From NCBI GenBank assembly GCA_023271515.1, contig JALPXQ010000001.1, positions 1-59,871 on the forward strand: 59,871 nucleotides of DNA, written 5' to 3'. The notes under the pieces were generated by a model, which searched no databases, was not told where the DNA came from, and saw only the letters and a program-made list of their open reading frames with translations. Positions within the stretch are counted from its first letter, which is position 1. Every line of letters starts with the position of its first letter. The position numbers and the translations under genes are program-made. Shown piece by piece: positions 1-59,871 of the stretch. This DNA comes from Dehalococcoidia bacterium (GTDB lineage Bacteria > Chloroflexota > Dehalococcoidia > SZUA-161 > SpSt-899).

Positions 1-219
1 CCTTCTTGGTTTAAGATTCCTGATGGTAATAGGGAACACCGCAGTATCGCCTGCTTCAATGATTTGACCAGGGAAATCACTTCGTATAACGATAATTGGC
101 TCCCACTCCTCCTCACCTTGCCCCTCTGCCACTGCAACAGGTATGCTTTGTATTAGAAGCATGAGCAAAACTAGAAACACCAGCAACGGTATTCGCTTAG
201 CATTAAAGTTTTTTATCAT
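1..219 (-). CDS. secreted or cell-surface protein, N-terminal part only (runs off window start)
   Basis: My own reverse-strand translation. ATG at 219-217 is preceded by GGTGA. MIKNFNAKRIPLLVFLVLLMLLIQSIPVAVAEG... looks like a signal peptide, and the frame stays open to position 1. It lies directly downstream of the ABC permease. Confidence 0.45.
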   Translation of the reverse strand, partial: MIKNFNAKRIPLLVFLVLLMLLIQSIPVAVAEGQGEEEWEPIIVIRSDFPGQIIEAGDTAVFPITIRNLKPRR

Positions 220-229
220 CTGTATCACC

Positions 230-1372
230 TCACCTTATATCCAGTTTCATAAATTTAGTATATGCAATAGCGAAGAATATCGCTGGTATGACAAATAATG
301 CCAGGATATTCATCCATACTGCATAGAGCCTATCAAAGATGTCCGGGTCTTCAACTGGTATGGCATCAAATGGTCCGGCAACCATCATGCCGCCCATGCC
401 AATATCAAGTGCTGTGGAGATTTTCTCAAAATGTGTCGCCGGACTCAATATGGCAAATGCTTCAGTTATTGGCCTTTTCCTCTCCCAATACGCTTCACTC
501 TCTCTTCTCCATTCAGCCCATTCTTCGTCAGCAAATGGGTCGATTTTAAATTCAGGCATCTCGGGTACTCGATCATCTCCCTCCTGTCTTTCATCTGGTG
601 GTGGTCTCATTGGTGGCATAGCAGGTGGCTCAGGTCGAGGCCCAACTATCATTTCTGCAGCAAACGGAGCAATGGCCGGCAAAATAAGTGAAATCACAAG
701 TATGATGCCAAAGGCAAACATAATAGAAGATCCACTGTTCTTAAATAGAACCGATGACATAAGTGCAATTGCAAAAAATGACAACAGCAGTATTACAGAA
801 ATAATTCCAAATAAGGCGATGTTTACAAACTCACCAATAGTTGGAACTATGTCCGATATGAGGAGCATTGCCAGAGAGATTCCAAAAGTCATACCAATGG
901 CGAGTATAATTACAAGCAGTCCTGCTATTGCCTTCCCGTTTATAATTTCATCACGATATATGGGATGGGATAACAGTGTTTTAAGTGTTCGATCTTGCCT
1001 CTCCTTAGATATAAGATCAAAACCCATAACTACTGCCAGAATCGCTCCAAGTACTGGCATTGCCATCCTCATCCACATGAATGCATAGAGTGGGGATGGT
1101 CTTTCGGGCATCCACTCCGTCACATCTATGACACCTGGGTATCCTGGTGGGCCTGCTGGCATCGGTATCCTTATATCTTCTGCATCTTCTATTCTTTCTA
1201 TATGCTCCTTATACCTATCAAGCGCATCGTGATACATATTAATTCCTTCGTGAAGTGAATAGGCAGACAGCAGAAGAAATATAAGGAATACAATGATGAA
1301 TTTGCCACTCCTTATATGGTCTATAAGCTCCTTTCGTACTATATTTGTCAGTCCGTTCCTATTGCTTCTCAT
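230..1372 (-). CDS. ABC-2 type transporter permease
   Basis: 380-aa ORF with multiple hydrophobic helices and a Pro-rich loop. It lies immediately downstream of an ABC ATPase gene and is AT-rich relative to the backbone. Confidence 0.75.
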   Translation of the reverse strand: MRSNRNGLTNIVRKELIDHIRSGKFIIVFLIFLLLSAYSLHEGINMYHDALDRYKEHIERIEDAEDIRIPMPAGPPGYPGVIDVTEWMPERPSPLYAFMWMRMAMPVLGAILAVVMGFDLISKERQDRTLKTLLSHPIYRDEIINGKAIAGLLVIILAIGMTFGISLAMLLISDIVPTIGEFVNIALFGIISVILLLSFFAIALMSSVLFKNSGSSIMFAFGIILVISLILPAIAPFAAEMIVGPRPEPPAMPPMRPPPDERQEGDDRVPEMPEFKIDPFADEEWAEWRRESEAYWERKRPITEAFAILSPATHFEKISTALDIGMGGMMVAGPFDAIPVEDPDIFDRLYAVWMNILALFVIPAIFFAIAYTKFMKLDIR

Positions 1373-1378
1373 ATCAAA

Positions 1379-2308
1379 TCACTCCTTATAAATGGAGAGG
1401 AATACTTCCTCCAGTGTTGGCTCGTGCATTTTCATGCCTTTCATACGGATGTGTTTTTCAAATAGAATTCCAGATATGTCCTCTCTAATATCGGAAGTGG
1501 ACTCTATAACCACTCTTTTTCGATCTTCACTATACTCGATCTTCAGGATATCACTATGGGTTAAATCTGGAATTGGATCAAATGCCTCGATTATCATCTG
1601 TTTCTGATCTTCTCCCATGCCACTGAATTCTCTTTTAAGTTCATCAATCGTACCTTTCGCTATCAGTCTACCTTCCTTTATAATTCCTATTGTTTTGCAA
1701 ACATTGCTTACCTCAGGCAAAATATGGGAAACTATAAAAATTGTCTTTCCTTCATCAGATAATCGCTTTACGAGATTTCGATACTGAAAAACGCTTTCGG
1801 GGTCTAAGTTTGCCGTTGGTTCATCCAAAAACAGTATCTTGGGGTCGTTTATAAGTGCCTGAGCCATACCAAGTCTCTGAGTCATACCTCGAGAAAATTG
1901 ACCTACTTTCTTTGTCACACCTCCAAGATTAACAAGTTCAAGCACCTCCTCTATCTTCTTCTGGCGCGCACTTTTTTCAATTTTATAAAACCCGGCAAAG
2001 TAATTAAGATTCTCCGCTGCAGTCATATTGGAGTAGAATCCAATATCTTCGGGTAAATATCCAATGATATTTTTTACACTAAGTGGATCTTTTGAGACTT
2101 CTATATCGTTTACAAAACATTTGCCGTGGGTAGGTTCAATCATTCCGACGAGCATCAGTATTGTTGTGCTTTTTCCGGCACCATTTGGACCAAGAAATCC
2201 GAAAATGTCTCCCTCTTCTACCTCCAGATTAAGTCCATCTACTGCTTTTACCCCATTATAGTTTTTTGTTAAATTTTCTGTCCGTATCATGTATCTCATA
2301 TATTCCAC
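1379..2308 (-). CDS. ABC transporter ATP-binding protein
   Basis: Walker A GPNGAGKST, signature FSRGMTQRL, Walker B ILFLDEPT. The start is uncertain: GTG at 2308 or ATG at 2290. Confidence 0.9.
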   Translation of the reverse strand: MEYMRYMIRTENLTKNYNGVKAVDGLNLEVEEGDIFGFLGPNGAGKSTTILMLVGMIEPTHGKCFVNDIEVSKDPLSVKNIIGYLPEDIGFYSNMTAAENLNYFAGFYKIEKSARQKKIEEVLELVNLGGVTKKVGQFSRGMTQRLGMAQALINDPKILFLDEPTANLDPESVFQYRNLVKRLSDEGKTIFIVSHILPEVSNVCKTIGIIKEGRLIAKGTIDELKREFSGMGEDQKQMIIEAFDPIPDLTHSDILKIEYSEDRKRVVIESTSDIREDISGILFEKHIRMKGMKMHEPTLEEVFLSIYKE

Positions 2309-2415
2309 CTGCTTCTTTTGATTTGTTATACTCCACTGCCCCTGAAGAACCAGTTTTTTGATTGTATATTAAGTAGCCTCCTTCTATTATATCACCTTTT
2401 CCCTCATCTATCTAT

Positions 2416-2460
2416 ATTATAACGCCTCAATGTTAAGATTCTGTTAAGAGATTGTTAAGA
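2416..2460 (-). promoter_or_regulatory. candidate activator-dependent promoter: three TGTTAAGA repeats at 11-bp phasing plus a -10 TATAAT
   Basis: TGTTAAGA occurs at 2431-2438, 2442-2449 and 2453-2460 (plus-strand spelling). On the minus strand TATAAT lies at 2421-2416, downstream of the repeats. There is no good -35 hexamer. Confidence 0.4.
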
Positions 2461-2514
2461 TAAGGTTGCATCTATATCTTGACATTATCAGATTAGGTGG
2501 TAGCCAGGGAAGAA

Positions 2515-4341
2515 CTATAACCGTTCCTTCACCTTCGCTGCCAGCGACCGGGTCATCCCTGGAACCGAGGCCAGTTCGTCAAGCGAGGCAGACATAATCT
2601 CCCTGAGAGTGCCGAACCTCTTGAGCAGGGCTTGTCTGCGCTTGGGCCCGATGCCGGGTACCTCATCGAGTTCAGAGGTGAGCGCGCCTTTTCTTCTCAC
2701 CTTTAGATGATAGGAAAGGGCAAAGCGATGTGACTCATCTCGAATACGCTGCAAGAGGTAAAGCGCCTGTGAGTTTCGGGGCAGGGTGATCGGCTCGGCT
2801 GCCTGGGGAAGGAAGATTTCCTCGTTTTCCTTGGCGATGCCGGCTATGGGAACGGATTCAATGCCCAGCTTACGGATGACCTCCAGGGCGGCATTGAGGT
2901 GTCCCCGCCCCCCATCGATGAGGACCAGATCGGGGGTTGAGCCCCAACTTTCACCGGTTTCTTCTTGTCTGGCACTGGATGTTCTCCTGAAGCGTCGCCG
3001 CAACACCTCCCGCATCATGGCATAGTCATCGATACCGGCCACTGCCCTGATCCGGAACCGGCGATAATGCGACGATTTCGGTTTACCACCCATAAAGACA
3101 ACCATGCTGCCCACCGCCGCCGTCCCACGTATATCGGATATGTCGTAACACTCTATTCGCTGGGGCATTCGAGGCAGGCGCAAGCGATCCTTTAACTCCT
3201 CCAGGGCAGCGGCGGTTTTTCCGCTATCGGCGAGCCACTTTATCCGGGATTGCTCCAGTAACTCTGAGGCATTCTGAGCAACCAGATCCACCAGTCTCTT
3301 CTTTTCCCCGCGGCGCGGCGTCAGTAATCGAACCCGGCGACCACGCTTGCTCTCCAGCCAGGTCTCGATCAACGGCTTATCCACCAGTTCTGTCTGGAGC
3401 AGTATCTGTGGCGGGATGGTTACTCCGGAACTGTAGAACTGTTCCACAAAACTCGCCATGATCTGGCGGGGATTCTCGTCCTGCACGCCCTCGAGAAGGA
3501 AATGCTCCTGGCCCAGTAACTTGCCCCCGCGGATGAAGAATACCTGGGCGCAGGCCTCATTCTTGTCCTGAGCAATGGCAATTACATCTTCATTGACTTT
3601 ACGGGTAGAGACAACCTTCTGCTGCTCGATGATGCTTTCAATCGCCTGAATCTGGTCTCGCAACGAGGCAGCCTTCTCGAAATCCAGGTTTGAAGCTGCC
3701 GCCGACATCTTCTTCTTAAGCTCATGTATCACCTGGGCCTGTTTTCCCTCTAGAAAGAGTATCACCTGGGCGATGATCCTCTGGTACTCCTCTTGGTTCA
3801 CCGCCCCGATGCAGGGCCCGGTGCAGCGGTGGATGTGATATTTAAGACAGGGGCGAGTATCGGTGCCAGTGATGATCCTCTTGCAGGTTCGATAGGGGAA
3901 GAGTTTGTTCACCAGGTTCATGGTTCGGCGAAGGGAGCCGGGGCTGGCGAAGGGGCCGAAGTACCGGCTTCCATCCTCGATTAAACGCCTGGTCAGTTGC
4001 ACGCCGGGCCACTCCTCGGCGAGGGTGATCTTGAGATAGGGATAGCTCTTATCGTCCTTGAACCGAACATTAAAATAGGGCCGATACTTCTTGATGAGAT
4101 TGCATTCGAGGATGAGGGCCTCTTGCTCCGAATCGGTGACGATGAAATCGATATCAGTTGTCATGGATACCATTTTCTGAAGCTTTGGGGGCAGCGCCTG
4201 GGATGCAAAGTATGACCTCACTCGATGCTGCAGGCTGGCCGCTTTGCCCACATAGAGGACAGCCCCGCCATCGTCCCGAAAGAGATAGACTCCCGGCTTG
4301 TCCGGCAATTGGGATTGCTTTCCACCGGTTTCAAATCTCAT
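2515..4341 (-). CDS. uvrC: excinuclease ABC subunit C
   Basis: 608 aa. GIY-YIG N-terminus (GVYLFRD...LYVGKA) and C-terminal helix-hairpin-helix (GIGPKRRQALLKRFG). Confidence 0.95.
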   Translation of the reverse strand: MRFETGGKQSQLPDKPGVYLFRDDGGAVLYVGKAASLQHRVRSYFASQALPPKLQKMVSMTTDIDFIVTDSEQEALILECNLIKKYRPYFNVRFKDDKSYPYLKITLAEEWPGVQLTRRLIEDGSRYFGPFASPGSLRRTMNLVNKLFPYRTCKRIITGTDTRPCLKYHIHRCTGPCIGAVNQEEYQRIIAQVILFLEGKQAQVIHELKKKMSAAASNLDFEKAASLRDQIQAIESIIEQQKVVSTRKVNEDVIAIAQDKNEACAQVFFIRGGKLLGQEHFLLEGVQDENPRQIMASFVEQFYSSGVTIPPQILLQTELVDKPLIETWLESKRGRRVRLLTPRRGEKKRLVDLVAQNASELLEQSRIKWLADSGKTAAALEELKDRLRLPRMPQRIECYDISDIRGTAAVGSMVVFMGGKPKSSHYRRFRIRAVAGIDDYAMMREVLRRRFRRTSSARQEETGESWGSTPDLVLIDGGRGHLNAALEVIRKLGIESVPIAGIAKENEEIFLPQAAEPITLPRNSQALYLLQRIRDESHRFALSYHLKVRRKGALTSELDEVPGIGPKRRQALLKRFGTLREIMSASLDELASVPGMTRSLAAKVKERL

Positions 4342-4392
4342 AATGTCATCTGACTTCTATAATCAATCTATACTTGTCAAGTAGAAATGCGT

Positions 4393-6534
4393 TCATCTAT
4401 CCCCGGCAATCCGGCTCACGCTGATGATCCCCCGTACCCTCTCTAGCCGGGAGAAGAGCCGGCTTAGATGCCCGATGTCGGTAATGTCCAGAATGAGGTA
4501 TACGGAGATGGTAGCATCATCGTGATTTACATTGGAGATCGAGGTAATATTCACTTTGTTCTCCGAAACAACGGTGCTGATATCTCTTATCAGCCCCACC
4601 CGGTTGTATGCCTTGATGCAAATCGAGACCGGATAGGAGCGAACGCTCTGGCCCCAACTGACGTCGATTAACCTCTCTTTCTCACTCTCGGCGCTGATAT
4701 TAGGGCAGTCCCGGCGATGAATGGTGACGCCTTTAGTTCGAGTAACGAAGCCGGCGATCTCATCGCCGGGAACCGGCATGCAGCATGGTGCAAGGTGTGT
4801 CAGCAAATCGCCGACTCCGAGCACCTGGATACCGGTGGGTGCCGCCGGCCGCTTTGGGGCTGTTGGGGGAGGTGATACGGTTTCCTCCCTGGGAACTAAC
4901 TTGGGGCCGATCTGATGGGCGCTGATATCTCCACACCCGATGGCAATCAGAAATTCGTTGAGATCGTCGTAGTCGAATAAGCTTGCTATTTCTATCCCGC
5001 TGGCACTCACCCCAAGGCGTCTAAGCTCCTTCTCAAAGAGTGCCTTCCCCCGTTCGAGATTCTCGGCTCGCTCTCGTCTTCGGAACCACTGCCTGATCTT
5101 ATCCCGTGCCTGATGGCTCTTGACATAACCAGAGTGTGGGTTCAGCCAGTCGAGGCTTGGCCCGCGATCCGATTTGGTGCTGAGTATCTCGACTACATCC
5201 CCATCCCGAAGTTGATAAGTCAGTTGAACGAGCTTGCCATTGACCTTGGCCCCGGTGCAGCGATGGCCCAGCTCGGTATGAATTCGATAGGCGAAATCAA
5301 GTGGGGTGGCCCCTTGAGGTAATTCTTTGATCTCGCCCCTGGGGGTAAATACGTAGACCTGATCCTTAAAGACGTCGGCTTTGAGTGACTCCACGAGATC
5401 AGTCCCGGTGAGATCCTGGCGCCATTCTATGAGTTGCCTGAACCAGGCCAATTTCTCCTCAAAGCCTATGTCTTTCTTTGCGCCTTCTTTGTAGCGCCAG
5501 TGGGCCGCAACCCCGTATTCGCTGGTGCGATGCATTTCATAAGTTCGAATCTGTATCTCCAGTGGTTTGCCTTCGAGCGCTATCACTGTGGTGTGAAGCG
5601 ATTGATACATATTCCCTTTGGGGTTAGCAATGTAGTCATCGAACTGTCCGCGCAGTGGATGCCAGAGGTTATGAATAATGCCCAGGGCGTTATAACAATC
5701 GGAGATTTCGTCAACAAGGACGCGAATCGCCAGGAGATCGTGAATCTCACTGAATTCCTTTCCCTGCTCGGCATATTTCTGCATCTTGGTATAAATGCTG
5801 TAGATGCTCTTTGGCCGGCCGCTGATATCAGCCTTGAGTCCCGCTTTCTGAAACTCATCTTTCAGAACTCGGCTGGCGTAGGTGATGTATCTGTCCCAGG
5901 CTGTTTTTCTGACCTCCAGAAGGTGGGCGATCTCCCGGTGATCATCCGGCTGAAGCCAGCGAAATGAGAGGTCTTCCAACTCCTGTTTTAGGCGCCATAT
6001 TCCCAGCCGGTGGGCAAGGGGAGCGTATATCTCCATTGTCTCTCGAGCAATGCGATCACGCTTCTGCGGAGGCAGAGGGCCCAGGGTGCGCATGTTGTGT
6101 ATCCTATCGGCCAGCTTGATGAACACCACGCGAACGTCTTGCGACATAGCAAGCAGCATCTTGCGCAGGTTGTCTGCCTGGGGGTGGCTATCTTCCATGC
6201 TCTCTGAGCCTCGCCTGGCGATCATGTTCAACTTGGTTGTGCCGTCAACCAGATTTCTAACTTCCGCCCCAAATCTGCGCTCAATTTCTTCCAGCGCTAT
6301 CCCGCAGTCCTCGGGCACGTCATGGAGCAAGGCAGCAATTATGCCGGCGGCGCCAAGACGGAGATCAGCCACAATGCTAGCGGTTTGGACAGGATGTTCC
6401 AGATAGGGTCCCCCTGACTTGCGAACCTGGCCGGCGTGCGCCTCGAGCGCAAAGCGGTAAGCTTCCTCGATCAGGGGGAGATCCTCCGGGGGAAGGTAGG
6501 CGCTTACCTTGGCGATGAGTTCTTGGGAGTCCAT
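4393..6534 (-). CDS. rel: bifunctional (p)ppGpp synthetase/hydrolase, RelA/SpoT family
   Basis: HD motif LLHDVPED, synthetase motif RPKSIYSIYTKM, and TGS and ACT-like C-terminal regions. Start placed at MDSQELI (ATG 6534), because the upstream ORF extension does not look like protein. Confidence 0.93.
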   Translation of the reverse strand: MDSQELIAKVSAYLPPEDLPLIEEAYRFALEAHAGQVRKSGGPYLEHPVQTASIVADLRLGAAGIIAALLHDVPEDCGIALEEIERRFGAEVRNLVDGTTKLNMIARRGSESMEDSHPQADNLRKMLLAMSQDVRVVFIKLADRIHNMRTLGPLPPQKRDRIARETMEIYAPLAHRLGIWRLKQELEDLSFRWLQPDDHREIAHLLEVRKTAWDRYITYASRVLKDEFQKAGLKADISGRPKSIYSIYTKMQKYAEQGKEFSEIHDLLAIRVLVDEISDCYNALGIIHNLWHPLRGQFDDYIANPKGNMYQSLHTTVIALEGKPLEIQIRTYEMHRTSEYGVAAHWRYKEGAKKDIGFEEKLAWFRQLIEWRQDLTGTDLVESLKADVFKDQVYVFTPRGEIKELPQGATPLDFAYRIHTELGHRCTGAKVNGKLVQLTYQLRDGDVVEILSTKSDRGPSLDWLNPHSGYVKSHQARDKIRQWFRRRERAENLERGKALFEKELRRLGVSASGIEIASLFDYDDLNEFLIAIGCGDISAHQIGPKLVPREETVSPPPTAPKRPAAPTGIQVLGVGDLLTHLAPCCMPVPGDEIAGFVTRTKGVTIHRRDCPNISAESEKERLIDVSWGQSVRSYPVSICIKAYNRVGLIRDISTVVSENKVNITSISNVNHDDATISVYLILDITDIGHLSRLFSRLERVRGIISVSRIAGDR

Positions 6535-6673
6535 ATTATAAGTATAGCGTCGGACTGATAGATATGCAACAAAAATCTGGCCACCTCTTCTAAAACATGG
6601 ATGCTTGTGGTATACTGGCGATGAAGCCGGGTCAGGGGGTGGTTTGACCACGGCGGTGAGGTAAGATAATACT

Positions 6674-7573
6674 ATGGAAACACTATTAAACATAAGAAAC
6701 ATATCAAAGCAGTTTGGCAAGAATACTGTTGTAGATCAAGTATCCTTTGATGTTCATAAGGGTGAAATACTCGGCGTTCTCGGTCCCAATGGGGCGGGGA
6801 AGACCACGGTAATTAGAAGCATCATGGATATAATACGACCGGATTCAGGGGAAATTAGATTTAATTTTCAAGACAACAACAACTTTTTGTCTCAAATAGG
6901 CTATTTACCCGAAGAACGAGGTTTATATAGAGACTCCAGGGTGACGGATATACTATTGTATCTTGCTCAACTTAAGGAATATCCCAGAGATAGAGCGCGA
7001 AAAAGGGTGTTGGAATACCTTGCCAAATTTGATTTAGAAAATGCCGGGAAAATGAAAATAAAAGAACTTTCCAGGGGAATGGCCCAGAAAGTGCAATTTA
7101 TCGGCGCCATACTTCATGAGCCGGCTATCTTGATTCTTGATGAACCGTTTTCCGGATTAGACCCTGTTAGTCAAGATGTATTTTCTGAAGAGATTAGAAA
7201 TCTGGCAAGAAATGGTGTGGCTGTCTTGTTTTCTTCGCATCAGATGAATTTGGTGGAGAATCTCTGTGATCGCATCTTTATGATTCATAAAGGGAAAAAA
7301 GTATTATACGATACTCTTTTAAGGATCAAGCAAGATTTTGGCAGTTTTAAGTGTGAGATTATGAGTGAAGAGAATATCAGGGATAAGTTTATAAACTTCA
7401 AAGAAACCGAAAAGATAGAGCAAGAAGGCCTTCGCACAACGATCTATCTTAAGAAAGGCGTTGAGCCAGGTCAGTTTATCCAAAAATTGCCAGACAATAT
7501 ATCTATTGAGGAGGTTACAATTAAGAGAGATTCGCTTCATGATATTTTTGTGAGAACTGTAACCGAAAATTAG
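6674..7573 (+). CDS. ABC transporter ATP-binding protein (NatA-like)
   Basis: GPNGAGKTT, LSRGMAQKV, ILILDEPFSGLD. AT-rich block. Confidence 0.88.
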   Translation: METLLNIRNISKQFGKNTVVDQVSFDVHKGEILGVLGPNGAGKTTVIRSIMDIIRPDSGEIRFNFQDNNNFLSQIGYLPEERGLYRDSRVTDILLYLAQLKEYPRDRARKRVLEYLAKFDLENAGKMKIKELSRGMAQKVQFIGAILHEPAILILDEPFSGLDPVSQDVFSEEIRNLARNGVAVLFSSHQMNLVENLCDRIFMIHKGKKVLYDTLLRIKQDFGSFKCEIMSEENIRDKFINFKETEKIEQEGLRTTIYLKKGVEPGQFIQKLPDNISIEEVTIKRDSLHDIFVRTVTEN

Positions 7574-7590
7574 GGATCGAGGTTTCTTCT

Positions 7591-8850
7591 ATGAAAACAG
7601 TACAGAACAATACGATAAGAAACGGCATTAAGGTTGCTTTGTGGGAAATCAGAAAATTAGTGTGGAACAAAGCCTTTATTATTTCCCTTCTATTGACGCC
7701 GGTTATCTGGGGTTTATTTATGGGACTGCCAAGACTTTTTGAGAAAATCGGGGAACCCGCTGCTGCGCCCACAACTTATATATACATAGTAGATGAAATT
7801 GGTATTTATGAATCATTGTCTCAAAAGGTAAGTGATATAGATAATCTGTTTTTAAGAAAGCATTCAGGCCCTATAGATGACTTAAGAAATCGCATCGAAG
7901 GTGATGAAAATGCTGGATACGTGCACATAACAGAGGAGATATTTGAAACAAGACTAATCAGTGTAATGACAGGTACAGGAGATACTCACATTCCACTTGC
8001 CTTTAATACCAGACTCAAGGAAACACTGACGCGCTATGAATTGGCAATGCACAATGTAGAAGCGGGGGATATCGAAAAAATTGTTGCTGGATATTTCGTT
8101 AGTGTTAGTCCGGTTATTGAAGAAAGTGTGGATCCAATGGATCGTGTTAGAAAATGGGTTCCACCGATTTTTGCAATGATAATCTTTTTTATGGTCTTCA
8201 TGAGCGGAATGACGACTATGCAAAGCGCTATATCCGACAAAAGAGATAAAATGATTGAAATATTACTTTCTTCGGTATCTGCAAGCAGTCTGATGTATGG
8301 AAAGATCATTGGTAATTTCTTTGCCGGACTTATTCAATTGGCAGTATATTTGATATATGCACTAATGTTCATACATTTTCTGGGCATTCCTGGACTTGGC
8401 CATATTCCGGTGCATCAATTACTTTCTTATATTATCTCACCTGAATTGCCGTTATTATTGTTTTTTGCTCTCGCGGGCTATCTTTTGTTTTCTTCCATAT
8501 ATGCCGGGCTGGGGGCTACAATGGAAGACGTTATGAATGCTGGAAATTTTCAAGGAATCATTATGTTGCTCCCAGCCTTATCCGCTCTTTTCATAAGCCC
8601 TGTTATCGGCAATCCAGAAGGAATTATTGCCCAGATTGGAAGCTATATTCCGTTTACAGCCTCCATAGTAATGATACTAAGAATCACCCTTATTGACTTG
8701 GCTTTGATAGAAATTGTTATTCCAGTAGTTATTTTACTGGCATCAACAATGTTTATGGCGAAACTTGCCGGCAAGATATTCAGAACAGGAATGTTGATGT
8801 ATGGGAAGGAAGCGGATCCGAAAGAAATGTGGAAGTGGTTGAGACAGTAA
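7591..8850 (+). CDS. ABC-2 family permease (NatB-like topology)
   Basis: 419 aa. One N-terminal TM helix, a loop of roughly 150 aa, then about five TM helices. Paired with the upstream ATPase. Confidence 0.75.
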   Translation: MKTVQNNTIRNGIKVALWEIRKLVWNKAFIISLLLTPVIWGLFMGLPRLFEKIGEPAAAPTTYIYIVDEIGIYESLSQKVSDIDNLFLRKHSGPIDDLRNRIEGDENAGYVHITEEIFETRLISVMTGTGDTHIPLAFNTRLKETLTRYELAMHNVEAGDIEKIVAGYFVSVSPVIEESVDPMDRVRKWVPPIFAMIIFFMVFMSGMTTMQSAISDKRDKMIEILLSSVSASSLMYGKIIGNFFAGLIQLAVYLIYALMFIHFLGIPGLGHIPVHQLLSYIISPELPLLLFFALAGYLLFSSIYAGLGATMEDVMNAGNFQGIIMLLPALSALFISPVIGNPEGIIAQIGSYIPFTASIVMILRITLIDLALIEIVIPVVILLASTMFMAKLAGKIFRTGMLMYGKEADPKEMWKWLRQ

Positions 8851-8930
8851 CCCTTCTTTGCACTAGTGCCTACGATGCGAATCCCGGAAAAATCGGGAAT
8901 GTGGCGGGGCAAAGTTGGAAATGGAGAGTC

Positions 8931-9914
8931 ATGCGCATCGTATTTATGGGAACGCCCGAGTTCGGAGCGATCATTCTAAGGCGACTGCTCTCCAGTGAAC
9001 ATGAGGTAATAGCGGTCTACTCTCAGGCGGATAAGCCCGCAGGGCGCGGACGGATCGCCACTGCTCCACCGGTGAAGCAAGTTGCCCAGGAGCACGGTCT
9101 GATGGTATTCCAGCCAAAGGGGCTGAGGGACAGAGCTGAAGTTGCGCAACTGGCTAACCTGAGGCCAGATGCCATAGTCGTCGCCGCTTTCGGGCAGATA
9201 TTGCCCCGGGAGATACTGAACATCCCGGAGTTCGGCTGCCTGAATGTTCATCCCTCCCTCCTGCCCCGCTATCGCGGCGCCTCCCCTATCCCCTCTGCCA
9301 TTCTGTCTGGTGATGATATAACCGGTGTTAGCATTATGCTCATGGACGAAGGCATGGACACTGGACCTGTTCTAGGCCAGAGGACGGTTTCAATACACGG
9401 CGAAGATACCGCTGAATCACTGGGGTCCAGACTGGCCCAGGTTGGGGCTGATCTCCTGATAGAAACTCTCCCTCAATGGTTTGAGCGTCGTTTGGTGCCA
9501 CAGCCCCAAAAGGAAGAAGATGCCACCTATACCAGGCCGATTCTCAAGAGCGATGGAGAAATAGATTGGAATCTTCCGGCGGTGGAACTCTCGAGAAGAG
9601 TGCGTGCCTTCTATCCCTGGCCTGGATGTTTCACCCTGTGGCAGGGAAGGGTTCTCAAGATACTGGAGGCGGTCGCCTTGCCTCCTCGTGGGGAAGTGGG
9701 GCCAGGGACAGTTGTGCCGCTATCCGCTGAGGTGCCGGTGGGGGTGGGGACGGGGGAGGGGATACTGGGGCTGCATCGGGTTCAGCTCGAGGGGAAAAGA
9801 CCGATGTCTGCTGCCGAGTTCCTGCACGGGCAGAGGGCCTTTATCGGGCAGAAATTGACTCACCCTCCCCTGCTTGAGAGCCGCCGGCCGCCCAGGAGAT
9901 GCATATGCAGGTGA
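8931..9914 (+). CDS. fmt: methionyl-tRNA formyltransferase
   Basis: MRIVFMGTPEFG start and HPSLLPRYRGASPI motif. Start moved to ATG 8931 inside the longer ORF. Confidence 0.92.
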   Translation: MRIVFMGTPEFGAIILRRLLSSEHEVIAVYSQADKPAGRGRIATAPPVKQVAQEHGLMVFQPKGLRDRAEVAQLANLRPDAIVVAAFGQILPREILNIPEFGCLNVHPSLLPRYRGASPIPSAILSGDDITGVSIMLMDEGMDTGPVLGQRTVSIHGEDTAESLGSRLAQVGADLLIETLPQWFERRLVPQPQKEEDATYTRPILKSDGEIDWNLPAVELSRRVRAFYPWPGCFTLWQGRVLKILEAVALPPRGEVGPGTVVPLSAEVPVGVGTGEGILGLHRVQLEGKRPMSAAEFLHGQRAFIGQKLTHPPLLESRRPPRRCICR

Positions 9915-10201
9915 GGAACAACTTGCCCTCCCTCCGGGCCGCAGTTGATCACCAGGCGATAACCTCTCTCGGAGATACCCTCCACTTCTGCCAGCTGTCT
10001 TGCCACACCTGCCATTTTACCCAAAATGGGCAGATCCTTGTCCTTCAGCTCGCTCAGGCTAGCAACATGTTTCCGGGGCACGATGAGAATGTGTATCGGT
10101 GCCTGAGGATTGATGTCCCGGAAGGCGACGATCTCATCATCCTGCTGGAGCATTTCTCCCGGAATCTCCCCGGATATGATCTGACAGAAAACGCAAGACA
10201 T
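9860..10201 (-). CDS. HIT family (histidine triad) protein
   Basis: 113 aa with the HLHMHLLGG histidine triad. Confidence 0.9.
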   Translation of the reverse strand: MSCVFCQIISGEIPGEMLQQDDEIVAFRDINPQAPIHILIVPRKHVASLSELKDKDLPILGKMAGVARQLAEVEGISERGYRLVINCGPEGGQVVPHLHMHLLGGRRLSSRGG

Positions 10202-10211
10202 TCTTCCCTCC

Positions 10212-12125
10212 CTAACTCCTATTTCCTCTAGCTCTTTCCAGATGCACCATCAAGAGGGCTATATCCGCTGGTGTAACCCCGTCGATGCGTGAAGCCTGCC
10301 CCAGTGTCTGCGGACGGAAGCGCTCAAGCTTCTGGCACGCTTCGCGGCGTAGCCCGTTAATGCCCCCATAGTCAAACCAATCGGGTATGTGCCGCTCCTC
10401 CAGCCTCAGCATCCTCTGAACAGCGGCCTCCTGCCTCTGGATGTAGCCTTCATATTTGGCCTCGATCACCACCTGTTCGGCGCAATCAGGACATAGCCGG
10501 CTGTCTGCAACGCCGAGCGTGGTCATGGTGCGATAATCCACATCCGGACGGCGCAGAAACTGCAGGGCACTGACGGTGCGTGTTCTAGATGGCAGACCAC
10601 ATTCTTCAAGGGACGCAGCCAATCTCTCGATTGAGAGGTGAGTCTTTGCCAGGCGCTTGAGTTCAGTGGCTACAACACGACGCTTGCTTTCTACCGCTTC
10701 ATATCGTCCCTGGCTGATGAGCCCCAATTTGTAGCCGGTGGGGGTGAGCCGGAGATCGGCGTTGTCCTGGCGTAAGAGCAGGCGATGTTCCGCCCGTGAA
10801 GTGAGCAAGCGGTAGGGCTCCGTCAGATCCTTCGTTACCAGGTCGTCGATCATCACCCCGATGTATGCCTGATCCCGTCGGAGGATCAGTGGGGGTTGTT
10901 CCTTTACCTTCAAAGCGGCGTTTATCCCGGCAAGCAGACCCTGGGCTGCAGCCTCTTCATAACCGGTGGTGCCATTGATCTGCCCGGCAAGAAAGAGTCC
11001 CGGAACCAGCTTGGTTTCCAGCGAGCTTACAATCTGGTTCGGCGGCACGAAGTCGTATTCGATGGCATAGCCGAAGCGAATGATCTCAGCATTTTCCAGC
11101 GCTGGAATAGTGCGAAGCATGGCCAGTTGCACATCCTCCGGGAGGCTGGTGTTGGCACCCTGAAGATAGACCTCGTTGGTTTCCCATCCCTCCGGTTCGA
11201 GGAAGAGTAGGTGCCACGGCTTATCGGCAAACTTTACTATCTTGTCCTCGATGGAGGGGCAATAGCGAGGCCCTGTTCCCTGGATCATACCGGTGAACAG
11301 CGGCGCACGGTGGAGGTTAGATCTGATTATCTGGTGCGTTTTTTCATTGGTGTAGACAAGGTAGCAGGGTATTTGCTGTCGCCAGGGGGTGTAATTTCCC
11401 TGGGGGTAGACAGGGTTGATGGGAGGGAAGTTGAGAGAATTAGAATTAGACTCAAAGCTGAAGTGAAGGGGTACCTCGCTCCCTGCTTGAATGATGGTTC
11501 TGGAGAAGTCGATGGTCCCGGCCTCCAGGCGAGGCGGGGTGCCGGTCTTGAGCCGGCTCATGGTAAATCCCAACCGCCGCAGGCTATCGGAAAGTCCATA
11601 AGCGGCAAACTCGCCGGCGCGCCCGGCAGCAAAGCTCTTCTCTCCGATAATGATTCGTCCCGCAAGAGAGGTTCCGGTGGTGAGAACGACCGTCTTTCCC
11701 TCGTAAGCCCAGCCGGTACTGGTTATCACCTTCAGTGCCTGATGATTTCGTTCCAATACTTCAACGAGTGCCTGCTTGACATAAAGATTGCCCTGCCTCT
11801 CAATGGTGTGTTTCATGGCCAGGCCGTAGAGCTTCTTATCCGCCTGGGCTCGGAGAGCCTGCACTGCCGGACCCTTGCCCGTGTTGAGCATTCGGATATG
11901 GATGAAGGTCTTGTCGATGTTGCGCCCCATCTCCCCGCCGAGGGCGTCGATCTCCCGAACCAGATGTCCCTTGGCGGGCCCCCCGATGGATGGATTGCAG
12001 GGCATGAGGGCTACGTTGTCGAGGTTCATGGTCAGCAGGAGGGTGCGGCAGCCCATTCGAGCGGCAGCCAGGGCGGCCTCACAGCCGGCATGCCCCGCGC
12101 CGACGACGATCACATCGTATATCAT
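10212..12125 (-). CDS. mnmG: tRNA uridine 5-carboxymethylaminomethyl modification enzyme MnmG
   Basis: [21 protein letters not shown] motif and GidA-family length. Start at ATG 12125. Confidence 0.95.
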
Positions 12126-12141
12126 GGCATATTCACCAGCT

Positions 12142-13050
12142 CTACGGCGGGCACTTGGCACAGATCGACATGAAGAGGGATGTGCTGAGATACCGGTCAC
12201 CACGGTCCGGGAGGAGCACCACCAGGGTGCCGGAATCCATCTCCCGGGCTATCTTTAGCGCTCCTGCCATTGCCGCCCCGCTCGACATGCCGACGAACAA
12301 CCCCTCTCTGGTTGCCAGGAGCCTGGTGGTTTCAAATGCCTCTTCATCGGTGATGGTCAGTATATCATCCAGAGCCTCTCGCTGGTAAATACGCGGGACA
12401 ATGGATTCCCGCATGTTCTTCAGACCCTGTATGGTGTGGCCCTCCATCGGTTCCAGACCAACGATCCGCACCGCCGGGTTTCGTTCTTTGAGGTATCTTG
12501 AGACGCCCATCAGGGTACCGGTCGTGCCCATCCCGGCAACGAACACCTCTACCTCGCCGTCTGTCTGGGCAAATATCTCCGGGCCGGTTGTTTCATAGTG
12601 GGCCAGAACATTGTTCTCATTCTCAAACTGATTTGGCATATAATACGTATCAGGGTGCTCTTCGAGAATTTGATGCGCCCGCAGGATAGCCCCGTCGGTT
12701 GCCTGATATCCCGGGGTCAGCTCGATCTCCGCCCCAAAAGCCTCAATTATATGTTGCCTCTCAACGCTGACACATTCGGGCATGATCAACTTCACCTTGT
12801 AACCCTTGGCTGCTCCTATCATGGCCAGCGCGATCCCGGTGTTCCCCGAGGTGGGTTCGAGGATGGTCTTGTCCGCCGGCAACTCGCCTGACATGATGGC
12901 TTTTTCTATCATGTAGCAAGCGATGCGATCCTTGACCGAGCCCCCCGGATTGCTTCCCTCAAGTTTAGCCATGAGCCTTACCCGGGGATTCCCGTTCAGG
13001 TTATTCAGCTCCACAAGCGGCGTATTCCCGATGGAATCGATAACACTCAT
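12142..13050 (-). CDS. cysK: cysteine synthase (O-acetylserine sulfhydrylase family)
   Basis: NTPLV, the PLP lysine motif SVKDR, and the GTTGT loop. Confidence 0.88.
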
Positions 13051-13625
13051 TACGCACCACCCACGATGATCTCATCCAGCGAGCGCTTGGGCACGTGGTG
13101 GATGCCCTGACTGTCGCGCCAGTATCCCGTGTCGCCGTCCGTCCCGAGCGGCTCGATGACCACTGTTTCCGCCGGTTTTCCGATCGCCAGCACCAGGAGT
13201 ATCTCGTAGCGATCAGGAATGTTGAGCGCGGCACGGAGCTTCGGACGATTGATCGAGGCCAACATGCATCCTCCCAGTCCCCTTTCCCTTGCGCCAAGCA
13301 TGATATTCTGGCTGGCGATGCCGTGGTCGCATCCAAAGTGAGTGGTCACCTCGGTATCGCCGAGCACGATGATATATGCCGATGGCCGTTCCCCTTCAGC
13401 CGGGCCGCCCCAGTCTTTGAGCGCCGCCGCCCAGGTGAGGGTGGAGAAAATCTGGGCGTTAGTCTCTGGCTCCCAGGAAAGGATGTATTTCAACGGCTGC
13501 AGATTTCTGGCCGATGCGGAATGCCTGGCCAGATCGAGCAGCTCGACCAGTACCTGGCGGGTGAGGGTCACACTCTGGTCGAACCGTCGGAAGCTGCGGG
13601 TGCTGCGGATCAAATCATCTATCAT
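13050..13625 (-). CDS. nitroreductase family protein
   Basis: 191 aa. RSTRSFRRF N-terminal motif typical of the NADH/FMN nitroreductase fold. Confidence 0.8.
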   Translation of the reverse strand: MIDDLIRSTRSFRRFDQSVTLTRQVLVELLDLARHSASARNLQPLKYILSWEPETNAQIFSTLTWAAALKDWGGPAEGERPSAYIIVLGDTEVTTHFGCDHGIASQNIMLGARERGLGGCMLASINRPKLRAALNIPDRYEILLVLAIGKPAETVVIEPLGTDGDTGYWRDSQGIHHVPKRSLDEIIVGGA

Positions 13626-13772
13626 TCTTAAGCTCCGTTAACAGATTTTTGAGAACGCCTTGGTAAACTTTTCACTCCCCTCAGAATAGATTATAACATA
13701 AAAGCTAAGTGTGACACCTGTCCCGGTGTAAGAGGCTGTGCCCCAAGCCGGAGAAGATCTCTGTTGGCCTCA

Positions 13773-14336
13773 TCATTGAGTGTATAGAGGGGCTTTCCCC
13801 ATGGTTGCGCTCCTCAAAACAAAAGCAATTGCCTTTGCAAGTTCTTCCGGCCTCTGTGATCCGATTAATATTGGCCTTCCATCTAGAAATTCTAAGGCCA
13901 CTCCACGATTACCGCTCACATTATATGCTTTACCTGATCTATAAGAACGAACACCCCATCCTCTGCAGTCTTTAATAGGACTATACGTTCGCACTTCGTA
14001 TCGCTTCAAGTTCTCCAAAGGAATCCTAAGAAAAGAAGAATGGAGAGGGAAGAGGCGAATATACAATCCATCACTTCGCACCTCTGTTATCAGTTTTGCG
14101 GTATAGAATAGCCAAATAAGACCTGCACCAAGAGCAATAAAAAAGCCTCCGACAATGAGCAGCATTGTATCTGATATTGGATCGTCTCCCCACGGTTGAC
14201 CAAAAACAAGTTGCCTAATCATTCCATAACCGAAAAGTCCCACAAGAAGCATACAACTGGAAAGCATGATTAACCAGAGCCACCATTGACGAAACTTTTG
14301 AATTTCCTGGAAAATCATATTTCCATCCTTATTCAT
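13773..14336 (-). CDS. membrane protein of unknown function
   Basis: 187 aa. Two N-terminal hydrophobic helices followed by a soluble domain. AT-richer than its neighbours. I recognise no family. Confidence 0.55.
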   Translation of the reverse strand: MNKDGNMIFQEIQKFRQWWLWLIMLSSCMLLVGLFGYGMIRQLVFGQPWGDDPISDTMLLIVGGFFIALGAGLIWLFYTAKLITEVRSDGLYIRLFPLHSSFLRIPLENLKRYEVRTYSPIKDCRGWGVRSYRSGKAYNVSGNRGVALEFLDGRPILIGSQRPEELAKAIAFVLRSATMGKAPLYTQ

Positions 14337-15141
14337 GTTACCCCTCCCCCTCTAAGCCATTTCACCTGACGTTTCGCGTGTTTGCGACGTTCGCCGATAG
14401 GCGAACGAACGGCTTCAGCAATCGCCTCTTTGGTCAGTGCCCGCGCCATTCCTCAATAACTGCCTCCCAAGCCATGTCGTTGGCTACCTGTTCAAGCACA
14501 TCTACAACTAATACTACTTTGTTAATTAGTCCTGTCTCTCTGAAGAATAAGGAGTTTCCAAAGCAGAGGAGATTGAGGAATGGGTGCTGTGACCAGCCCT
14601 CACCAGAATCGATCAGGTTCGGAACTTGACCGCCTGGTGCAAGTAACAAAGTAGTACTAATTCCGATATCTCCGAACATCCATTCCCGTCTGCACGTGCA
14701 ATTGCTAACACACTATGCCATGGCTAGTCAATAATCGTATCCCTTGAGGCAGATGGAACGGCGGCAATATGCTGCGCGGCTCTACCCCCTACCCATGCGG
14801 TATTTGATGTCATAGTTGATGATGAAACTTCCTCGTCGGTGAAGCCGTAGTGCTGCGCCTGCAGCACTCTTTATCGTCCTTGCTTTGCTTCCCACCTGAA
14901 AGTTCGCCGGAAAACCACCTCATCAGTCTCACTCCAGGCATTGCCCTGTTCAATACCCTCCAGTGCCTTATCTAAATGACCCATTTTACTTCTACGGATT
15001 CCATAGGAAGCATCCGGTGCTCCTCCTACTTAAACAGTGTATACAATGGTTGATGGTGGATGGTTGGTTGCCTTATCCTCATCGTTTTCTAACCCCTGGG
15101 CCTGCGGCCGGGGGCAGGCCTGACAACCCGAGCAGTTACAC

Positions 15142-15504
15142 TCAAGGTATATAGGTCACACACGAGTCTGGCGATTCCCAGACCTCGACATTGAAGATCG
15201 AAACCGCCTCCAGGCGGGGTTGCAGATCCCGGTAAATCGTGGTCGCGATGTTCTCCGACGAAGGGTTGATCTTGTCGAAGGGTGCTACATTATTCAAGCA
15301 GACGTGATCGAATCGCCCTAAGACCTCTCGCAGGTGCCCTTTCAACTCTGAGAAATCGAAGGCCATGCCAACATCATCGAGCTCCGAGCTCTCAACCGTC
15401 ACCACGGCCTCAAAGCGGTGGCCATGCAGTTCCTCACACTTGCCCTGATAGCCCCTCAGGTAGTGTGCGGCATCAAAGTGCTGCCGAACGGATACACGGT
15501 ACAT
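15142..15504 (-). CDS. queD: 6-carboxytetrahydropterin / 6-pyruvoyltetrahydropterin synthase family protein (PTPS-I/III-like)
   Basis: 120 aa. KCEELHGH carries both the C-x3-HGH and the E-x2-HGH signatures. Overlaps the folK 3' end. Confidence 0.85.
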   Translation of the reverse strand: MYRVSVRQHFDAAHYLRGYQGKCEELHGHRFEAVVTVESSELDDVGMAFDFSELKGHLREVLGRFDHVCLNNVAPFDKINPSSENIATTIYRDLQPRLEAVSIFNVEVWESPDSCVTYIP

Positions 15505-15982
15505 CTCTCCACCTCCTTACTTGTTGTGCCTCGGTCAGCCCGGAAAGTAAATCCCTCATGGTCTTCCCGATTGAGGGATGGGCAAGGTCGGGGGCGATCT
15601 CCACCAGTGGGATCAGGACAAAGGCCCGCTCTCCAATACGAGGGTGAGGGATAACCAGATACTGATCCTCAATCACCCGCTGGGCATAGAAGAGTATATC
15701 AATGTCGATGGGGCGAGGGGCGTTCGGGAAGCTGGCAACCCGGCCGAGCTGCCCCTCAATGTCCTTGACATAACGGAGCAGCTCAAAGGGGTCGAGCTGA
15801 GTCGTCCCAGAGCAGGCCATGTTGAGAAACCAGGGTTGATCCAGGTAACCCAGAGGCTCCGTTTCATAGATCGAGGAGACCTTCTTGATCATCATCCTCT
15901 CCGCCAGGGATTCAAGTCCCCTTGCCAGATTCCTTTCTCTATCCCCCAGGTTCGATCCGAGGCCAAGGTAAATGGTGTCCAT
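15473..15982 (-). CDS. folK: 2-amino-4-hydroxy-6-hydroxymethyldihydropteridine diphosphokinase
   Basis: IYLGLGSNLGDR start and HPR motif. 169 aa. Confidence 0.9.
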   Translation of the reverse strand: MDTIYLGLGSNLGDRERNLARGLESLAERMMIKKVSSIYETEPLGYLDQPWFLNMACSGTTQLDPFELLRYVKDIEGQLGRVASFPNAPRPIDIDILFYAQRVIEDQYLVIPHPRIGERAFVLIPLVEIAPDLAHPSIGKTMRDLLSGLTEAQQVRRWRDVPCIRSAAL

Positions 15983-16061
15983 TACCCTATTCTAACATAT
16001 CCGATCCGGCAATACTTGATTAAGTCCATAGCCTCGGTTAGAATAAAACAGAGGCCGGGAC

Positions 16062-17387
16062 ATGTTTGAGTCACTATCAGCTAAGCTATCGGCTGTTTTC
16101 AAGAAGCTCAGCGGCAGGGGAAAACTGACTGAAAAGGATGTCGATGAGGCATTGCGAGAGGTCAGGCTGGCACTTCTGGAGGCGGATGTAAACTTCAAGG
16201 TAGCCAAAGGATTCATTGCCCGGGTGCGCCAGAGGGCGGTGGGAGGTGAGGTTCTGGAGAGCCTCACGCCGGCCCAGCAGGTCATAAAGATCGTTAACCA
16301 GGAGCTGACAGGCATCTTTGGCGGCGGCCCGCATAAACTCGCCCAGGCCAACACCCCTCCGACGGTGATCCTGATGACCGGACTCCAGGGGGCGGGGAAA
16401 ACTACCACCACAGCCAAGCTGGCCCTTCACCTCAGACGCGGCGGGGGGCGGCCGCTTATGGTGGCAGCCGATCCATACCGGCCCGCTGCCGTTAATCAGC
16501 TGCTTACTCTGGGCAAACAGCTCGACCTGCCGGTTTACGCCGATGAGCAGGCTAAATCGGTGGATGCTATTTGTAAGCAAGCTATGAAGCGGGCGAAGGA
16601 ACTATCCTCGACCACCGTGATACTGGACACGGCCGGACGGCTCCATGTAGACTCGGAGCTGATGGACGAATTAGAGCGGATTCGGGATGCGCTCCATCCC
16701 ACCGAGGTGCTGCTCATCGCCGATGCGATGATGGGGCAGGAGGCGGTGCGGATAGCTGAGGAATTCCACGCCAAGGTCGGCCTGACCGGCGTTATCCTCA
16801 CCAAGATGGATGGTGATGCTCGTGGCGGGGCGGCGCTATCCCTTACTTCGGTCACCGGCGTGCCCATAAAGTTCGTTGGCGTTGGCGAAAAACTCGATGC
16901 CCTGGAGGCGTTTCATCCCGATCGCATGGCCTCCCGGATACTGGGCATGGGGGATATGCTGAGCTTTATCGAAAAGGCGGAGGCGGCCATCGACCAGAAG
17001 AAGGCCCTGGAGATGGAAAAGAAGATGCGCCAGGCGCGCTTCGATCTGGATGATTTCCTCGATCAACTCCAGGAGGTCAAGAAGATGGGCCCCATAAGCC
17101 AACTGCTGGACATGATCCCCGGGTTCTCCAGGGGGGCGAATAAACTAAATGTGAATCTGGATGAGGGGCAGGTTAAGAGGGTGGAGGCCATAGTTCTCTC
17201 CATGACCCCTGAAGAACGACATCACCCGGACATCATAGACGGCAGCCGGAGACGGCGCATTTCCCGGGGCAGTGGAACCACCCCGCAGGAGGTGAACCAA
17301 CTGCTGAACCAGTTCCGCCAGATGCAGAAACTGATGAAGCAAATGAGCTCCGGCCGGATGCGGAACTTGCCCTCATTGCGTATCTAA
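16062..17387 (+). CDS. ffh: signal recognition particle protein Ffh
   Basis: GLQGAGKTTT, DTAGR, and a Met-rich M domain. Confidence 0.95.
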   Translation: MFESLSAKLSAVFKKLSGRGKLTEKDVDEALREVRLALLEADVNFKVAKGFIARVRQRAVGGEVLESLTPAQQVIKIVNQELTGIFGGGPHKLAQANTPPTVILMTGLQGAGKTTTTAKLALHLRRGGGRPLMVAADPYRPAAVNQLLTLGKQLDLPVYADEQAKSVDAICKQAMKRAKELSSTTVILDTAGRLHVDSELMDELERIRDALHPTEVLLIADAMMGQEAVRIAEEFHAKVGLTGVILTKMDGDARGGAALSLTSVTGVPIKFVGVGEKLDALEAFHPDRMASRILGMGDMLSFIEKAEAAIDQKKALEMEKKMRQARFDLDDFLDQLQEVKKMGPISQLLDMIPGFSRGANKLNVNLDEGQVKRVEAIVLSMTPEERHHPDIIDGSRRRRISRGSGTTPQEVNQLLNQFRQMQKLMKQMSSGRMRNLPSLRI

Positions 17388-17412
17388 GCATTGGGCATTA
17401 TCACCCAGGAAG

Positions 17413-18204
17413 ATGAAAATCGTCGGCATCCTCAACATTACCACCGATTCCTTCTCCGATGGCATGCGCTATTTAGACACCGCGGCCGCCATTGAGAAAG
17501 GACTGAGCCTTGCGGCTGAGGGCGCCGACCTGGTAGACATCGGGGCGGAGTCCACCAGTATCTATGGCCAAAAGATAACCGCCGCCCAGGAAATCGAGCG
17601 GCTGTCCCCGGTCATCGAGGCGCTGCGCAAAGAAGGGGTTCGCATCTCCGTTGATACCTATAAGCCCGAGGTGATGGAGCATGTTGTCGCTCTTGGGGTG
17701 GAAATGATCAATGACGTCAGTGGACTCAAAGATGAGACCGCCATCAGGGTGGTGCAGCGGGCGGGTCTTCCGGTGGTGGTCATGTTCAACCGGAATCCAG
17801 ACGTTCGTGCCCAAACGACGCCCCGAGACCACACCACGGTGATGGGCGAGGTGGTGGCTTTCTTTAGGGAGAGGCTCAAGACGCTCCACGATGCCGGCAT
17901 AGCGGGTGACAGGGTAATCATCGATCCGGGGATGGGCTTGTTCATCGGAGGGACGGAGTCGAGCCTGATGGTCCTGCGGCACCTGGAAACGCTCAAGCAG
18001 TTCGGGCGCAAGATCTATCTCTCCCCGTCGCGTAAGTCCTTCATCGGGGCGGTGCTTGACCGGCCCGTCGAGGCGAGGGGATATGGGACGCTGGCGGTGG
18101 AGATATGGGCCTATCTCCACGGTGTTGAGTATATCCGCACCCATGAGCCGGGGCCACTGCGGGATGCTATTCGGATGATCCAGGCTATTGAGCAAGTTGA
18201 GTAA
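17413..18204 (+). CDS. folP: dihydropteroate synthase
   Basis: GILNITTDSFSDG start motif. 263 aa. Confidence 0.9.
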   Translation: MKIVGILNITTDSFSDGMRYLDTAAAIEKGLSLAAEGADLVDIGAESTSIYGQKITAAQEIERLSPVIEALRKEGVRISVDTYKPEVMEHVVALGVEMINDVSGLKDETAIRVVQRAGLPVVVMFNRNPDVRAQTTPRDHTTVMGEVVAFFRERLKTLHDAGIAGDRVIIDPGMGLFIGGTESSLMVLRHLETLKQFGRKIYLSPSRKSFIGAVLDRPVEARGYGTLAVEIWAYLHGVEYIRTHEPGPLRDAIRMIQAIEQVE

Positions 18205-18878
18205 TGAAGAAGAGAAACTATTTTACCCGGGAATCCATCCGGCAAAAGTCGCGGGCGATGTTGGAGGAAGCCAGCCGACTCAGTGCAAGGCACGATCTCA
18301 CACTTGTCCCCGAACGGTCTGTTGTGCTGATTCTAGACATGCAGCGGTATTTTCTGGAGGGCACGTCGCACGCATGTATCCCTGCCGCAAGAGCAATCGT
18401 TCCCGGTATAGCAAAGCTCGCTCGGGCCTATTTCGAGGACGGCCTGCCCATCGTCTTCACTCGCCACCTGAACACTGACGCCAACGCCGGGATGATGTCC
18501 AGATGGTGGCAGGATTTGATAAGAGCGGATGACCCCGCTAGCGAGATCATCCCTGAGTTTGACCTCTCCCAGGGGGTAGTCATTGAGAAGAGTCAGTATG
18601 ACGCTTTTTATGAGACCCCACTGGACGAGATGCTGCGGGAAAGGGGGGTTACTCAGATAGTGATCTGCGGGGTGATGAGTCATCTCTGTTGCGAGACCAC
18701 CGCTCGTTCCGCCTTCGTGCGGGGGTTTGAGGTTTTCTTCACTGTGGACGGTACCGCCACCTATACCGAGGCGTTCCATCGGGCAACCCTTCTGAATTTA
18801 GCCCATGGTTTTGCCGTCCCGGTGTTGACTCACGAAATTCTAGACAAGCTCCCTTTAGGTAAAGCCAATGCACCTTAA
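18204..18878 (+). CDS. isochorismatase-family hydrolase
   Basis: LVILDMQ motif and catalytic-Cys region VICGVMSHLCCETTARSAF. Confidence 0.8.
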   Translation: MKKRNYFTRESIRQKSRAMLEEASRLSARHDLTLVPERSVVLILDMQRYFLEGTSHACIPAARAIVPGIAKLARAYFEDGLPIVFTRHLNTDANAGMMSRWWQDLIRADDPASEIIPEFDLSQGVVIEKSQYDAFYETPLDEMLRERGVTQIVICGVMSHLCCETTARSAFVRGFEVFFTVDGTATYTEAFHRATLLNLAHGFAVPVLTHEILDKLPLGKANAP

Positions 18879-19750
18879 AGAAGTGGCCATCATCGGGGCG
18901 GGGCCGGGGGGGGATAGCGGCAGCGATACAACTGAAGCGCTATGGAATGGAACCGCTTCTGCTGGAGAAAAGCCATATCGGCGGGCTTCTAGTGAATGCC
19001 AACCTGGTGGAGAATTACCCCGGCTTCCCCGGGGGGATCCCTGGAGCCGATCTGGTGAAGCTGTTCGAGTCGCACTTGGGAGAAATTGGCATGCCCGTTC
19101 ATTTCGAGGAGGTAGTGCGGCTGGATTGGCAGGAATCATTCATTATAGAAACCCGAGATACAAAATTTCATTCCCGGATAGCGGTTGTCGCTTCCGGAAC
19201 GAAGCCACGGCGTTTTACTGACATCGAGATTCCGCCGGAGGCAACGGAAAGGGTTTTCTATGAAGTCTATCCCATCGCCGGCGTAGCTGATAAGAGAATC
19301 GCCATCGTTGGTGCCGGTGATGCCAGCTTCGACTACGCCCTGAATCTCGCTCGCCGGAATGAGGTGACAATCCTCAATCGAGGACAGAAGAAAAGATGCC
19401 TTCCCCTTCTTGGGGAGAGGGTGGAGAGGTCCCCCAGGATTAGCTATCGGGAGGATACCTCCATCGCTGCGATAAAGGATTCTCGCGATGGGCTTGTTCT
19501 GGACATCAAGAGTCCCGCGGGAAAGTGGGAGCTTTCGGCTGATTATGTTATATTTGCTATTGGCAGGGTGAGGCAACTCGACTACTTTTCCGAAAGGTTA
19601 ACCAAGATGGCTTCAGAACTGGAGGAGCGGGGCTTGCTTTATTTCGTGGGTGATGTGAGGAACGATATCTACCGGCAGAGCTCGATAGCGGTCGGCGACG
19701 GGGTTCACGTGGCCATGAAGATTTACAGGAGGTCCCAATGCAAATTCTAA
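18868..19750 (+). pseudogene. thioredoxin-reductase-like FAD/NAD(P) oxidoreductase, frame broken in a G8 run
   Basis: Frame 1 gives KEVAIIGAGPGG. Removing one G from the G8 run at 18906-18913 continues it as IAAAIQLKRYGMEPLLLEK, which is the start of the 18947-19750 ORF. Confidence 0.7.
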
Positions 19751-20694
19751 ACACTATTGGCAGAGAGGATATCGCCAGCGTCTACATTGCGGATTTGGGG
19801 CAAGGGAGGCTAGTGGAATTTGTGGAATCTACCCAGCCTCCGCTGACGAGGGATAAGAAGTGGGTTCTGATCGTGTCCACCCTCCTCGGCTGCCCGGTCA
19901 AATGCCTCATGTGCGACGCCGGTGACGACTACAAAGGCAGGCTATCCAAAGAGGAGATGTTCCTCCAGATAGACTATCTTATCAAAAAGCGATTCCCCGA
20001 TGGGGTGGTGCCCGTTGAGAAATTCAAGATTCAGTTTGCCCGGATGGGGGAGCCAGCCCTTAATCCCAGCGTCATCGATGTCCTCGATGAAATGCCGCTG
20101 CGCTATGATGCCCCGGGGTTTATTCCTTCAGTCTCCACCGTTGCCCCGTGTGGTGCTGACGGCTTCTTCGAACGGCTACTTGAACTCAAACGTCGCCGAT
20201 ATTCCGGAGGCCGATTCCAGCTTCAATTCTCCATCCATACAACTGACAAAGAGTTACGTAAAAAAATCGTCCCGGTGGAGAAGTGGAGTCTTGCCCGGAT
20301 TGCTCGGTATGGCGAGTCTTTTCACGAGAATGGAGATCAGAAGATAGGCTTGAACTTTGCCCTCGCCGACGGAATGCCGGTTGATGTTAAGATTCTCCGG
20401 AATTACTTCTCTCCGGAGAAGTTCTTGATCAAGATAACCCCCATAAATCCCACCCACCGCGCGGCCCAAAACAAGCTCAGGTCCTACGTTGATGCCTATA
20501 GCAAGCGAGAAGATTACCAGATAGTCAAAGAACTTCGATCATCCGGCTACGAGGTTATCCTGAGCATCGGGGAGACGGAGGAGAACCGCATCGGTAGCAA
20601 CTGCGGGCAGTATGTGATGCAGCATCTGAGAGCGAAGGCGGCAGTTGGGCAAGGGGGTTACGATTACTGGGGGAGTGATTATGACGAGGAGTAA
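19738..20694 (+). CDS. radical SAM protein (RlmN/Cfr-like core)
   Basis: CPVKCLMC is a CX3CX2C cluster motif. C-terminal SNCGQY resembles the RlmN-type ACGQL motif. Confidence 0.75.
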   Translation: MQILNTIGREDIASVYIADLGQGRLVEFVESTQPPLTRDKKWVLIVSTLLGCPVKCLMCDAGDDYKGRLSKEEMFLQIDYLIKKRFPDGVVPVEKFKIQFARMGEPALNPSVIDVLDEMPLRYDAPGFIPSVSTVAPCGADGFFERLLELKRRRYSGGRFQLQFSIHTTDKELRKKIVPVEKWSLARIARYGESFHENGDQKIGLNFALADGMPVDVKILRNYFSPEKFLIKITPINPTHRAAQNKLRSYVDAYSKREDYQIVKELRSSGYEVILSIGETEENRIGSNCGQYVMQHLRAKAAVGQGGYDYWGSDYDEE

Positions 20695-22150
20695 CCAGGT
20701 GATTCCCGTGGCCAAAGGCGATGGCATTGGTCCGGAGATCATGGATGCCTGTCTCTGCATCCTGAGGGAAGCGGGTGCTCGCATTGAGCCGAGGTTTGTT
20801 GATATTGGCAAGAAGGTTTATCTTGCGGGGTATACCGCAGGCATTACAGAGGAGACCTGGGACATCCTCAGGGAATACAAGGTGTTTTACAAGGCTCCTA
20901 TTACCACGCCCCAGGGGGACGGGTTCAAAAGCCTCAATGTTACCATTCGCAAGGCGCTCGGTCTCTATGCCAATGTGCGCCCTGCGGTTAGCTATCATCC
21001 TTTTGTGCCGGTAAATTATCCTGGCATGGATGTGGTCGTTATCCGTGAGAACGAAGAGGATGTTTACGCTGGAATCGAACACCAGCAGACGCCCGAGGTT
21101 GTCCAGTGTCTCAAGTTGGTCTCGCGCCCGGGCTGTGAGCGCGTAGTGCGCTATGCCTTTGAATACGCCCGCGCCTACGGCCGTAAGAAGATTACCTGTA
21201 TGACGAAGGACAATATCATGAAGCTCACTGATGGGCTCTTCCACAGGGTATTCGATGAGATCGCCCCCGACTATCCGGAGGTCGAGAGCGAGCACTGGAT
21301 CATAGATATAGGGACGGCAAAGCTGGCGGACACACCTACCAGCTTCGATGTGATCGTTGTGCCCAACCTATATGGGGACATCGTTTCTGATATGCTGGGG
21401 CAGATGGCGGGCTCTGTAGGGATCGCGCCCGCGGCAAACATAGGCGATGAGCACGCGATGTTTGAAGCCATTCATGGTTCAGCTCCCCGTCACGCCGGGA
21501 AGGGTATTGCCAATCCCTCCGGCTTGCTTCTTGCCGGAGTGATGATGTTGATCAGCATCGATCAAGCAGATGTCGCCGAGCGGATTCACAATGCCTGGCT
21601 TAAGACCATCGAAGACCACGTCTGGACCTACGACCTGGTTCGCAGGGTAAAGGCTGCGGGTGGAACAAAATACACCCAGGTCGGCACCCAGGAGTTTGCT
21701 AAAGCGGTGGTCGCCCGGCTGGGTCAGGAGCCTGAACATCTCAAATCAGTGAGATACAGCGGGAAGCCCATTAAAATTCAGAGATCGCAGTTGACCAACG
21801 TGCGTGACGCCAAGATGCAGCTTGACGGCGTTGACGTTTTTATTGGAAATGGTAAACTCTCTCCGAATGAGCTTGGCCGGAAATTGGAGCAGCTTGCTGA
21901 ACCCAAATTTCGCCTGATTATGATCACCAATCGTGGGCAGAAGGTGTATCCGGATGGTTACCCGGAGACTTTTTGTACCGACCACTGGCGTTGCCGTTTC
22001 CAGGTGCCTGCCGGGGCTCCTCGCCCAACGCATGCTGATCTCCGATGGCTGTTAGAAAACATTGAGCAAAATAACCTTGAGTGGATTAAGCTTGAGAATC
22101 TCTACTTGATGAACGGCAAGCGAGCATACACCCTCGGTCAAGGGCAATAA
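20681..22150 (+). CDS. icd: isocitrate/isopropylmalate dehydrogenase family protein, likely isocitrate dehydrogenase
   Basis: GDGIGPEI and NLYGDIVSD motifs. 489 aa with a C-terminal extension. Start at ATG 20681 overlaps the upstream stop. Confidence 0.8.
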   Translation: MTRSNQVIPVAKGDGIGPEIMDACLCILREAGARIEPRFVDIGKKVYLAGYTAGITEETWDILREYKVFYKAPITTPQGDGFKSLNVTIRKALGLYANVRPAVSYHPFVPVNYPGMDVVVIRENEEDVYAGIEHQQTPEVVQCLKLVSRPGCERVVRYAFEYARAYGRKKITCMTKDNIMKLTDGLFHRVFDEIAPDYPEVESEHWIIDIGTAKLADTPTSFDVIVVPNLYGDIVSDMLGQMAGSVGIAPAANIGDEHAMFEAIHGSAPRHAGKGIANPSGLLLAGVMMLISIDQADVAERIHNAWLKTIEDHVWTYDLVRRVKAAGGTKYTQVGTQEFAKAVVARLGQEPEHLKSVRYSGKPIKIQRSQLTNVRDAKMQLDGVDVFIGNGKLSPNELGRKLEQLAEPKFRLIMITNRGQKVYPDGYPETFCTDHWRCRFQVPAGAPRPTHADLRWLLENIEQNNLEWIKLENLYLMNGKRAYTLGQGQ

Positions 22151-22169
22151 GAGGCGCTGAGGTGAGAAA

Positions 22170-24575
22170 ATGAAGGTTTCGCTTAAGTGGCTAAAGGATT
22201 ACGTCGACATCACCTTGTCCCCGGAAGAGCTGGCAGAAAAGCTTACCATGGCCGGACTCGAGACCGGTGGCATCGAGACTATCGGTGATGGGTGGGAGAA
22301 CGTCTCTATCGGAGAGGTTATTAGCCTGCAAAAACACCCCAATGCTGATCGGCTTCAACTGGCCACCGTCAGCCTCGGCCGGGAGCAACACACCGTGGTT
22401 TGCGGTGCTCCTAACATCAGGGTTGGCATCAGGGTTCCCTTCGCCAGGCTGGGAGCAAGACTCTACGACGGGCGCACGGGCAAGCTTGCTGAACTGAAGC
22501 CGGCGAAGATTCGCGGCGTTCTCTCAGAAGGAATGGTCTGCTCGGAGAAGGAGCTCGGCATATCAGACAATCACGATGAGATAATAGTCCTCTCGGAAGA
22601 AGCCCCCATCGGCGCGCCGCTTGCGCAGTACCTGGGGGACACTATACTCGATGTCTCGGTCACTCCAAATCGCCCCGATTGCCTCTCTATGATTGGCATC
22701 GCCCGCGAGGTAGCCGCGCTGACCGGCTCAAAGGTGCGCTTACCCAAAGTGCGCTATGAAGAAGGGGAACCCCCGACTGATGAGATGATCTCGGTCGAGA
22801 TCGTTGACCCGGATCTTTGCCCCCGGTACTGCGCCGGAATTATCCAGGGGGTTACGATCGGCTCATCTCCGCAGTGGATGCAGCAGCGTCTCCTGGCCGC
22901 CGGCATGCGGCCGATCAACAACATCGTCGATATCACCAACTTCGTGATGCTGGAATACGGGCAGCCCCTGCACGCCTTCGATTACGAGGGGATTGGCGGA
23001 CAGAGGATCATCGTGCGCCGTGCCGGAGATGGAGAGCAGTTGGTCACCATCGATGGAGAAGAGAGGGAGCTGTCGCCCGGCACCCTGGTGATTGCCAATG
23101 AGAAATACCCCATCGCTATAGCGGGAGTTATGGGCGGGTCAGAAAGCGAGGTCACTGAGAGGACCACCACTATATTGCTTGAAGCGGCCAACTTCAACAA
23201 TGGCAGCATCCGCCGTACTTCCTTCGGGCTGGGGCTGGTAAGCGAGGCCTCCTCCCGCTTCGACAAGTCCCTCAGTCCGGATCTCCCGATGCCGGCAATT
23301 CGTCGCGCCATCGGCCTGATTGTTGAGCTAACCGGGGGCAGAGCGGCCCGGGGGATTGTCGACGTCTACCCGGGATTTCAGGGTGAGAGCAAGCCAATCC
23401 TTCTTACGGAGCGACGGGCAAGTCAGGTACTCGGTGTGGATTTTGGAATCAGCCGGATCCGGCAAACACTCGAATCTCTGGGGTTTGAATGCACGCAGAA
23501 GAGTTCCTCCGAGCTATCGGTTAGCATTCCCTACTGGCGCACCGATGTAAAGATCGCCGACGATCTGGCCGAAGAAGTGGCACGCATTATCGGATACGAT
23601 GAAATCCCAACCATTATGCTGAGTGGGGAGCTTCCCCAGCACGAACCTGCCCCCCTTGCCCTGCTGCGGGAACGGATTCGCGATATTCTGGTCGGCTGCG
23701 GGATGCAGGAGATCATCAGTTATTCCCTGACCAGTCACGACGTGCTGGACAGGACAGAGTACAACGGGGAATCCCCGATCCGAGTGGCCAATCCCTTGAG
23801 CCAAGAGCAGGAATTCCTGCGTCCCACTCTGAGGGGAGGGCTGCTTCGTGCCCTTGCTACCAACGCGAGGCATCAGGAAAAGGGCATAATGCTGTTTGAG
23901 ATCGGAAAAATCTATTTGCCTCGAGAAGGCGGTCTGCCGGAGGAGAGGGAGATGCTCGCCGGGATAATCGGCGGTGCGCGATATGGGAGGTCATGGCTGG
24001 CCGATGAAGGCTCTCTCGATTTCTTCTACGCTAAGGGGGTCCTGGAGACGCTGTTCCATCACCTGGGGATCGAAGCCGGCTTCGAGGCGGCGGAGGACAG
24101 GCTGCTGTTTCCCGGTCGGGCAGCGAGCATACTGGTTAACGGGAATACCATCGGAATAACCGGTGAGCTTCACCCCGATGTTGCCGCTGGCTTCGACATT
24201 TCTCTTTGCCCGATCTGCCTATTCGAGATGGAGGTGGAGCAGTTGCTGCCGTTTGTGGAACGGGTTCACACCTTTAGGCCCATCACCAGATTCCCTAGTA
24301 CCAACCGGGATATCGCTCTTCTGGTGAACGCCGACTTGCCCGCAAAGAGGATAGAGGACATAATCCGCGGCTTTCCTCAGGTGAGCCAGGTCAGCGTCTT
24401 TGACCTTTACCAGGGTGAGCGGGTCCCGGACGGCAAGAAATCACTGGCCTTTTCCCTTCGCTATCAGTCACTTGATCGAACCCTGACCGACGAAGAGGTT
24501 GATGAGATACAGCAGATAATTCTGACAAGGCTCCAGAAGGAGCTTGGGGCGGTGCTGCGGGGTATTACTGTTTGA
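22170..24575 (+). CDS. pheT: phenylalanine--tRNA ligase beta subunit
   Basis: 801 aa. N-terminal tRNA-binding domain (HPNADRL), B3/4 and B5 regions, C-terminal FDX-ACB-like domain. Confidence 0.95.
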   Translation: MKVSLKWLKDYVDITLSPEELAEKLTMAGLETGGIETIGDGWENVSIGEVISLQKHPNADRLQLATVSLGREQHTVVCGAPNIRVGIRVPFARLGARLYDGRTGKLAELKPAKIRGVLSEGMVCSEKELGISDNHDEIIVLSEEAPIGAPLAQYLGDTILDVSVTPNRPDCLSMIGIAREVAALTGSKVRLPKVRYEEGEPPTDEMISVEIVDPDLCPRYCAGIIQGVTIGSSPQWMQQRLLAAGMRPINNIVDITNFVMLEYGQPLHAFDYEGIGGQRIIVRRAGDGEQLVTIDGEERELSPGTLVIANEKYPIAIAGVMGGSESEVTERTTTILLEAANFNNGSIRRTSFGLGLVSEASSRFDKSLSPDLPMPAIRRAIGLIVELTGGRAARGIVDVYPGFQGESKPILLTERRASQVLGVDFGISRIRQTLESLGFECTQKSSSELSVSIPYWRTDVKIADDLAEEVARIIGYDEIPTIMLSGELPQHEPAPLALLRERIRDILVGCGMQEIISYSLTSHDVLDRTEYNGESPIRVANPLSQEQEFLRPTLRGGLLRALATNARHQEKGIMLFEIGKIYLPREGGLPEEREMLAGIIGGARYGRSWLADEGSLDFFYAKGVLETLFHHLGIEAGFEAAEDRLLFPGRAASILVNGNTIGITGELHPDVAAGFDISLCPICLFEMEVEQLLPFVERVHTFRPITRFPSTNRDIALLVNADLPAKRIEDIIRGFPQVSQVSVFDLYQGERVPDGKKSLAFSLRYQSLDRTLTDEEVDEIQQIILTRLQKELGAVLRGITV

Positions 24576-24631
24576 CCTTTCTCCTTAAAGGGGTGTATAA
24601 TAAGATTGAATGCGAAACCTGGGGGGCAGAC

Positions 24632-27100
24632 ATGGCGAGTCGCTTTGATAAATTCACCGAAAGGGCGCGGAAAGTCCTGGCACTAGCACAAGGAGAGGCC
24701 CAACGCCTTAACCATAACTATATCAGCACCGAGCACATTTTGCTGGGGCTGTGCGCGGAGGGGAGTGGGGTGGCGACAAGAGTACTGGCAAACCTGGGGG
24801 TTGAACTCCCCAAGATCAGGTCATCGGTCGAGTTCATCATCGGCCGAGGTGAAACCAAGAGCCGTGGCGAAGTAGGTCTCACCCCAAGGGCCAAGAAGGT
24901 AATCGAACTTGCCGTTGATGAAGCAAGATACTTGAATCACAACTATATCGGCACCGAACACCTGCTCCTGGGACTGCTGCGTGAAGGCGAGGGGGTGGCC
25001 GCCGGTGTCCTGGGAAACCTTGGCATCACCCTGGAGAAGTCACGTGCCGAAATCACCCGCCTTCTGAATCAGAGCCTGCCTCAACAGCGTGCCGGAACTG
25101 GAGCCCGGGGCTCTACCCGGACGCCTACCCTCGATCAGTTGGGCATAGATCTAACCGCCGCTGCCGCGGCGGGAAAGCTTGACCCCGTTGTTGGACGAGA
25201 GAAAGAACAGCAGCGGGTAATTCAGATTCTCAGCCGGCGGCGAAAGAACAACCCCGTCCTTATCGGTGAAGCCGGTGTTGGCAAGACAGCCATTGCTGAA
25301 GCCATCGCCCACCGTGTCGCCTCCGGCAATATTCCCGAGACCCTGCGCGGGAAGAGGCTTCTGACCCTCGACATCGGCGCGCTGGTTGCCGGCACCAAGT
25401 ACCGGGGAGAATTTGAAGAAAGACTGAAGAAAGTGATCCAGGAGATAAAGGCCTCGGGAAACTGCCTGCTCTTCATCGATGAGATACATACCCTGGTTGG
25501 GGCTGGTGCCGCTGAAGGTGCTGTCGATGCTGCCAGCATTCTAAAACCCTCGCTGGCGCGGGGAGAGATCCAGTGCATCGGAGCAACCACCGCCAGTGAC
25601 TACCGCAAGTATGTCGAAAGAGACGCTGCTCTGGAGCGCCGCTTTCAGCCGGTCCTGGTGGAGGAACCCTCCATGGAGGATACTGTAGAGATACTGCGCG
25701 GCGTAAAAGGGCGATATGAAGAGCATCATGATCTCCTTATATCTGATGAGGCATTAAAGGCGGCGGCTTCGCTGGCCTCCCGTTACATACCGGATCGATT
25801 CCTTCCAGACAAGGCGATTGACCTCATCGATGAAGCGGCATCACGGGTCCGAATCGCAACCCTGACATCTCCGCTCCCGGTGGCGGAACTGAACAAAGCG
25901 CTGGAGACGGTGCGCAAGGATAAGGAGCAGGCAATCACGAATCAGCAATATGAATATGCCGCCGAGCTTCGTGAGCAAGAGTTGAAACTGGAAGACAAGA
26001 TCAGTAAATCGCTCCTGGATTGGAAGGAGGAGCAGGGTACCGAACAGGTGGAGGTTACCGAGGAGGATATCGCCGAAGTGGTCAGTATGTGGACCGGCAT
26101 TCCGGTAACCAAGATTGCCGGCGATGAGACCAGTCGCTTGCTTAACATGGAAGAGGCACTGCACAAGCGCATCATAGCTCAGGACGAGGCCATCCAACTG
26201 ATTTCCAAGGCGGTCAGACGAGCCCGGGCAGGCCTCAAGGACCCCAGGAAACCGATTGGCGTCTTCATCTTCCTGGGACCTACCGGCGTGGGTAAGACCG
26301 AGCTGGTACGTGCCCTGGCTGAATTCATGTTCGGCAGCGAAGATTCTCTGATCAGGCTCGACATGTCGGAGTTTATGGAAAGACATACCGTGGCTCGACT
26401 CGTTGGTGCCCCGCCGGGGTACATCGGTTATGAGGAGGGTGGACAGCTGACCGAGGCAATAAGGCGCAAATCGTATTCGGCCATACTCCTCGACGAGATC
26501 GAAAAGGCCCATCCGGACGTATTCAACATCCTGCTGCAGATATTCGACGATGGGCATCTCACCGACGCCAAAGGAAGGCGGGTTGACTTCCGCAACACCA
26601 TCATCATCATGACCAGCAACATCGGTGCGGAGACCATCCGTAAGGAAGGCACCATCGGCTTCATCAGCCGTGCCGATGAAAGCAAGGTGGCACAACTCTC
26701 GCACACCAGGATGAGAGATAAACTGCTGGAGGAAATGAAGAAAACCTTCCGCCCGGAGTTTTTGAACCGCATCGATGGCACCGTGGTGTTCCATTCCCTG
26801 AACAAAGAGCATATTCTGCAGATCGTGGATTTGATGCTTTTCCAGGTGCAGACACAACTGAAGGAGAAAGAGATCGGCATTGAGGTAACCACGGAGGCCA
26901 GGGAGCTTCTCGCGGAGAAGGGTTTTGATCCCACTTTTGGCGCTCGTCCTTTAAGGAGGACAATCCAGACCATGATCGAGGATCCACTTTCCGAAAGGAT
27001 TCTGCAGGGCGAGTTCCATGCCGGTGATGTGGTGCAACTGGAGCGGGAGGGTGATGAAATCGTGTTCCGCTCGCTCGCTGTAGCAGTCCCGATTGCCTGA
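24632..27100 (+). CDS. clpC: ATP-dependent Clp protease ATP-binding subunit ClpC
   Basis: Duplicated Clp_N repeats, two Walker A motifs (GEAGVGKT, GPTGVGKT) and a UVR-like linker. Start at ATG 24632. Confidence 0.95.
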   Translation: MASRFDKFTERARKVLALAQGEAQRLNHNYISTEHILLGLCAEGSGVATRVLANLGVELPKIRSSVEFIIGRGETKSRGEVGLTPRAKKVIELAVDEARYLNHNYIGTEHLLLGLLREGEGVAAGVLGNLGITLEKSRAEITRLLNQSLPQQRAGTGARGSTRTPTLDQLGIDLTAAAAAGKLDPVVGREKEQQRVIQILSRRRKNNPVLIGEAGVGKTAIAEAIAHRVASGNIPETLRGKRLLTLDIGALVAGTKYRGEFEERLKKVIQEIKASGNCLLFIDEIHTLVGAGAAEGAVDAASILKPSLARGEIQCIGATTASDYRKYVERDAALERRFQPVLVEEPSMEDTVEILRGVKGRYEEHHDLLISDEALKAAASLASRYIPDRFLPDKAIDLIDEAASRVRIATLTSPLPVAELNKALETVRKDKEQAITNQQYEYAAELREQELKLEDKISKSLLDWKEEQGTEQVEVTEEDIAEVVSMWTGIPVTKIAGDETSRLLNMEEALHKRIIAQDEAIQLISKAVRRARAGLKDPRKPIGVFIFLGPTGVGKTELVRALAEFMFGSEDSLIRLDMSEFMERHTVARLVGAPPGYIGYEEGGQLTEAIRRKSYSAILLDEIEKAHPDVFNILLQIFDDGHLTDAKGRRVDFRNTIIIMTSNIGAETIRKEGTIGFISRADESKVAQLSHTRMRDKLLEEMKKTFRPEFLNRIDGTVVFHSLNKEHILQIVDLMLFQVQTQLKEKEIGIEVTTEARELLAEKGFDPTFGARPLRRTIQTMIEDPLSERILQGEFHAGDVVQLEREGDEIVFRSLAVAVPIA

Positions 27101-27173
27101 GGCTACCAAAGGCTGAAGGCGAAAGGCTAAAGGGTTGGATGGGCCTTTTGCCCTTCGCCTCTTGCCTGGGATA

Positions 27174-27187
27174 GGGGGGGGGGGGGG
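27174..27187. repeat. G14 homopolymer tract
   Basis: Fourteen consecutive G read directly in the sequence, ending 11 nt before the radA ATG. Confidence 0.95.
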
Positions 27188-27198
27188 TTGGATTGCAA

Positions 27199-28572
27199 AT
27201 GGCCAAGGCGCGAACCATCTTTGTCTGCCAGCACTGTGGCAATGAAAGCCTCAAGTGGTTAGGTCGCTGCCCCCAATGCGATGCCTGGGATAGTTTCATG
27301 GAGAGGGCGGCGAGCACCAGTGCGGCCGGGTTGCCCTCGGCCACAGTGCAGGAACTCTCCACCGTTTCCCTCTCCGCGACCGCCCGCCTGCCTCTTCACT
27401 TCGCTGAGTTCAACCGCGTCTTAGGAGGGGGAGTTGTGCCCGGTTCCCTTGTCCTTATCGGTGGCGACCCTGGCATTGGGAAATCAACCCTCCTCCTTCA
27501 AGTCGCTGCCCAGGTCGCGGAGACGAAGACAGGGCTATCTGAGAAAGAACCAGACCCAGCCAGGGTGCTTTACGTCTCCGGCGAGGAATCGGTGTCACAG
27601 ATAAAGCTGAGGGCAGACCGACTGGGGTTAGGCGGGAAGGGACTGTTCATCCTTCCCGAGACCAGGATGGAACATATTCTGGATCATGCTCAAGGATTAT
27701 CGCCGCACTTGGTGATCATTGATTCAATCCAGACCGTTTACGTTGAAGGATCCGGGGCTCCAGGAAGCGTTAGCCAGGTGCGAGAGTGCACCTTGAGCAT
27801 CATGCAGTGGGCCAAATCCAGCGACGTCCCGGTCTTTCTGGTGGGGCACGTTACCAAGGAGGGGGCCATCGCCGGCCCCCGTGTGCTGGAGCACATCGTC
27901 GATGTTGTGCTCTATCTGGAGGGCGAGCGCTTCAGCGCCTATAGACTATTGCGCGGCGTCAAGAACCGGTTTGGCTCCACCAACGAAATCGGGATATTTG
28001 AGATGAGGGATCAAGGGCTGGTGGAGATAACCGATCCCTCACAGGCCCTCCTCTCCCAGCGCACCGATGGGACTATTGGCTCGGTGATTGTTCCCTCTTT
28101 AGAAGGGAGTCGGCCGCTTCTGGTGGAGATTCAGGCATTGACCAATCCTACCAGTTTCGGCCTGCCACGCCGCACGGCTAACGGCGTTGATTTCAACCGG
28201 CTGCTGCTCATTGCTGCAGTCCTCTCGAGGAAAGGCGGAATTGCTCTTTCCAACCAGGACATCATCGCTAACGTTGCCGGCGGGATCAAGATCAATGAGC
28301 CCGCCATTGACCTGGGGCTGGCTCTGGCTATCGCCTCGAGCTTCCACAGCATCAAGATAGATCCCCGTCTGGTTACCATAGGGGAAGTCGGACTAAGCGG
28401 CGAATTAAGAACCGTCTCGCAACTGGACAGGCGTGTCGCGGAGGCAGCCAGGCTCGGATTTGAAACCTGTCTCCTCCCCGCCCCCATCCCCAAAGGCCTC
28501 TCGCTTTCTGCCGGGATCAAACTTCGCCCCGTGGGGACACTATCGGAAGCGCTTAAGGTAGCGCTGGGTTAA
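27199..28572 (+). CDS. radA: DNA repair protein RadA/Sms
   Basis: Zinc finger CQHCG...CPQC, Walker A GDPGIGKST, KNRFG motif, Lon-like C-terminus. Confidence 0.95.
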   Translation: MAKARTIFVCQHCGNESLKWLGRCPQCDAWDSFMERAASTSAAGLPSATVQELSTVSLSATARLPLHFAEFNRVLGGGVVPGSLVLIGGDPGIGKSTLLLQVAAQVAETKTGLSEKEPDPARVLYVSGEESVSQIKLRADRLGLGGKGLFILPETRMEHILDHAQGLSPHLVIIDSIQTVYVEGSGAPGSVSQVRECTLSIMQWAKSSDVPVFLVGHVTKEGAIAGPRVLEHIVDVVLYLEGERFSAYRLLRGVKNRFGSTNEIGIFEMRDQGLVEITDPSQALLSQRTDGTIGSVIVPSLEGSRPLLVEIQALTNPTSFGLPRRTANGVDFNRLLLIAAVLSRKGGIALSNQDIIANVAGGIKINEPAIDLGLALAIASSFHSIKIDPRLVTIGEVGLSGELRTVSQLDRRVAEAARLGFETCLLPAPIPKGLSLSAGIKLRPVGTLSEALKVALG

Positions 28573-28620
28573 GTATTCAGCGGATTTCGCTCCGGCTCGT
28601 CCAGAGATAGGAGGTTGCTA

Positions 28621-29828
28621 GTGGCACAGAGAGTAATTTTGGCTTATAGCGGCGGACTCGATACCTCAGTGGCTATCAAGTGGCTGGCAGAAAAGTATGG
28701 CATGGAGGTCATTACCCTGACCGTGTTGACATCGGGATGAAGAAAGACCACCCTTCAATTCAGCAAAGGGCACTTGATACTGGTGCCGCCAAGTCCTGTG
28801 TTACCGACGCTAAGGAGCTCTTCGTCAAGGACTACGTCTTCCCGGCTCTCCAGGCGAATGCGTTATATGAGGGTCAATATCCCCTGGCCACCGCTCTGGC
28901 CCGTCCCCTTATAGCCAGGCTCCTTGTGGACCGCGCTCATCAAGAGGGTGCCAGGGCAGTTGCTCACGGCTGCACCGGCAAGGGAAACGACCAGGTGCGG
29001 TTTGATGTCAGCATCGCCGCCCTCGATCCGCGACTCCAGATCATCGCCCCGGCTCGAGAATGGGAGATGACTCGAAAGGAAGAGATCGCCTATGCCAAAC
29101 GCCACGGCATCAGTATTCCCGCCACATCTGCTAGCCTCTACTCCACCGACGAGAACCTCTGGGGACGAAGCATCGAGTGTGGAGTCCTGGAGGATCCCTG
29201 GGTCGAGCCGCCGGAGGATATCTACGACTTGACGAGGTCGCCCGGTGATGCCCCTGATAAGCCGGCTTACGTAGAGATCGAGTTCGAGGAGGGAATACCT
29301 GTCCGCCTCGAGGGGCAAGACCTGGATGGCGTGTCTCTGATCGATCAGTTGAACGAACTAGCCGGAGAGCATGGGGTGAGGCGTATTGATCATGTGGAAA
29401 ACCGCCTGGTGGGGATAAAGTCACGCGAGATTTACGAAGCGCCGGCGGCCGAAGTTCTGCTTGCGGCACATCGGGCGCTGGAAGCCCTGGTCCTCTCGAG
29501 GGATCAGTCGCGATTTCACGAAAGAGTGACCCAGGAGTACTCCGATCTTATCTATAATGGGCTGTGGTTCAGCTCGTTACGGCAAGATCTCGCCGCCTAC
29601 GTGCAAAGCTCGCAGCGCTTCGTGAGCGGCTCAGTTCGGGTGAAGCTGTTCAAGGGCAGTTGTATGGTGGTGGGACGCAAATCGCCGCACTCGCTATACG
29701 ACCTGGGTCTGGCCACATATGATGAGGGCGACCTATTCGACCAGAGCGCCTCACCGGGATTCATCCACATCTGGGGTCTGCCGGTCCGGACGCAGGCCCG
29801 GCGGCAGTGGTTAGACCGGCGCAAATAA
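28621..29828 (+). pseudogene. argG: argininosuccinate synthase with a frame disruption near codon 35
   Basis: GTG 28621 follows AGGAGG and gives [35 protein letters not shown], then stops at 28738. The rest (DIGMKKD...) is in the frame of the 28680 ORF. An extra GT at 28723-28726 explains the shift. Confidence 0.8.
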
Positions 29829-29898
29829 ACAACGATGCCGAAGTTACACGCCATGCCTGTGAAAAATCTTAATATCCGCAAGGGGAATTTAGTAGAAT

Positions 29899-30204
29899 AT
29901 GGACGTAGTAAGGTCTAAAAACGGTGTCCCAATAAGATTGACAGAGGAGAGATGGATTCATATTACAGAGGAGCATTCAGAGATGGCGGGTTATTATTTT
30001 GAAGTGGTTCAAACGGTGGATGAGCCAGAGGCAATTTATGAGGGTAAGATGGGGGAGTGCATAGCAGCGAGAGAAATAGAGAAAGGTAAATATATTGTAG
30101 CAGTGTATAGAGAATTAAGTAAAGAAGATGGATTTGTAATTACCGCCTTCTTAACGAGGCGGAGGAAACAACTTGAAAGGAGGCGAAAGATATGGCAGCA
30201 GTAG
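29899..30204 (+). CDS. small toxin-like protein (DUF4258-like)
   Basis: 101 aa. IRLTEERWIHITEEH motif. Overlaps the next small gene. Family assignment is from memory. Confidence 0.5.
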   Translation: MDVVRSKNGVPIRLTEERWIHITEEHSEMAGYYFEVVQTVDEPEAIYEGKMGECIAAREIEKGKYIVAVYRELSKEDGFVITAFLTRRRKQLERRRKIWQQ

Positions 30205-30443
30205 AGGTAAAAAGTATATTGACCCTTGTGCCAGAGCTGTTGAAAGTCCCATATTCAAGGATTTGGACATCCTATGATAAAGAGGCTGATGTTTTATACA
30301 TCAACTTTAAGAAACCAAGTCATGCGGATGATTCTGAGCTTACAGATGATGATCTCATAATCAGATATGAGAAAGGGAAAATTGTGGGAATCACCATACT
30401 CAATGCAAGTAGAATGAGGACAGGATATGGGCACAGCGTATAA
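30192..30443 (+). CDS. DUF2283-like small protein (putative antitoxin partner)
   Basis: 83 aa. [12 protein letters not shown]...[12 protein letters not shown] pattern typical of DUF2283, from memory. Confidence 0.55.
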
Positions 30444-30519
30444 CAGCCGACATATGGCTACGCTATGCTCCGCCCAAATTCCCTCCCTTCGCTCGGGAAC
30501 TTCGTATGTCCGCAAAACG
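30436..30519 (+). other. attC-like site of the solo cassette
   Basis: R'' GCGTATAAC (30436-30444), L'' GACATATG (30449-30456), L' CGTATGTC (30503-30510), junction G at 30519. Shares the blocks ACGCT, CCCAAAT, ACTTCG and CAAAACG with the two sites near 57.1 and 58.8 kb. Confidence 0.55.
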
Positions 30520-32520
30520 ATAGACGAACTCTGTATCAACACCATACGTTTTCTGGCCATCGATGCTGTCCAGAGGGCAAATTCAGGCCATCCGGGAGCG
30601 CCCATGGGCATGGCGCCGATGGCTTATGTGTTATGGGACAGGTTTCTGAAGCATAATCCCGCCGACCCGAAATGGCCCAACCGGGACCGGTTCATTCTTT
30701 CGGCAGGGCACGCCTCAGCGATGCTCTATGCCCTCCTGTACCTTACGGGATATGAGCTGTCCCTTGAGGAGATCAAGCATTTCCGACAATGGGAAAGCAA
30801 GACCCCGGGGCATCCTGAGTACGGATTAACCCCTGGTGTGGAGGCGACAACGGGACCGCTCGGTCAGGGATTTGCCAATGGCGTGGGTATGGCCATTGCC
30901 GAAAAGATGATGGCACAGCACTACAATCGGCCAGGATATGAGATCATAGACCATTATACCTATGCTATTGTCTCCGATGGGGACCTTATGGAGGGCGTTG
31001 CCTCAGAGGCAGCTTCACTGGCGGGGACTCTTCGCCTGGGTAAGCTCATTTATCTCTACGATGACAACGATATTTCAATCGAAGGGCATACCGATATTAC
31101 CTTCCGGGAGGACGTGGGTAAGCGTTTCGAGGCGTATGGCTGGCACGTCGTAGGACCCATCGACGGCACGGATCTGGATGCAATCGATGATGCCATTCGG
31201 CAAGCACAGGCAGAGAGGGATCGCCCCAGCCTGATCATTTGCAAGACGATTATCGGTTATGGCAGCCCAAGCAAGGCAAACACCGCCAGTGCTCATGGTG
31301 AGCCACTGGGCGAGGCAGAAGTCCTTCTAACCAGGGAGAATTTGGCGTGGCCCTTCAGGGAGCCATTCACCGTGCCGCCGGACGTCCTGGTTCATTTCCG
31401 GCAGGCGCGGGAACGGGGAAAACGGTGGCAACAGGATTGGGAAAGCAAACTGGAGGCTTATCGCCGGGAATTTCCTGAGGCGGCAAGACGCCTGGGGGAA
31501 GACCTGGCGGGGAATCTACCTGACGGTTGGGAGCAGGATCTCGACGATTTGTTCTCCTCTCAGGAAAAGCCGATCTCCACACGCGCAGCATCGGGGCTGA
31601 TCATCAATGCCATTGGATCGAAGGTTCATTCCCTTACCGGCGGTTCGGCAGACCTTGCACCTTCCACCAAGACCATCATGAGAGACCGCGGGCACTATGG
31701 TCCGGAGAACTATGCCGGTCATAACATACACTTCGGCGTCCGCGAGCACGCCATGGGGGCAATCGCCAACGGCATGGCCCTTCACGGCGGCGTGATTCCC
31801 TATACAGCAACCTTCCTCGTTTTTTATGACTATATGCGCCCGCCGGTGCGCCTGGCAGCGATGATGGGGCTGCAAGTGATATATATTTTCACTCACGACT
31901 CTATTGGTGTGGGAGAGGATGGGCCAACACACCAGCCCATCGAGCAACTGATTGGCTTAAGATCGGTGCCAAATCTGGTAACACTGCGTCCTGCCGACGC
32001 CACTGAAACAGCCGAGGCATGGAAGATGGCTCTAAGGCGTCGTCATGGTCCCACGGCTTTAGTTCTCAGCCGTCAGGATCTGCCTTTCTTGGATCGCTCA
32101 ATATTGGCTTCAGCAAGCGGTGTGCAACGTGGCGGATACGTGCTCTGGGAAGCATCCACATCGCCGGAAGTGATCCTCATCGGCACAGGCTCGGAGGTCC
32201 ACATTGCCTTGGAAGCCGGGCGGATATTGCAGGAAAAGGGTGTCCCAGCAAGGGTTGTTTCCCTGCCTTCGTGGGAACTGTTTGATGCTCAACCGGCGGA
32301 GTATCGCAACCAGATTTTGCCGCCTGAAATAAGAGCGCGTATTTCAATCGAGGCCGGTACGCCTCGGGGATGGGAACGATATATCGGTCTGGATGGACTC
32401 GCCATGGGGGTGTCTTGCTTTGGTTCCTCAGCACCGGCAGGGACAATCTACGAGAGGCTGGGTCTGACTGCGAAAGCGGTGGTGGACAAAGCTCTCGCAC
32501 TTCTAGGGGGACGTGATTGA
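30454..32520 (+). CDS. tkt: transketolase
   Basis: SGHPGAPMG and SDGDLMEG motifs, full length. The present start is uncertain: in-frame ATGs at 30427 and 30454 both lie inside the inserted cassette. Confidence 0.9.
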
Positions 32521-33011
32521 ATTACACCATATTTGCCACCGGATTTGGCTGGATAGCGGTCGCCGGTTCCGAGCAGGGACTCTCCCGCATTACCCTCCCC
32601 CAGACCAACCGCGAAGAGGCGCTTGGCTACATCGCCGGTCTGGCCCCACAGCCTGTGGCGGATTCATCCTTCTTTGGCGACCTGATTCTCCGGCTTCAGG
32701 GATATTTCAAGGGGGAGAGGGTTGAGTTCCCCGACGCGCTGGATTTGCGCGGCTCTACCCCTTTTCAGAGGAATGTCTGGGCACTAACTCGCGCCATACC
32801 TTACGGGGAGACACGGACATACGGCTGGATAGCAAAAGAGATCGGTCTCCCGCGTGCGGGACGGGCGGTGGGACAAGCGCTGGCCAGGAATCGATTCCCC
32901 ATCGTGGTACCCTGCCATCGGGTAGTTGCCAGTGACGGCTCTCTGGGAGGATTTAGCAACGGACTGGAGACGAAAAGGAGGCTCCTTGCTCTGGAGTCAG
33001 GAGTCATGTAG
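32517..33011 (+). CDS. ogt: methylated-DNA--protein-cysteine methyltransferase
   Basis: PCHRVV active-site motif. TTG start overlaps the tkt stop. Confidence 0.88.
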
Positions 33012-33067
33012 CCTTCCCAAACTGCCTGATTTGACTCCCATGGAAGCAAGTTGCTATAATCCCAAGT

Positions 33068-33907
33068 GTGATCGTAGACTTCCACACTCATATCGTCCCC
33101 CCCGAGATTAAGGAAAGACGCGGAGACCTGGTGCGCCAGGACCCATGCTTTCAAGCCCTTTATTCTGATCCGAAAGTAAACCTTGCCACCGCCGAGGACC
33201 TGATTGCCAGCATGGACCGGGATGCAATCAACGTCTCGGTTGCTCTCAACATCGGTTGGTCGAGCCCGGAGTTGTGCCACAGGACCAACGACTACATCAT
33301 GGAGTCCATAAGCAAGTACCCCGACCGCCTGGTTGGCTTCTGTTCCCTTCAGCCTAAATCCAGAGAGGCAGTATCGGAGATTGAATGCTGTGCCCGAGGT
33401 GGAATCTGGGGCATCGGCGAGCTGATGCCCCACATGCAGGGTTTCGACCTGGGCGACAAAGCCCTGATGTCGCCTGTCGTCGAGGCGGCAGAGGAGCACA
33501 ATATGATCCTTCTCACCCACTCCTCAGAGCCAATAGGGCATATCTACCCCGGAAAGGGCGATGTGCTGCCGGAAACCCTTTATCGGTTCATAACTAATTT
33601 CCCTGACCTGCTTATCGTCTGCGCCCACTGGGGGGGAGGGCTTCCTTTCTATGCCCTGATGCCGGAGGTCGCTCGTGCCCTCCAGAACGTTTTCTTCGAT
33701 ACCGCAGCCTCACCTTTTCTCTATAGAGACGAAATCTTCCCTTGTGTTGCTGAACTCATCGGAGAGGATAGGATTCTCTTCGGCAGCGATTATCCCCTCA
33801 TCACCCAGAGTCGGATTGTCGAATCGCTGCGAAGCTTAAGCATGTCGCAGGAAACCAAGGACAAAATCCTGGGCGAAAACGCCCGCAGGCTTCTGGGACT
33901 TAGCTGA
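33068..33907 (+). CDS. amidohydrolase-family metal-dependent hydrolase
   Basis: MIVDFHTHI start, typical of the TIM-barrel amidohydrolase_2 family. Confidence 0.8.
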   Translation: MIVDFHTHIVPPEIKERRGDLVRQDPCFQALYSDPKVNLATAEDLIASMDRDAINVSVALNIGWSSPELCHRTNDYIMESISKYPDRLVGFCSLQPKSREAVSEIECCARGGIWGIGELMPHMQGFDLGDKALMSPVVEAAEEHNMILLTHSSEPIGHIYPGKGDVLPETLYRFITNFPDLLIVCAHWGGGLPFYALMPEVARALQNVFFDTAASPFLYRDEIFPCVAELIGEDRILFGSDYPLITQSRIVESLRSLSMSQETKDKILGENARRLLGLS

Positions 33908-34503
33908 TGGAACAAATCCGCGCCTTTATCGCTATCGAACTGCCAGATCAGGCTAAGTGCGATCTTTCTCAACTCCTGAATAGCATCAGGCCGGGTCAGG
34001 AAAGAGCCGTAAAATGGGTCAATCCCGATTCGATCCACCTGACACTCAAGTTTCTGGGGAACATTCCTGCTGAGAAGGTGGCTAATATTGCGCGGGCGAT
34101 CGGCGAGGCAGCGGCCGTGGTAAAGCCGTTTACCCTGGAGTTACACGGGCTGGGTGCATTCCCCAGTTTGAGATCTCCCAGAGTGGTTTGGGTCGGAGTT
34201 GGAGGCGATGTGCAACTCATTGTGAACTTGCAGAAGCGGATCGACCAGGTCCTGATTCACCTGGGATTTCCAACTGAACGCCGGGAATTCTCACCGCATC
34301 TTACCCTGGGGCGGCTTCGCGATAAGGCTACCAGCCAGGAGCGGCGGTCTTTGGGGGAGTCAATCAGGTCGATGCGACTTGAGGGCAGTCCGCCATTCCT
34401 GGTGGATGAAGTTTGCTTGATGAGGAGCACCTTAACCAGCGCCGGAGCGATATACCATCGCCTCGCCAGCATTCACTTGACAGAAATCGACAGAACATGT
34501 TAA
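33907..34503 (+). CDS. thpR: RNA 2',3'-cyclic phosphodiesterase (2H family)
   Basis: Two H-x-T-x motifs: HLTLKF and HLTLGR. Confidence 0.85.
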   Translation: MEQIRAFIAIELPDQAKCDLSQLLNSIRPGQERAVKWVNPDSIHLTLKFLGNIPAEKVANIARAIGEAAAVVKPFTLELHGLGAFPSLRSPRVVWVGVGGDVQLIVNLQKRIDQVLIHLGFPTERREFSPHLTLGRLRDKATSQERRSLGESIRSMRLEGSPPFLVDEVCLMRSTLTSAGAIYHRLASIHLTEIDRTC

Positions 34504-34509
34504 GATATA

Positions 34510-34536
34510 TTAGCACTCTCAAAGGGAGAGTGCTAA
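34510..34536 (+). other. perfect 11-bp stem hairpin after thpR
   Basis: TTAGCACTCTC (34510-34520), loop AAAGG, GAGAGTGCTAA (34526-34536). No U-tract follows. Confidence 0.4.
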
Positions 34537-34584
34537 TAGTACGACCATCAGTGAAAGACACATCTTCAAGGAGGCTAAACCGGT

Positions 34585-34863
34585 ATGCCCATCTACGAGT
34601 ACCGATGTATGACCTGCGGTTGCGATTTTGAGATAAGACAAGGATTTGATACCGAACCATTCAGTGTCTGCCCCAGGTGCCGGAACACGGCAAGGCGTAT
34701 CTTCCGCCCCGCCCCGATCATCTTCAAAGGAAGCGGGTTCTACGTCACCGATTATGGCAGTGGATCTTCTACCATGGCTCGAAGCAAGTCAGAAGAAACC
34801 AAAGAGACTGAGACAAAAGCGGAGCCGGCATCCGCAGCAGCATCCAAGCCTGCGGGTGAGTGA
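34585..34863 (+). CDS. FmdB-family zinc-ribbon protein
   Basis: MPIYEYRCMTCG...CPRC. Confidence 0.8.
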   Translation: MPIYEYRCMTCGCDFEIRQGFDTEPFSVCPRCRNTARRIFRPAPIIFKGSGFYVTDYGSGSSTMARSKSEETKETETKAEPASAAASKPAGE

Positions 34864-35306
34864 TGAAAGCTCTTCTACAGCGAGTGTCTCGAGCCTCTGT
34901 GAGTGTCGATGGGCAGATCATCGGCCAGGTCGGGCCGGGGTTGGTTGTCTTCATCGGAGTAGAAATTGGTGATAGCGAAACCGATGCTCGCTACCTGGCG
35001 GAGAAGACCGCCGGGCTGCGCATATTCTCTGATGAAACGAGCAAGTTCAACCTCTCCGCGCTGGATACCAGAGGCGAGATTTTGGTGGTCAGCCAGTTTA
35101 CCTTACTCGCCGATACCAGGAAAGGACGCCGCCCCAGTTTCACTGAAGCTGCCCCACCTGAGACGGCGGAGTCATTGATCGAGAGTTTTGTTCACTTCCT
35201 CCGCTCGGCCGGACTCAGAGTCGAGACGGGACAATTCCAGAAACACATGCTGGTGGAGATCCACAATGATGGCCCGGTGACCATTCCGCTTAGCAGCAAG
35301 AGGTAG
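34860..35306 (+). CDS. dtd: D-aminoacyl-tRNA deacylase
   Basis: MKALLQRV start, SQFTL motif, 148 aa. Confidence 0.92.
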   Translation: MMKALLQRVSRASVSVDGQIIGQVGPGLVVFIGVEIGDSETDARYLAEKTAGLRIFSDETSKFNLSALDTRGEILVVSQFTLLADTRKGRRPSFTEAAPPETAESLIESFVHFLRSAGLRVETGQFQKHMLVEIHNDGPVTIPLSSKR

Positions 35307-35673
35307 GGTTTCCGTCCAGGAGCACTTCAAAACACCCGGTTTCCCCCAAACACTTGAGAGGAGGCGCGAGGTGTGTTATTATTAGTTATGCCAACCAGTT
35401 GCATTATCTTCATGGGTTCGATCACCATCCGGAGAGAATGCCTTAAAGGGTTAGGTGAGGATTGAGGTCACTCAACATGCTCTCTGCTTGTCAACGAGGC
35501 GGCGGTTTTGAGCAATGGCTCTCATGTTCTGCCCCGGTATGGGGGAGGGAGAAGGGCTAGCTTTTAGGGGTTGTCGGTCTCCACTAGTCGACCATCAGTC
35601 ACATTATGAAAAAGATGGAACAGAACAGACAAACGTTAAAATACAAGCTCTGACCCTTCACCAGGGCTTCAAG

Positions 35674-35747
35674 TGGCGCATGGGGGATTCGAACCCCCGA
35701 TCTCCGCCTTGAGAGGGCGGCGTCCTGAACCCCTAGACGAATGCGCC
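35674..35747 (-). tRNA. tRNA-Glu (anticodon CUC)
   Basis: The reverse complement folds by hand into a cloverleaf: acceptor GGCGCAT/ATGCGCC, anticodon stem CCGCC/GGCGG with loop CTCTCAA, T-arm GGGGG-TTCGAAT-CCCCC. No CCA is encoded. Confidence 0.85.
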
Positions 35748-35750
35748 GTC

Positions 35751-35824
35751 TGGCTGGGGAACCAGGATTCGAACCTGGCCTTGTGGATCCAGAGTCCACC
35801 GTCCTACCGCTAGACGATTCCCCA
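35751..35824 (-). tRNA. tRNA-Gln (anticodon CUG)
   Basis: Reverse complement: acceptor TGGGGAA/TTCCCCA, anticodon stem GTGGA/TCCAC with loop CTCTGGA, T-loop GGTTCGAATCC. CCA is encoded. Confidence 0.85.
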
Positions 35825-35840
35825 TCGCCACACGCTATCC

Positions 35841-35869
35841 ATTATAGCCGACCTGGTGGAGGTTGGCAA
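35841..35869 (-). promoter_or_regulatory. sigma-70-like promoter for the tRNA-Gln/tRNA-Glu unit
   Basis: Minus strand reads TTGCCA-N17-TATAAT, ending 16 nt before the tRNA-Gln 5' end. Confidence 0.5.
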
Positions 35870-35896
35870 GTTCCAACGACGTGCCCATTGCAAAGG

Positions 35897-35925
35897 TTGC
35901 ATACCGCGGCAAGTGGTGATAGAAT
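35897..35925 (+). promoter_or_regulatory. sigma-70-like promoter for the dcd-rib operon
   Basis: TTGCAT-N17-TAGAAT with TGA directly upstream of the -10 (extended -10). Lies about 40 nt before the dcd ATG. Confidence 0.4.
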
Positions 35926-35964
35926 GCAGGCGGGGCACTTGTATTCACTTCAGCGAAAATAAGG

Positions 35965-36543
35965 ATGATTCTCAGCGACCGAACTATAAAAGCGGAGATT
36001 GCCCGGGGACGGCTGATCATCGAGCCACTCGACCCGAGCTGCATCCAGCCGGCAAGCGTGGATGTTCGCCTCGATAAAGGACTTCTCATCTGCAGAACGA
36101 AGCGGCATGAACCCTATATTGATCTGAGACAGGGCCTCGATGACCTCAATCAGCTGGTAGAACTTGAGGAGGATGAGCCTTTCCTGCTTGAGGCCGGCGG
36201 ATTTGTATTGGTGAGCACGCTCGAGTTGATCGGCCTTCCCGATGACATCGTGGCCCGACTGGAAGGCAAAAGCTCTCTCGCCAGGATCGGTCTCCTGGCC
36301 CATTCCACCGCTGGCTATGTCGACCCCGGCTGGCGAGGACATCTGACCTTACATGTATCAAACCTGGCTAAATTCCCCGTCACTCTCTACTATGGCATGA
36401 AGATCGGGCAGATTTCTTTCTTGAGACTCACTTCCCCTGCGGAAAACCTTTACGGCTCATCGAAACTAGGCAGCAAATACCAGGGACAAACAGGACCCAC
36501 TGCTAGCAGATACCACCACAATTTCGAGGCGAATCAACAATGA
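35965..36543 (+). CDS. dcd: dCTP deaminase
   Basis: MILSDRTIK start, 192 aa, dUTPase-like fold family. Confidence 0.9.
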   Translation: MILSDRTIKAEIARGRLIIEPLDPSCIQPASVDVRLDKGLLICRTKRHEPYIDLRQGLDDLNQLVELEEDEPFLLEAGGFVLVSTLELIGLPDDIVARLEGKSSLARIGLLAHSTAGYVDPGWRGHLTLHVSNLAKFPVTLYYGMKIGQISFLRLTSPAENLYGSSKLGSKYQGQTGPTASRYHHNFEANQQ

Positions 36544-37622
36544 CTACCGACTATATGCAGCACGCCCTCACCCTGGCAAAGAAAGCTCTGGGGAATGCCA
36601 GTCCTAACCCGGCCGTGGGAGCGGTGGTGGTGAACAACGGGAGGATAGTTGGCGAAGGCTATACCCAGCCCCCGGGAGGCCATCATGCCGAGATAGTCGC
36701 CTTGACGCAAGCCGGAGAGGCGGCCAGTGGGGCCGTAATGTATGTCACCCTCGAACCATGTTGTCACTATGGGCGCACCCCGCCGTGTACCCAGGCAATC
36801 ATCACCAGTGGCATCCAGGAAGTCCACCTGGCGATGCTGGATCCGAATCCTCTGGTATGGGGCAAGGGGAGAGAGCAACTGGAGGCCGGCCGGATCAAGA
36901 CCTATCTCGGCGAATATGAACCCGAGGCGCAAGAGATCAACGAATCCTACACCAAATTCATCACCACGGGCATGCCATTCGTCACCGCCAAGTTCGCCAT
37001 GAGCCTTGATGGGAAGACAGCAACCAGGAGCTTCGACTCCCAGTGGATCAGCAACGATTGGTCAAGGGAATACGTTCATCAGGCTCGCTGGATTACCGAT
37101 GCCATTATGGTCGGCCTCAACACGGTGCTAAGGGACAACCCTCGGCTCACAGCAAGGACCACGGAAGGCGAGAGACATCCACTCAGAGTGATCGTTGATA
37201 GTCATGGCCAGACTCCCCCCGCGGCCAGGGCGCTTCAACCCCCGGGCAGAGCGCTGATAGCCACCACGACGGCGATAGAGCTCATCCGGGCGAATCAATA
37301 TGCCGATATGGGCGCCGAGGTATTGACGCTCCCACCCAGGGATGGACTGGTCGATCTCGACAAGCTGCTTAAGGCACTTGGGAAAAGAGAGATCACCAGC
37401 GTGCTGGTGGAGGGTGGAGGCCTGCTCCTGGGCTCATTATTCGATCTTGGACTCGTGGATAAGGTCCTGGTTTTCATCGCCCCGATTATTGTCGGGGGCA
37501 GAGAGGCGATTACCGCAGTGGCTGGTGAGGGCGTGGCATCAATGGCGGAGGCTCTACGATTGAAGCAGATTAGGATAGAGCGGCTCGGGGATGATATAAT
37601 GGTTAGCGGATATACCAGGTGA
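36540..37622 (+). CDS. ribD: bifunctional riboflavin biosynthesis deaminase/reductase RibD
   Basis: HAEI and LEPCCHYGRTPPC deaminase motifs plus a reductase C-terminal domain. Confidence 0.93.
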   Translation: MTTDYMQHALTLAKKALGNASPNPAVGAVVVNNGRIVGEGYTQPPGGHHAEIVALTQAGEAASGAVMYVTLEPCCHYGRTPPCTQAIITSGIQEVHLAMLDPNPLVWGKGREQLEAGRIKTYLGEYEPEAQEINESYTKFITTGMPFVTAKFAMSLDGKTATRSFDSQWISNDWSREYVHQARWITDAIMVGLNTVLRDNPRLTARTTEGERHPLRVIVDSHGQTPPAARALQPPGRALIATTTAIELIRANQYADMGAEVLTLPPRDGLVDLDKLLKALGKREITSVLVEGGGLLLGSLFDLGLVDKVLVFIAPIIVGGREAITAVAGEGVASMAEALRLKQIRIERLGDDIMVSGYTR

Positions 37623-37626
37623 TGCC

Positions 37627-38250
37627 ATGTTCACCGGAATCGTTGAGGAATTAGGTAGAATCAGGGCTGTGGGAAAGGGTCAGCTTACTGTCGCCGCTCA
37701 AAAGGCATTGGATGGCACCGAGCCGGGAGATAGCATTGCGGTTAATGGGGCTTGCCTCACGGTGATCGCTGTGGGGGATGGAGCTTTCTCCGTCGAGGTC
37801 ATGCCGGAGACCCTGCGTCGCACCAATTTAGGGAACTTGCACCTCGGTGAGACAGTCAATCTGGAGAGGGCCCTGGCAGTGGGTGGTCGCCTCGGCGGAC
37901 ATTTTGTCCAGGGCCATGTTGATGGCACAGGAAGGATTCTTTCGATGACACCCGAGGGCGAGTCGGTTCTAATGAAGATCTCCGCTTCATCGGAGGTAAT
38001 GCACTATCTGGTGGAAAAGGGGTTCATCGCCGTGGACGGCGTCAGTCTCACCATTATCGAGCGAGATGCTACTTCTTTCAGCGTCTCACTGGTGACCTTT
38101 ACCCGGCAAAATACCACGCTAGGAGGCAAACGGCTGGGCGATCCGGTGAACCTGGAAGTTGACATCATCGCCAAGTATGTGGAACGGTTGGCAGGCCGAG
38201 ACAGGCCGGAAATCACCCCCGAATTTCTGGCGGAGCATGGCTTCATGTAG
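37627..38250 (+). CDS. ribE: riboflavin synthase
   Basis: MFTGIVEE start and a duplicated lumazine-binding half. Confidence 0.93.
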   Translation: MFTGIVEELGRIRAVGKGQLTVAAQKALDGTEPGDSIAVNGACLTVIAVGDGAFSVEVMPETLRRTNLGNLHLGETVNLERALAVGGRLGGHFVQGHVDGTGRILSMTPEGESVLMKISASSEVMHYLVEKGFIAVDGVSLTIIERDATSFSVSLVTFTRQNTTLGGKRLGDPVNLEVDIIAKYVERLAGRDRPEITPEFLAEHGFM

Positions 38251-38342
38251 CTATGCTGCAACAGCACCACTGAGTTCCTTGATGCGGCATAATAAATATC
38301 GGAAGTTTTAAGTGCTGAAGGCTAATTTAGGAGGCTCATGAC

Positions 38343-39545
38343 ATGGCACTGGCTACCATCAGGGAGGCAATTGAGGACCTGAAATCTGGGAAATTCATTA
38401 TCGTGGTTGATGATGAAGGGCGTGAGAACGAGGGAGACATTATTGTCGCCGCGGAGAAAGTCACGCCGGAGGCGATCAATTTTATGGCTAAACATGCCCG
38501 AGGGTTGATCTGCGTGCCGATGAATGGTAAGAGGCTCGATGAACTCAGGATACCGTTGATGGTTCGGGAGAACACCGCGCCATTTGATAGCGCCTTCACC
38601 GTATCCGTTGAGGCAAGGCACAAGGTGACCACCGGCATTTCAGCCCACGATCGGGCGACCACGGTGAAAGTGCTCATCGACCCCACCACCAGGCCCGATG
38701 ATATCGTATCTCCCGGTCACATGTTTCCACTGCGCGCTAGAGAAGGCGGCGTTCTGGTGCGGGCGGGCCACACCGAGGCAGCGGTCGACCTCGCCAGGCT
38801 GGCCGGCCTCTATCCCGCGGCGGTGATATGCGAAGTAATGAATGATGATGGCACCATGGCCCGCCTGCCGGATCTGGAGAGGCTGGCAACCGAGTATGGG
38901 TTCAAGATTGTGAGTGTAGCTCAACTGATTGCTTATCGGCGGCGGCACGACACGTTGGTAAAACGGGTAGCAGAGGCCAGGCTACCTACGGCGTATGGTG
39001 AATTCACTGCCATTGCATACCGCAGCGTTATCGACTCTGATGAGCACGTTGCCCTGGTCAAGGGTGAAGTTGACGGAGATGAACCGATATTAGTCCGGGT
39101 GCACAGCGAGTGCCTTACCGGCGATGTCTTCGGCAGCCTTCGTTGCGACTGCGGCAAGCAAATCCCTATGGCCATGGAGGCCATTGCGAGTGAGGGGAGG
39201 GGAGTTTTTCTCTATATGCGCCAGGAAGGTCGGGGCATCGGATTGCACAACAAGATTAAAGCCTACGCCCTTCAGGATCAGGGGATGGATACCGTGGAGG
39301 CTAACGAGGAGCTGGGCTTCCCGCCGGACCTTCGAGAGTATGGCATCGGCGCTCAGATTCTGGTTGACCTCGGGGTGCGCAACATGAGGCTACTCACTAA
39401 CAACCCCAAGAAGGTTATCGGCCTGGGCAGCTACGGCTTGCGGGTAGTTGAGACCCTGCCTATTATGGCCCCGACGACCCCTGAGAACGTGCATTATCTG
39501 GAAACCAAGCGGGAGAAGCTGGGGCACCTGATCAATGTCGGTTAA
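38343..39545 (+). CDS. ribBA: bifunctional 3,4-dihydroxy-2-butanone-4-phosphate synthase / GTP cyclohydrolase II
   Basis: DDEGRENEGD and ECLTGDVFGSLRCDCG motifs. Confidence 0.95.
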   Translation: MALATIREAIEDLKSGKFIIVVDDEGRENEGDIIVAAEKVTPEAINFMAKHARGLICVPMNGKRLDELRIPLMVRENTAPFDSAFTVSVEARHKVTTGISAHDRATTVKVLIDPTTRPDDIVSPGHMFPLRAREGGVLVRAGHTEAAVDLARLAGLYPAAVICEVMNDDGTMARLPDLERLATEYGFKIVSVAQLIAYRRRHDTLVKRVAEARLPTAYGEFTAIAYRSVIDSDEHVALVKGEVDGDEPILVRVHSECLTGDVFGSLRCDCGKQIPMAMEAIASEGRGVFLYMRQEGRGIGLHNKIKAYALQDQGMDTVEANEELGFPPDLREYGIGAQILVDLGVRNMRLLTNNPKKVIGLGSYGLRVVETLPIMAPTTPENVHYLETKREKLGHLINVG

Positions 39546-39579
39546 GAAACCTCATTAACCATCACACAAGGAGGGAGTT

Positions 39580-40044
39580 TTGGGTAAACGATACGAAGGC
39601 ATGCTGCTAGGAGAGGGCTTAAGGTTTGGTCTCGTTGTTTCCCGATTCAATGAATTCATCACCTCTAAGCTCCTGGAGGGGGCCCAGGATGCCCTTTCCC
39701 GTCACGGAGTCAGGGAAGAGGACATCGAGCTCGCCTGGACCCCGGGCTCCTTTGAGATTCCCCTGGTGGCCAAGAAGATGGCCGAGACGGGGAAGTACGA
39801 CGCGGTTGTTTGTTTGGGCACGGTGATTCGCGGGGGAACACCGCACTTCGACTACATCGCCGCCGAGGTGAGCAGGGGTATCGCCAGCGTAGGACTGGAG
39901 GTGGGAATACCGCTGATCTTCGGAATCATCACCGCCGATACCCTGGACCAGGCCATTGAGCGGGCAGGGACAAAGATGGGGAATGCGGGCTTCAATGCCG
40001 CAATGAATGCCATAGAGATGGCTAACCTGCTCAAATCGCTCTGA
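39580..40044 (+). CDS. ribH: 6,7-dimethyl-8-ribityllumazine synthase
   Basis: [13 protein letters not shown] motif, 154 aa. Confidence 0.95.
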
Positions 40045-40076
40045 GTAGGCTACGAGAATCCAATGGCCTCTCACGG

Positions 40077-40352
40077 CTAATCGGTGACTTTGTAGACCTT
40101 ATCGCCGCGCCTGACTCGATCCGGCACTTTGATACCAATGGAATCCCCCGCTTTCCCTTCCTGCACATCTGCGTTATCAATCTGCATGGACTCGACGACG
40201 AGCTCAAGATCGGTGGTGTGCCCCTCGATATGGAGCTTATCCCCTACCTTGATTGACGCTGTCAGATCGATCCCTGCGACTACCGGCCTGGCAAAAAAGG
40301 TACTGACAATCCCGACTTCCACTTCTGCCATCTCTGGTTCCTCCTTATGCAA
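40077..40352 (-). CDS. small beta-barrel protein resembling EF-Tu domain 2
   Basis: 91 aa. GDKLHIEG...GDSIGIKV pattern. Function unknown. Confidence 0.5.
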   Translation of the reverse strand: MHKEEPEMAEVEVGIVSTFFARPVVAGIDLTASIKVGDKLHIEGHTTDLELVVESMQIDNADVQEGKAGDSIGIKVPDRVRRGDKVYKVTD

Positions 40353-40427
40353 TTAGCTCATCTCTCCTTATGAGAAAGTCTAGCATTTGGTGGGCACTGA
40401 CGTCAAGTTATGGGGCGGCCACCCAAG

Positions 40428-40456
40428 TTGACAAATAATCCCGTCTGTGCTATTAT
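40428..40456 (+). promoter_or_regulatory. strong sigma-70-like promoter of the ATPase operon
   Basis: TTGACA-N17-TATTAT with TGC immediately upstream of the -10. Ends 16 nt before ATG 40473. Confidence 0.5.
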
Positions 40457-40472
40457 ACCTAGGGGTATTGGT

Positions 40473-40790
40473 ATGGCTGATGAGAAAATGACCGGGACTG
40501 TAGAGACAATCGAGGCTGAGGCCGAGAGAGTGCTCGCCGCAGCCCGGGACAAAGCCAGGGAAATCCTCCTCAAGTCACGAGAGGAAGGAGCTCAAATTCT
40601 TTCATCGAAAGGCGATATGAGCGAGATTCGGGAGGAATGCGAGAGCATTAAGCAGAGGGCCAGGGCAGAAGCGGAGAGAAGGGCAAGGGAGTATAATGAG
40701 GAGGCTTCCAGGATAAGAGCAAATGCTACCACCAGGATAGAGGGGATTGTCAAAGAGATAGCCAGTATCGTAGCCGGGGAGAAAGCGTGA
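40473..40790 (+). CDS. atpH: A/V-type ATPase subunit H
   Basis: Small, highly charged coiled-coil protein (AEAERVLAAARDKAREIL...) at the first position of the operon. Start chosen downstream of the promoter. Confidence 0.6.
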   Translation: MADEKMTGTVETIEAEAERVLAAARDKAREILLKSREEGAQILSSKGDMSEIREECESIKQRARAEAERRAREYNEEASRIRANATTRIEGIVKEIASIVAGEKA

Positions 40791-42802
40791 ACCTACCGCT
40801 GTTACTCAACACGCCGGAACCCATGGTGATGGTGAGGGTGGTAACCACAAGAGACCGTTCCGACGCAACTCTTAAGACCTTACACGAAGAGGGCGTCCTC
40901 CACGTTGAGCAGAGCAAGGAACTGAAGCCGGTTGAGAGGGCGGCTATCGAGGGAGCGCGGAACCGAGTTAGCGAGTCGCTAAAATACATCAATGAAATCC
41001 TATCCTATATCCCCGAGAAAGAGAAGGTCTTCCTGAAGGAAGACCTCACCACCAGGTATCTCCGGCCGTTTGATGAAATCGAGAGCAACACCAGATCGCT
41101 CTACGCCACTCTAACCGACCTCTACAAGAAAGCTGCTGGGCTGGACCGGGAAATCAAGAGGCTGAGGGAGGATAATCGCTACCTTCGGCCACTTAGCGAA
41201 GCGTCCGAGGAAATCGACCTAAACCTGGCCGACTTATCCTTCTGCGGCAATTACCTCTTCTCCAGGGTCTTCGTGTTACCACTCGAGCTTCACCGAGACT
41301 TTCTTGACCGGATTCGGCCCCATACCCTTCACACCGTAGTCGCCACTACAGAGAATGAGGCAGTCGTATATGTGATTGCCAGGGTTGAGGGAAAGAAGGT
41401 CATTGAAGATGCCGCCAGTGACCTGGGCTGCCGGACGCTTGAAATAGCCCCCGAAGACCTCACACTGAAACACTTTCTCGGGATAGTTGAGAGCAGGATC
41501 CAGGGACTTAAGGAGCAACTAACGGCGGTCACCCGAGAGCTTGAGGCCAAGACCAGGGAGCATCTGGCAGAGGTCGTTTTGCTGAAAGAGGTGCTGTCTG
41601 CGGAGAGTGAGCGACTTGCCATTCTGGAGAAGGCCTCGGAGGCAAAGTATGTCACTATGGTTGAGGGCTGGATTCCGGAAGCCAACGTTGAGTCGGCGAT
41701 GCTGCACCTCAAGGAGGCGATTGATATCGTATTCGTCGACGTGCGCGCAGCGACCGAATCAGAGGAGCCCCCAGCGAAATTCAATAACCTCGGTCCGCTT
41801 CGTCCTTTTGAGGTGGTTGTAAAGCTCTTTGGTGTTCCTGGATACAGAGAATGGGATCCTACCCCGATTATTGCCTACACCTTTGCCATCTTCTTTGGGC
41901 TTATGCTCGGGGATGTGATCTACGGACTGGGACTCATACTGGCGGCGAGGTTTATTCTGCCTTCTTTCACCGACGATCCGGAATCCGATAACTTCAAATT
42001 GTTCCAGCGCTTAATCTATACCAGCAGCGTGATCGCCCTTATCGTAGGAGCGGTTACCGGAACCTATCTGGGAGATTTCGGCAAGAGGTTCCTCGGGGTT
42101 TCCAGCGAGAGGTTGGCGATGGTGGAAGCGATCAGAGAAACGCTGATGGATCCCATTTCGTTCATATTGGTCGCGCTGGTGATAGGCATTATTCATGTAA
42201 ACGTCGCTCACCTGCTGGGCTTTATCAGGGGAGCCCGGGAGGGTAATAGAGGGGCAATGCTAAGTCGAGCGGGTATATTCGTCTTCCAGATTTTTGGGAT
42301 ACCGTTTCTCCTTTACAGCATGCTGGATTTTAGGATTGTTCCCGTGGGTGAGGGGGTATACACCGTATTCGGATACCTTACCGCTGCGGGACTGGTGATG
42401 ATCATTGTCGCTGCCTTTATGCAAATGAAGGGCCTGGGAGCGATCTTCTGGCTTTTTGACGTGACTGGAATACTGGGTGATATCATGTCCTATTCACGGT
42501 TGGCCGGCGTGGGTCTGGCCACCTTCTATCTGGCATCCTCATTCAACATGCTCGCAGATATGATCTTTGGTGCTTTGTCAGGTTGGTTGCCGGGTGTTCT
42601 GGGGATCGCCATTGGCGGCATTGCAGCGATTATTATTCTGGTCTTCGCGCACTTACTCAACCTGGCGCTGAGTGGACTGGCGGCCTTCATACACTCGCTG
42701 AGGTTGTGCTTCGTGGAATTCATGTTCAAGTTCTATGAAGGGGGAGGAAGGCAATATGAGCCGTTTTGTCTGAAACCACGCACATTCATCGTTGTGGGGT
42801 AG
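40787..42802 (+). CDS. atpI: A/V-type ATPase subunit I (a subunit)
   Basis: 671 aa. Soluble N-terminal half plus a multi-TM C-terminal half. The LAHxLRLxxVEF-type region is present as HSLRLCFVEF. Confidence 0.9.
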   Translation: MNLPLLLNTPEPMVMVRVVTTRDRSDATLKTLHEEGVLHVEQSKELKPVERAAIEGARNRVSESLKYINEILSYIPEKEKVFLKEDLTTRYLRPFDEIESNTRSLYATLTDLYKKAAGLDREIKRLREDNRYLRPLSEASEEIDLNLADLSFCGNYLFSRVFVLPLELHRDFLDRIRPHTLHTVVATTENEAVVYVIARVEGKKVIEDAASDLGCRTLEIAPEDLTLKHFLGIVESRIQGLKEQLTAVTRELEAKTREHLAEVVLLKEVLSAESERLAILEKASEAKYVTMVEGWIPEANVESAMLHLKEAIDIVFVDVRAATESEEPPAKFNNLGPLRPFEVVVKLFGVPGYREWDPTPIIAYTFAIFFGLMLGDVIYGLGLILAARFILPSFTDDPESDNFKLFQRLIYTSSVIALIVGAVTGTYLGDFGKRFLGVSSERLAMVEAIRETLMDPISFILVALVIGIIHVNVAHLLGFIRGAREGNRGAMLSRAGIFVFQIFGIPFLLYSMLDFRIVPVGEGVYTVFGYLTAAGLVMIIVAAFMQMKGLGAIFWLFDVTGILGDIMSYSRLAGVGLATFYLASSFNMLADMIFGALSGWLPGVLGIAIGGIAAIIILVFAHLLNLALSGLAAFIHSLRLCFVEFMFKFYEGGGRQYEPFCLKPRTFIVVG

Positions 42803-42817
42803 AGTTTTTCGAAAGGA

Positions 42818-43300
42818 GTGGTTAAAATGATAGTTGATCCAGAATCTTTGGCGCTTCTCGGTGGTGCGATAGCACTGGCAGGAGGTCTGGCAGGCTCATC
42901 GATTGGCATAGCCCAGGCCGCATCCGCCGGGGTGGCCATCCTGGCCGACGATCCCAAGCAGCTCAGGAATGTGATAGTATTGGCATCCCTGCCGATGACA
43001 CAAACTTTCTACGGGCTGATAATCTTGATAATCGTCCTGACAACCGTCATGCCAAAGGTCGCCGATATGGGCGCCGGTTACGGCTTTGCCGTATTAGGAT
43101 GCGGTGTCATCGCCGCCTTAGCGGAAGCCTACTCCGCAGCATATCAGGGATCGGTTTGTGCCTCCGGGATATCTCTTCTGTCCAAGACAAAGGGGCGGAT
43201 ACTTACTAACGCCATGATGTTGGCAGTGTTTGTCGAGCTCCTCGGGGTTCTGGGACTGGTGTTCACCATAATGGCCTTGAGCATGATTGGTGTGATGTAG
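42818..43300 (+). CDS. atpK: A/V-type ATPase proteolipid subunit K, duplicated (4-TM) form
   Basis: 160 aa with two hairpins. Only the second hairpin has the carboxylate (VELLG). LPMTQ sits in helix 2 and YQG in helix 3. Confidence 0.9.
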   Translation: MVKMIVDPESLALLGGAIALAGGLAGSSIGIAQAASAGVAILADDPKQLRNVIVLASLPMTQTFYGLIILIIVLTTVMPKVADMGAGYGFAVLGCGVIAALAEAYSAAYQGSVCASGISLLSKTKGRILTNAMMLAVFVELLGVLGLVFTIMALSMIGVM

Positions 43301-43309
43301 AGGTGCCAA

Positions 43310-43894
43310 ATGATTACAGGAATGGAGAAGATCAACGAGGCCATCTTAAGCAAGGTGCAGGAAGAAGCCCGGGGTATCATTGCTGAGGCCGAGGAGAAAG
43401 CCAGAGAAGAGGTGGAGAAAGCGCATGGTCTGCTTGAGGCCAGGCTTGAGGAGGAGAGGCGCAAGCTGAGAGCCGAAGCGGAGGTCGAGGCTGCTCGAAT
43501 CCTGGCTCAAGGCTTGATCAGAGCACGGCAGGAGTTGCTGAAAGCCAAGTCTGAGGTCATCGATGAAATAACCCGCAGGGTGAAGGACGCTCTTTCACGA
43601 ACCACAAGCAATGAGGCGGCGCTCGGGGCATTGCTGAGGGAGGCCACCAATGGTCTGGAGACCGACAAATCACAGATATATGTTGCGCCGAGAGATAAGA
43701 ATATCGTGGAGACGATTGTAAGTAAGGACAGAGAACTTTCGGGCATGGTGACGGGGATCAGAGAGGCCGATTTGCTCGGAGGGGTTATCGCCGAGGATAT
43801 TGAAGGTAAGATGAGGATTGATAACTCCTACGAGACCAGGCTTGAGATCCTGCTGCCGAAGATTCTGCCGCAGGTAAGTAAACAGCTTTTCTAG
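43310..43894 (+). CDS. atpE: A/V-type ATPase subunit E
   Basis: 194 aa, long charged N-terminal helix, operon position. Confidence 0.85.
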   Translation: MITGMEKINEAILSKVQEEARGIIAEAEEKAREEVEKAHGLLEARLEEERRKLRAEAEVEAARILAQGLIRARQELLKAKSEVIDEITRRVKDALSRTTSNEAALGALLREATNGLETDKSQIYVAPRDKNIVETIVSKDRELSGMVTGIREADLLGGVIAEDIEGKMRIDNSYETRLEILLPKILPQVSKQLF

Positions 43895-43911
43895 CAGAAA
43901 GGGGATATTCC

Positions 43912-44946
43912 ATGTTGGCTGATCCCAGATATGCCTTTGCCACGGCATACCTGAAGGCTGAAGAATCCAGAGTGGTAACTTCCGAACACCTGGAACAGAT
44001 GCTGAGAGCATCCAATTTGCCCGAGGCGCTGGACCTCATCCAGGATACGGATATCGGGAGCTATCTGAGGCAGCAGACCATTAACGAATTCGACGACTTT
44101 GATGTCTCGTTATGGGGGTATCTTCAGGGGCACGCAGAGCATCTTGGAGGGCTTCGCATCCTCCCCGATGAGATGCGCTCAATGCTCAAGAAGCACCTTG
44201 TGAAGTACGACGTGCTGAATATCAAAGCCGCCCTCCAGGGCATCGCTGCACAAAAAAAGGCTCGCATGGTGCCGGTGGGGGTTATCTGCAGTCGCGGGTT
44301 ACTCGACGAACTCTCCAACGTTGAAGAGATCGAGAGCCTCATCGAGATAGTGAGAAGGTGCGGGTTGGAAAGATACGCCGATGTGTTGAGCCTGGCAGAG
44401 ACCGTAGACGTCAAGTCGAGGCTCACTCTCGAATCCCGGCTCGACGGCGCCTACTATCAAGATATGTTAGCTGCGGCCGGCGACTTGAGAGAAGGACATG
44501 TGTTGAGCAGTGCCCTTGGTTTCATAATTGACCTGCTGAACCTGCAGATGGTCTTAAGATCCGTAGCGAGGGGAGCGAGTCACGAGGTGATGGAATACAT
44601 CCTCAGCGCTGGCTACATGCTTTCTGCTGAAATCATCAGCGAGTTGCTTTCACTCAAGCTGCCGGATATTCCGGGCAGGCTGGAGGATACCTTCTACTAT
44701 CAGGTGGGACAAGAGGTTGTGGTGAACTATGAAAAGACACATAGCCTTACGGCTATCGAAGAGGTCATAGAAAAACACAAATTTGAGTTGCTCAGGGATA
44801 TTCTCATGCCGAGGGTAATGTCGTCTCTGCTGATAGTGTGGTACCTGATCCTCAAGGAGATGGAGCTACGGAATTTGAGACTGGTCGCCAAATCCCTCCT
44901 CGATAACTTAGAGGGGGCCAAGAGCCTTCTGGTGGGGCCATCATGA
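43912..44946 (+). CDS. atpC: A/V-type ATPase subunit C (d)
   Basis: 344 aa helical protein, operon position. Confidence 0.85.
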   Translation: MLADPRYAFATAYLKAEESRVVTSEHLEQMLRASNLPEALDLIQDTDIGSYLRQQTINEFDDFDVSLWGYLQGHAEHLGGLRILPDEMRSMLKKHLVKYDVLNIKAALQGIAAQKKARMVPVGVICSRGLLDELSNVEEIESLIEIVRRCGLERYADVLSLAETVDVKSRLTLESRLDGAYYQDMLAAAGDLREGHVLSSALGFIIDLLNLQMVLRSVARGASHEVMEYILSAGYMLSAEIISELLSLKLPDIPGRLEDTFYYQVGQEVVVNYEKTHSLTAIEEVIEKHKFELLRDILMPRVMSSLLIVWYLILKEMELRNLRLVAKSLLDNLEGAKSLLVGPS

Positions 44947-45296
44947 CGCGCCTCCAACATCTGACCATCGCCGTTGTCGGGGATGAGGACCTGGTAAACG
45001 GAATGAGGCTCGTCGGCATCAGCCGCTATTGTCTGATAGAAGGTAACAGCGATGTTCGTACCGACGTTAGAAGAGGCCTGACCGAACTGGTAAGAGATCC
45101 GGAGATCGGCATAATCATTATTCTGGAGGAGTATACCGAGCATGCCGATGATCTAATTGCCGGTGTCAGAGGTGAGAAAAGTATGACCCCGGTGATCGTC
45201 GAAGTGCCGTCCAAGTACGGAACCAAGCACGAAGACATCGGGGCGCTCTATAGGGCATACATCAAACACTTCATCGGGTTCGAGATGGAAATCTAA
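44943..45296 (+). CDS. atpF: A/V-type ATPase subunit F
   Basis: 117 aa, IAVVGDEDLVNGMRLVG motif, operon position. Confidence 0.85.
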   Translation: MTRLQHLTIAVVGDEDLVNGMRLVGISRYCLIEGNSDVRTDVRRGLTELVRDPEIGIIIILEEYTEHADDLIAGVRGEKSMTPVIVEVPSKYGTKHEDIGALYRAYIKHFIGFEMEI

Positions 45297-45327
45297 AGAG
45301 AAGTTGCGTAAGTAGGGGGCTAAGAGT

Positions 45328-47070
45328 ATGGGTAAGATATGGAGAATTTCCGGTCCGGTAGTCATCGCCGAGGGTATGAGAGGCTCGCAGGTCTATGAGG
45401 TGGTCCACATTGGCGAGGAAGAGCTCATCGGTGAGGTCATCGGGCTTGACGGAGACCGGGCAACCATCCAGGCCCACGAGGATACCCTGGGATTACGGGT
45501 GGGCGAGCGAATTGAGGGAACGGGCAAGATCCTGACCGCCGAGTTGGGCCCCGGGATTATGGCCTCCATCTACGATGGTTTGCAGAAATCGCTGACCAGT
45601 TTGATGAGCGGTGGTGAACTGTTCCTCAAACGTGGCGCCAAGGCATTTGCCCTCCCCAGGGACAAGAAGTGGCATTTCACACCCCGGGTCAAGGTTGGCG
45701 ACACTCTCGATGAAGGCCACATTATAGGCGTTGTTCCCGAGACCGAACTGGTGGAACACCGTATAATGGTTCCTCCCGGAACCAGGGGTACACTAAAGAG
45801 AATCGTTGGAGAAGGGGAATACACCATCGAGGAGCCGATCGCCTGGGTCGAGCAGGACGGGGTGCAAAAGGAGCTTACCCTCAAGCAAGAGTGGCCGGTG
45901 AGAAAGCCCCGACCATACAAGAACAGGTTCGATCCCTCCGGGCTCCTTGTCACCGGCATGCGGATCATGGATTATATGTTCCCTCTGGCTCTGGGTGGCA
46001 AGGCCTGTGTGCCAGGAGGATTTGGTACGGGCAAAACCGTTGCCTTGCAGCAGTTGGTCAGATGGGCGCAGACCGATATCAATATCTATGTCGGCTGCGG
46101 GGAGCGGGGCAATGAGATGGCCGATGTGCTCCACAGTTTCACCAGGCTCCGGGAACCGAAGACCGGCCGCTTGCTCATGGAAAAGGAGGTCTTCATCGCC
46201 AACACCTCCAATATGCCGGTTATCGCTCGCGAGGTGAGCGTCTTTATCGGCATTACCCTCGCCGAATACTTCAGGGATATGGGATATGACATCCTTCTGG
46301 TGGCCGATTCGACATCGCGCTGGGCCGAGGCCATGCGAGAATTAGGCGGCCGGCTGGAGGAGATGCCCGGCGAGGAAGGCTTCCCGCCATACCTGGGTTC
46401 CCGCCTGGCCAGCTTTTATGAGCGGGCAGGGATGGTGGAGTGTCTGGGCTCACCGCAAAGGAAGGGCTCGTTAACAGTGGTGGGCGCAGTCAGCCCTCCC
46501 GGGGCCGACTTCAGTGAGCCGGTGACCCAAAACACGCTTCGCATAATCGAAGCCCTTTATTCTCTGGATGTCGCCCTGGCCAACCGGAGGCACTTCCCCA
46601 CCATCAACTGGCTTGCGAGCTACAGTCTCTATGCTGAGAGCACCAGGGAATGGTGGAGCGAAATCGCTCCCGATTGGGCGGATATCAGGGCGTCGGCATT
46701 GAAGGTATTGCAGCAGGAGGCTCAGCTCGAGGAGATCGTCCGACTCGTGGGGCCGGAGGCCTTGCCGGAGAACGATAAGCTCCTTCTCTTGTGTGCCAGG
46801 ATGATTCGCGAGGACTTCCTGGCCCAAAGCGCCTACCATGAGATAGACACCTATTGCCTGCCAAAGCGAGCTCACCTGATGCTCCGGACGATAATGAAAT
46901 TCTATGAGCTGGCCGGGGCGATGGTTAACTCCGGGATACCTGTCAGCGAGATCCGCTCCTCCCCGATGGTGCCTCGAATTTCAAGGATGAAGGACATACC
47001 GAGCGAGGAATTCGAGGATCGCATCGCTGAGCTATGGACCGAGATGGATGCGAGTCTGGTGGGGGGTTGA
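45328..47070 (+). CDS. atpA: A/V-type ATPase catalytic subunit A
   Basis: 580 aa, Walker A PGGFGTGKTV, non-homologous region present. Confidence 0.97.
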   Translation: MGKIWRISGPVVIAEGMRGSQVYEVVHIGEEELIGEVIGLDGDRATIQAHEDTLGLRVGERIEGTGKILTAELGPGIMASIYDGLQKSLTSLMSGGELFLKRGAKAFALPRDKKWHFTPRVKVGDTLDEGHIIGVVPETELVEHRIMVPPGTRGTLKRIVGEGEYTIEEPIAWVEQDGVQKELTLKQEWPVRKPRPYKNRFDPSGLLVTGMRIMDYMFPLALGGKACVPGGFGTGKTVALQQLVRWAQTDINIYVGCGERGNEMADVLHSFTRLREPKTGRLLMEKEVFIANTSNMPVIAREVSVFIGITLAEYFRDMGYDILLVADSTSRWAEAMRELGGRLEEMPGEEGFPPYLGSRLASFYERAGMVECLGSPQRKGSLTVVGAVSPPGADFSEPVTQNTLRIIEALYSLDVALANRRHFPTINWLASYSLYAESTREWWSEIAPDWADIRASALKVLQQEAQLEEIVRLVGPEALPENDKLLLLCARMIREDFLAQSAYHEIDTYCLPKRAHLMLRTIMKFYELAGAMVNSGIPVSEIRSSPMVPRISRMKDIPSEEFEDRIAELWTEMDASLVGG

Positions 47071-47260
47071 AGCAGGAGTGAGGAGGGGCTTAAACAAAAG
47101 AGAATCGTAACCATTCAGGTTGTCACGTTCAGGGTTCACGGTTGATGGTTGGTTGCCTAACAGTCAATCTTGATTAGTCTAACCTTGAACCGTGAAGCCA
47201 GGAACCTTGGACTTTGAACCATGAGGCCGATTGAAATCATGGCAGGAAAAGGGTGATAAC

Positions 47261-48670
47261 ATGGAATACTCAGCACTTTACATAAAAGAAGCACAGGCAA
47301 TTGAGAAGACTAAAGGCTCGCTGCTGGTGACACGGAGTGTCCCGGGGATAAAATTTGAGGAAATCGTTGATGTCCAGCTCCGCAGCGGAGAACTGAAGCT
47401 CGGCAAAGCGATAGACATCAGTGGTGAAACCAGCATAATCCAGGTCTTCGGCGGGGTCAGCGAGGTTGACCTGGTGGGAAGTCGAGTCAGGTGCAAGGGC
47501 GAGACCCTGAAATTGCCCGTCTCTATCGATATTCTGGGCCGCATCTTCAACGGGATGGGAGAACCGATCGATGGTAACCCTCCTATCATTCCCGATGATT
47601 ACCTGGACATCAATGGGGAGCCAATCAACCCGGCGGCGCGCATGCCACCGGCGGAGTTTATCGAGACCGGCATCTCCGCTATCGATGGCCTGAATGCCCT
47701 GGTCAGGGGGCAGAAGCTGCCGCTGTTCAGCGGGGCCGGACTGCCACATAACCGGATCGCCGCCCAGATCATCCGCCAGGCAGCAGTCAAGGGCAAGGAA
47801 GAGAGATTCGCCATAGTCTTCGGTGCCCTCGGCGTGAGCTACGACGAAGCCTCGTTTTTCATGAGAAATCTGGAAGAGACCGGCGCACTGGAAAGGAGCG
47901 TGGCCTTTATCAATACCGCGTCCGACCCGGTGATCGAACGCATTTCCACGCCGAGGTTAGCACTCACCGCGGCGGAATACCTGGCATGGCAGCACGACAT
48001 GCATGTGCTGGTTATCCTTACCGACATGACCAATTACTGCGAGGCTCTGCGTGAGCTCTCCGCCATGAGGGAGGAGATTCCCAGTCGCCGAGGATACCCC
48101 GGTTACATGTACACCGATCTCGCCACGATGTATGAGCGCGCCGGGAGAATCACCGGCAAGGAAGGCTCGGTGACCATCATACCCATCCTGACCATGCCCG
48201 ATGATGACATTACCCACCCGATCCCCGACCTCACTGGATACATCACCGAGGGACAGATCGTGCTCTCGCGTGAGTTTGACCGCAAGGGAATCTATCCCCC
48301 GATCGACGTGTTCCTCTCCCTTTCCCGAATGATGAAGGAGGGGATCGGTCCCGGCCAGACCAGAGAGGACCATAATAATGTCTTTATGCAGTCGTATGCG
48401 GCCTATGCTGAGGGGTGCTATCTGCGGGAGATATCAACCATCATCGGTGCCGAAGGCTTAAGCGACAGGGATAAGGTATACCTCAACAATGCCGATGCCT
48501 TCGAGACGACATTCATCGCGCAGGGCGAGACTGAGAAACGGACGGTGGAGCAAACCCTGGATATCGGCTGGCAACTCTTCGCCAACCTGGCCGAAGAGGA
48601 CCTGAAGCTCATCAGCGAGGAATTCATCAAGAAGTATCACCCGAAGTACCGGGCTGCCCCAGAGGAATAG
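47261..48670 (+). CDS. atpB: A/V-type ATPase subunit B
   Basis: [12 protein letters not shown]... start after AAGGGTGA. B-type sequence without a canonical P-loop. Confidence 0.97.
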
Positions 48671-48685
48671 ACTCCGGAAATCGGG

Positions 48686-48982
48686 TTGGAGGCAAATCTA
48701 ATGGTTTATGGTGGAGGAGCAGCAGCAGCAGCCGCGGCAATAGCTAACGCCATTAAGGCAAGTGGGGCAATTATCAGGGTAGAGCCGGGCGAATTTCAGA
48801 AGATTCTATCCAGAGTAGATGAACCACTGGTCGTTCGAGCTGAAGGTGGTTGGCGGACTAAGAATTACCAGTACCTCACGGCATATAAGGGGCTTATTTT
48901 CCACACCAAATCGCAATCCGAACTTTTACTCCCCTCGCGTGTTGAAATGATTTCGGCAGACAAGATTTGGATACCAGATTAG
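48686..48982 (+). CDS. hypothetical 98-aa protein inserted between ATPase subunits B and D
   Basis: ORF with an Ala-rich N-terminus (GGGAAAAAAAIANAIKASG). I recognise no family. Confidence 0.5.
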   Translation: MEANLMVYGGGAAAAAAAIANAIKASGAIIRVEPGEFQKILSRVDEPLVVRAEGGWRTKNYQYLTAYKGLIFHTKSQSELLLPSRVEMISADKIWIPD

Positions 48983-49127
48983 TAACCGTTCAGCCATTCT
49001 AGAGGCTCTTTCGACAGGATTACAGGATTAGCTTTGTCCCCCCGAAGGCGGGGAGTGGGGATTCCCATCTCGTTTATCCTGTTATCCAGTCAAAAACTTA
49101 AACCTTGCTGAATGGATACCAGATTAG
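48968..49127 (+). repeat. 15-bp direct repeat pair flanking a 130-bp structured spacer
   Basis: TGGATACCAGATTAG at 48968-48982 and again at 49113-49127. Inside, GACAGGATTACAGGAT (49013-49028) is an imperfect inverted repeat of ATCCTGTTATCCAGTC (49076-49091). Confidence 0.8.
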
Positions 49128-49136
49128 GGAGAACCA

Positions 49137-49763
49137 ATGCCACAGTTAATCAGGGTCAGGCCAACCAAGATTGAACTGGTGCGGTTGAAGCGCCGGCTTT
49201 CGCTGGCCAAGCGCGTGCAGAAGATAGTCAAGGACCGGCTCTCGATTCTGACCATGGAATTCCTGCAGGTGGCCAGAGAGAGTGTGGCGAAGAAAAGGTC
49301 TCTCATCGAGGAGTTCGCCATGGCCTACCGGTCGCAGACGGTTGCCGCCGGATATCACGGATATATCGCGTTAGAGAAGGAGTTCGCCGCTTCTGAAGCT
49401 GATGTAAGGGTCGCCACCGGATCGAGGAATATCGCCGGAGTGAGAGCTCCAGTGTTCGAGCTGAAGGAGGGCAAGACTGGAGCGTCACCGGGGTTCAGCC
49501 TGATTGATACCTCGTCCACCGTTGATCAGGCGGCGGAATCGTTCCGGAAGTGCCTTGAAGTCATTATCGAGTTGGCCGAGCTTCAGCGGAGCCTCGAATT
49601 GCTGGGAATGGAGATCAAACGGGCAAAACGGGTGAGTAATGCCCTCGAATATGTGGTCATCCCCAACCTGCAGGTGACGATAAAGCACCTCAATATGAAG
49701 TTTGAGGAGAGGGAGCGGGAGGAGAAGTCGCGGCTCAAACGAGTTAAGGTCCTCCTGCAGTGA
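49137..49763 (+). CDS. atpD: A/V-type ATPase subunit D
   Basis: VRPTKIELVRLKRRL N-terminus, 208 aa. Confidence 0.92.
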   Translation: MPQLIRVRPTKIELVRLKRRLSLAKRVQKIVKDRLSILTMEFLQVARESVAKKRSLIEEFAMAYRSQTVAAGYHGYIALEKEFAASEADVRVATGSRNIAGVRAPVFELKEGKTGASPGFSLIDTSSTVDQAAESFRKCLEVIIELAELQRSLELLGMEIKRAKRVSNALEYVVIPNLQVTIKHLNMKFEEREREEKSRLKRVKVLLQ

Positions 49764-49771
49764 GACCAGCC

Positions 49772-50206
49772 ATGGCAGAGGAAATGCTCTATGAGAAGGC
49801 GCTCCAGCGGTATCTCAGTGACGAGTTGAAGGTAGTCAATGCCCATCTGCCATGGCAATGCAAGCCACTTTCGGAGCTTCTAGGCGAAGAACACCCTCAC
49901 GTAGTCTGTAGTGACGGAAGTGTGCAGTCCTTCAAGCGGAGGGAGCTGGCCTACCTTGCCGGGCTGCTGAATGAGGAGGAATGCCAGAGGTTGCTGCTCC
50001 CCATGCTCATTGAGGTTCTCCCCGACCAGGGCGAGGCAATTGTGCCAAGCCATGAAGGGATCGAGGAGAAGATCATTGCCCACATTCTGGAAATGCCCCT
50101 TGTCAGGACGGAGAGCGGAATCAGGATATATCGTCCCCAGCTCAGCGCCCTGCGCAGTATCCTCAAAACAACCACGCAGTACGTTTTCTCAGCGCCGACA
50201 ACCTGA
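49772..50206 (+). CDS. hypothetical protein, possibly UPF0216/DUF61-like
   Basis: ORF coupled to the atpD stop (alternative GTG at 49760). The C-terminal YRPQLSALRSILKTTTQYVF recalls the archaeal DUF61 family, from memory only. Confidence 0.5.
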   Translation: MAEEMLYEKALQRYLSDELKVVNAHLPWQCKPLSELLGEEHPHVVCSDGSVQSFKRRELAYLAGLLNEEECQRLLLPMLIEVLPDQGEAIVPSHEGIEEKIIAHILEMPLVRTESGIRIYRPQLSALRSILKTTTQYVFSAPTT

Positions 50207-50333
50207 GCCGTCAATCTTACTCCAATCTCTCCCACTCTTCATGGCCATCATCGATGGGATGGCTCTTGGGAATGGCCTCTGGGACGAAGATCGAGTGGGT
50301 ATCAAAGATAGGACAGCGGCCCGGAAACCCACA

Positions 50334-50363
50334 TTGCAACGCAGGAGGTTGATGGTATATAAT
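50334..50363 (+). promoter_or_regulatory. sigma-70-like promoter upstream of the recombinase
   Basis: TTGCAA-N18-TATAAT. AGGAGG follows at 50391-50396 and the ATG at 50402. Confidence 0.45.
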
Positions 50364-50401
50364 GGCTATGCAGGAGGGTATGTGTGCGTCAGGAGGTGAG
50401 C

Positions 50402-51508
50402 ATGGCAGTCCGCGCAAACTTGATCCAGATCGAGCCGGGGGAAGCAGAGAGGCTCAAGCTCCTCATCCCCTATGATGCCACATGGGTAGCAAAGGTCAAG
50501 GCCATCCCTGGTCGCCGCTGGCACCCGAAGGAAAAGTGCTGGAGTGTTCCCCGCTCAGAGAACATGGTCGAAAGGCTCGTCTCACTCTTTGGCGAGGAGC
50601 AGGTGAAGGTTGAGCCGTCTCTGCGTCCCTTGAAGGACTCACTCATCTGCCAAGGAGAAGATCCGCAGCTAGTGCAACTGCTTGAAGCGATGGATCAAGA
50701 ATTGAGGCTGCATGGCTACGCGGCGAAGACACGCAAAGCTTACCTGGGGCATGTGGATCGTTTTGCTCGCTTCTATGGAAACGACCCGCAAGGTTTAAGC
50801 AAGGTAACGATGCGTGCATACCTGCTCCATCTGCTTCAGAAGTAGCAAGCATCCCACACGTATGTCAACCAATGTATCAGCGCACTGAAGTTCCTGTACG
50901 AGAAGGCCCTGAAAGAACCCTCCCCAATGGTCAACCTTCCCCGGCCAAAGAGGGAGCGCAAGTTGCCGGATATCCTGAGCCGGCAAGAGGTTCTTCGGCT
51001 CTTGGAGGCAGTACAGAACCCCAAACACCGTGCCATTATGCTGTTGACTTATTCGTCAGGACTCCGTCTGGGCGAAGTGGTACGATTGAAGATAGAGGAC
51101 ATTGACAGCGCGCGACGGCTGATTCACCTCCGACAAGCTAAAGGGCGAAAGGATCGCTACACCGTACTGTCCCAGGTGGCTTTGGATGCCTTGCGAGCCT
51201 ATTTCAAGCAGTATCACCCTGATCAGTGGCTCTTCCCCGGGGCGCAACCGGGGCGGCACTTACACGAACGCACCGTGCAGAAAGTCTTTGAGCAGGCCCG
51301 AGAAATGGCGGGAATTCGTAAGAATGTGTCTGTGCATACACTGCGCCATTCGTTTGCGACCCATTTGCTGGAGTCAGGCACAGACTTGAGATACATTCAA
51401 GAGCTGCTCGGACACAAGAGTTCCAAGACTACTGAGATTTACACGCACGTTAGTGAGCGAGACATTGGACGGATCCAGAGCCCGCTGGACACTCTTGGAA
51501 TTCAATAA
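50402..51508 (+). pseudogene. tyrosine site-specific recombinase with an in-frame TAG
   Basis: The two ORFs (…50845 and 50927…) share one frame, separated only by TAG at 50843-50845. Catalytic region HTLRHSFATHLLE...LLGHKSSKTTEIYTHV. C-terminal SPLDTL. Confidence 0.85.
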
Positions 51509-51622
51509 AATGGGAATATTGACGAGGGACGCTGACGGCTAAAGGAAGGGATTCGCGAAATGGTTCGTCTAACATGCCAAAACCGACGTATCTGCGAACC
51601 TTGGGGTGCGTGAATGCATGAG
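51509..51622 (+). other. attI-like region between the recombinase and the first cassette
   Basis: GC-rich spacer ending in G51622 of GTTGTCCGA. Does not resemble the attC-like cores. Confidence 0.4.
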
Positions 51623-51672
51623 TTGTCCGAAATTGCGGGCGACGGGCTAATGGAAATCAGAGGTGATAAATT

Positions 51673-52023
51673 ATGGATGATAAGGAGACATTTGGGGAAA
51701 TCAAAAAATTGATACAAGAATTTAACATGATACGGAATTGGGACAAATATCACCACCCTAAAGATTTGATTTTGGCGATAATGGAAGAGCTTGGAGAATT
51801 ATCTCGTATTTTTAAACGGGTTAACACTAAGAATGAGGTAAAATATCTTAAAAAAGAGAAGGTTGGAGAGGAAATTGCGGATATTTTTATTTACTTATTT
51901 ATATTATGCTATAAAGCAGATATAGATATTTCTAATGCAATAATGGAAAAGCTTCAAAAAAATAATGAAAAATATCCTGTCGATAAACGATTCAGAAAAG
52001 GAGGGTACAAAAATGGAAAATAA
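51673..52023 (+). CDS. MazG-like all-alpha nucleoside triphosphate pyrophosphohydrolase
   Basis: 116 aa. Metal-binding motifs EELGEL and EEIADI, and C-terminal NNEKYP. Confidence 0.75.
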   Translation: MDDKETFGEIKKLIQEFNMIRNWDKYHHPKDLILAIMEELGELSRIFKRVNTKNEVKYLKKEKVGEEIADIFIYLFILCYKADIDISNAIMEKLQKNNEKYPVDKRFRKGGYKNGK

Positions 52024-53311
52024 AGAGAATTTGAAAAGACGTGTTCTTTTATATATATCTAGAGGTGCAAACACTTTGGATAAATTACTCCAAGTTTGCA
52101 ACGGTATTTATCCAAACGAATTAAAATTTTTGTTAAATGAACTAAAAGATAAAAACTTAGTGAAGGAAGAAAATGACTTTTTTGTTGTTGATAAAAATTG
52201 TATCGAATATTTAAAAATAGTAGATGTAAATCGCTTAGAAATGAATAAAATAAATGAAAAATTTTTAAAAATGTATCATGAACTACCTATCCCTCACCCA
52301 CTAGATTATGAGTGGAGATGGAACTTAGATAATTTAAAAAAACTATTTACAGCTATAATAAACAAACATCCTTTTAACAACTTAAAAATTGGTTTTCTTG
52401 GAGCTCCAATTGCAGCTATTTATTTTTCTATTGTTAAAAATTTTGAAAACTTGAATTTCCAATTGACATTAATTGATAGGAATGAAGAAATAATCAGATA
52501 TATTAGAAATAATAGCATTCTAAATAACCAAATTAAAACAATATGCCACGACTTACAATATGAATTCAAAAATGGATTAGGAAAAAATGATATAATAATT
52601 ATGGATCCTCCTTGGTACGTAGCCTTTCACAAAATTTTTATCTCTAGAGCATCATCAATTTTGCAGCCCGAAACAGGTTTTGTTTATTCATCTTTATTTC
52701 CAACAAATACAAGACCAAATGCTATTTATGAAAGAATGGAAATATTAGAAATTTTTATTAAATCGGGGTTACATCTTGTATCTTTAACTCCTTCATTCTT
52801 TAAATATGAAACTCCACATTTTGAGTCAAAATCCCTCGAAGCAAGCGGTATTAGATTGGAATCTCATTGGCGGTATGGAGACCTTATAATTCTTCAATCA
52901 ACTAAGCTTTTAAGACCTATAATTTTTGGAGATTTTATTGTCGAAAATTTTGTTTGGAAAACTGTTAGATTTGATAAAAAACTAATTAAAATTAAGATCT
53001 CACCTTTTGAAGAACAATACATACGTCCCCGGATAATTCAAATATTAGATAAATCTAGCATTTTAGAGAGCGTTAGTAGAAGACATCCATACAGGCCTTA
53101 TGTAGATATGTGGACATCAGATAATGAAATATTTCATCTTACAGGAAGAAATATCATATACTTTGTTTTGAATTTGTACTCTTCAGGAGAAAATATTCAA
53201 CAGATTGTAGAAAAGATAAGTAAGAAATATGGAGTGCAAAGGAAAAAAATTGATGAAGATATAAAAGAAATTGTTAATTTTGTAGAAACTAATATAGTAA
53301 GGAGGGAATAA
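52013..53311 (+). CDS. wHTH / class-I SAM-dependent transferase-like (DPPW) protein with a PqqD-like C-terminal domain
   Basis: IIIMDPPWY motif IV, Rossmann-like FLGAPIAA...LIDRN, and C-terminal HLTGRNIIYFVLNLYSSGENIQQIVEKISKKYGV resembling PqqD/RRE. Start at ATG 52013 after AGGAGGG. Confidence 0.6.
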   Translation: MENKENLKRRVLLYISRGANTLDKLLQVCNGIYPNELKFLLNELKDKNLVKEENDFFVVDKNCIEYLKIVDVNRLEMNKINEKFLKMYHELPIPHPLDYEWRWNLDNLKKLFTAIINKHPFNNLKIGFLGAPIAAIYFSIVKNFENLNFQLTLIDRNEEIIRYIRNNSILNNQIKTICHDLQYEFKNGLGKNDIIIMDPPWYVAFHKIFISRASSILQPETGFVYSSLFPTNTRPNAIYERMEILEIFIKSGLHLVSLTPSFFKYETPHFESKSLEASGIRLESHWRYGDLIILQSTKLLRPIIFGDFIVENFVWKTVRFDKKLIKIKISPFEEQYIRPRIIQILDKSSILESVSRRHPYRPYVDMWTSDNEIFHLTGRNIIYFVLNLYSSGENIQQIVEKISKKYGVQRKKIDEDIKEIVNFVETNIVRRE

Positions 53312-53312
53312 A

Positions 53313-54548
53313 ATGAATATATTTAACTTGGCAGACTTAGGATATAAGATTATCGTAATAGATGAAAAAGCTATAAATTTATTTCTAAACAAAGTTTCAT
53401 TAGAAGAAATCAAAGATTTTATTCGTCACAAAGGGAAAGTTTATGTTTTGGGTAAAGATGCTGGAGAAATAAAAAAATATGTTGAAAAGTCTGGAGGAGA
53501 AATTATTGATATTTCTAAAAAAGAAGTATTGGCAGAGGTTACAACTATTGTAAGGACTAAAAACCATAAATTTTTAGATTGGGCTAAAACATTTGGGATA
53601 GATTCAAAATTGGTTAAATCTCAGGTATTATATGTTAAATATACCGATGCATCTGTTATAACAGATTTACCAGCCTTCTTTAATATGCCTTATGTTAAAT
53701 ATGTAAGAAAAAAAGACTGCTACTTAAGATTAATAGCTCATGGTATGGAAAACTGCCCTCACAATTGTGTATATTGCTATGCTAATTATGCTTATGATGT
53801 CCCAACAACAGTTTTAATCAATTTTAAAAATAAAATAAAAGAGGATATTCAAAAACCAAATATAAAGGAACATATTCAACGAGGTTATCCAATTAACATA
53901 GGTTCAATTACAGACCCTTTTAGTAAGGTAGCTGTTTATTTTGGTTTGGTTGAAGACTTTTTATCCTCTGTTGGTGACATTAGAACTTTAATAGTAACTA
54001 AGTCTACTCTTTTTACAAATGATTATTTTGTCGATTTATTAAAAAAATTTAGGAATGTAAAATTAACCTTCACATTTACAGGACTTCACCAATACGAAGC
54101 AGGTGTCCCACGCAGAGGCTATAATTTTCCATCAGAAGAAATATCAAAAGCTATATCCTCTGGAATTGATATTAATGTTTTTTATAGGCCAATAATAGAA
54201 GGTATTAATGATGATTTAAGCGATATGAGAGTTATATTTTCACAAATGAAAGAAGCAGGATTAACAAATGTATGTTTTGGTTTTTTAAGAAATAACATGC
54301 GAATGGAGGAGTCTCTATCTAAGAGATTTTCCTCTTTGTTCTTAGATTTGACTAAAGGATTGACTGACAAATACATGGATGATTTTTATCCTCTTTTAAA
54401 CTATCGCATTAGGAAATCATTAGAGATTCATAATATTCTTTACCATCTAGATATGAATATCTCTGCCTGTCAACCCTATATTGGAAAATTAAGAGATTTA
54501 GTAGAAACAACTTATTGCTCTTGTAGAAAAGAGAGGTGGGAAAAATGA
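53313..54548 (+). CDS. radical SAM enzyme, spore-photoproduct-lyase / COG1533-like
   Basis: CPHNCVYCYA cluster motif (CX3CX2C followed by YA, as in DNA-photolyase-type radical SAM proteins). An N-terminal domain of about 130 aa has unknown function. Confidence 0.65.
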   Translation: MNIFNLADLGYKIIVIDEKAINLFLNKVSLEEIKDFIRHKGKVYVLGKDAGEIKKYVEKSGGEIIDISKKEVLAEVTTIVRTKNHKFLDWAKTFGIDSKLVKSQVLYVKYTDASVITDLPAFFNMPYVKYVRKKDCYLRLIAHGMENCPHNCVYCYANYAYDVPTTVLINFKNKIKEDIQKPNIKEHIQRGYPINIGSITDPFSKVAVYFGLVEDFLSSVGDIRTLIVTKSTLFTNDYFVDLLKKFRNVKLTFTFTGLHQYEAGVPRRGYNFPSEEISKAISSGIDINVFYRPIIEGINDDLSDMRVIFSQMKEAGLTNVCFGFLRNNMRMEESLSKRFSSLFLDLTKGLTDKYMDDFYPLLNYRIRKSLEIHNILYHLDMNISACQPYIGKLRDLVETTYCSCRKERWEK

Positions 54549-55549
54549 AGATACATTTAGCAATTTTATATAAAGATTATTTAGATTTGATTTTGGAAGG
54601 TAAAAAAACGATTGAGGCTCGTTTTTCAAAGGTTAAATGTCCACCTTATGGTAGAGTTTCTATTGGAGATAAAATTCTATTAAAGGAAACAGGAGGTCCT
54701 ATTAGGGGAGAGGCTACAGTCAGTGTTGTAAAGTATTTTGATAACCTTGCTCCATCTAGGGTTGTCCATATTGTTAATAAATACAAAGAACAATTACAAA
54801 TTAAAGACAATTTTCTTAACCAAAAGTTGGATAGTAATTATTTAACTCTTATATTTCTCAAAGACGTCGTCGAAGTTTCACCTTATTTTATTAATAAGAG
54901 AGATAGAAGAGGCTGGATTGTATATTACAATCACGCTCCTCAATCAATACAATTGGACTTATTTGGAAATAAAGTCAGTGATAAGGAAGTGAAAATAAAC
55001 CCATATTACAGTGAATGCGAAAATGGATTGCATTCTTTCTTTAAATCTCCTTTAAAAAATAGTGAAGGATACCCACGTTGTAGAAATTGTGGTAAAGACA
55101 TAATTCACTGGAAGAAACTACATATAAGAGATTTAAAAAATATAGATTTTGTTATTTCAGAGTTAAGGAAAGAATGGTGGAGAAACTACTGGTGGGAGGT
55201 TGAAATCGATGAAAAAGCTATATCCCACGCACTTAGGAAGAACTCTAATGAACTATACGTTCTTGTAAGAAAAAGAATCGAAAAGTCTGTTGGGATTGTC
55301 TATGAGTTTAGAGGCAGAAAACAACCCTATCGTGATGGTTATCAGATACCCTACAAAGGCAATATTATTTATTATGCTCAACATGCTACAGCTACATGTT
55401 GCAGAAAATGTATTGAGTGTTGGCATGGCATACCTCAAGGCAGAAACCTCAACAATGAAGAAATAGAATATCTTACTATGTTAGTAATGAAATATATAAG
55501 AAGGAAATTAAGGGATTACAAGAGGGGGGTGATAAGAAATGGTAAGTGA
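54545..55549 (+). CDS. ASCH-domain / zinc-ribbon / DUF4186-like fusion protein
   Basis: N-terminal ILEGKKTIEARF...GDKILLKE (ASCH/PUA-like). CRNCG zinc-ribbon. C-terminal YYAQHATATCCRKCIECWHGIPQGR (DUF4186 signature, from memory). ATGA overlap with the upstream stop. Confidence 0.6.
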   Translation: MKIHLAILYKDYLDLILEGKKTIEARFSKVKCPPYGRVSIGDKILLKETGGPIRGEATVSVVKYFDNLAPSRVVHIVNKYKEQLQIKDNFLNQKLDSNYLTLIFLKDVVEVSPYFINKRDRRGWIVYYNHAPQSIQLDLFGNKVSDKEVKINPYYSECENGLHSFFKSPLKNSEGYPRCRNCGKDIIHWKKLHIRDLKNIDFVISELRKEWWRNYWWEVEIDEKAISHALRKNSNELYVLVRKRIEKSVGIVYEFRGRKQPYRDGYQIPYKGNIIYYAQHATATCCRKCIECWHGIPQGRNLNNEEIEYLTMLVMKYIRRKLRDYKRGVIRNGK

Positions 55550-56510
55550 TGATGAATTTGTAAGAGTAAGAGATGAAATTCTTAAACTCATCGTTGAAGG
55601 AAATAAAAAGTTACTATTCTGGGGTTTCACTCCATTTTGTATTAATCTTATTTCAAATCTTGTGAATATGGGTTTGGATAATTGTATAGTTGGAATAATT
55701 GACCATAAAAACAATAAACAAGGATGTAAAGTATACAATTATGTAGTATTACCCCCTTCAGAAATAAAAAAATTAGATATTGACACTTTAGTTATATGTT
55801 ATGATGAAGAAAAGGAAGATGTCTTAGAATTATTTTACAATTTATATTCAAAAAATAGAAAAGTTGAAATTATACTTTATGGAAATAAGAATTACGAATT
55901 TTCGGATAGTCTTTTTCAGGAAATAATTGATTCACTTCCTGTTAAGTCCAAGGCTGGTGGATATCCTTTTATGCTCATTCACATATACCAATCATTAATT
56001 CATGTTATCAAAAATAACATACCTGGTGATGTCGTAGAGATTGGTACATTCCAAGGTGGTACCACCGTATTCATGGCTAAAGTAATAAAAGCGTTAGGAA
56101 GCGATAAAAAAATTTTTTCTTTCGATACATTTTCAGGATATCCGGAGAGCAAAAACCCTTTAGACTTATTTAAAGATAAAAAGTGTGAGTTTAGTGATTA
56201 TGATTTCGTCAAAAACTATTGCAAACCGTATAAAATAGAACTTATTAGAGGAAATATAGTAGAAACCATTAATACGTTGAAAGGGGAAAAAATCTCTTTT
56301 TCTTTTTTTGATACCGACAATTATACACCTACTAAAATAGCTTTAAAATACATTTTCGATCTTACACCTAAGGGAGGAATCTTTGCTTTTGATCATTATT
56401 ACTCAAAAGATTGGATAAAAACTATAGGAGAAAGGATAGCCATTAAGAAGTTCTTTAAAGATAAAAATGTTTTTAACTTACAAGGAACTGGAATATTTAT
56501 CAAATTATGA
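55539..56510 (+). CDS. TylF/MycF-like SAM-dependent methyltransferase with an N-terminal Rossmann-like domain
   Basis: GDVVEIGTFQGGTT SAM motif, FDTFSGYPE, FFDTDNY. Confidence 0.65.
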   Translation: MVSDDEFVRVRDEILKLIVEGNKKLLFWGFTPFCINLISNLVNMGLDNCIVGIIDHKNNKQGCKVYNYVVLPPSEIKKLDIDTLVICYDEEKEDVLELFYNLYSKNRKVEIILYGNKNYEFSDSLFQEIIDSLPVKSKAGGYPFMLIHIYQSLIHVIKNNIPGDVVEIGTFQGGTTVFMAKVIKALGSDKKIFSFDTFSGYPESKNPLDLFKDKKCEFSDYDFVKNYCKPYKIELIRGNIVETINTLKGEKISFSFFDTDNYTPTKIALKYIFDLTPKGGIFAFDHYYSKDWIKTIGERIAIKKFFKDKNVFNLQGTGIFIKL

Positions 56511-56519
56511 GGTGTAACT

Positions 56520-57071
56520 ATGGAAAGGATTGTAATTGGTGTATCTGGTCCTATTGGGGCCGGAAAAACATGCCTTTGTAATATACTAGTGGCAAAATAT
56601 GGATTTAAATATTTAAGTTTTGGAAAATTGATTTCTGACATATTAAAAGAAGAGGGTGTTGAGATTACAAGAGAAAATTTACAAAATATGGGTGAAAAAA
56701 TAATAAAAGAGAAGGGTTGCAAGGGTGTTGTCGACTTGCTTTTTAAAAAGTATCAAGTGGGTGAGGTATCAAATTATACTATTGATGGTATAAGACATAT
56801 GAAAGTTTATTTGTATCTAAAAGAAATTTTTAAAAGCTCTTTTAAACTTGTATATGTCGATGCCCCACTAACTGTTAGATTTGAAAGGGTCAAAATGAGG
56901 GTTAAAGATATTAATATAAACTCACTGACTGATTTAAAAGAACTTGAATGTAAAGAGATCGAGAGAAATATTCCGTATTTAAAGAAATATGCAGATTTTA
57001 TAATAATGAATGATAAGGATGATACCCATTTAGAAAATAAACTAAAAAACCTATTAAATCAAATAATTTAA
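56520..57071 (+). CDS. P-loop nucleotide/nucleoside kinase-like protein
   Basis: GVSGPIGAGKT Walker A. Size and layout resemble dephospho-CoA kinase or dNMP kinase. Confidence 0.65.
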   Translation: MERIVIGVSGPIGAGKTCLCNILVAKYGFKYLSFGKLISDILKEEGVEITRENLQNMGEKIIKEKGCKGVVDLLFKKYQVGEVSNYTIDGIRHMKVYLYLKEIFKSSFKLVYVDAPLTVRFERVKMRVKDININSLTDLKELECKEIERNIPYLKKYADFIIMNDKDDTHLENKLKNLLNQII

Positions 57072-57076
57072 AATGT

Positions 57077-57209
57077 GCCCGTCGCCCGCAACTCTCCGCT
57101 TCGCTTCGGTGCTATCGCACTCGGACAACAGCAGGTATGCGGTTCGCTTACGCTCACCCAAATGCTCGGCTTCACCTCGCACTTCGCATACCCGCCGCCC
57201 GTTAGTTGC
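57077..57209 (+). other. attC-like site 1
   Basis: Box' GCCCGTCGCCCGCAA, 29-nt bulge, R'' TCGGACAAC, L'' GGTATGCG (57134-57141), 43-nt core, L' CGCATACC (57185-57192), R' GTTAGTTGC (57201-57209). Confidence 0.6.
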
Positions 57210-57279
57210 AATTGGCGTCGGGTCGAAATTCAGGAAAGGAATAAAAATACATAATTAATAAATTAGGAGAGGCGATAAA

Positions 57280-57510
57280 ATGAGAAATATGAAAGAGCAG
57301 ATAGAAAGATTTGTGGATGATACAATAAAGAAAAATGATATCGTACTCTTGGATATTTTATGGACCTTCTACTGGTGTATTACCACCACACCTAAATCAG
57401 GGTATTATGAAAATAATAAATTAAATGTAAGTAACATTTTCAAAAAATGGTTCTATAGAGTCTCTATTAGAAATTTACAAAAAAGTTTAATTTACGTCAG
57501 ACAGAAATAA
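57280..57510 (+). CDS. hypothetical protein
   Basis: 76-aa ORF after GGAGAGG. I recognise no family. Confidence 0.4.
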   Translation: MRNMKEQIERFVDDTIKKNDIVLLDILWTFYWCITTTPKSGYYENNKLNVSNIFKKWFYRVSIRNLQKSLIYVRQK

Positions 57511-57542
57511 AGAACAAAATAATAAAAGTATTAATAGATTGG

Positions 57543-57887
57543 ATGAACACCGCACCGGATTTTCTACCTTACGAAACTTATGATGAAGATAGAGAATTAT
57601 TAAGAAAACTCTTACTCAAGAAAAGTTCAGATCTTTTAATTAAAAACATTAGAAATAAAATGGATACTCTATCCGACTTGGATAAAAAAATTCTGTCATT
57701 TATATTATACTACATTCCACTTAAAATTCAGGAGTCTATAAAGGAAGCGGAAGAAGAAAGGCAAAAAGGAGGCTTTGACTGGGGCAAATATGGTTATCTC
57801 CCCGATTTTCATATAAAAACAGATAAAGAAACTGGTGAAATTGTTTATTTTGAAATCGATCCAAAAGAATGGACATACATTTTTTAA
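57543..57887 (+). CDS. hypothetical protein (possibly the N-terminal part of the downstream nuclease gene)
   Basis: 114-aa ORF ending in a T6 run (57880-57885). A one-base change there fuses it to the next ORF. Confidence 0.4.
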   Translation: MNTAPDFLPYETYDEDRELLRKLLLKKSSDLLIKNIRNKMDTLSDLDKKILSFILYYIPLKIQESIKEAEEERQKGGFDWGKYGYLPDFHIKTDKETGEIVYFEIDPKEWTYIF

Positions 57888-58692
57888 TTTATTATTTGAT
57901 GAAGAGTTAAAAGAACAAAGGTTTAAAATTAAATTACATAGAAAGCGTACAGGATTTATATTTCTTCCACAAGAAGAATATAAGGAATATAGTTTCTGGC
58001 AATTTGGAGACGAATTGGTAAAAATGGGTATTGGGTATTGGAGCGTTTGGGTTTCAGAATCAAAAAATGTACATATAGAGTTCGTTATTCCGAACTTTAT
58101 TTATGAGGCCATACAAGATTATAAAACCAAATTACCAATAATCGAAAACTTTGAAGAAAAAATCAATGAAATTAAAAGGGAAAAAGAGACAAAAAGATTA
58201 GAAAAAGAATGGAATCTTGAAGACTTTGAAGAAACTGAGGCAGTTAGCGAAGTATTAGAATCTGAGATTGAAGCTTCCATAATATCAAATCCTGAAATTT
58301 TAGAAGAAGGATTAGAACTTGTTGGTAATCAGTATCCAACTTCTGTTGGTTACATCGATATACTTTGTAAAGATAAAAATGGGAATTTTGTTGTAATAGA
58401 ATTAAAGAGAGGTACAGGTTCATATAAAGTAGTTGGTCAAATTCAGAAGTACATGGCATGGGTCAGCGAAAATCTTGCTAAAGATAAACAAGTTCGGGGA
58501 ATTATTGTAGTGAAAGAGTATGACCAAGAGTTAGAGTACGCTGTTAAAGGATCAAAATTTCCAATTGAGATAAAAATATTCGGACAAGAACCACCAACTG
58601 GAGAAAATATAAAATATTGTACAAGATGTGGAAAACCAAATCCAAAATCGGCTAAATATTGTATCAAATGCGGACAAGAATTTTGGATGTGA
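57835..58692 (+). CDS. NucS/DUF91-like PD-(D/E)XK nuclease with a C-terminal double zinc-ribbon
   Basis: GYIDILCKDKNGNFVVIELKRG...QIQKY nuclease core. KYCTRCGKPNPKSAKYCIKCG. The true start is uncertain. Confidence 0.6.
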   Translation: MKLFILKSIQKNGHTFFNLLFDEELKEQRFKIKLHRKRTGFIFLPQEEYKEYSFWQFGDELVKMGIGYWSVWVSESKNVHIEFVIPNFIYEAIQDYKTKLPIIENFEEKINEIKREKETKRLEKEWNLEDFEETEAVSEVLESEIEASIISNPEILEEGLELVGNQYPTSVGYIDILCKDKNGNFVVIELKRGTGSYKVVGQIQKYMAWVSENLAKDKQVRGIIVVKEYDQELEYAVKGSKFPIEIKIFGQEPPTGENIKYCTRCGKPNPKSAKYCIKCGQEFWM

Positions 58693-58713
58693 TATAAATG
58701 GGATTTATTTTTA

Positions 58714-58847
58714 CGACCCGACGCCAACTTCTCGCCTCTTCGAGGCTCGACCCTTACGGGGCAACTAACAAGCGAATATACGGTTCGCTTCGCTCACCCA
58801 AATGCTCGGCTACGCCTCGCACTTCGCATATCCCCAAAACGTTATAT
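58714..58847 (+). other. attC-like site 2
   Basis: Box' CGACCCGACGCCAA, 33-nt bulge, R'' GCAACTAAC, L'' GAATATACG (58774-58782), core, L' CGCATATCC (58825-58833), R' GTTATAT (58841-58847). Confidence 0.6.
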
Positions 58848-58919
58848 GACATTCCGCCCCTTCGCCGTATCAGAAAATATAAAAATATATGGATTATTGT
58901 AAATTATGGAGGCTAAAAG

Positions 58920-59435
58920 ATGACAACAATAGAAGAAATCTTAAAATCAAAAAAGAAGCCAAAGGAAATCGTTGAACTTTTGGCTGAAGCACTAAAAAGG
59001 GATAAGAAACTAATCGCTGAACTTATCCAATGTTTTGAAAATGGCACCACTGCTGAAAAAGGGAATTGTATGGAAGCAATAGAATATGTCACCAAAGAAA
59101 ACCCTGAATTTGCTGAAAACTGCCTTGAGTTTGTTATTGCTCATATCAATTGCAAAGCACCAAGAGTTAAATGGGAAGCTTGCAGGATAATAGGCAATGT
59201 TGCCCAAAAATTTCCAAGCAAAATCCAGAAAGCCATCCCAAAACTCTTAGAGAATACTAAGGACAAAGGCACAGTTGTAAGATGGAGCGCAGCCTTTGCT
59301 TTGACTGAGATTGCGAAAAGTAACTCAGAAATGCAGAAAGAACTTGTTCCAGAATTTAAGAAGATACTGGAAAGGGAAACCAACAAGGGAGTGAGAAATA
59401 TTTACCTAAAATATCTGAAGGATGTCGGACTATGA
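58920..59435 (+). CDS. HEAT-repeat protein
   Basis: 171 aa with repeated helical HEAT-like units (VRWSAAFALTEIA). Confidence 0.6.
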   Translation: MTTIEEILKSKKKPKEIVELLAEALKRDKKLIAELIQCFENGTTAEKGNCMEAIEYVTKENPEFAENCLEFVIAHINCKAPRVKWEACRIIGNVAQKFPSKIQKAIPKLLENTKDKGTVVRWSAAFALTEIAKSNSEMQKELVPEFKKILERETNKGVRNIYLKYLKDVGL

Positions 59436-59871
59436 TTGATGATGTTAGGGATATAATAGAAAAAGGGATTCAATCCTTGAATGATGCTCTTCCGGAAATA
59501 AACAATCTTGCTTCCAACGATGACTGGAGGAAAAGAGAGGATGCCGCTACTGCTTTGGTGGAGATTAGCAAAAAGAAAGAGGATGAAGTTGTAAATGAGA
59601 TGATACTCTGGGCTGAGGATGAAAATCCTAATATTCGCAGGACAGCAAGTGAAGGATTGAGGGGGGTAGCGAGAAGAAACCCAGAAAAGATTCTGCCTGT
59701 AATTGAAAAACTAAAAACAGATGATAGCCTTTATGTCAGAAAGTCCGTTGCTGCTCTTTTAAGAGCAATAAGCAAGAAACCCTCATGGGCGACTGCCCAC
59801 CAACGAATCACGAAAATGGGTGTAGTTGCACCGCGCATCGAGACTTGTTATCCTCAGATTGGGTGCATAGG
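59432..59871 (+). CDS. HEAT-repeat protein, partial (open to window end)
   Basis: My own translation from ATG 59432, which forms an ATGA overlap with the upstream stop. Motifs DENPNIRRTASEGL and DDSLYVRKSVA. Composition turns GC-rich after about 59783. Confidence 0.5.
   Translation, partial: MIDDVRDIIEKGIQSLNDALPEINNLASNDDWRKREDAATALVEISKKKEDEVVNEMILWAEDENPNIRRTASEGLRGVARRNPEKILPVIEKLKTDDSLYVRKSVAALLRAISKKPSWATAHQRITKMGVVAPRIETCYPQIGCI

Follow-up and report, generated by a model that had tools for sequence, protein, structure and literature searches.

Precise insertion of a gene cassette between codons 3 and 4 of a Dehalococcoidia transketolase gene, at a landing site shared by different cassettes

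Introduction

That integron cassettes can also insert outside integrons has been shown only in recent work on E. coli. Single attC sites that lack an integron-integrase are termed SALINs. To our knowledge, natural evidence for such insertions has so far consisted mostly of isolated attC sites of no known history. Cassettes inserted into a genome by IntI have been reported to excise precisely (Loot et al., bioRxiv 10.1101/2022.09.11.507474), and the comparisons with SALINs and with attC × secondary-site (attG) recombination drawn below rely on that work and on Cury et al. (2016, PMC4889954).

The locus analyzed here lies in a Dehalococcoidia bacterium (GCA_023271515.1, contig JALPXQ010000001.1, forward strand); the window, that is, the whole stretch of DNA under analysis, comprises 59,871 nt. 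The original prediction held that an AT-rich block of two small genes between argG and tkt is a toxin-antitoxin-like cassette, closed by an attC-like site and inserted into the first codons of tkt. The new data indicate that a 676-bp cassette with a likely toxin-antitoxin pair is inserted precisely between tkt codons 3 and 4, and that this position is a recurrent landing site for different cassettes.

Results

The block stands out by its composition, with a GC content of 0.40-0.43 compared with 0.55-0.60 in the flanks. Direct reading of the sequence returned every predicted coordinate of the junctions, namely ATG CCG AAG, GTTACACGC (29843-29851) and the terminal G followed by ATA GAC GAA CTC (Table 1), and in silico removal of the cassette restores an in-frame Tkt start, as proposed. 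The predicted empty junction also occurs in nature. The sister assemblies L096 (GCA_023271005.1) and L097 (an ENA scaffold), whose tkt genes are 97.0-97.4% identical to that of the window at the DNA level and 97-98% at the protein level, lack exactly this segment, which has a G flanking both sides. Both read AACGATGCCGAAGATAGACGAACTC, with the junction AACGATGCCGAAG/ATAGACGAACTC (slashes mark crossover points), and encode a 669-aa Tkt starting MPKIDELC, the form seen in the protein P0002 (98% identical). The occupied site reads AAG/TTACACGC...CAAAACG/ATAGAC and the empty site AAG/ATAGAC. L101, with 86% Tkt identity, carries the same empty-site sequence, so that ATG CCG AAG is joined directly to ATAGACGAAC in all three, and L006 (73% identity) reads ATGCCGAAAATCGATGAACTC and has a near-identical MPK start. 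Since these two relatives have the empty MPK start, the empty allele represents the ancestral state. As at secondary sites, the crossover falls after the G of a GWT target, no target sequence is duplicated and the empty site is precise.

These alleles were located via close protein relatives, because argG lies upstream of tkt in none of the 80 species-level tkt loci. Most relatives are metagenome-assembled genomes, in which some consensus effects are possible.

Table 1 Coordinates of features at the tkt locus and in the recombinase and array region (a slash marks a crossover point)
Feature	Coordinates	Strand	Basis and remarks
Ancestral tkt start, ATG CCG AAG	29835..29843	+	Left half of target; crossover base is G 29843
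Short ORF, 27 codons, MPKLHAMPVKNLNIRKGNLVEYGRSKV followed by stop	29835..29918	+	Translation; created by the insertion, starts at the old tkt ATG
Inserted cassette, 676 bp	29844..30519	+	Begins with TTACACGC, the 3' portion of the cassette's own R' box; last base is the attC G
ORF1, 101 aa, PBECR2 (Barnase-EndoU-ColicinE5/D-RelE fold) nuclease, putative toxin	29899..30204	+	Pfam PF18810, 32.6 bits (cutoff 27.1)
ORF2, 83 aa, DUF2283, putative antitoxin	30192..30443	+	Pfam PF10049, E 1.6e-16
Present tkt ORF, 697 aa	30427..32520	+	ORF list; Pfam Transketolase_N from residue 33
attC-like site	30436..30519	+	R'' 30436-30444, L'' 30449-30456, L' 30503-30510, terminal G 30519; alignment, profile, covariance model, fold
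Target right half, G/ATAGACGAAC	30519..30529	+	Core-site mimic; GTTRRRY 6/7, fits GWT
Tyrosine recombinase gene, IntI-like, without IntI-specific insertion	50384..51508	+	Domain and structure matches; candidate catalyst in trans
attI-like site	51562..51622	+	Conserved GTTCGTCTAAC box, 48-nt segment, crossover G/TT 51621/51622; downstream of recombinase gene
Array attC site 1	57121..57201	+	Same family as tkt site
Array attC site 2	58760..58841	+	Same family as tkt site

The 3' end of the cassette resembles an attC site. Its R'' (GCGTATAAC), L'' (GACATATG) and L' (CGTATGTC) boxes lie where they had been placed, and alignment bears out the sequence blocks it was said to share with two array sites, which were found via repeat family D3. 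A profile built from the two array sites only returned the tkt site as the best other match in the window, at full length and ending at the same terminal G, with a modest score (E 0.037). R'' reads GTATAAC against the consensus RYYYAAC (6/7), and the R' remnant GTTACAC matches GTTRRRY at 6/7 positions. The cassette start GTTACACGC matches the reverse complement of R'' (GTTATACGC) at 8/9 positions, as had been noted; at a fixed place, a match of this quality has a chance of about 1e-4. The bottom strand of the circularized cassette folds into the expected long attC hairpin (-16.9 kcal/mol; z only -1.86 against shuffled sequences). The R stem measures 14 bp, the spacer leaves 4 nt unpaired, one G is bulged out, and GACATA pairs with TATGTC in the L stem. 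An Rfam scan of the window at the gathering threshold returned two tRNAs only and no attC family, and BLAST of the tkt attC against the window gave no match. A home-made covariance model (R1), built from four sites and holding only 3 base pairs, recovers the attC family itself, including the tkt site; across 43 sources it found no further family members, and it missed the degenerate L001 site described below.

The two cassette genes overlap by 13 nt, and the TAA stop codon of ORF2 lies inside R''. The assignment of the second gene as DUF2283-like proved right, and that of the first as DUF4258-like was only approximate: ORF1 has no DUF4258 match and instead matches Pfam PBECR2, a BECR-fold nuclease family. 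Judging from domains and architecture, the two probably form a toxin-antitoxin pair; among the papers searched, a single one names DUF2283 in connection with antitoxins. A homologue of ORF2 (74% identical) adjoins a different attC in L109.

Following the insertion, the first 31 codons of the tkt ORF are encoded by the end of ORF2 and the attC, and the ancestral part begins with the ATA at 30520. The ATGs at 30427 and 30454 are indeed the only ATG, GTG or TTG codons in frame before the Tkt core, and the former most likely serves as the current start, because a Shine-Dalgarno-like GAGGA lies 6 nt upstream. The old tkt ATG now opens a 27-codon ORF that ends 17 nt (20 nt with the stop codon) past the start of ORF1 and may couple its translation to that of ORF1. 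The transketolase itself appears intact: Transketolase_N is recognized from residue 33 (E 5e-66), and the full domain set is recorded for P0001, in keeping with a transketolase as defined by Transketolase_N, pyrimidine-binding and C-terminal domains and an intact GHPG motif.

The position between codons 3 and 4 has been used more than once. In other lineages, three more variants from the tkt attC family lie directly against this G/ATAGA position: L098 holds an MNT-HepT cassette there, L001 and L104 hold a cassette with genes for 91-aa and 257-aa products, including a membrane protein, and L103 shows a fourth attC variant. These sites have their own irregularities. The last base of the L001 attC is A, not G; the left junction of L098 is non-canonical; and L098 carries a 75-nt duplication of the tkt 5' end beside a more divergent tkt. 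The left boundary of the L001 cassette is hidden by an IS and the contig end. A metagenome scan with the tkt 5' pattern returned two loci only, a duplicate of L001 and a locus from an unrelated organism. The claim of a secondary-site insertion in a core gene stands, and the notion of a one-off event at a random GTT-type site does not: the target is G/AT (GATAGAC), and at least four cassette/attC variants have used it.

The target sequence also recurs next to the recombinase gene. Specifically, GATAGACGAAC matches the complement of the 51562-51572 box (GTTCGTCTAAC) at 10/11 bases, and the window contains TAGACGAAC just twice, at the tkt junction and, inverted, in this conserved box. The adjacent gene encodes a tyrosine recombinase whose best PDB match is VchIntIA (2a3v, E 6e-37). 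The window copy is interrupted by an in-frame TAG (50846-50848), and sister strains carry an intact, 99% identical copy of 368 aa (P0121). Residues 87-109 face residues 175-239 of the 2a3v chain, so that about 42 residues of the IntI-specific domain are missing, and the TIGR02249 score of 178.8 bits lies below the cutoff of 265. The sole recombinase in the window therefore lacks the domain that marks an integron platform, and a canonical IntI elsewhere in the genome, outside the window, may be the catalyst.

In the segment downstream of the recombinase gene, the co-linearity of the window with L108 and L109 ends at G 51621. The window, L108 and L109 then continue with TTGTCCGA, TTATACGCAATT and TTATACGCCATT, respectively, as expected of an attI site followed by different first cassettes in different strains. 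L106 and L107 diverge from the window already after GTCTAAC, which prompted consideration of an array in the opposite orientation. For the array as a whole, this candidate was rejected: L108 and L109 diverge at the plus-strand G/TT, and the tkt attC, for which the empty site sets the polarity, is co-linear with the attCs of the array. The region 13500-15300, considered as a further array, is not one.

Discussion

The available data support a model in which a cassette attC recombined with a genomic site by integron-type site-specific recombination, as in SALINs, and in which this target has been reused; we put the probability of this reading at roughly 85%. A promoterless two-gene cassette that ends, on the 3' side, in a folded attC-type site would have moved as a circle, and a tyrosine recombinase would have joined its attC, cut at G/TT, to the duplex AAG/ATAGACGAAC at tkt codons 3/4, a reaction of the attC × attG type. 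The tkt site would be reused because GATAGACGAAC mimics the core box of the recombinase itself, and cassettes of the same attC family may have landed there, or been swapped by attC × attC exchange, across lineages. Precise excision, or the lack of an insertion, would account for strains with an intact tkt. Once inserted, the cassette would leave the old tkt ATG driving the 27-codon ORF into the toxin gene, and Tkt would most likely be re-initiated at the ATG that overlaps the end of ORF2, adding 31 attC-encoded N-terminal residues.

A comparison of eight cassette-bearing strains gives further insight into how the cassette spread. In 28/28 pairs, the cassette differs by 0-2 mismatches per 676 bp, whereas the flanks diverge by about 1.7-6.9%; a divergence of 6% would predict about 40 mismatches. 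Beyond the cassette ends, identity can stop after as little as 20 bp on the left side and 14 bp on the right. Near-identity confined to the cassette, together with such short arms, points to recent cassette-specific transfer rather than inheritance or homologous recombination.

In principle, the occupied allele could have been inserted once and then copied between strains by homologous recombination, for instance through transformation. The identical tract does reach 117-671 bp into tkt in some pairs, and the duplication and divergent tkt of L098 look like a homology-assisted import of cassette and tkt together. However, in the pairs L083/L081 and L084/L081, at 6-7% flank divergence, the arms shrink to 20 bp and 14-20 bp while the cassette shows 0 mismatches, and copying one allele cannot yield different cassettes at the same base, which makes this explanation improbable. 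We consider it less probable still that the cassette is old in the clade and that empty alleles arose only by precise excision, with no recent gain. The tkt tree does place the empty alleles L096 and L097 among occupied ones, with the occupied L081 and L092 as its deepest branches, a pattern that also fits the main model, and IntI1 has been shown to excise genome-inserted cassettes precisely. An old cassette should, however, have diverged along with flanks that differ by 6%, rather than showing 0 mismatches in 676 bp, and the empty MPK start of the relatives at 86% and 73% identity marks the empty allele as ancestral.

Elements of the IS200/IS605 type insert beside a short target and excise precisely. 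A non-autonomous, hairpin-ended derivative moved by a single-strand transposase would share with the tkt cassette a hairpin at one end, precise empty sites, no target duplication and no encoded recombinase. Several features nevertheless leave this origin with the slimmest chance of the three: there is one hairpin only, with R''-L''-L'-R' architecture and a cassette start complementary to R''; tandem sites of the same family adjoin a tyrosine recombinase gene and show G/TT crossovers between strains; and no HUH transposase was noticed among the ORFs looked over by inspection rather than by a dedicated search. Finally, the idea that the 22-31-residue extension is native Tkt sequence, with the small genes merely upstream and nothing inserted, can be dismissed, for although the present ORF is intact and annotated as a 697-aa protein by gene callers, the extension is co-linear with the attC, empty sites exist, and all 80 related tkt loci and the 40 closest Tkt proteins lack it, as the original prediction required, having 3-10 residues before DELCINT in nearly all cases and longer, unrelated upstream sequence in a few.

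Integron-type insertion at a reused target also raises a more tentative idea, which we hold to be possible but somewhat short of likely: tkt codons 3-7 might constitute a second, dedicated cassette platform, or pseudo-attI. Here, GATAGACGAAC would mimic the core box of a system that resembles an integron but has a recombinase without the IntI signature domain, and cassettes would be repeatedly captured, exchanged and released, with the translation start of the gene expressing the cassette and the attC, as coding sequence, restarting Tkt.

These findings show the whole cycle in a wild, uncultured Dehalococcoidia population at a single base pair, where empty alleles are found alongside occupied ones, one cassette has spread among strains 6% apart, and several different cassettes occupy one target. 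They indicate that a core gene can survive a cassette within its coding sequence, since an attC can be translated. They furthermore point to a recombinase of integron-like type in which the hallmark domain of IntI is absent; present tools for finding integrons would overlook such an enzyme. The locus offers a defined target sequence and, in P0121, a defined candidate enzyme.

Among known systems, attG insertions and SALINs are the closest. The tkt cassette shares with them the 3' attC, the crossover after G at GWT (here G/AT) without target duplication, first bases that complement its own R'', and precise empty alleles; it is likewise isolated, about 21 kb from the array, and read from host expression signals. 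Unlike these, it sits within the first codons of a core metabolic gene, whose reading frame is kept open by a start codon in the attC. Moreover, at least four attC variants have used this one base, the target agrees with the core box of the system itself at 10/11 nt and not just with GWT, and the IntI signature domain is missing from the nearby recombinase.

Sedentary chromosomal integrons, such as the Vibrio superintegron, likewise carry toxin-antitoxin pairs as cassettes (putatively PBECR2-DUF2283 here and MNT-HepT in L098), have an attC family that is homogeneous within the genome, and vary in cassette content by strain. In contrast to them, the recombinase gene here is oriented toward the array, and its product has an extra N-terminal region of about 95 residues (a sub-threshold match to Pfam HARP) and no IntI insertion. 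The cassettes in the present system also differ in reaching several kb with several genes and in ending with an additional 13-15-bp inverted repeat.

Integrative elements that target the ends of tRNA or tmRNA genes, in turn, resemble the tkt cassette in using a conserved gene end as a recurrent target while the gene stays functional. The tkt cassette, however, has no recombinase of its own and leaves no duplicated identity segment in the window, and the 5' end of tkt is replaced not by a copy but by unrelated, attC-encoded residues.

An empty tkt site in close relatives

Direct reading of 29400-30900 bears out all coordinates of the original prediction, which had described a toxin-antitoxin-like cassette in the first codons of tkt and expected an empty ATG-CCG-AAG-ATA junction in relatives. 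Specifically, ATA GAC GAA CTC follows directly after G 30519, and GC content is 0.40-0.43 inside the block versus 0.55-0.60 outside. By Pfam, the second small gene (ORF2) is DUF2283; the first (ORF1), previously labelled DUF4258-like, has no DUF4258 match and instead lies above threshold for PBECR2, the Barnase/EndoU/ColicinE5-D/RelE-fold nuclease family.

Coordinates of the tkt insertion and of the recombinase region in the window
Feature	Position	Remark
argG	end 29828	same strand as tkt
ATG CCG AAG (old tkt start)	29835-29843	G 29843 is first base of GTTACACGC
ORF1	29899-30204	ORF listing
ORF2	30192-30443	ORF listing
Present tkt ORF	30427-32520	697 aa
R'' GCGTATAAC	30436-30444	
L'' GACATATG	30449-30456	
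L' CGTATGTC	30503-30510	
Recombinase gene	50384-51508	tyrosine recombinase
In-frame TAG	50846-50848	within recombinase gene
First array cassette	51623-57201	~5.6 kb
Array sites	57121-57201; 58760-58841	downstream of recombinase gene

The window comes from a lineage of the Dehalococcoidia. In 80 tkt loci compared at species level and in the nearest Tkt proteins, N-termini are nearly all short, with MPKIDELC recurrent. The 98% identical Tkt P0002 (669 aa) begins with MPKIDELCVNTIR; its contig, L096 (GCA_023271005.1), reads ...caaataaacaacgATGCCGAAGATAGACGAACTCTGCGTC at the junction, as does L097 (an ENA scaffold), while L101 (86% identity) has ATGCCGAAGATAGACGAACTC and L006 (73% identity) ATGCCGAAAATCGATGAACTC. 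In the empty loci argG and tkt are co-linear, and the segment missing by BLAST is exactly 29844-30519. The empty site thus occurs as predicted, matching at every base in L096, L097 and L101, and the N-terminal extension of the window's Tkt is not ancestral.

Spread of the cassette between strains

The same cassette occupies tkt in at least 11 assemblies: ten contigs encode the exact ORF2 product, and L089 and L092 came to light through ORF1. Across all 28 pairs of eight full-length sequences, the cassette differs at 0-2 positions per 676 bp versus 1.7-6.85% over 2.6 kb of flank; about 40 differences would be expected at 6% divergence, which is at odds with vertical inheritance. In the most divergent pairs, L083/L081 and L084/L081, identity reaches only 20 bp past the left end of the cassette and 14-20 bp past its right end, at odds with an exchange of long homologous tracts. 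The tkt tree places two empty alleles among occupied ones, and its deepest branches, L081 and L092, are occupied. Taken together, these sequence comparisons mean that the cassette itself was transferred recently into the same tkt position of diverged strains, perhaps along with precise losses.

Reuse of the tkt site

Four lineages carry distinct attC variants of one family, every one ending at the same tkt base (slashes mark right junctions): the window's clade (Tkt identity 94-100%) with PBECR2 and DUF2283 (...CGCAAAACG/ATAGAC); L098 (JGI 3300031935; Tkt 90%) with a further toxin-antitoxin pair, MNT and HepT, between argG and tkt (...CCTCCAAAACG/ATAGAGGAACTC); L001 and L104 (Tkt 91%) with 91-aa and 257-aa ORFs (...ACTTCGTATATGCTGGGAACA/ATAGACGAG); and L103 (Tkt 88%), whose contig begins within attC (...ACTTCGCACGTCCGCGGCCG/ATAGACGAACTC). 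Either the tkt site has been struck repeatedly, or the first insertion formed a mini-platform on which cassettes are swapped by attC x attC exchange; under both readings the tkt start behaves like attI.

Related contigs add further arrangements. Ahead of its MNT-HepT cassette, L098 (7285-7365, 8133-8200) repeats 75 nt of the tkt 5' end (ATGCTGAAGATAGAC...GCAAATTCAG). The repeated segment closely resembles the window sequence, whereas the functional tkt past attC is only 90% identical; the join is non-canonical and suggests that cassette and tkt may have been imported by homology-assisted illegitimate recombination. The radA-argG gap of L098 (5200-5810) is a second variable spot, in which two short attC sites of canonical look (for example GCATAAC-AAGTC-...-TCTAGC-GTTGGGC) flank a weakly DUF4258-like and DUF2283 pair; this interval holds ABC-transporter genes in L097 and nothing in the window. 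L109 (1-520) has a gene pair homologous to that of the tkt cassette (74% identity for DUF2283), lying roughly 3 kb upstream of an 85% identical recombinase gene. Behind this pair come another attC type and an IS110 transposase; one putative toxin-antitoxin module thus travels with different attC sites. Directly upstream of the tkt-adjacent cassette, L001 (18-1766) has a 582-aa transposase-like ORF, which coincides with the contig end in L001 and L104.

The attC-like site and its target

As originally proposed, the tkt site has sequence blocks in common with the two array sites; the three sites align over their entire length, and the blocks read AAC-AGC, CCCAAAT, ACTTCGYAT and CAAAACG. When a profile built from the two array sites alone is run over the 59.9 kb, the tkt site ranks first among its other matches, though only at E 0.037, and this match ends precisely at G 30519. 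Folding the bottom strand of the cassette, circularised in silico, gives a long hairpin whose R stem spans 14 bp; it also has an unpaired TTTT spacer, a bulged G and an L stem of GACATA/TATGTC. The hairpin energy is only modestly better than the energies of shuffled sequences (z -1.86).

The array cassettes (51622-51648 versus 57075-57129; 57202-57226 versus 58717-58769) start with an R' remnant, AA and a 13-15-nt stretch that is the inverse of sequence ~30 nt upstream of their own R''. The two pair into an outer stem that carries a large bulge, which is unusual for attC. The first holds six same-strand genes, including MazG-like, BpsA_C, DUF4186, methyltransferase and AAA_18, and is far bigger than typical, single-gene integron cassettes.

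From the recombinase gene to G 51621, the window, L108 and L109 have a common sequence, past which their first cassettes differ (TTGTCCGA, TTATACGCAATT and TTATACGCCATT, respectively); judged by this pattern, the site ending there is attI-like, with a classical G/TT crossover (51621/51622). The complement (GTTAGACGAAC) of its conserved left box (GTTCGTCTAAC) matches the tkt target GATAGACGAAC at 10 of 11 positions, and the 9-mer TAGACGAAC occurs in the window only in these two places (0.23 copies expected by chance). The target also fits GTTRRRY at 6/7 positions and agrees with the GWT consensus of IntI-mediated genomic insertion (bioRxiv 10.1101/2022.09.11.507474). From these matches, the tkt start probably mimics the core box.

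Strains differ in two ways at the attI-like site (window 51562-51650; L108 8890-8990; L109 4400-4470). L108 and L109 split from the window at G/TT. L106 (11108-11532) and L107 split earlier, past the conserved GTCTAAC (51573), and continue into another hairpin, a perfect one of 55 nt; the core-box reading does not account for this variant, which may reflect recombination at the other box.

The tkt reading frame

Pfam Transketolase_N begins at residue 33 of the present product. The old ATG opens a 27-codon ORF ending 17 nt (20 nt with the stop codon) past the ORF1 start, and argG, this short ORF, ORF1, ORF2 and tkt share one strand. Because ATG 30427, 14 nt ahead of the ORF2 stop codon, has GAGGA 6 nt upstream and ATG 30454 has no GAGGA-like upstream signal, Tkt probably now starts at 30427, with 31 attC-encoded residues. 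L098 has the same solution: its tkt overlaps HepT by ATGA and the product is extended by 44 residues; in L001 and L104, an in-frame ATG from attC leads to a normal-length Tkt.

Other window features

Two more low-GC islands (1-2500 and 6500-9000; 0.36-0.45) each carry an ABC-2 transporter pair (ATPase and membrane protein); L097 and L082 have similar genes between radA and argG, and the islands may represent a further class of acquired block. The lower-GC stretch 13640-15140 (0.46-0.48), rejected as an attC array, contains a minus-strand DUF6141 gene and ~800 bp free of ORFs >=90 aa (short ORFs only, up to 83 aa). An adjacent tRNA gene pair lies on the minus strand at 35674-35824.

Relation to known integrons

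Secondary-site cassette insertion, SALINs, the GWT target and precise excision have already been described (bioRxiv 10.1101/2022.09.11.507474; Cury et al. 2016, PMC4889954), and integrons are known from Chloroflexi; a literature search found no paper linking integrons, attC and Dehalococcoidia. The original observation is confirmed, and its interpretation supported and extended. What is new is natural population evidence for cassette insertion at single-base resolution, the repeated use of one coding-sequence site that probably mimics the core box, the apparent rescue of a gene via a translated attC, and a recombinase without the IntI domain.

This recombinase, the only one in the window, is a candidate catalyst of the tkt insertion. 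Its gene has the in-frame TAG in the window and L099; in L106 and L107 the corresponding chromosomal position holds an intact version of 368 aa, 99% identical. VchIntIA is its nearest solved structure, with an IntI-like C-terminal tail in common, and an extra N-terminal region of ~95 residues has only a sub-threshold Pfam HARP match. The enzyme is short of ~42 residues at the place of the IntI-specific domain, and its score lies under the TIGR02249 cutoff. The system therefore works like an integron, yet lacks one defining feature of integrons.

What the first reader, a model, noticed from the sequence alone, without database searches (positions are those of the whole stretch)
51623..57201. 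Six-gene cassette: candidate nucleotide or nucleic-acid modification system of unrecognised type
Six genes are packed without intergenic space (stop/start overlaps at 52013-52023, 54545-54548 and 55539-55549). This implies one translationally coupled operon mobilised as a single 5.6-kb cassette, which is very large for an integron-type cassette. The inferred products are as follows. (1) A MazG-like NTP pyrophosphohydrolase. (2) A winged-helix plus class-I transferase with a DPPW motif, the motif of amino-group (N6-A/N4-C type) methyltransferases and the DUF43/aminopropyl-transferase relatives, fused to a PqqD-like domain. (3) A radical SAM enzyme whose cluster motif CPHNCVYCYA resembles the spore-photoproduct-lyase/COG1533 DNA-acting group. 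(4) An ASCH (PUA-like, modified-base reader or hydrolase fold) plus zinc-ribbon plus DUF4186 fusion. (5) A TylF-like methyltransferase. (6) A P-loop nucleotide kinase. An NTP-pool-clearing pyrophosphatase, a kinase, a radical SAM enzyme, transferases and a modified-base reader together resemble phage DNA hypermodification pathways and nucleotide-based anti-phage systems. I cannot match this exact gene set to a described system. A RiPP pathway is a weaker alternative (PqqD plus radical SAM), but I see no precursor peptide gene.
Basis: partly seen in the sequence, partly recalled or inferred. Interest (0 to 1): 0.85.

Follow-up and report, generated by a model that had tools for sequence, protein, structure and literature searches.

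The report
Six-gene nucleotide-modification integron cassette
One 5.6-kb integron cassette carries six tightly packed genes that look like a self-contained pathway for making a chemically modified nucleotide, and it is a compact variant of a widespread, mobile, uncharacterised bacterial operon that often lies beside anti-phage genes.

Summary
Window 51623-57201 is one integron cassette. Its first bases (GTTGTCCGA) are the exact complement of its own attC R'' box (57121-57129). A second 15-nt stem links 51633-47 to 57077-91. It holds six overlapping or abutting + strand genes at 29% GC in a 55% GC Dehalococcoidia host. The domain calls hold: DCTPP1-like MazG, wHTH + BpsA-fold DPPW transferase, SPL/COG1533-like radical SAM, ASCH + Zn-ribbon + DUF4186, TylF O-methyltransferase, and an adenylate-kinase-like P-loop kinase. 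Only the PqqD call fails.

The set is conserved. All six occur in the same order in L001 and in another order in L014. The same cassette start lies in an Atribacteria integron array (L006). In 80 genome loci from many phyla, 56 carry the core DUF4186 -> radical SAM -> transferase -> ASCH -> kinase. Fifty of these also have an upstream MNT-like nucleotidyltransferase and an XRE-HTH/ImmA-like peptidase gene. The operon lies on plasmids and a strain-specific insertion. About 11% of its immediate neighbours are known defence genes. It is nearly absent from phages and unnamed in PADLOC, NCBIfam and the searched literature.

Best reading: a SAM-dependent nucleotide-modification pathway, probably defensive (inferred, not shown). 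Its radical SAM is homologous to phage M6 gp53, so DNA-level modification is the main rival.

The parts
50384..51508 (+). Context: tyrosine recombinase next to the array, in the same orientation as the cassettes. It is one reading frame interrupted by an in-frame TAG at 50846-50848.
   Evidence: Phage_int_SAM_4 plus Phage_integrase. XerA_Arch/integron integrase 189 bits (cut-off 220) and TIGR02249 179 bits (cut-off 265, in two stretches). Frame read.
51622..51647 (+). attI-side recombination point G|TTGTCC. The cassette begins at 51623. Also the left arm (51633-51647) of an outer 15-nt stem.
   Evidence: Exact reverse complements at 57121-57129 and 57077-57091; sequence read.
51673..52023 (+). 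g1: MazG-like all-alpha NTP pyrophosphohydrolase, closest to dCTP pyrophosphatase 1 (DCTPP1/RS21-C6).
   Evidence: PF12643 40.6 bits (cut-off 27). PDB 4qgp 1.7e-17 and DCTPP1 6.9e-16. phrog_3301 pyrophosphatase.
52013..53311 (+). g2: winged-helix N-domain, a class-I (BpsA/DUF43-fold) transferase with a DPPW motif, and a conserved C-terminal domain (VSRRHP..R, WTS.N).
   Evidence: PF01861 35.8 bits (cut-off 27). AF2 pLDDT 86; Foldseek BpsA 7e-14. Invariant motifs. Family of 2125 clusters at 50% identity.
53313..54548 (+). g3: radical SAM enzyme of the SPL/COG1533/DUF1848 branch (CPHNCVYC) with a ~135-aa N-terminal extension.
   Evidence: NCBIfam PA0069/Rv2578c/mobile-pair-B 1e-10 to 4e-7, all far below the family cut-offs. 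phrog_13321 8e-18. hhalign to phage M6 gp53: probability 96.4%, E 1e-9.
54545..55549 (+). g4: ASCH (PUA-like) domain, Cys/His zinc ribbon and DUF4186 fusion.
   Evidence: PF04266 and PF13811. AF2 pLDDT 91.5; ASCH half matches ZmASCH, TTHA0113 and YqfB; DUF4186 half has no PDB match. Conserved C/H columns.
55539..56510 (+). g5: TylF-family (sugar-type) O-methyltransferase with an N-terminal extra domain.
   Evidence: PF05711 61 bits. PDB CalS11, MycF and NovP 1e-7 to 4e-6.
56520..57071 (+). g6: P-loop kinase of the adenylate/NMP-kinase type.
   Evidence: AAA_18 48 bits. PRK08356 and archaeal CMP kinase. phrog_139 dNMP kinase. Family profile against SSO1041/AdkA-like 8e-16 and AK1 1e-10.
57077..57207 (+). 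attC of the cassette: outer-stem right arm 57077-57091, R'' TCGGACAAC 57121-57129, L''/L' arms, and R' GTTAGTT 57201-57207. The cassette ends at G57201.
   Evidence: The bottom strand folds as a hairpin, but not better than shuffles (z -1.1).

Best explanation
The cassette encodes a self-contained, SAM-dependent pathway that converts a canonical nucleotide into a non-canonical one. The steps below are inferred from family assignments.

1. g1 (DCTPP1-like MazG) hydrolyses a (d)NTP, most plausibly dCTP, to the monophosphate.
2. g2 (BpsA-fold DPPW transferase) transfers a SAM-derived alkyl group to an amino nitrogen of the base.
3. g3 (SPL-like radical SAM) remodels the adduct by 5'-deoxyadenosyl-radical chemistry.
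4. g5 (TylF-type) O-methylates a hydroxyl.
5. g6 (NMP-kinase-like) re-phosphorylates the product.
6. g4 (ASCH-Zn ribbon-DUF4186) binds the modified base, as a carrier, checkpoint or amidohydrolase.

The cassette is a regulator-less variant, extended with MazG and TylF, of a widespread mobile operon: DUF4186, radical SAM, g2-like, ASCH and kinase. That operon is usually preceded by an MNT-like nucleotidyltransferase and an XRE-HTH/ImmA-like peptidase. The most likely biological role is anti-phage defence through a nucleotide analogue. Viperin plus kinase is the closest analogue in logic.

Shown: cassette structure, family assignments, conservation, mobility and genomic contexts. Inferred: substrate, order of steps, product and role.
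For: **Conserved linkage.** All six families occur in the same order in L001. They occur in a different order in L014/L015. The same cassette start (MazG 79%, g2 69% identity) lies at another position of an Atribacteria integron array. Of 80 genome loci, 68 have radical SAM + g2, 56 have all five core families and 50 have all seven genes. Fusions g2+ASCH, ASCH+kinase and ASCH+DUF4186 indicate physical or functional coupling.

**A nucleotide substrate.** g1 is DCTPP1-like. The kinase family profile is adenylate/UMP-CMP-kinase-like, with conserved SFGDYVR, DGIRH and an R..R...R lid. Relatives of the g3 radical SAM + BpsA_C-type transferase + kinase trio recur with three non-homologous NTP pyrophosphatases: MazG here, Ham1 in L117-type loci and NUDIX in L131. 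They also recur with thymidylate-synthase-like, dNK, TMPK, PurA-like and FolE/QueD/QueE/UbiD genes.

**A defensive or mobile role.**
- It is an integron cassette here, and integron cassettes are known to carry defence systems (bioRxiv 10.1101/2024.07.02.601719).
- It occurs on conjugative plasmids.
- It lies inside an 18.4-kb strain-specific insertion in Tolypothrix (PMC9679502).
- About 17 of 148 immediate neighbours are strong PADLOC hits: dGTPase, ThsA, IetA, HmaA, DrmD, BrxH and R-M genes.
- Integrases are the commonest flanking family.
- The upstream HTH-HExxH gene resembles a fused CapH/CapP-type regulator, and DUF6932 matches PDC-M63A.
Against: - There is no experimental datum.
- The g3 family is homologous to phage M6 gp53, which acts on DNA, not on free nucleotides (PMC8989533). 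ASCH domains, the wHTH of g2 and the HhH-GPD glycosylase-like neighbours in L116/L117 also fit a polymer substrate.
- The window clade and the widespread core use radical SAM enzymes with no detectable relationship beyond the superfamily, so the chemistry may differ between variants.
- The window kinase lacks the Arg of the NMP-binding motif conserved in the core family.
- The dCTP assignment rests only on g1's closest solved homologue.
- Defence-gene enrichment was judged against a recalled background of 1-2%, not a computed one.
- The cassette lacks the regulator genes and any evident effector.
Confidence: 0.45

Rival explanations
1. Post-replicative, or RNA-level, base hypermodification. 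The enzymes act on a nucleic-acid polymer, as in phage thymidine hypermodification. The kinase activates a group on a base. g2 appends or alkylates an amine. The SPL-like radical SAM isomerises or remodels the adduct in DNA. ASCH-DUF4186 reads or docks on the modified base. MazG only biases the dNTP pool. The product is an epigenetic or protective mark on host or element DNA, or on RNA.
For: The g3 family matches M6 gp53, the DNA glycinyl-thymine isomerase, by hhalign at probability 96.4%, E 1e-9 over 229 columns (PMC8989533). In M6, gp53 lies next to the P-loop 5-hmdU DNA kinase gp54, which aligns weakly to the kinase family (probability 92.8%, 17% identity). L117-type loci combine a TS-like gene, an HhH-GPD glycosylase-like gene, the g3-type radical SAM, the kinase and BpsA_C on an integrative element with a primase. 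This closely parallels the M6 cluster. ASCH domains bind nucleic acids (PDB TRIP4-DNA and ZmASCH hits). Some DUF4186 proteins carry a weak HU-like domain.
Against: The cassette has no base hydroxymethylase, no aGPT-Pplase or glycosylase-like enzyme and no polymerase. The kinase profile is much closer to adenylate/NMP kinases (1e-10 to 8e-16) than to gp54. The widespread core uses a non-SPL radical SAM. No restriction partner is conserved. The system is nearly absent from phages.
Confidence: 0.3
2. Biosynthesis of a secreted nucleoside or peptidyl-nucleotide natural product, or a RiPP. The six enzymes tailor a nucleoside or peptide that is exported and acts on competitors.
For: In L001 and L003-L005 the six-gene block is divergently adjacent to an ABC exporter (ABC_tran + 2 ABC2), a TldD/PmbA peptidase, an 88-aa PqqD protein and a Pol-beta nucleotidyltransferase. 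TylF-type enzymes are typical of natural-product tailoring. L116 resembles deazapurine nucleoside clusters.
Against: That context is confined to one lineage (g2 72% identical between L001 and L003). It is absent from the window, L006, L014 and the 80 genome loci. The cassette has no intergenic space for a precursor gene. The PqqD call on g2 is below threshold and unrelated to the true PqqD neighbour. No transporter is conserved with the core.
Confidence: 0.1
3. Nucleotide-pool sanitation or salvage module. MazG, ASCH (as an N-acyl/alkyl-cytosine amidohydrolase like YqfB) and the kinase clean and recycle damaged or modified nucleotides. The SAM enzymes repair lesions, as SPL does.
For: DCTPP1 and Ham1 are house-cleaning enzymes. 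The ASCH fold matches YqfB ac4C amidohydrolase. SPL is a repair enzyme. OGG/HhH-GPD neighbours occur.
Against: The distribution is sporadic and mobile (integron cassette, plasmids, strain-specific insertion) and the operon is tightly regulated. This is unlike housekeeping repair. A DPPW transferase and an O-methyltransferase add groups rather than remove them.
Confidence: 0.1

Closest known systems
Phage thymidine hypermodification clusters (Pseudomonas phage M6 gp51-54: aGPT-Pplase, PLP decarboxylase, SPL-like radical SAM isomerase, 5-hmdU DNA kinase; PMC8989533)
   Same: An SPL-like radical SAM enzyme, homologous to g3 by profile, is encoded next to a ~185-aa P-loop kinase within a multi-enzyme base-modification cluster. 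Relatives of g3 (L117-type loci) also carry TS-like and HhH glycosylase-like genes.
   Different: The cassette has no dUMP/dCMP hydroxymethylase, aGPT-Pplase or PLP enzyme. It adds a BpsA-fold DPPW transferase, ASCH-DUF4186, a TylF methyltransferase and MazG. Its kinase is NMP-kinase-like. It is cellular and integron-borne, not phage-borne.
T4-type pre-replicative pathway (dCTPase gp56 -> dCMP hydroxymethylase gp42 -> dNMP kinase gp1); from established knowledge
   Same: The logic is NTP pyrophosphatase, then modification at the monophosphate level, then a dedicated kinase. g6 matches phrog_139 dNMP kinase and g1 is a dCTP-pyrophosphatase homologue.
   Different: The modifying enzymes are SAM and radical-SAM dependent, not folate dependent. 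No polymerase or glucosyltransferase is present, and the context is not a phage.
Prokaryotic viperins with associated nucleotide kinases (pVip/VakA)
   Same: A radical SAM enzyme plus an NMP-type kinase on mobile defence-island DNA would make an antiviral nucleotide analogue. The core-operon radical SAM and kinase give weak pVip (0.0027) and VakA (3e-5) hits.
   Different: These hits are far from significant membership. g3 is SPL-like, not viperin-like. Three further conserved proteins (g2, ASCH, DUF4186) have no counterpart in viperin systems.
Branched-chain polyamine synthase BpsA / DUF43 (PDB 5xnf, 2qm3)
   Same: The architecture is the same: an N-terminal winged-helix domain plus a class-I Rossmann domain. 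BpsA is the top Foldseek hit (7e-14, TM 0.57 on target) and passes the Pfam PF01861 threshold.
   Different: Identity is 14%. The motif-I region reads LGAP; from memory, DUF43 has GDDD there, and this was not tested here. There is a DPPW(Y) motif and an upstream PHPLDYEWRF motif that resemble N6AMT2/EEF1AKMT1-type amino-methyltransferases; one member hits PF10237. An extra ~170-aa C-terminal domain occurs as a separate gene in L116.
Bacteriophage-resistance integron cassettes (BRiCs; bioRxiv 10.1101/2024.07.02.601719)
   Same: It is a promoterless, attC-bounded cassette carrying a multi-gene accessory system whose homologues also occur outside integrons.
   Different: None of the described BRiCs or PADLOC systems matches. 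Six genes in 5.6 kb is far larger than the one- or two-gene cassettes described there. Defence activity is untested.

Membership tests
Integron gene cassette | attC with R'' (..AAC) and R' (GTT..) boxes. R'' is complementary to the first bases of the same cassette, with the crossover at G|TT. | tested here: met
   GTTGTCCGA 51622-30 pairs with TCGGACAAC 57121-29. R' is GTTAGTT at 57201-07. The same logic holds for the next cassette.
Integron gene cassette | The same cassette is found at different positions or in different arrays (mobilised as a unit). | tested here: met
   In L006 (Atribacteria MAG) the cassette is the last of the cassettes seen there, after an attC-like repeat. MazG is 79% and g2 69% identical. 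The cassette is cut by an IS, so only its 5' part is seen.
Integron gene cassette | Adjacent IntI-type integrase with the IntI-specific additional domain. | tested here: inconclusive
   A tyrosine recombinase is adjacent, but it scores below the TIGR02249 cut-off (179 against 265 bits, two stretches). It is co-oriented with the cassettes and carries an in-frame TAG.
MazG / DCTPP1 all-alpha NTP pyrophosphohydrolases | Profile match above threshold and similarity to solved members. | tested here: met
   PF12643 40.6 bits (cut-off 27) and PF03819 25 bits (cut-off 22). DCTPP1 6.9e-16.
BpsA_C / DUF43 transferases | Pfam PF01861 above the gathering score and the BpsA fold. | tested here: met
   35.8 bits (cut-off 27). 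Foldseek 5xnf 7e-14. Distant family members mostly lack the Pfam hit.
BpsA_C / DUF43 transferases | Aminopropyl transfer from decarboxylated SAM to a polyamine. | not testable with these tools
   Only 14% identity. The donor-site motif differs (LGAP). The substrate cannot be inferred.
PqqD / RiPP recognition element | PF05402 above the gathering score or a profile match to a bona fide PqqD. | tested here: not met
   18.0 bits (cut-off 23.4), with no stretch passing on its own. hhalign of the g2 family against the 88-aa PqqD protein of L003 gives probability 0.1%.
RiPP biosynthetic cluster | A precursor peptide gene within or beside the cluster. | tested here: not met
   There is no intergenic space in the cassette. 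No conserved small gene of 80 aa or more lies in the flanks of 80 loci. Very short ORFs were not searched systematically.
Radical SAM, SPL/COG1533 branch | CxxxCxxC cluster motif and a profile relationship to SPL-like enzymes. | tested here: met
   CPHNCVYC is invariant in 13 homologues. PA0069, Rv2578c and mobile-pair-B give E 1e-10 to 4e-7, far below their equivalog cut-offs. DUF1848 appears on relatives. M6 gp53 hhalign probability 96.4%.
Phage thymidine hypermodification pathway | Pyrimidine hydroxymethylase + 5-hmdU DNA kinase + aGPT-Pplase. | tested here: not met
   No TS-like or HhH glycosylase-like gene is in the cassette. The kinase is closer to NMP kinases than to gp54.
ASCH (PUA-like) domain | Pfam PF04266 above threshold, the ASCH fold and the GxKxxExR motif. 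| tested here: met
   24.3 bits (cut-off 21.2). Foldseek ZmASCH 6e-8, TM 0.71. GKKTIEAR is present.
DUF4186 (E. coli YneG family) | PF13811 above threshold. | tested here: met
   76.8 bits (cut-off 25). Function is unknown in the literature searched.
TylF O-methyltransferases | PF05711 above threshold. | tested here: met
   61.1 bits (cut-off 23). CalS11, MycF and NovP matches.
Prokaryotic viperin (pVip) | Match to the pVip models. | tested here: not met
   g3 has no pVip hit. The core-operon radical SAM gives only E 0.0027.
Any system in PADLOC-DB v2 / NCBIfam r20 | Significant matches of the signature proteins to one named system. | tested here: not met
   Only the kinase matches, to the kinase domain of dCTP deaminase (1e-12). 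DUF6932 of the core operon matches PDC-M63A (1.5e-11).

The most novel reading that the evidence does not exclude
The five-gene core (DUF4186, radical SAM, BpsA-fold DPPW transferase, ASCH, NMP-type kinase) is a previously undescribed, phylum-spanning anti-phage system. It is usually under an XRE/ImmA-type switch with an MNT nucleotidyltransferase. It would synthesise a new SAM-derived modified nucleotide that blocks phage replication or transcription, or is installed on a target by the nucleotidyltransferase. The integron cassette would be a constitutive, pool-fed (MazG) and O-methylating (TylF) version of it.
Probability: 0.25. Interest if true: 0.9.

Novelty: new variant of a known kind. 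Interest (0 to 1): 0.72.

Why it matters
If the reading is right, this is an uncharacterised enzymatic route to a modified nucleotide or nucleobase. It is carried by a family of more than a thousand sequence clusters across Proteobacteria, Cyanobacteria, Planctomycetota, Acidobacteriota, Chloroflexota, Actinomycetota and Bacteroidota.

It would give first functions to DUF4186 (the E. coli YneG family), to DUF6932 and to a large unnamed branch of BpsA-fold transferases. It would extend DNA- or nucleotide-directed radical SAM chemistry beyond spore photoproduct lyase, viperin and phage M6 gp53. It would also add a six-gene system to the list of things integrons can mobilise as a single cassette.

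The cassette is compact, lacks a regulator and is bounded by defined sites. It can therefore be cloned directly for nucleotide and nucleoside mass spectrometry and for phage challenge.

Tried and rejected
1. **Exact-sequence look-up of g2.** The 448-aa ORF form is not on record. The called gene is the 432-aa form.
2. **Word-indexed homologue search.** It suggested g2 is almost unique, with 11 hits. This was misleading. The pattern scan of genomes found 91 loci and the exhaustive profile search found 2125 clusters.
3. **Phage origin.** IMG/VR gave 2 weak g2 hits, no g3 hits and only DUF4186 fragments. GenBank phages gave one weak hit each. Rejected.
4. **PqqD/RiPP.** See the membership test. 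Rejected as the main reading.
5. **Orthology of the window radical SAM with the core-operon radical SAM.** hhalign finds only the cluster motif or a 10% probability match. Rejected; these are two different radical SAM branches.
6. **Fold of DUF4186.** There is no structural neighbour in PDB or BFVD. All matches are to the ASCH half.
7. **Sequence searches of PDB with g3 and g4 alone.** Uninformative.
8. **DS-9 link.** Short g2-like proteins sit next to a DS-9A-like PUA-metallophosphatase. DS-9 itself pairs that enzyme with a HAD phosphatase, so they are not the same system.
9. **Promoter and terminator scan of the cassette.** No signal above shuffles.
10. **attC hairpin energy.** Not better than shuffles. 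The evidence for attC is the exact complementarity, not the fold energy.
11. **TAG recoding as an explanation of the integrase stop.** TAG ends other long ORFs in the window. Not supported.
12. **Iyer et al. 2013 paper.** It could not be retrieved, so I could not check whether that survey lists this neighbourhood.

Full report
**1. What is in the sequence**

Between 51.6 and 57.1 kb the window drops from about 55% to 27-31% GC. It carries six + strand ORFs with almost no spacing:
- g1, 51673-52023.
- g2, 52013-53311. The 432-aa form is the one called in public data.
- g3, 53313-54548.
- g4, 54545-55549.
- g5, 55539-56510.
- g6, 56520-57071.

The block is one integron cassette.
- Its first nine bases with the preceding G (GTTGTCCGA, 51622-51630) are the perfect reverse complement of TCGGACAAC at 57121-57129. 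That is the R'' box of the attC after g6.
- R' is GTTAGTT at 57201-57207, so the cassette is 51623-57201, as reported.
- A second, outer 15-nt perfect complement joins 51633-51647 to 57077-57091.
- The following cassette shows the same two-tier pairing.

Upstream lies a co-oriented tyrosine recombinase (50384-51508). It is related to XerA/IntI but scores below the IntI thresholds, and it is interrupted by an in-frame TAG.

g3 is 100% identical to a protein of an NCBI Dehalococcoidia MAG. The host is therefore very probably a Dehalococcoidia bacterium.

**2. The six proteins**

- **g1** is a MazG-like all-alpha pyrophosphohydrolase. Its closest solved homologues are an archaeal pyrophosphatase and dCTP pyrophosphatase 1 (E 1.7e-17 and 6.9e-16).
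- **g2** passes the Pfam threshold for BpsA_C. Its AlphaFold model (pLDDT 86) is most similar to branched-chain polyamine synthase over both the winged-helix and the Rossmann domain.
  - Invariant motifs are PHPLDYEWRF, LGxP, DPPWY, TRP, WR.GD, VSRRHP..R and WTS.N.
  - The profile also touches HemK, RsmC and METTL5. These are amino-group methyltransferases.
  - The claimed PqqD domain scores 18 bits against a cut-off of 23.4. It has no profile similarity to a true PqqD protein from a related locus. I do not accept it.
- **g3** has the CPHNCVYC cluster motif. It matches COG1533-type families (PA0069, Rv2578c, mobile pair B), far below their equivalog cut-offs.
  - Its family profile aligns to phage M6 gp53 with 96.4% probability, E 1e-9 over 229 columns.
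  - gp53 is the SPL-like radical SAM that isomerises N-alpha-glycinyl-thymine in DNA (PMC8989533).
- **g4** is ASCH + Cys/His ribbon + DUF4186 (pLDDT 91.5).
  - The ASCH half superposes on ZmASCH, TTHA0113 and the ac4C amidohydrolase YqfB.
  - The DUF4186 half has no structural neighbour.
  - I found no functional literature for DUF4186. E. coli YneG is a member.
- **g5** is a TylF-type O-methyltransferase. Its PDB relatives are CalS11, MycF and NovP.
- **g6** is a P-loop kinase. Its family profile is closest to SSO1041/AdkA-like proteins (8e-16), adenylate kinase 1 (1e-10) and UMP-CMP kinase.

**3. Is the set conserved?**

Yes, at three levels.

*(a) The six-gene version.*
- L001 has all six in the same order, at 38-64% identity.
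- L014/L015 have the same six families in the order radical SAM, g2, ASCH-DUF4186, TylF, kinase, MazG. They sit next to rpmA, rplI, cysS and dnaB.
- L122 has g3-g4-g5-g6.
- L006, from an Atribacteria MAG, has the same cassette start (MazG 79%, g2 69% identical). It lies after other attC-bounded cassettes downstream of an integrase fragment, and g2 is cut by an IS.

*(b) A simpler core.*
- A degenerate-pattern scan of one genome per species found 91 loci, of which 80 were kept.
- Iterative profile searches over their six-frame ORFs show a fixed operon: ZnR-DUF4186 (~200 aa), radical SAM (~335 aa), g2-like (~430 aa), ASCH (~175 aa), kinase (~185 aa).
- Radical SAM + g2 occur in 68 of 80 loci. 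All five core families occur in 56. In 50, two further upstream genes are present.
- The first upstream gene is DUF6932, which has a GSx9DxD Pol-beta-type nucleotidyltransferase motif. PADLOC matches it to candidate PDC-M63A at 1.5e-11.
- The second is a ~480-aa XRE-HTH protein whose C-terminal half carries an ImmA/IrrE-like HExxH motif.
- Hosts include Bradyrhizobium, Sphingobium, Nostoc, Tolypothrix and Calothrix plasmids, Planctomycetota, Acidobacteriota, Dehalococcoidia, Actinomadura and Bacteroidota.
- Fusions occur: g2+ASCH (L017, L021, L085), ASCH+kinase (L033, L081, L116) and ASCH+DUF4186 (window, L001, L014, L056).
- An exhaustive profile search gives 2125 g2-family clusters at 50% identity, 1126 of them at E<=1e-30.

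*(c) A looser module.*
- Full-length relatives of the g3-type radical SAM (about 35% identity) recur with a kinase and a BpsA_C-type protein in other clusters.
- L117-type loci (at least 10 metagenome contigs) have: serine recombinase, thymidylate-synthase-like, L7Ae-ASCH, methyltransferase, Ham1, HhH-GPD, radical SAM, kinase, BpsA_C and PrimPol.
- L116 has: TMPK, a split g2, a short PurA-like gene, OGG/HhH-GPD, dNK, FolE, QueD, QueE, UbiD, radical SAM and an ASCH-kinase fusion.
- L131 has: radical SAM, NUDIX, DUF1611 and BpsA_C.

**4. A complication**

The radical SAM of the window clade (SPL-like, TDP motif) and that of the widespread core (CNWRCWYCF, GGQPDL) are not detectably related beyond the superfamily.

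L014 bridges the two. It has the core-type radical SAM together with the TylF, MazG and fused ASCH-DUF4186 features. Either the radical step was displaced non-orthologously, or the variants make different products.

**5. Context and mobility**

- The core operon lies on 11 PLSDB plasmids, 8 of them conjugative. Its genes are annotated 'hypothetical', 'DUF4186', 'ASCH' or 'AAA ATPase'.
- In Tolypothrix PCC 7712 the operon lies inside an 18.4-kb insertion that is absent from the sister strain PCC 7601 (PMC9679502).
- Among 148 immediate flanking ORFs, the commonest Pfam family is phage integrase (8).
- About 17 of the 148 are strong matches to known defence proteins: dGTPase x4, ThsA, IetA, HmaA, DrmD, BrxH, a pAgo-associated nuclease and R-M methyltransferases. 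From general knowledge, defence genes make up roughly 1-2% of genes. This suggests enrichment, but I did not compute a background.
- The system is essentially absent from viral collections.
- In the window, the next cassette encodes a NucS/PDDEXK-type nuclease that matches PADLOC candidate PDC-S02.
- Integron cassettes are documented carriers of defence systems (bioRxiv 10.1101/2024.07.02.601719).

**6. Most likely mechanism**

I commit to a nucleotide-level pathway:
- g1 takes a (d)NTP, probably dCTP, to the monophosphate.
- g2 alkylates an amino nitrogen with a SAM-derived group.
- g3 performs a radical rearrangement or C-C/C-H step.
- g5 O-methylates.
- g6 re-phosphorylates.
- g4 binds the modified base.

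The strongest arguments are these:
- Three unrelated NTP pyrophosphatases (MazG, Ham1, NUDIX) recur with the same enzyme trio.
- The kinase is NMP-kinase-like, with conserved NMP-site motifs in the core family.
- Dense nucleotide-metabolism genes surround relatives.

The role is most likely defensive, by analogy with viperin plus kinase. All steps are inferred. Confidence is 0.45.

The main rival (0.30) is polymer-level base hypermodification. It is supported by the gp53 homology and by the close parallel between L117-type loci and the M6 cluster. A secreted nucleoside or RiPP product (0.10) and pool sanitation or repair (0.10) are less likely, for the reasons given under the rivals.

**7. Comparison with known systems and novelty**

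The logic resembles the T4 dCTPase/hydroxymethylase/dNMP-kinase route, phage thymidine hypermodification and viperin-kinase pairs. The defining components of each are absent: a hydroxymethylase, aGPT-Pplase and a viperin-type radical SAM (see the membership tests).

No match to a named system exists in PADLOC-DB v2, NCBIfam r20, PHROGs or the searched literature. I rate it a new variant of a known kind, namely SAM-dependent nucleotide or nucleobase modification pathways on mobile DNA. There is a 0.25 chance that the core is a new defence system with new chemistry.

**8. Verdict**

The main addition is that the cassette belongs to a large, mobile, unnamed operon family. Interest is 0.72.

Noticed in passing
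window 50384-51508 (TAG at 50846-50848): The array-adjacent tyrosine recombinase is one reading frame broken by a single in-frame TAG. It is co-oriented with the cassettes. It scores below the integron-integrase thresholds in two stretches, as if the IntI-specific extra domain were missing. It has an N-terminal HARP-like extension. It may be a pseudogene, a sequencing error or an atypical integrase.
   Followed up: partly
window 51633-51647 / 57077-57091 and 57212-57225 / 58714-58727: Both cassettes have a second, outer, perfect 14-15-nt complement between the cassette start and a site about 30 nt upstream of R''. This lies outside the canonical R''/R' pairing. The same left-half sequence recurs in an attC of the Atribacteria locus L006 (3087-3270). 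It may be an extended attC architecture typical of this integron lineage.
   Followed up: partly
window 57202-~58841: The next cassette holds two small ORFs (57280-57510, 57543-57887) and a 285-aa NucS/PDDEXK-type nuclease with a C-terminal zinc ribbon (57835-58692). The nuclease matches PADLOC candidate PDC-S02 (2e-23). It is a second possible defence cassette.
   Followed up: partly
window 58842-59871: A third low-GC cassette encodes HEAT/DVU0298-like repeat proteins (58920-59435 and a following ORF). GC rises again near 59780, but no attC partner was found within the window.
   Followed up: partly
window 1-3000, 7000-9000, 14000-15000, 30000-31000: Further stretches of 38-48% GC lie in a 53-59% GC background. 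They may be other acquired insertions and were not examined.
   Followed up: no
L087 10001-12369 (Kluyvera sp.), also L030, L057, L071, L074, L084, L088, L091, L095: Shorter g2-like proteins (~310-400 aa) occur without the radical SAM, ASCH or kinase genes. In eight loci they sit next to a PUA-like + metallophosphatase protein. That protein matches NCBIfam 'anti-phage phosphoesterase' DS-9A at 301 bits (cut-off 420). This may be a separate two-gene defence candidate built around the same transferase fold.
   Followed up: partly
L117 151-8143; L126 2669-12952; L123-L133: A recurrent integrative element is bounded by a large serine recombinase next to a PBP gene in L126. It carries TS-like, L7Ae-ASCH, methyltransferase, Ham1, HhH-GPD, SPL-like radical SAM, kinase, BpsA_C and PrimPol genes. 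It looks like a thymidine-hypermodification-type cluster outside a recognised phage.
   Followed up: partly
L116 1-10170: This cluster combines TMPK, a split g2 (255 + 172 aa), a short (340-aa) adenylosuccinate-synthetase-like gene, OGG/HhH-GPD, dNK, FolE, QueD, QueE, a UbiD decarboxylase, the g3-type radical SAM and an ASCH-kinase fusion. It suggests a deazapurine (and possibly PurZ-like) nucleotide pathway joined to the same module.
   Followed up: no
L012 932-5509: A virus-like contig (Hjc, PCNA, MT-A70, PAPS reductase) encodes a g4 homologue (61% identical ASCH-ZnR-DUF4186). It is directly downstream of a DUF5131 (phage Gp37/Gp68) gene, and g2 and g3 are absent. ASCH-DUF4186 can therefore partner with other enzymes.
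   Followed up: no
L001 546-4485; L003 360-5435: In one lineage the six-gene block is divergently flanked by an ABC exporter, a TldD/PmbA peptidase, an 88-aa PqqD protein and a Pol-beta nucleotidyltransferase. In L001 it is followed by a 341-aa PEP-utilizer-domain protein.
   Followed up: partly
L018 7366-8142 and the ~800-bp gaps in L019, L020, L023, L032, L039: Some core operons have an extra gene inserted between DUF4186 and the radical SAM. In L018 it is an HNH-like protein.
   Followed up: no

Follow-up and report, generated by a model that had tools for sequence, protein, structure and literature searches.

The R box of canonical attC sites already extends 6 bp past the cut. It measures 7 bp, its variable 4 bp need not pair in arrays, the central spacer has 5-6 nt in each arm, and two or three extrahelical bases are located near L'' (PMC5027507; PMC5371416). 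The integrases (IntIs) of archaeal integrons have the IntI-specific additional domain, and pairing outside R''-R' is absent from the description of these elements (Ghaly et al. 2022, PMC9668308). The integrases of 'inverted integrase' integrons, found in Treponema and others, were likewise identified as IntI, in their case by an IntI-specific profile (PMC2426708, PMC4889954).

Here we describe an integron in a 59,871-nt stretch of DNA from a Dehalococcoidia bacterium (contig JALPXQ010000001.1), hereafter the window. Its attC sites resemble those of class 1 integrons and the Vibrio VCRs, which IntI recombines as folded bottom strands, in the order R''-L''-loop-L'-R', the conserved AAC/GTT, the G|TT crossover and the variable terminal loop. 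[quoted passage not shown] Unlike canonical sites, those studied here have a cassette-specific R arm of 15-25 bp in place of the 7-bp R box (PMC5027507, PMC5371416), a central spacer of 1-2 x 5 nt, no bulges in the L arms and, in some R arms, a module with several hairpins. Integrons as a kind of element are known. In the open-access literature searched we found neither a description of pairing outward of the R box nor a natural integron integrase without the additional domain; also undescribed there are a cognate R arm of this length and the wobble conserved in it, the inserted junction module, and integrases without the IntI domain in combination with bulge-free attC sites.

A chromosomal integron in a Dehalococcoidia genome

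The locus is a chromosomal integron and the repeats in it are its attC recombination sites, as follows from the tyrosine recombinase gene, the attI junction at G|TT and the AT-rich cassettes with GC-rich attC. From 51.6 kb onward, the cassette region has 27-35% G+C, and host DNA ~55%; the accessory genes beyond this point are co-oriented and AT-rich, with GC-rich sites of ~100 nt between them. UvrC, RelA/SpoT, MnmG, Ffh, a bacterial PheT and ClpB are encoded in the window as markers of a bacterial host, and the sister MAGs are labelled Dehalococcoidia. An archaeal host, considered on account of a V-type ATPase operon and DUF61, is ruled out by the same markers. A search of the whole window with Rfam at gathering thresholds returned two tRNAs only.

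All features of the window given below are on the plus strand. The integrase gene (50402-51508) is interrupted by an in-frame TAG (50843-50845). It is co-oriented with the cassettes, the first of which follows 114 nt after its end. The attI region occupies 51509-51622, with the crossover between G51622 and T51623. This assignment is based on the sister strain L026, which equals the window up to ...GCATGAG and continues from TT onward with another first cassette, the two parting company exactly at GAG|TT. The related integron L056 contains duplicated cassettes whose identity begins at G|TT, takes in their own attC and stops at the following G|TT. The L056 duplicated cassette and the window/L026 junction together rule out, for the family, a crossover at R'' instead of R'. 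An attI site immediately downstream of intI and cassettes in the same direction are also typical of archaeal integrons. Indirect signs of cassette movement are the unlike first cassettes in sister strains, the L056 duplicate and a lone cassette at a secondary site (see below).

A conflicting junction was observed in L049, directly after GTCTAAC. Both L049 and L050 diverge from the window after this motif (51574), 48 nt ahead of the G|TT junction, which points to an integrase-proximal site with two alternative junctions. When window 51569-51622 is compared with L049 11159-11236, a symmetric 78-nt hairpin site replaces the 48 nt of the window. The second integrase-proximal junction looks like a G|TT junction read on the opposite strand. 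Relative to the window, L026 also has an 11-nt tandem duplication (CGAGGGACGCT, L026 11883-11893) between the integrase stop codon and attI.

Because recombination cuts R' behind its first G (G|TT), the sequence on the right-hand side moves together with the downstream cassette, and the 5' end of a cassette therefore holds the 3' half of its own hairpin base. The cut lies inside a helix, and in the array the cassette genes separate both halves of the long base.

The attC sites and their distribution

Additional copies were collected using an exact 19-21 nt pattern from the attC loop as a probe. It matched MAGs of both domains, among them Thermoplasmata, Archaeoglobus, Methanoperedens, Syntrophaceae, Sumerlaeota, Omnitrophota and Desulfurellaceae, as well as 22 metagenome contigs; 11 coding matches of the genome scan were discarded as unrelated (a Udaeobacter transporter gene; Methylophilus). 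A covariance model trained on 13 attC copies and then run on the matched loci recovered 85 attC sites from bacterial and archaeal MAGs and metagenomes, including a third site in the window (30430-30532). Adjacent attC sites delimited 41 non-redundant complete cassettes, to which we added 11 cassettes from L056 and one from L052. The occurrence of the window attC type in the Thermoplasmata, Archaeoglobus and Methanoperedens MAGs and the cross-domain sharing of cassette sites are further points in common with archaeal integrons, and the presence of the same attC type in both domains suggests cassette exchange across very distant hosts.

The repeats, which the original prediction had called attC-like, are true attC sites with R''/L''/L'/R' repeats and conserved AAC...GTT, and the pairs of their L helix covary among sites. 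In an alignment of 72 unique sites fitted to the model, the two spacers measure 1-2 and 5 nt, each L arm has 11 nt, with no bulges in 71 sites, and neither extrahelical bases near L'' nor spacers of 5-6 nt per arm were found. The internal loop, earlier drawn as 4 versus 7-8 nt, is thus better described as 1-2 versus 5 nt, adjoining an L helix which in the window copies is 11 bp long with mismatches. The compensatory change noticed between the L''/L' pairs of the two window sites is real and amounts to one G-C to A-T change.

Cassette 1 (51623-57201), with a length of 5.6 kb, is unusually large and holds six ORFs at 27-31% GC; no GC-rich island was found inside it. Its ORFs encode MazG-like, BpsA_C and DUF4186 proteins, a TylF-type methyltransferase, an AAA kinase and one unknown protein. 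The cassette starts with the R' remainder (51623-51630) and an unpaired AA (51631-51632), followed by the outer box' TTGCGGGCGACGGGC (51633-51647). At its opposite end are the outer box GCCCGTCGCCCGCAA (57077-57091), an inserted module CTCTCCGCTTCGCTTCGGTGCTATCGCAC (57092-57120) with two mini-hairpins and GCGAAGC on the bottom strand, and the attC core (57121-57201; covariance-model match of 96.2 bits). The core consists of R'' (57121-57129), L'' (57131-57141), the loop, L' (57185-57195), the 5-nt spacer and the G of R' at 57201.

Cassette 2 (57202-58841; 1.6 kb, three ORFs) is built in the same way, with outer box' TTGGCGTCGGGTCG (57212-57225), outer box CGACCCGACGCCAA (58714-58727), a module (58728-58760) containing the mini-hairpins GCCTC-TTC-GAGGC and CCC-TTAC-GGG, and an attC core (58761-58841; 98.1 bits) running from R'' (58761-58769) to the G of R' at 58841. 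Cassette 3 starts at 58842 and runs off the contig (59871); its outer box' is predicted to be TTCCGCCCCTTCGCCG (58852-58867) and has no partner in the window. The outer box' of several unrelated cassettes (window 58852-58860, L026 about 12003, L027 and L008) opens with TTCCGCCCC, which means that the outer box is not entirely free in sequence. The lone cassette (29844-30519) is a low-GC unit with two small ORFs, flanked by a 382-aa ORF on one side and a transketolase gene on the other. The R' of its attC (30430-30532) is degenerate, the site ending in G|AT where G|TT would be regular, and insertion at a secondary site is expected to leave such an end.

Across the family, the base of the site comprises an R arm of 9-10 bp, a T.G pair on the bottom strand at position 11 and 6-15 further cassette-specific bp. 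In a subset of cassettes (both complete ones of the window array and those in L027, L032, L042, L008/L029, L033, L040 and L031), the R'' side has an insert, a module of 27-65 nt placed precisely where the wobble would be, and on the R' side the AA alone is unpaired. The module always starts with ACTCT, directly after the outer box, and contains one to three GC-rich mini-hairpins; those of L027 and L032 are near-identical to that of window cassette 1. Thus, the bulge with its own mini-hairpin in the original prediction does contain hairpins, but it is a conserved inserted module present in several metagenomes rather than an oddity of particular cassettes. The module splits the R arm into separate tiers and turns the base into a multi-branch junction, in the order outer helix, module, R helix, internal loop of 1-2 x 5 nt and 11-bp L helix. 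In L056 (11066-20948), additional small hairpins are located near both cassette ends, for example GCCATCCATGGC past the stop codon and GCGGCATCGTGCCGC ahead of the start codon; attC loops in this integron are ~150 nt long with internal repeats (GATTCGAAGAAG...), and the whole sites are ~200 nt.

Cognate pairing of cassette ends

The boxes that had been picked out as perfect inverted pairs are indeed located where predicted. Those at 51633-51647 and 57077-57091 are exact reverse complements over 15 nt, and those at 57212-57225 and 58714-58727 over 14 nt, or 17 nt allowing one mismatch. The 9-nt R boxes are cognate as well: GTTGTCCGA (51622-30) pairs with TCGGACAAC (57121-29) in cassette 1, and GTTAGTTGC (57201-09) with GCAACTAAC (58761-69) in cassette 2. 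In both window cassettes, the starting 9 nt mismatch the R'' of the neighbouring site and match their own R'' exactly. Given this cognate pairing of its ends, the 5.6-kb six-gene unit can be regarded as a single cassette. As a control, starts and ends of other cassettes were combined into 1582 non-cognate pairings. Their longest exact complementary run was 5.35 nt on average, 8 nt at the 99th percentile and 11 nt at most, and none had 13-15 nt.

The covariation expected in additional copies is present in the form of cassette-specific pairing of the outer tier. Window cassette 1, L027 and L032 have the same R box and a near-identical module but unrelated outer boxes (TTGCGGGCGACGGGC, TTCCGCCCC and TTCAGAAGTCCGC, respectively), each of which perfectly matches its own partner kilobases away. 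L042 has another perfect 15-nt outer pair. In eight module-type cassettes, the outer exact runs are 7-15 nt and begin 2 nt past the 9-nt R box.

For cassettes without an insert, the sequence preceding R'' was reverse-complemented and compared with the start of the same cassette. In 28 such cassettes, cognate identity was 0.71-0.86 at positions 5-10 and 0.50-0.71 at positions 13-18, compared with 0.35-0.49 and 0.23-0.29 in non-cognate combinations; the semi-conserved position 12 gave 0.86 versus 0.75, and from position 19 identity was at background. The set was enlarged to 35 cassettes without a module and with a cognate R box, L056 and L052 included. Here the median uninterrupted helix is 15 bp for cognate and 4 bp for non-cognate ends, and positions 12-18 have 5.0/7 matches in register but 1.5-2.1/7 when slid by 1-3 nt. 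In 31 of the 35, a start-side A faces an R''-side C at position 11, which is a mismatch on the top strand and a T.G wobble on the bottom one. L056 cassettes pair over 15-21 bp, with one exception that has a 1-nt indel; the first cassette of L052 pairs over 10 bp, the wobble and then 5 bp. The lone window cassette has cognate ends too, which on the bottom strand pair over 15 bp, three of them wobbles. About six of 41 adjacent attC pairs show no cognate pairing; these may be missed sites or rearrangements. The outer tier is therefore general in this attC family, with cassette-specific pairing out to about position 18. The three-tier stem proposed earlier holds for the window cassettes; as a general form it gives way to a continuous R arm of 15-21 bp, of which it represents a subfamily.

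For comparison with canonical sites we used two class 1 cassettes of one Salmonella plasmid, in which dfrA1 pairs over 7 bp and aadA1 over 12 bp, including two bottom-strand wobbles. Pairing beyond the cut, as predicted, is present in the window, but it does not set these sites apart in kind: 6 bp beyond the cut are already canonical and aadA1 pairs 12 bp, so that the difference is one of degree, together with the inserted module. An arm of 15-25 bp with a branched insert is nonetheless well outside the class 1 range (7 and 12 bp in the two cassettes).

In our preferred reading, to which we assign a probability of roughly 0.6, the window feature is the split, in-array form of an attC site with a long cassette-specific base that clamps the excised circle. 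The alternative that survives best, although we consider it unlikely, is that the long arm is a historical relic of cassette or attC formation with no present function. Such a relic could have arisen by capture of an attC unit inside a palindrome of a small circular DNA or by repair of hairpin stems against themselves. It would fit the observation that in the circle the conserved unit (ACTCT-module-R''-core-R'-AA) is contiguous and so is the variable part from box' through the genes to box. Erosion would also be in line with outer boxes that are perfect in some cassettes and degraded in others, and with the uncompensated changes in the outer box between the homologous cassettes L008 and L029. 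However, simple insertion into a palindrome yields no cognate ends after excision from an array, and a relic would hardly explain why the helix ends consistently at position 18-21 in 35 cassettes of different lineages and attC subtypes, or why the position-11 wobble is invariant. In addition, stem mismatches lean towards G.T wobbles on the bottom strand (22, versus 9 on the top strand), a modest excess.

Folding and strand preference

Cassette ends were joined to their own starts, as in the excised circle, and folded as single-stranded DNA. The structure proposed for the window cassettes was obtained in these rejoined junctions on both strands, most strongly on the bottom one, with its outer helix, mini-hairpins, R helix and L helix. 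Minimum free energies were -47.4 (cassette 1) and -39.4 (cassette 2) kcal/mol for the bottom strand and -40.9 and -37.2 kcal/mol for the top strand, compared with only -32.5 and -20.8 kcal/mol for the in-array (linear) window sites. Relative to 200 dinucleotide shuffles, the bottom-strand z-scores were -5.6 and -6.0, and the centroid structures retained the outer helix, the R helix and the mini-hairpins. For 41 junctions, the mean minimum free energy was -32.7 kcal/mol in circular and -25.6 kcal/mol in in-array form (p = 1.9e-7), and the circular form was more stable on the bottom than on the top strand (p = 1.5e-6). The C-GAA-G motif occurs 70 times on the bottom and five times on the top strand, and GCGAAGC 19 times and not at all, respectively. 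According to Hirao and colleagues, d(GCGAAGC) reportedly forms an unusually stable DNA mini-hairpin. Taken together, bottom-strand folding, the GAA motifs and the position-11 wobble suggest that it is the bottom DNA strand that folds, as it does in canonical integrons, and speak against a function in the sense transcript.

The latter point bears on the idea of an RNA-level element which protects transcript 3' ends, terminates transcription or isolates the mRNA of each cassette. The boxes and the module do lie in untranslated spacers, after stop codons and before ribosome-binding sites; sense-strand hairpins are possible, some with CTTCGG-type loops, and the top-strand folds of the window junctions are themselves stable. 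Yet it is the antisense strand that folds better and carries the GAA-triloop motifs, and the conserved position 11 would be A.C on the sense strand and pairs solely on the antisense one. Furthermore, 0.5-5.6 kb separate the partners, and no T-runs follow the hairpins. We therefore regard an RNA-level role as improbable.

It is still harder to see the boxes as terminal inverted repeats of small transposons. An inverted repeat of 13-25 nt does flank each unit, but the repeats vary between units and it is the sequence between units that is conserved; moreover, the boundaries given by strain comparison and duplicated cassettes are at G|TT, within the conserved site, which itself scores as attC, and there are neither target-site duplications nor transposase genes. 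Chance complementarity, for which nothing speaks but the small copy number in the window, can be rejected, because none of the 1582 non-cognate pairings reaches 13 nt and one register is common to the two window cassettes, the lone one and tens of others elsewhere.

The adjacent integrase

The window integrase contains a SAM-like domain (PF13495) and PF00589. The additional domain that is specific to IntI, with the I2 helix region around patch III, is absent, since residues 262-284 (23 aa) align opposite residues 175-239 (65 aa) of VchIntIA (2a3v). The alignment with VchIntIA begins only at query residue 97, leaving 88 extra N-terminal residues, and this 88-aa N-terminal domain is absent from VchIntIA. 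The integron-integrase model TIGR02249 scores 230.8, below its cut-off of 265 and split in two stretches, and NCBIfam XerA_Arch scores 227 bits, just over its cut-off of 220. Besides passing the XerA_Arch cut-off, the enzyme resembles Xer in the length of the stretch between the catalytic Lys hairpin and HxLRH, and the folded attC is dif-like, resembling a 6-nt central region flanked by two arms of 11 bp. Unlike Xer/dif systems, the locus has arrays of hairpin sites and an attI rather than a single double-stranded dif, and the integrase C-terminus (SPLD motif) and SAM-like domain resemble IntI. In five lineages, the recombinase is followed by hairpin-site arrays between accessory genes, a layout unlike the single, double-stranded and cassette-free dif site of chromosome dimer resolution. 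The system differs from archaeal integrons in that the integrases adjoining the window attC type lack the IntI domain and the window host is a bacterium, and the missing domain also sets the window integrase apart from 'inverted integrase' integrons (PMC2426708, PMC4889954).

The predicted structure of the N-terminal domain is a compact beta/alpha fold (pLDDT 77). A PDB fold search with this model returned nothing significant (best E-value 0.037); weak resemblances were to eIF1/SUI1, the SMARCAL1 HARP domain and the XPB damage-recognition domain. Binding of the extra tier by this domain would thus be pure speculation.

An intact integrase (P0001, 99% identical) is present in sister strains; strains L049 and L050 have the gene intact. 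The TAG at 50843-50845 is CAG in L026, which has a CAG-to-TAG change of its own ~180 nt upstream (L026 about 11025). Recoding of the in-frame stop codon is ruled out, since six of 25 long ORFs of the host end in TAG and the codon in question is CAG in sister strains. TAG being a normal stop in this genome, the window and L026 changes are independent nonsense mutations. Accordingly, the window integrase is a pseudogene and the array is probably no longer shuffled by its own enzyme.

Among 7991 integrase homologues with E < 1e-30, four from other lineages with 57-65% identity had downstream DNA available (L051, L052, L055 and L056; L056 57% and L051 65% identical to the window enzyme), and all four are followed by same-strand attC arrays. 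Integrase fragments beside the same attC type in L027, L039, L004 and L031 also lack the IntI insertion. Truncated C-terminal fragments from this integrase family are located beside or inside arrays of the window attC type in L040 (3488-3604 and 5714-5845), L027 (5769-6203) and L039 (4337-4882). The L051 array (11483-15568) contains an IS (HTH_Tnp_1, rve) and a group II intron reverse transcriptase (RVT_1, GIIM); group II introns are known to associate with attC sites.

Proposed role of the long arm

If the feature is a clamped attC, the full helix would form only in the excised circular single-stranded cassette. There the long base would clamp the fold and offer the recombinase a fully paired binding arm; stabilization of the folded site in the excised circle is the likely role of this clamp. 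Hybrid sites in the array would pair at few conserved positions only. The contrast between a clamped circle and mismatched in-array hybrids suggests that the circle would be a much better substrate for attI x attC insertion than the array would be for excision, and re-insertion of circles would be favoured and excision disfavoured. The module may nucleate bottom-strand folding or serve as a hinge. The partner enzyme would be the adjacent Xer-like integrase without the IntI extra domain.

More tentatively, these elements could belong to a widespread and so far unrecognized integron lineage in Chloroflexota, Firmicutes-type MAGs and others, with the site type also found in archaeal MAGs, a possibility that we consider somewhat less likely than its opposite. 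It would be characterized by an Xer-like integrase without the IntI domain and with an N-terminal domain of ~88 aa, and by attC sites that have no extrahelical bases, a one-sided 5-nt spacer, a long cassette-specific R arm, a T.G wobble and sometimes a branched junction. Were such a lineage to exist, current tools would score its arrays as integrase-less attC clusters (CALINs), and recombination would prefer the excised circle over the array on account of the long cognate arm.

For work on arrays, cognate pairing is a practical tool, because it certifies the two ends of one cassette and reveals rearranged arrays. If functional, the long arm would be a fourth determinant of attC besides extrahelical bases, central spacer and terminal loop, and would provide a physical reason for circles inserting more readily than resident cassettes excise. 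That bulge-free attC sites occur together with integrases from which the bulge-binding domain is missing suggests that there is a second way to read folded DNA sites, and an extended-stem attC system of this kind may explain some of the attC clusters that have no recognizable integron integrase.
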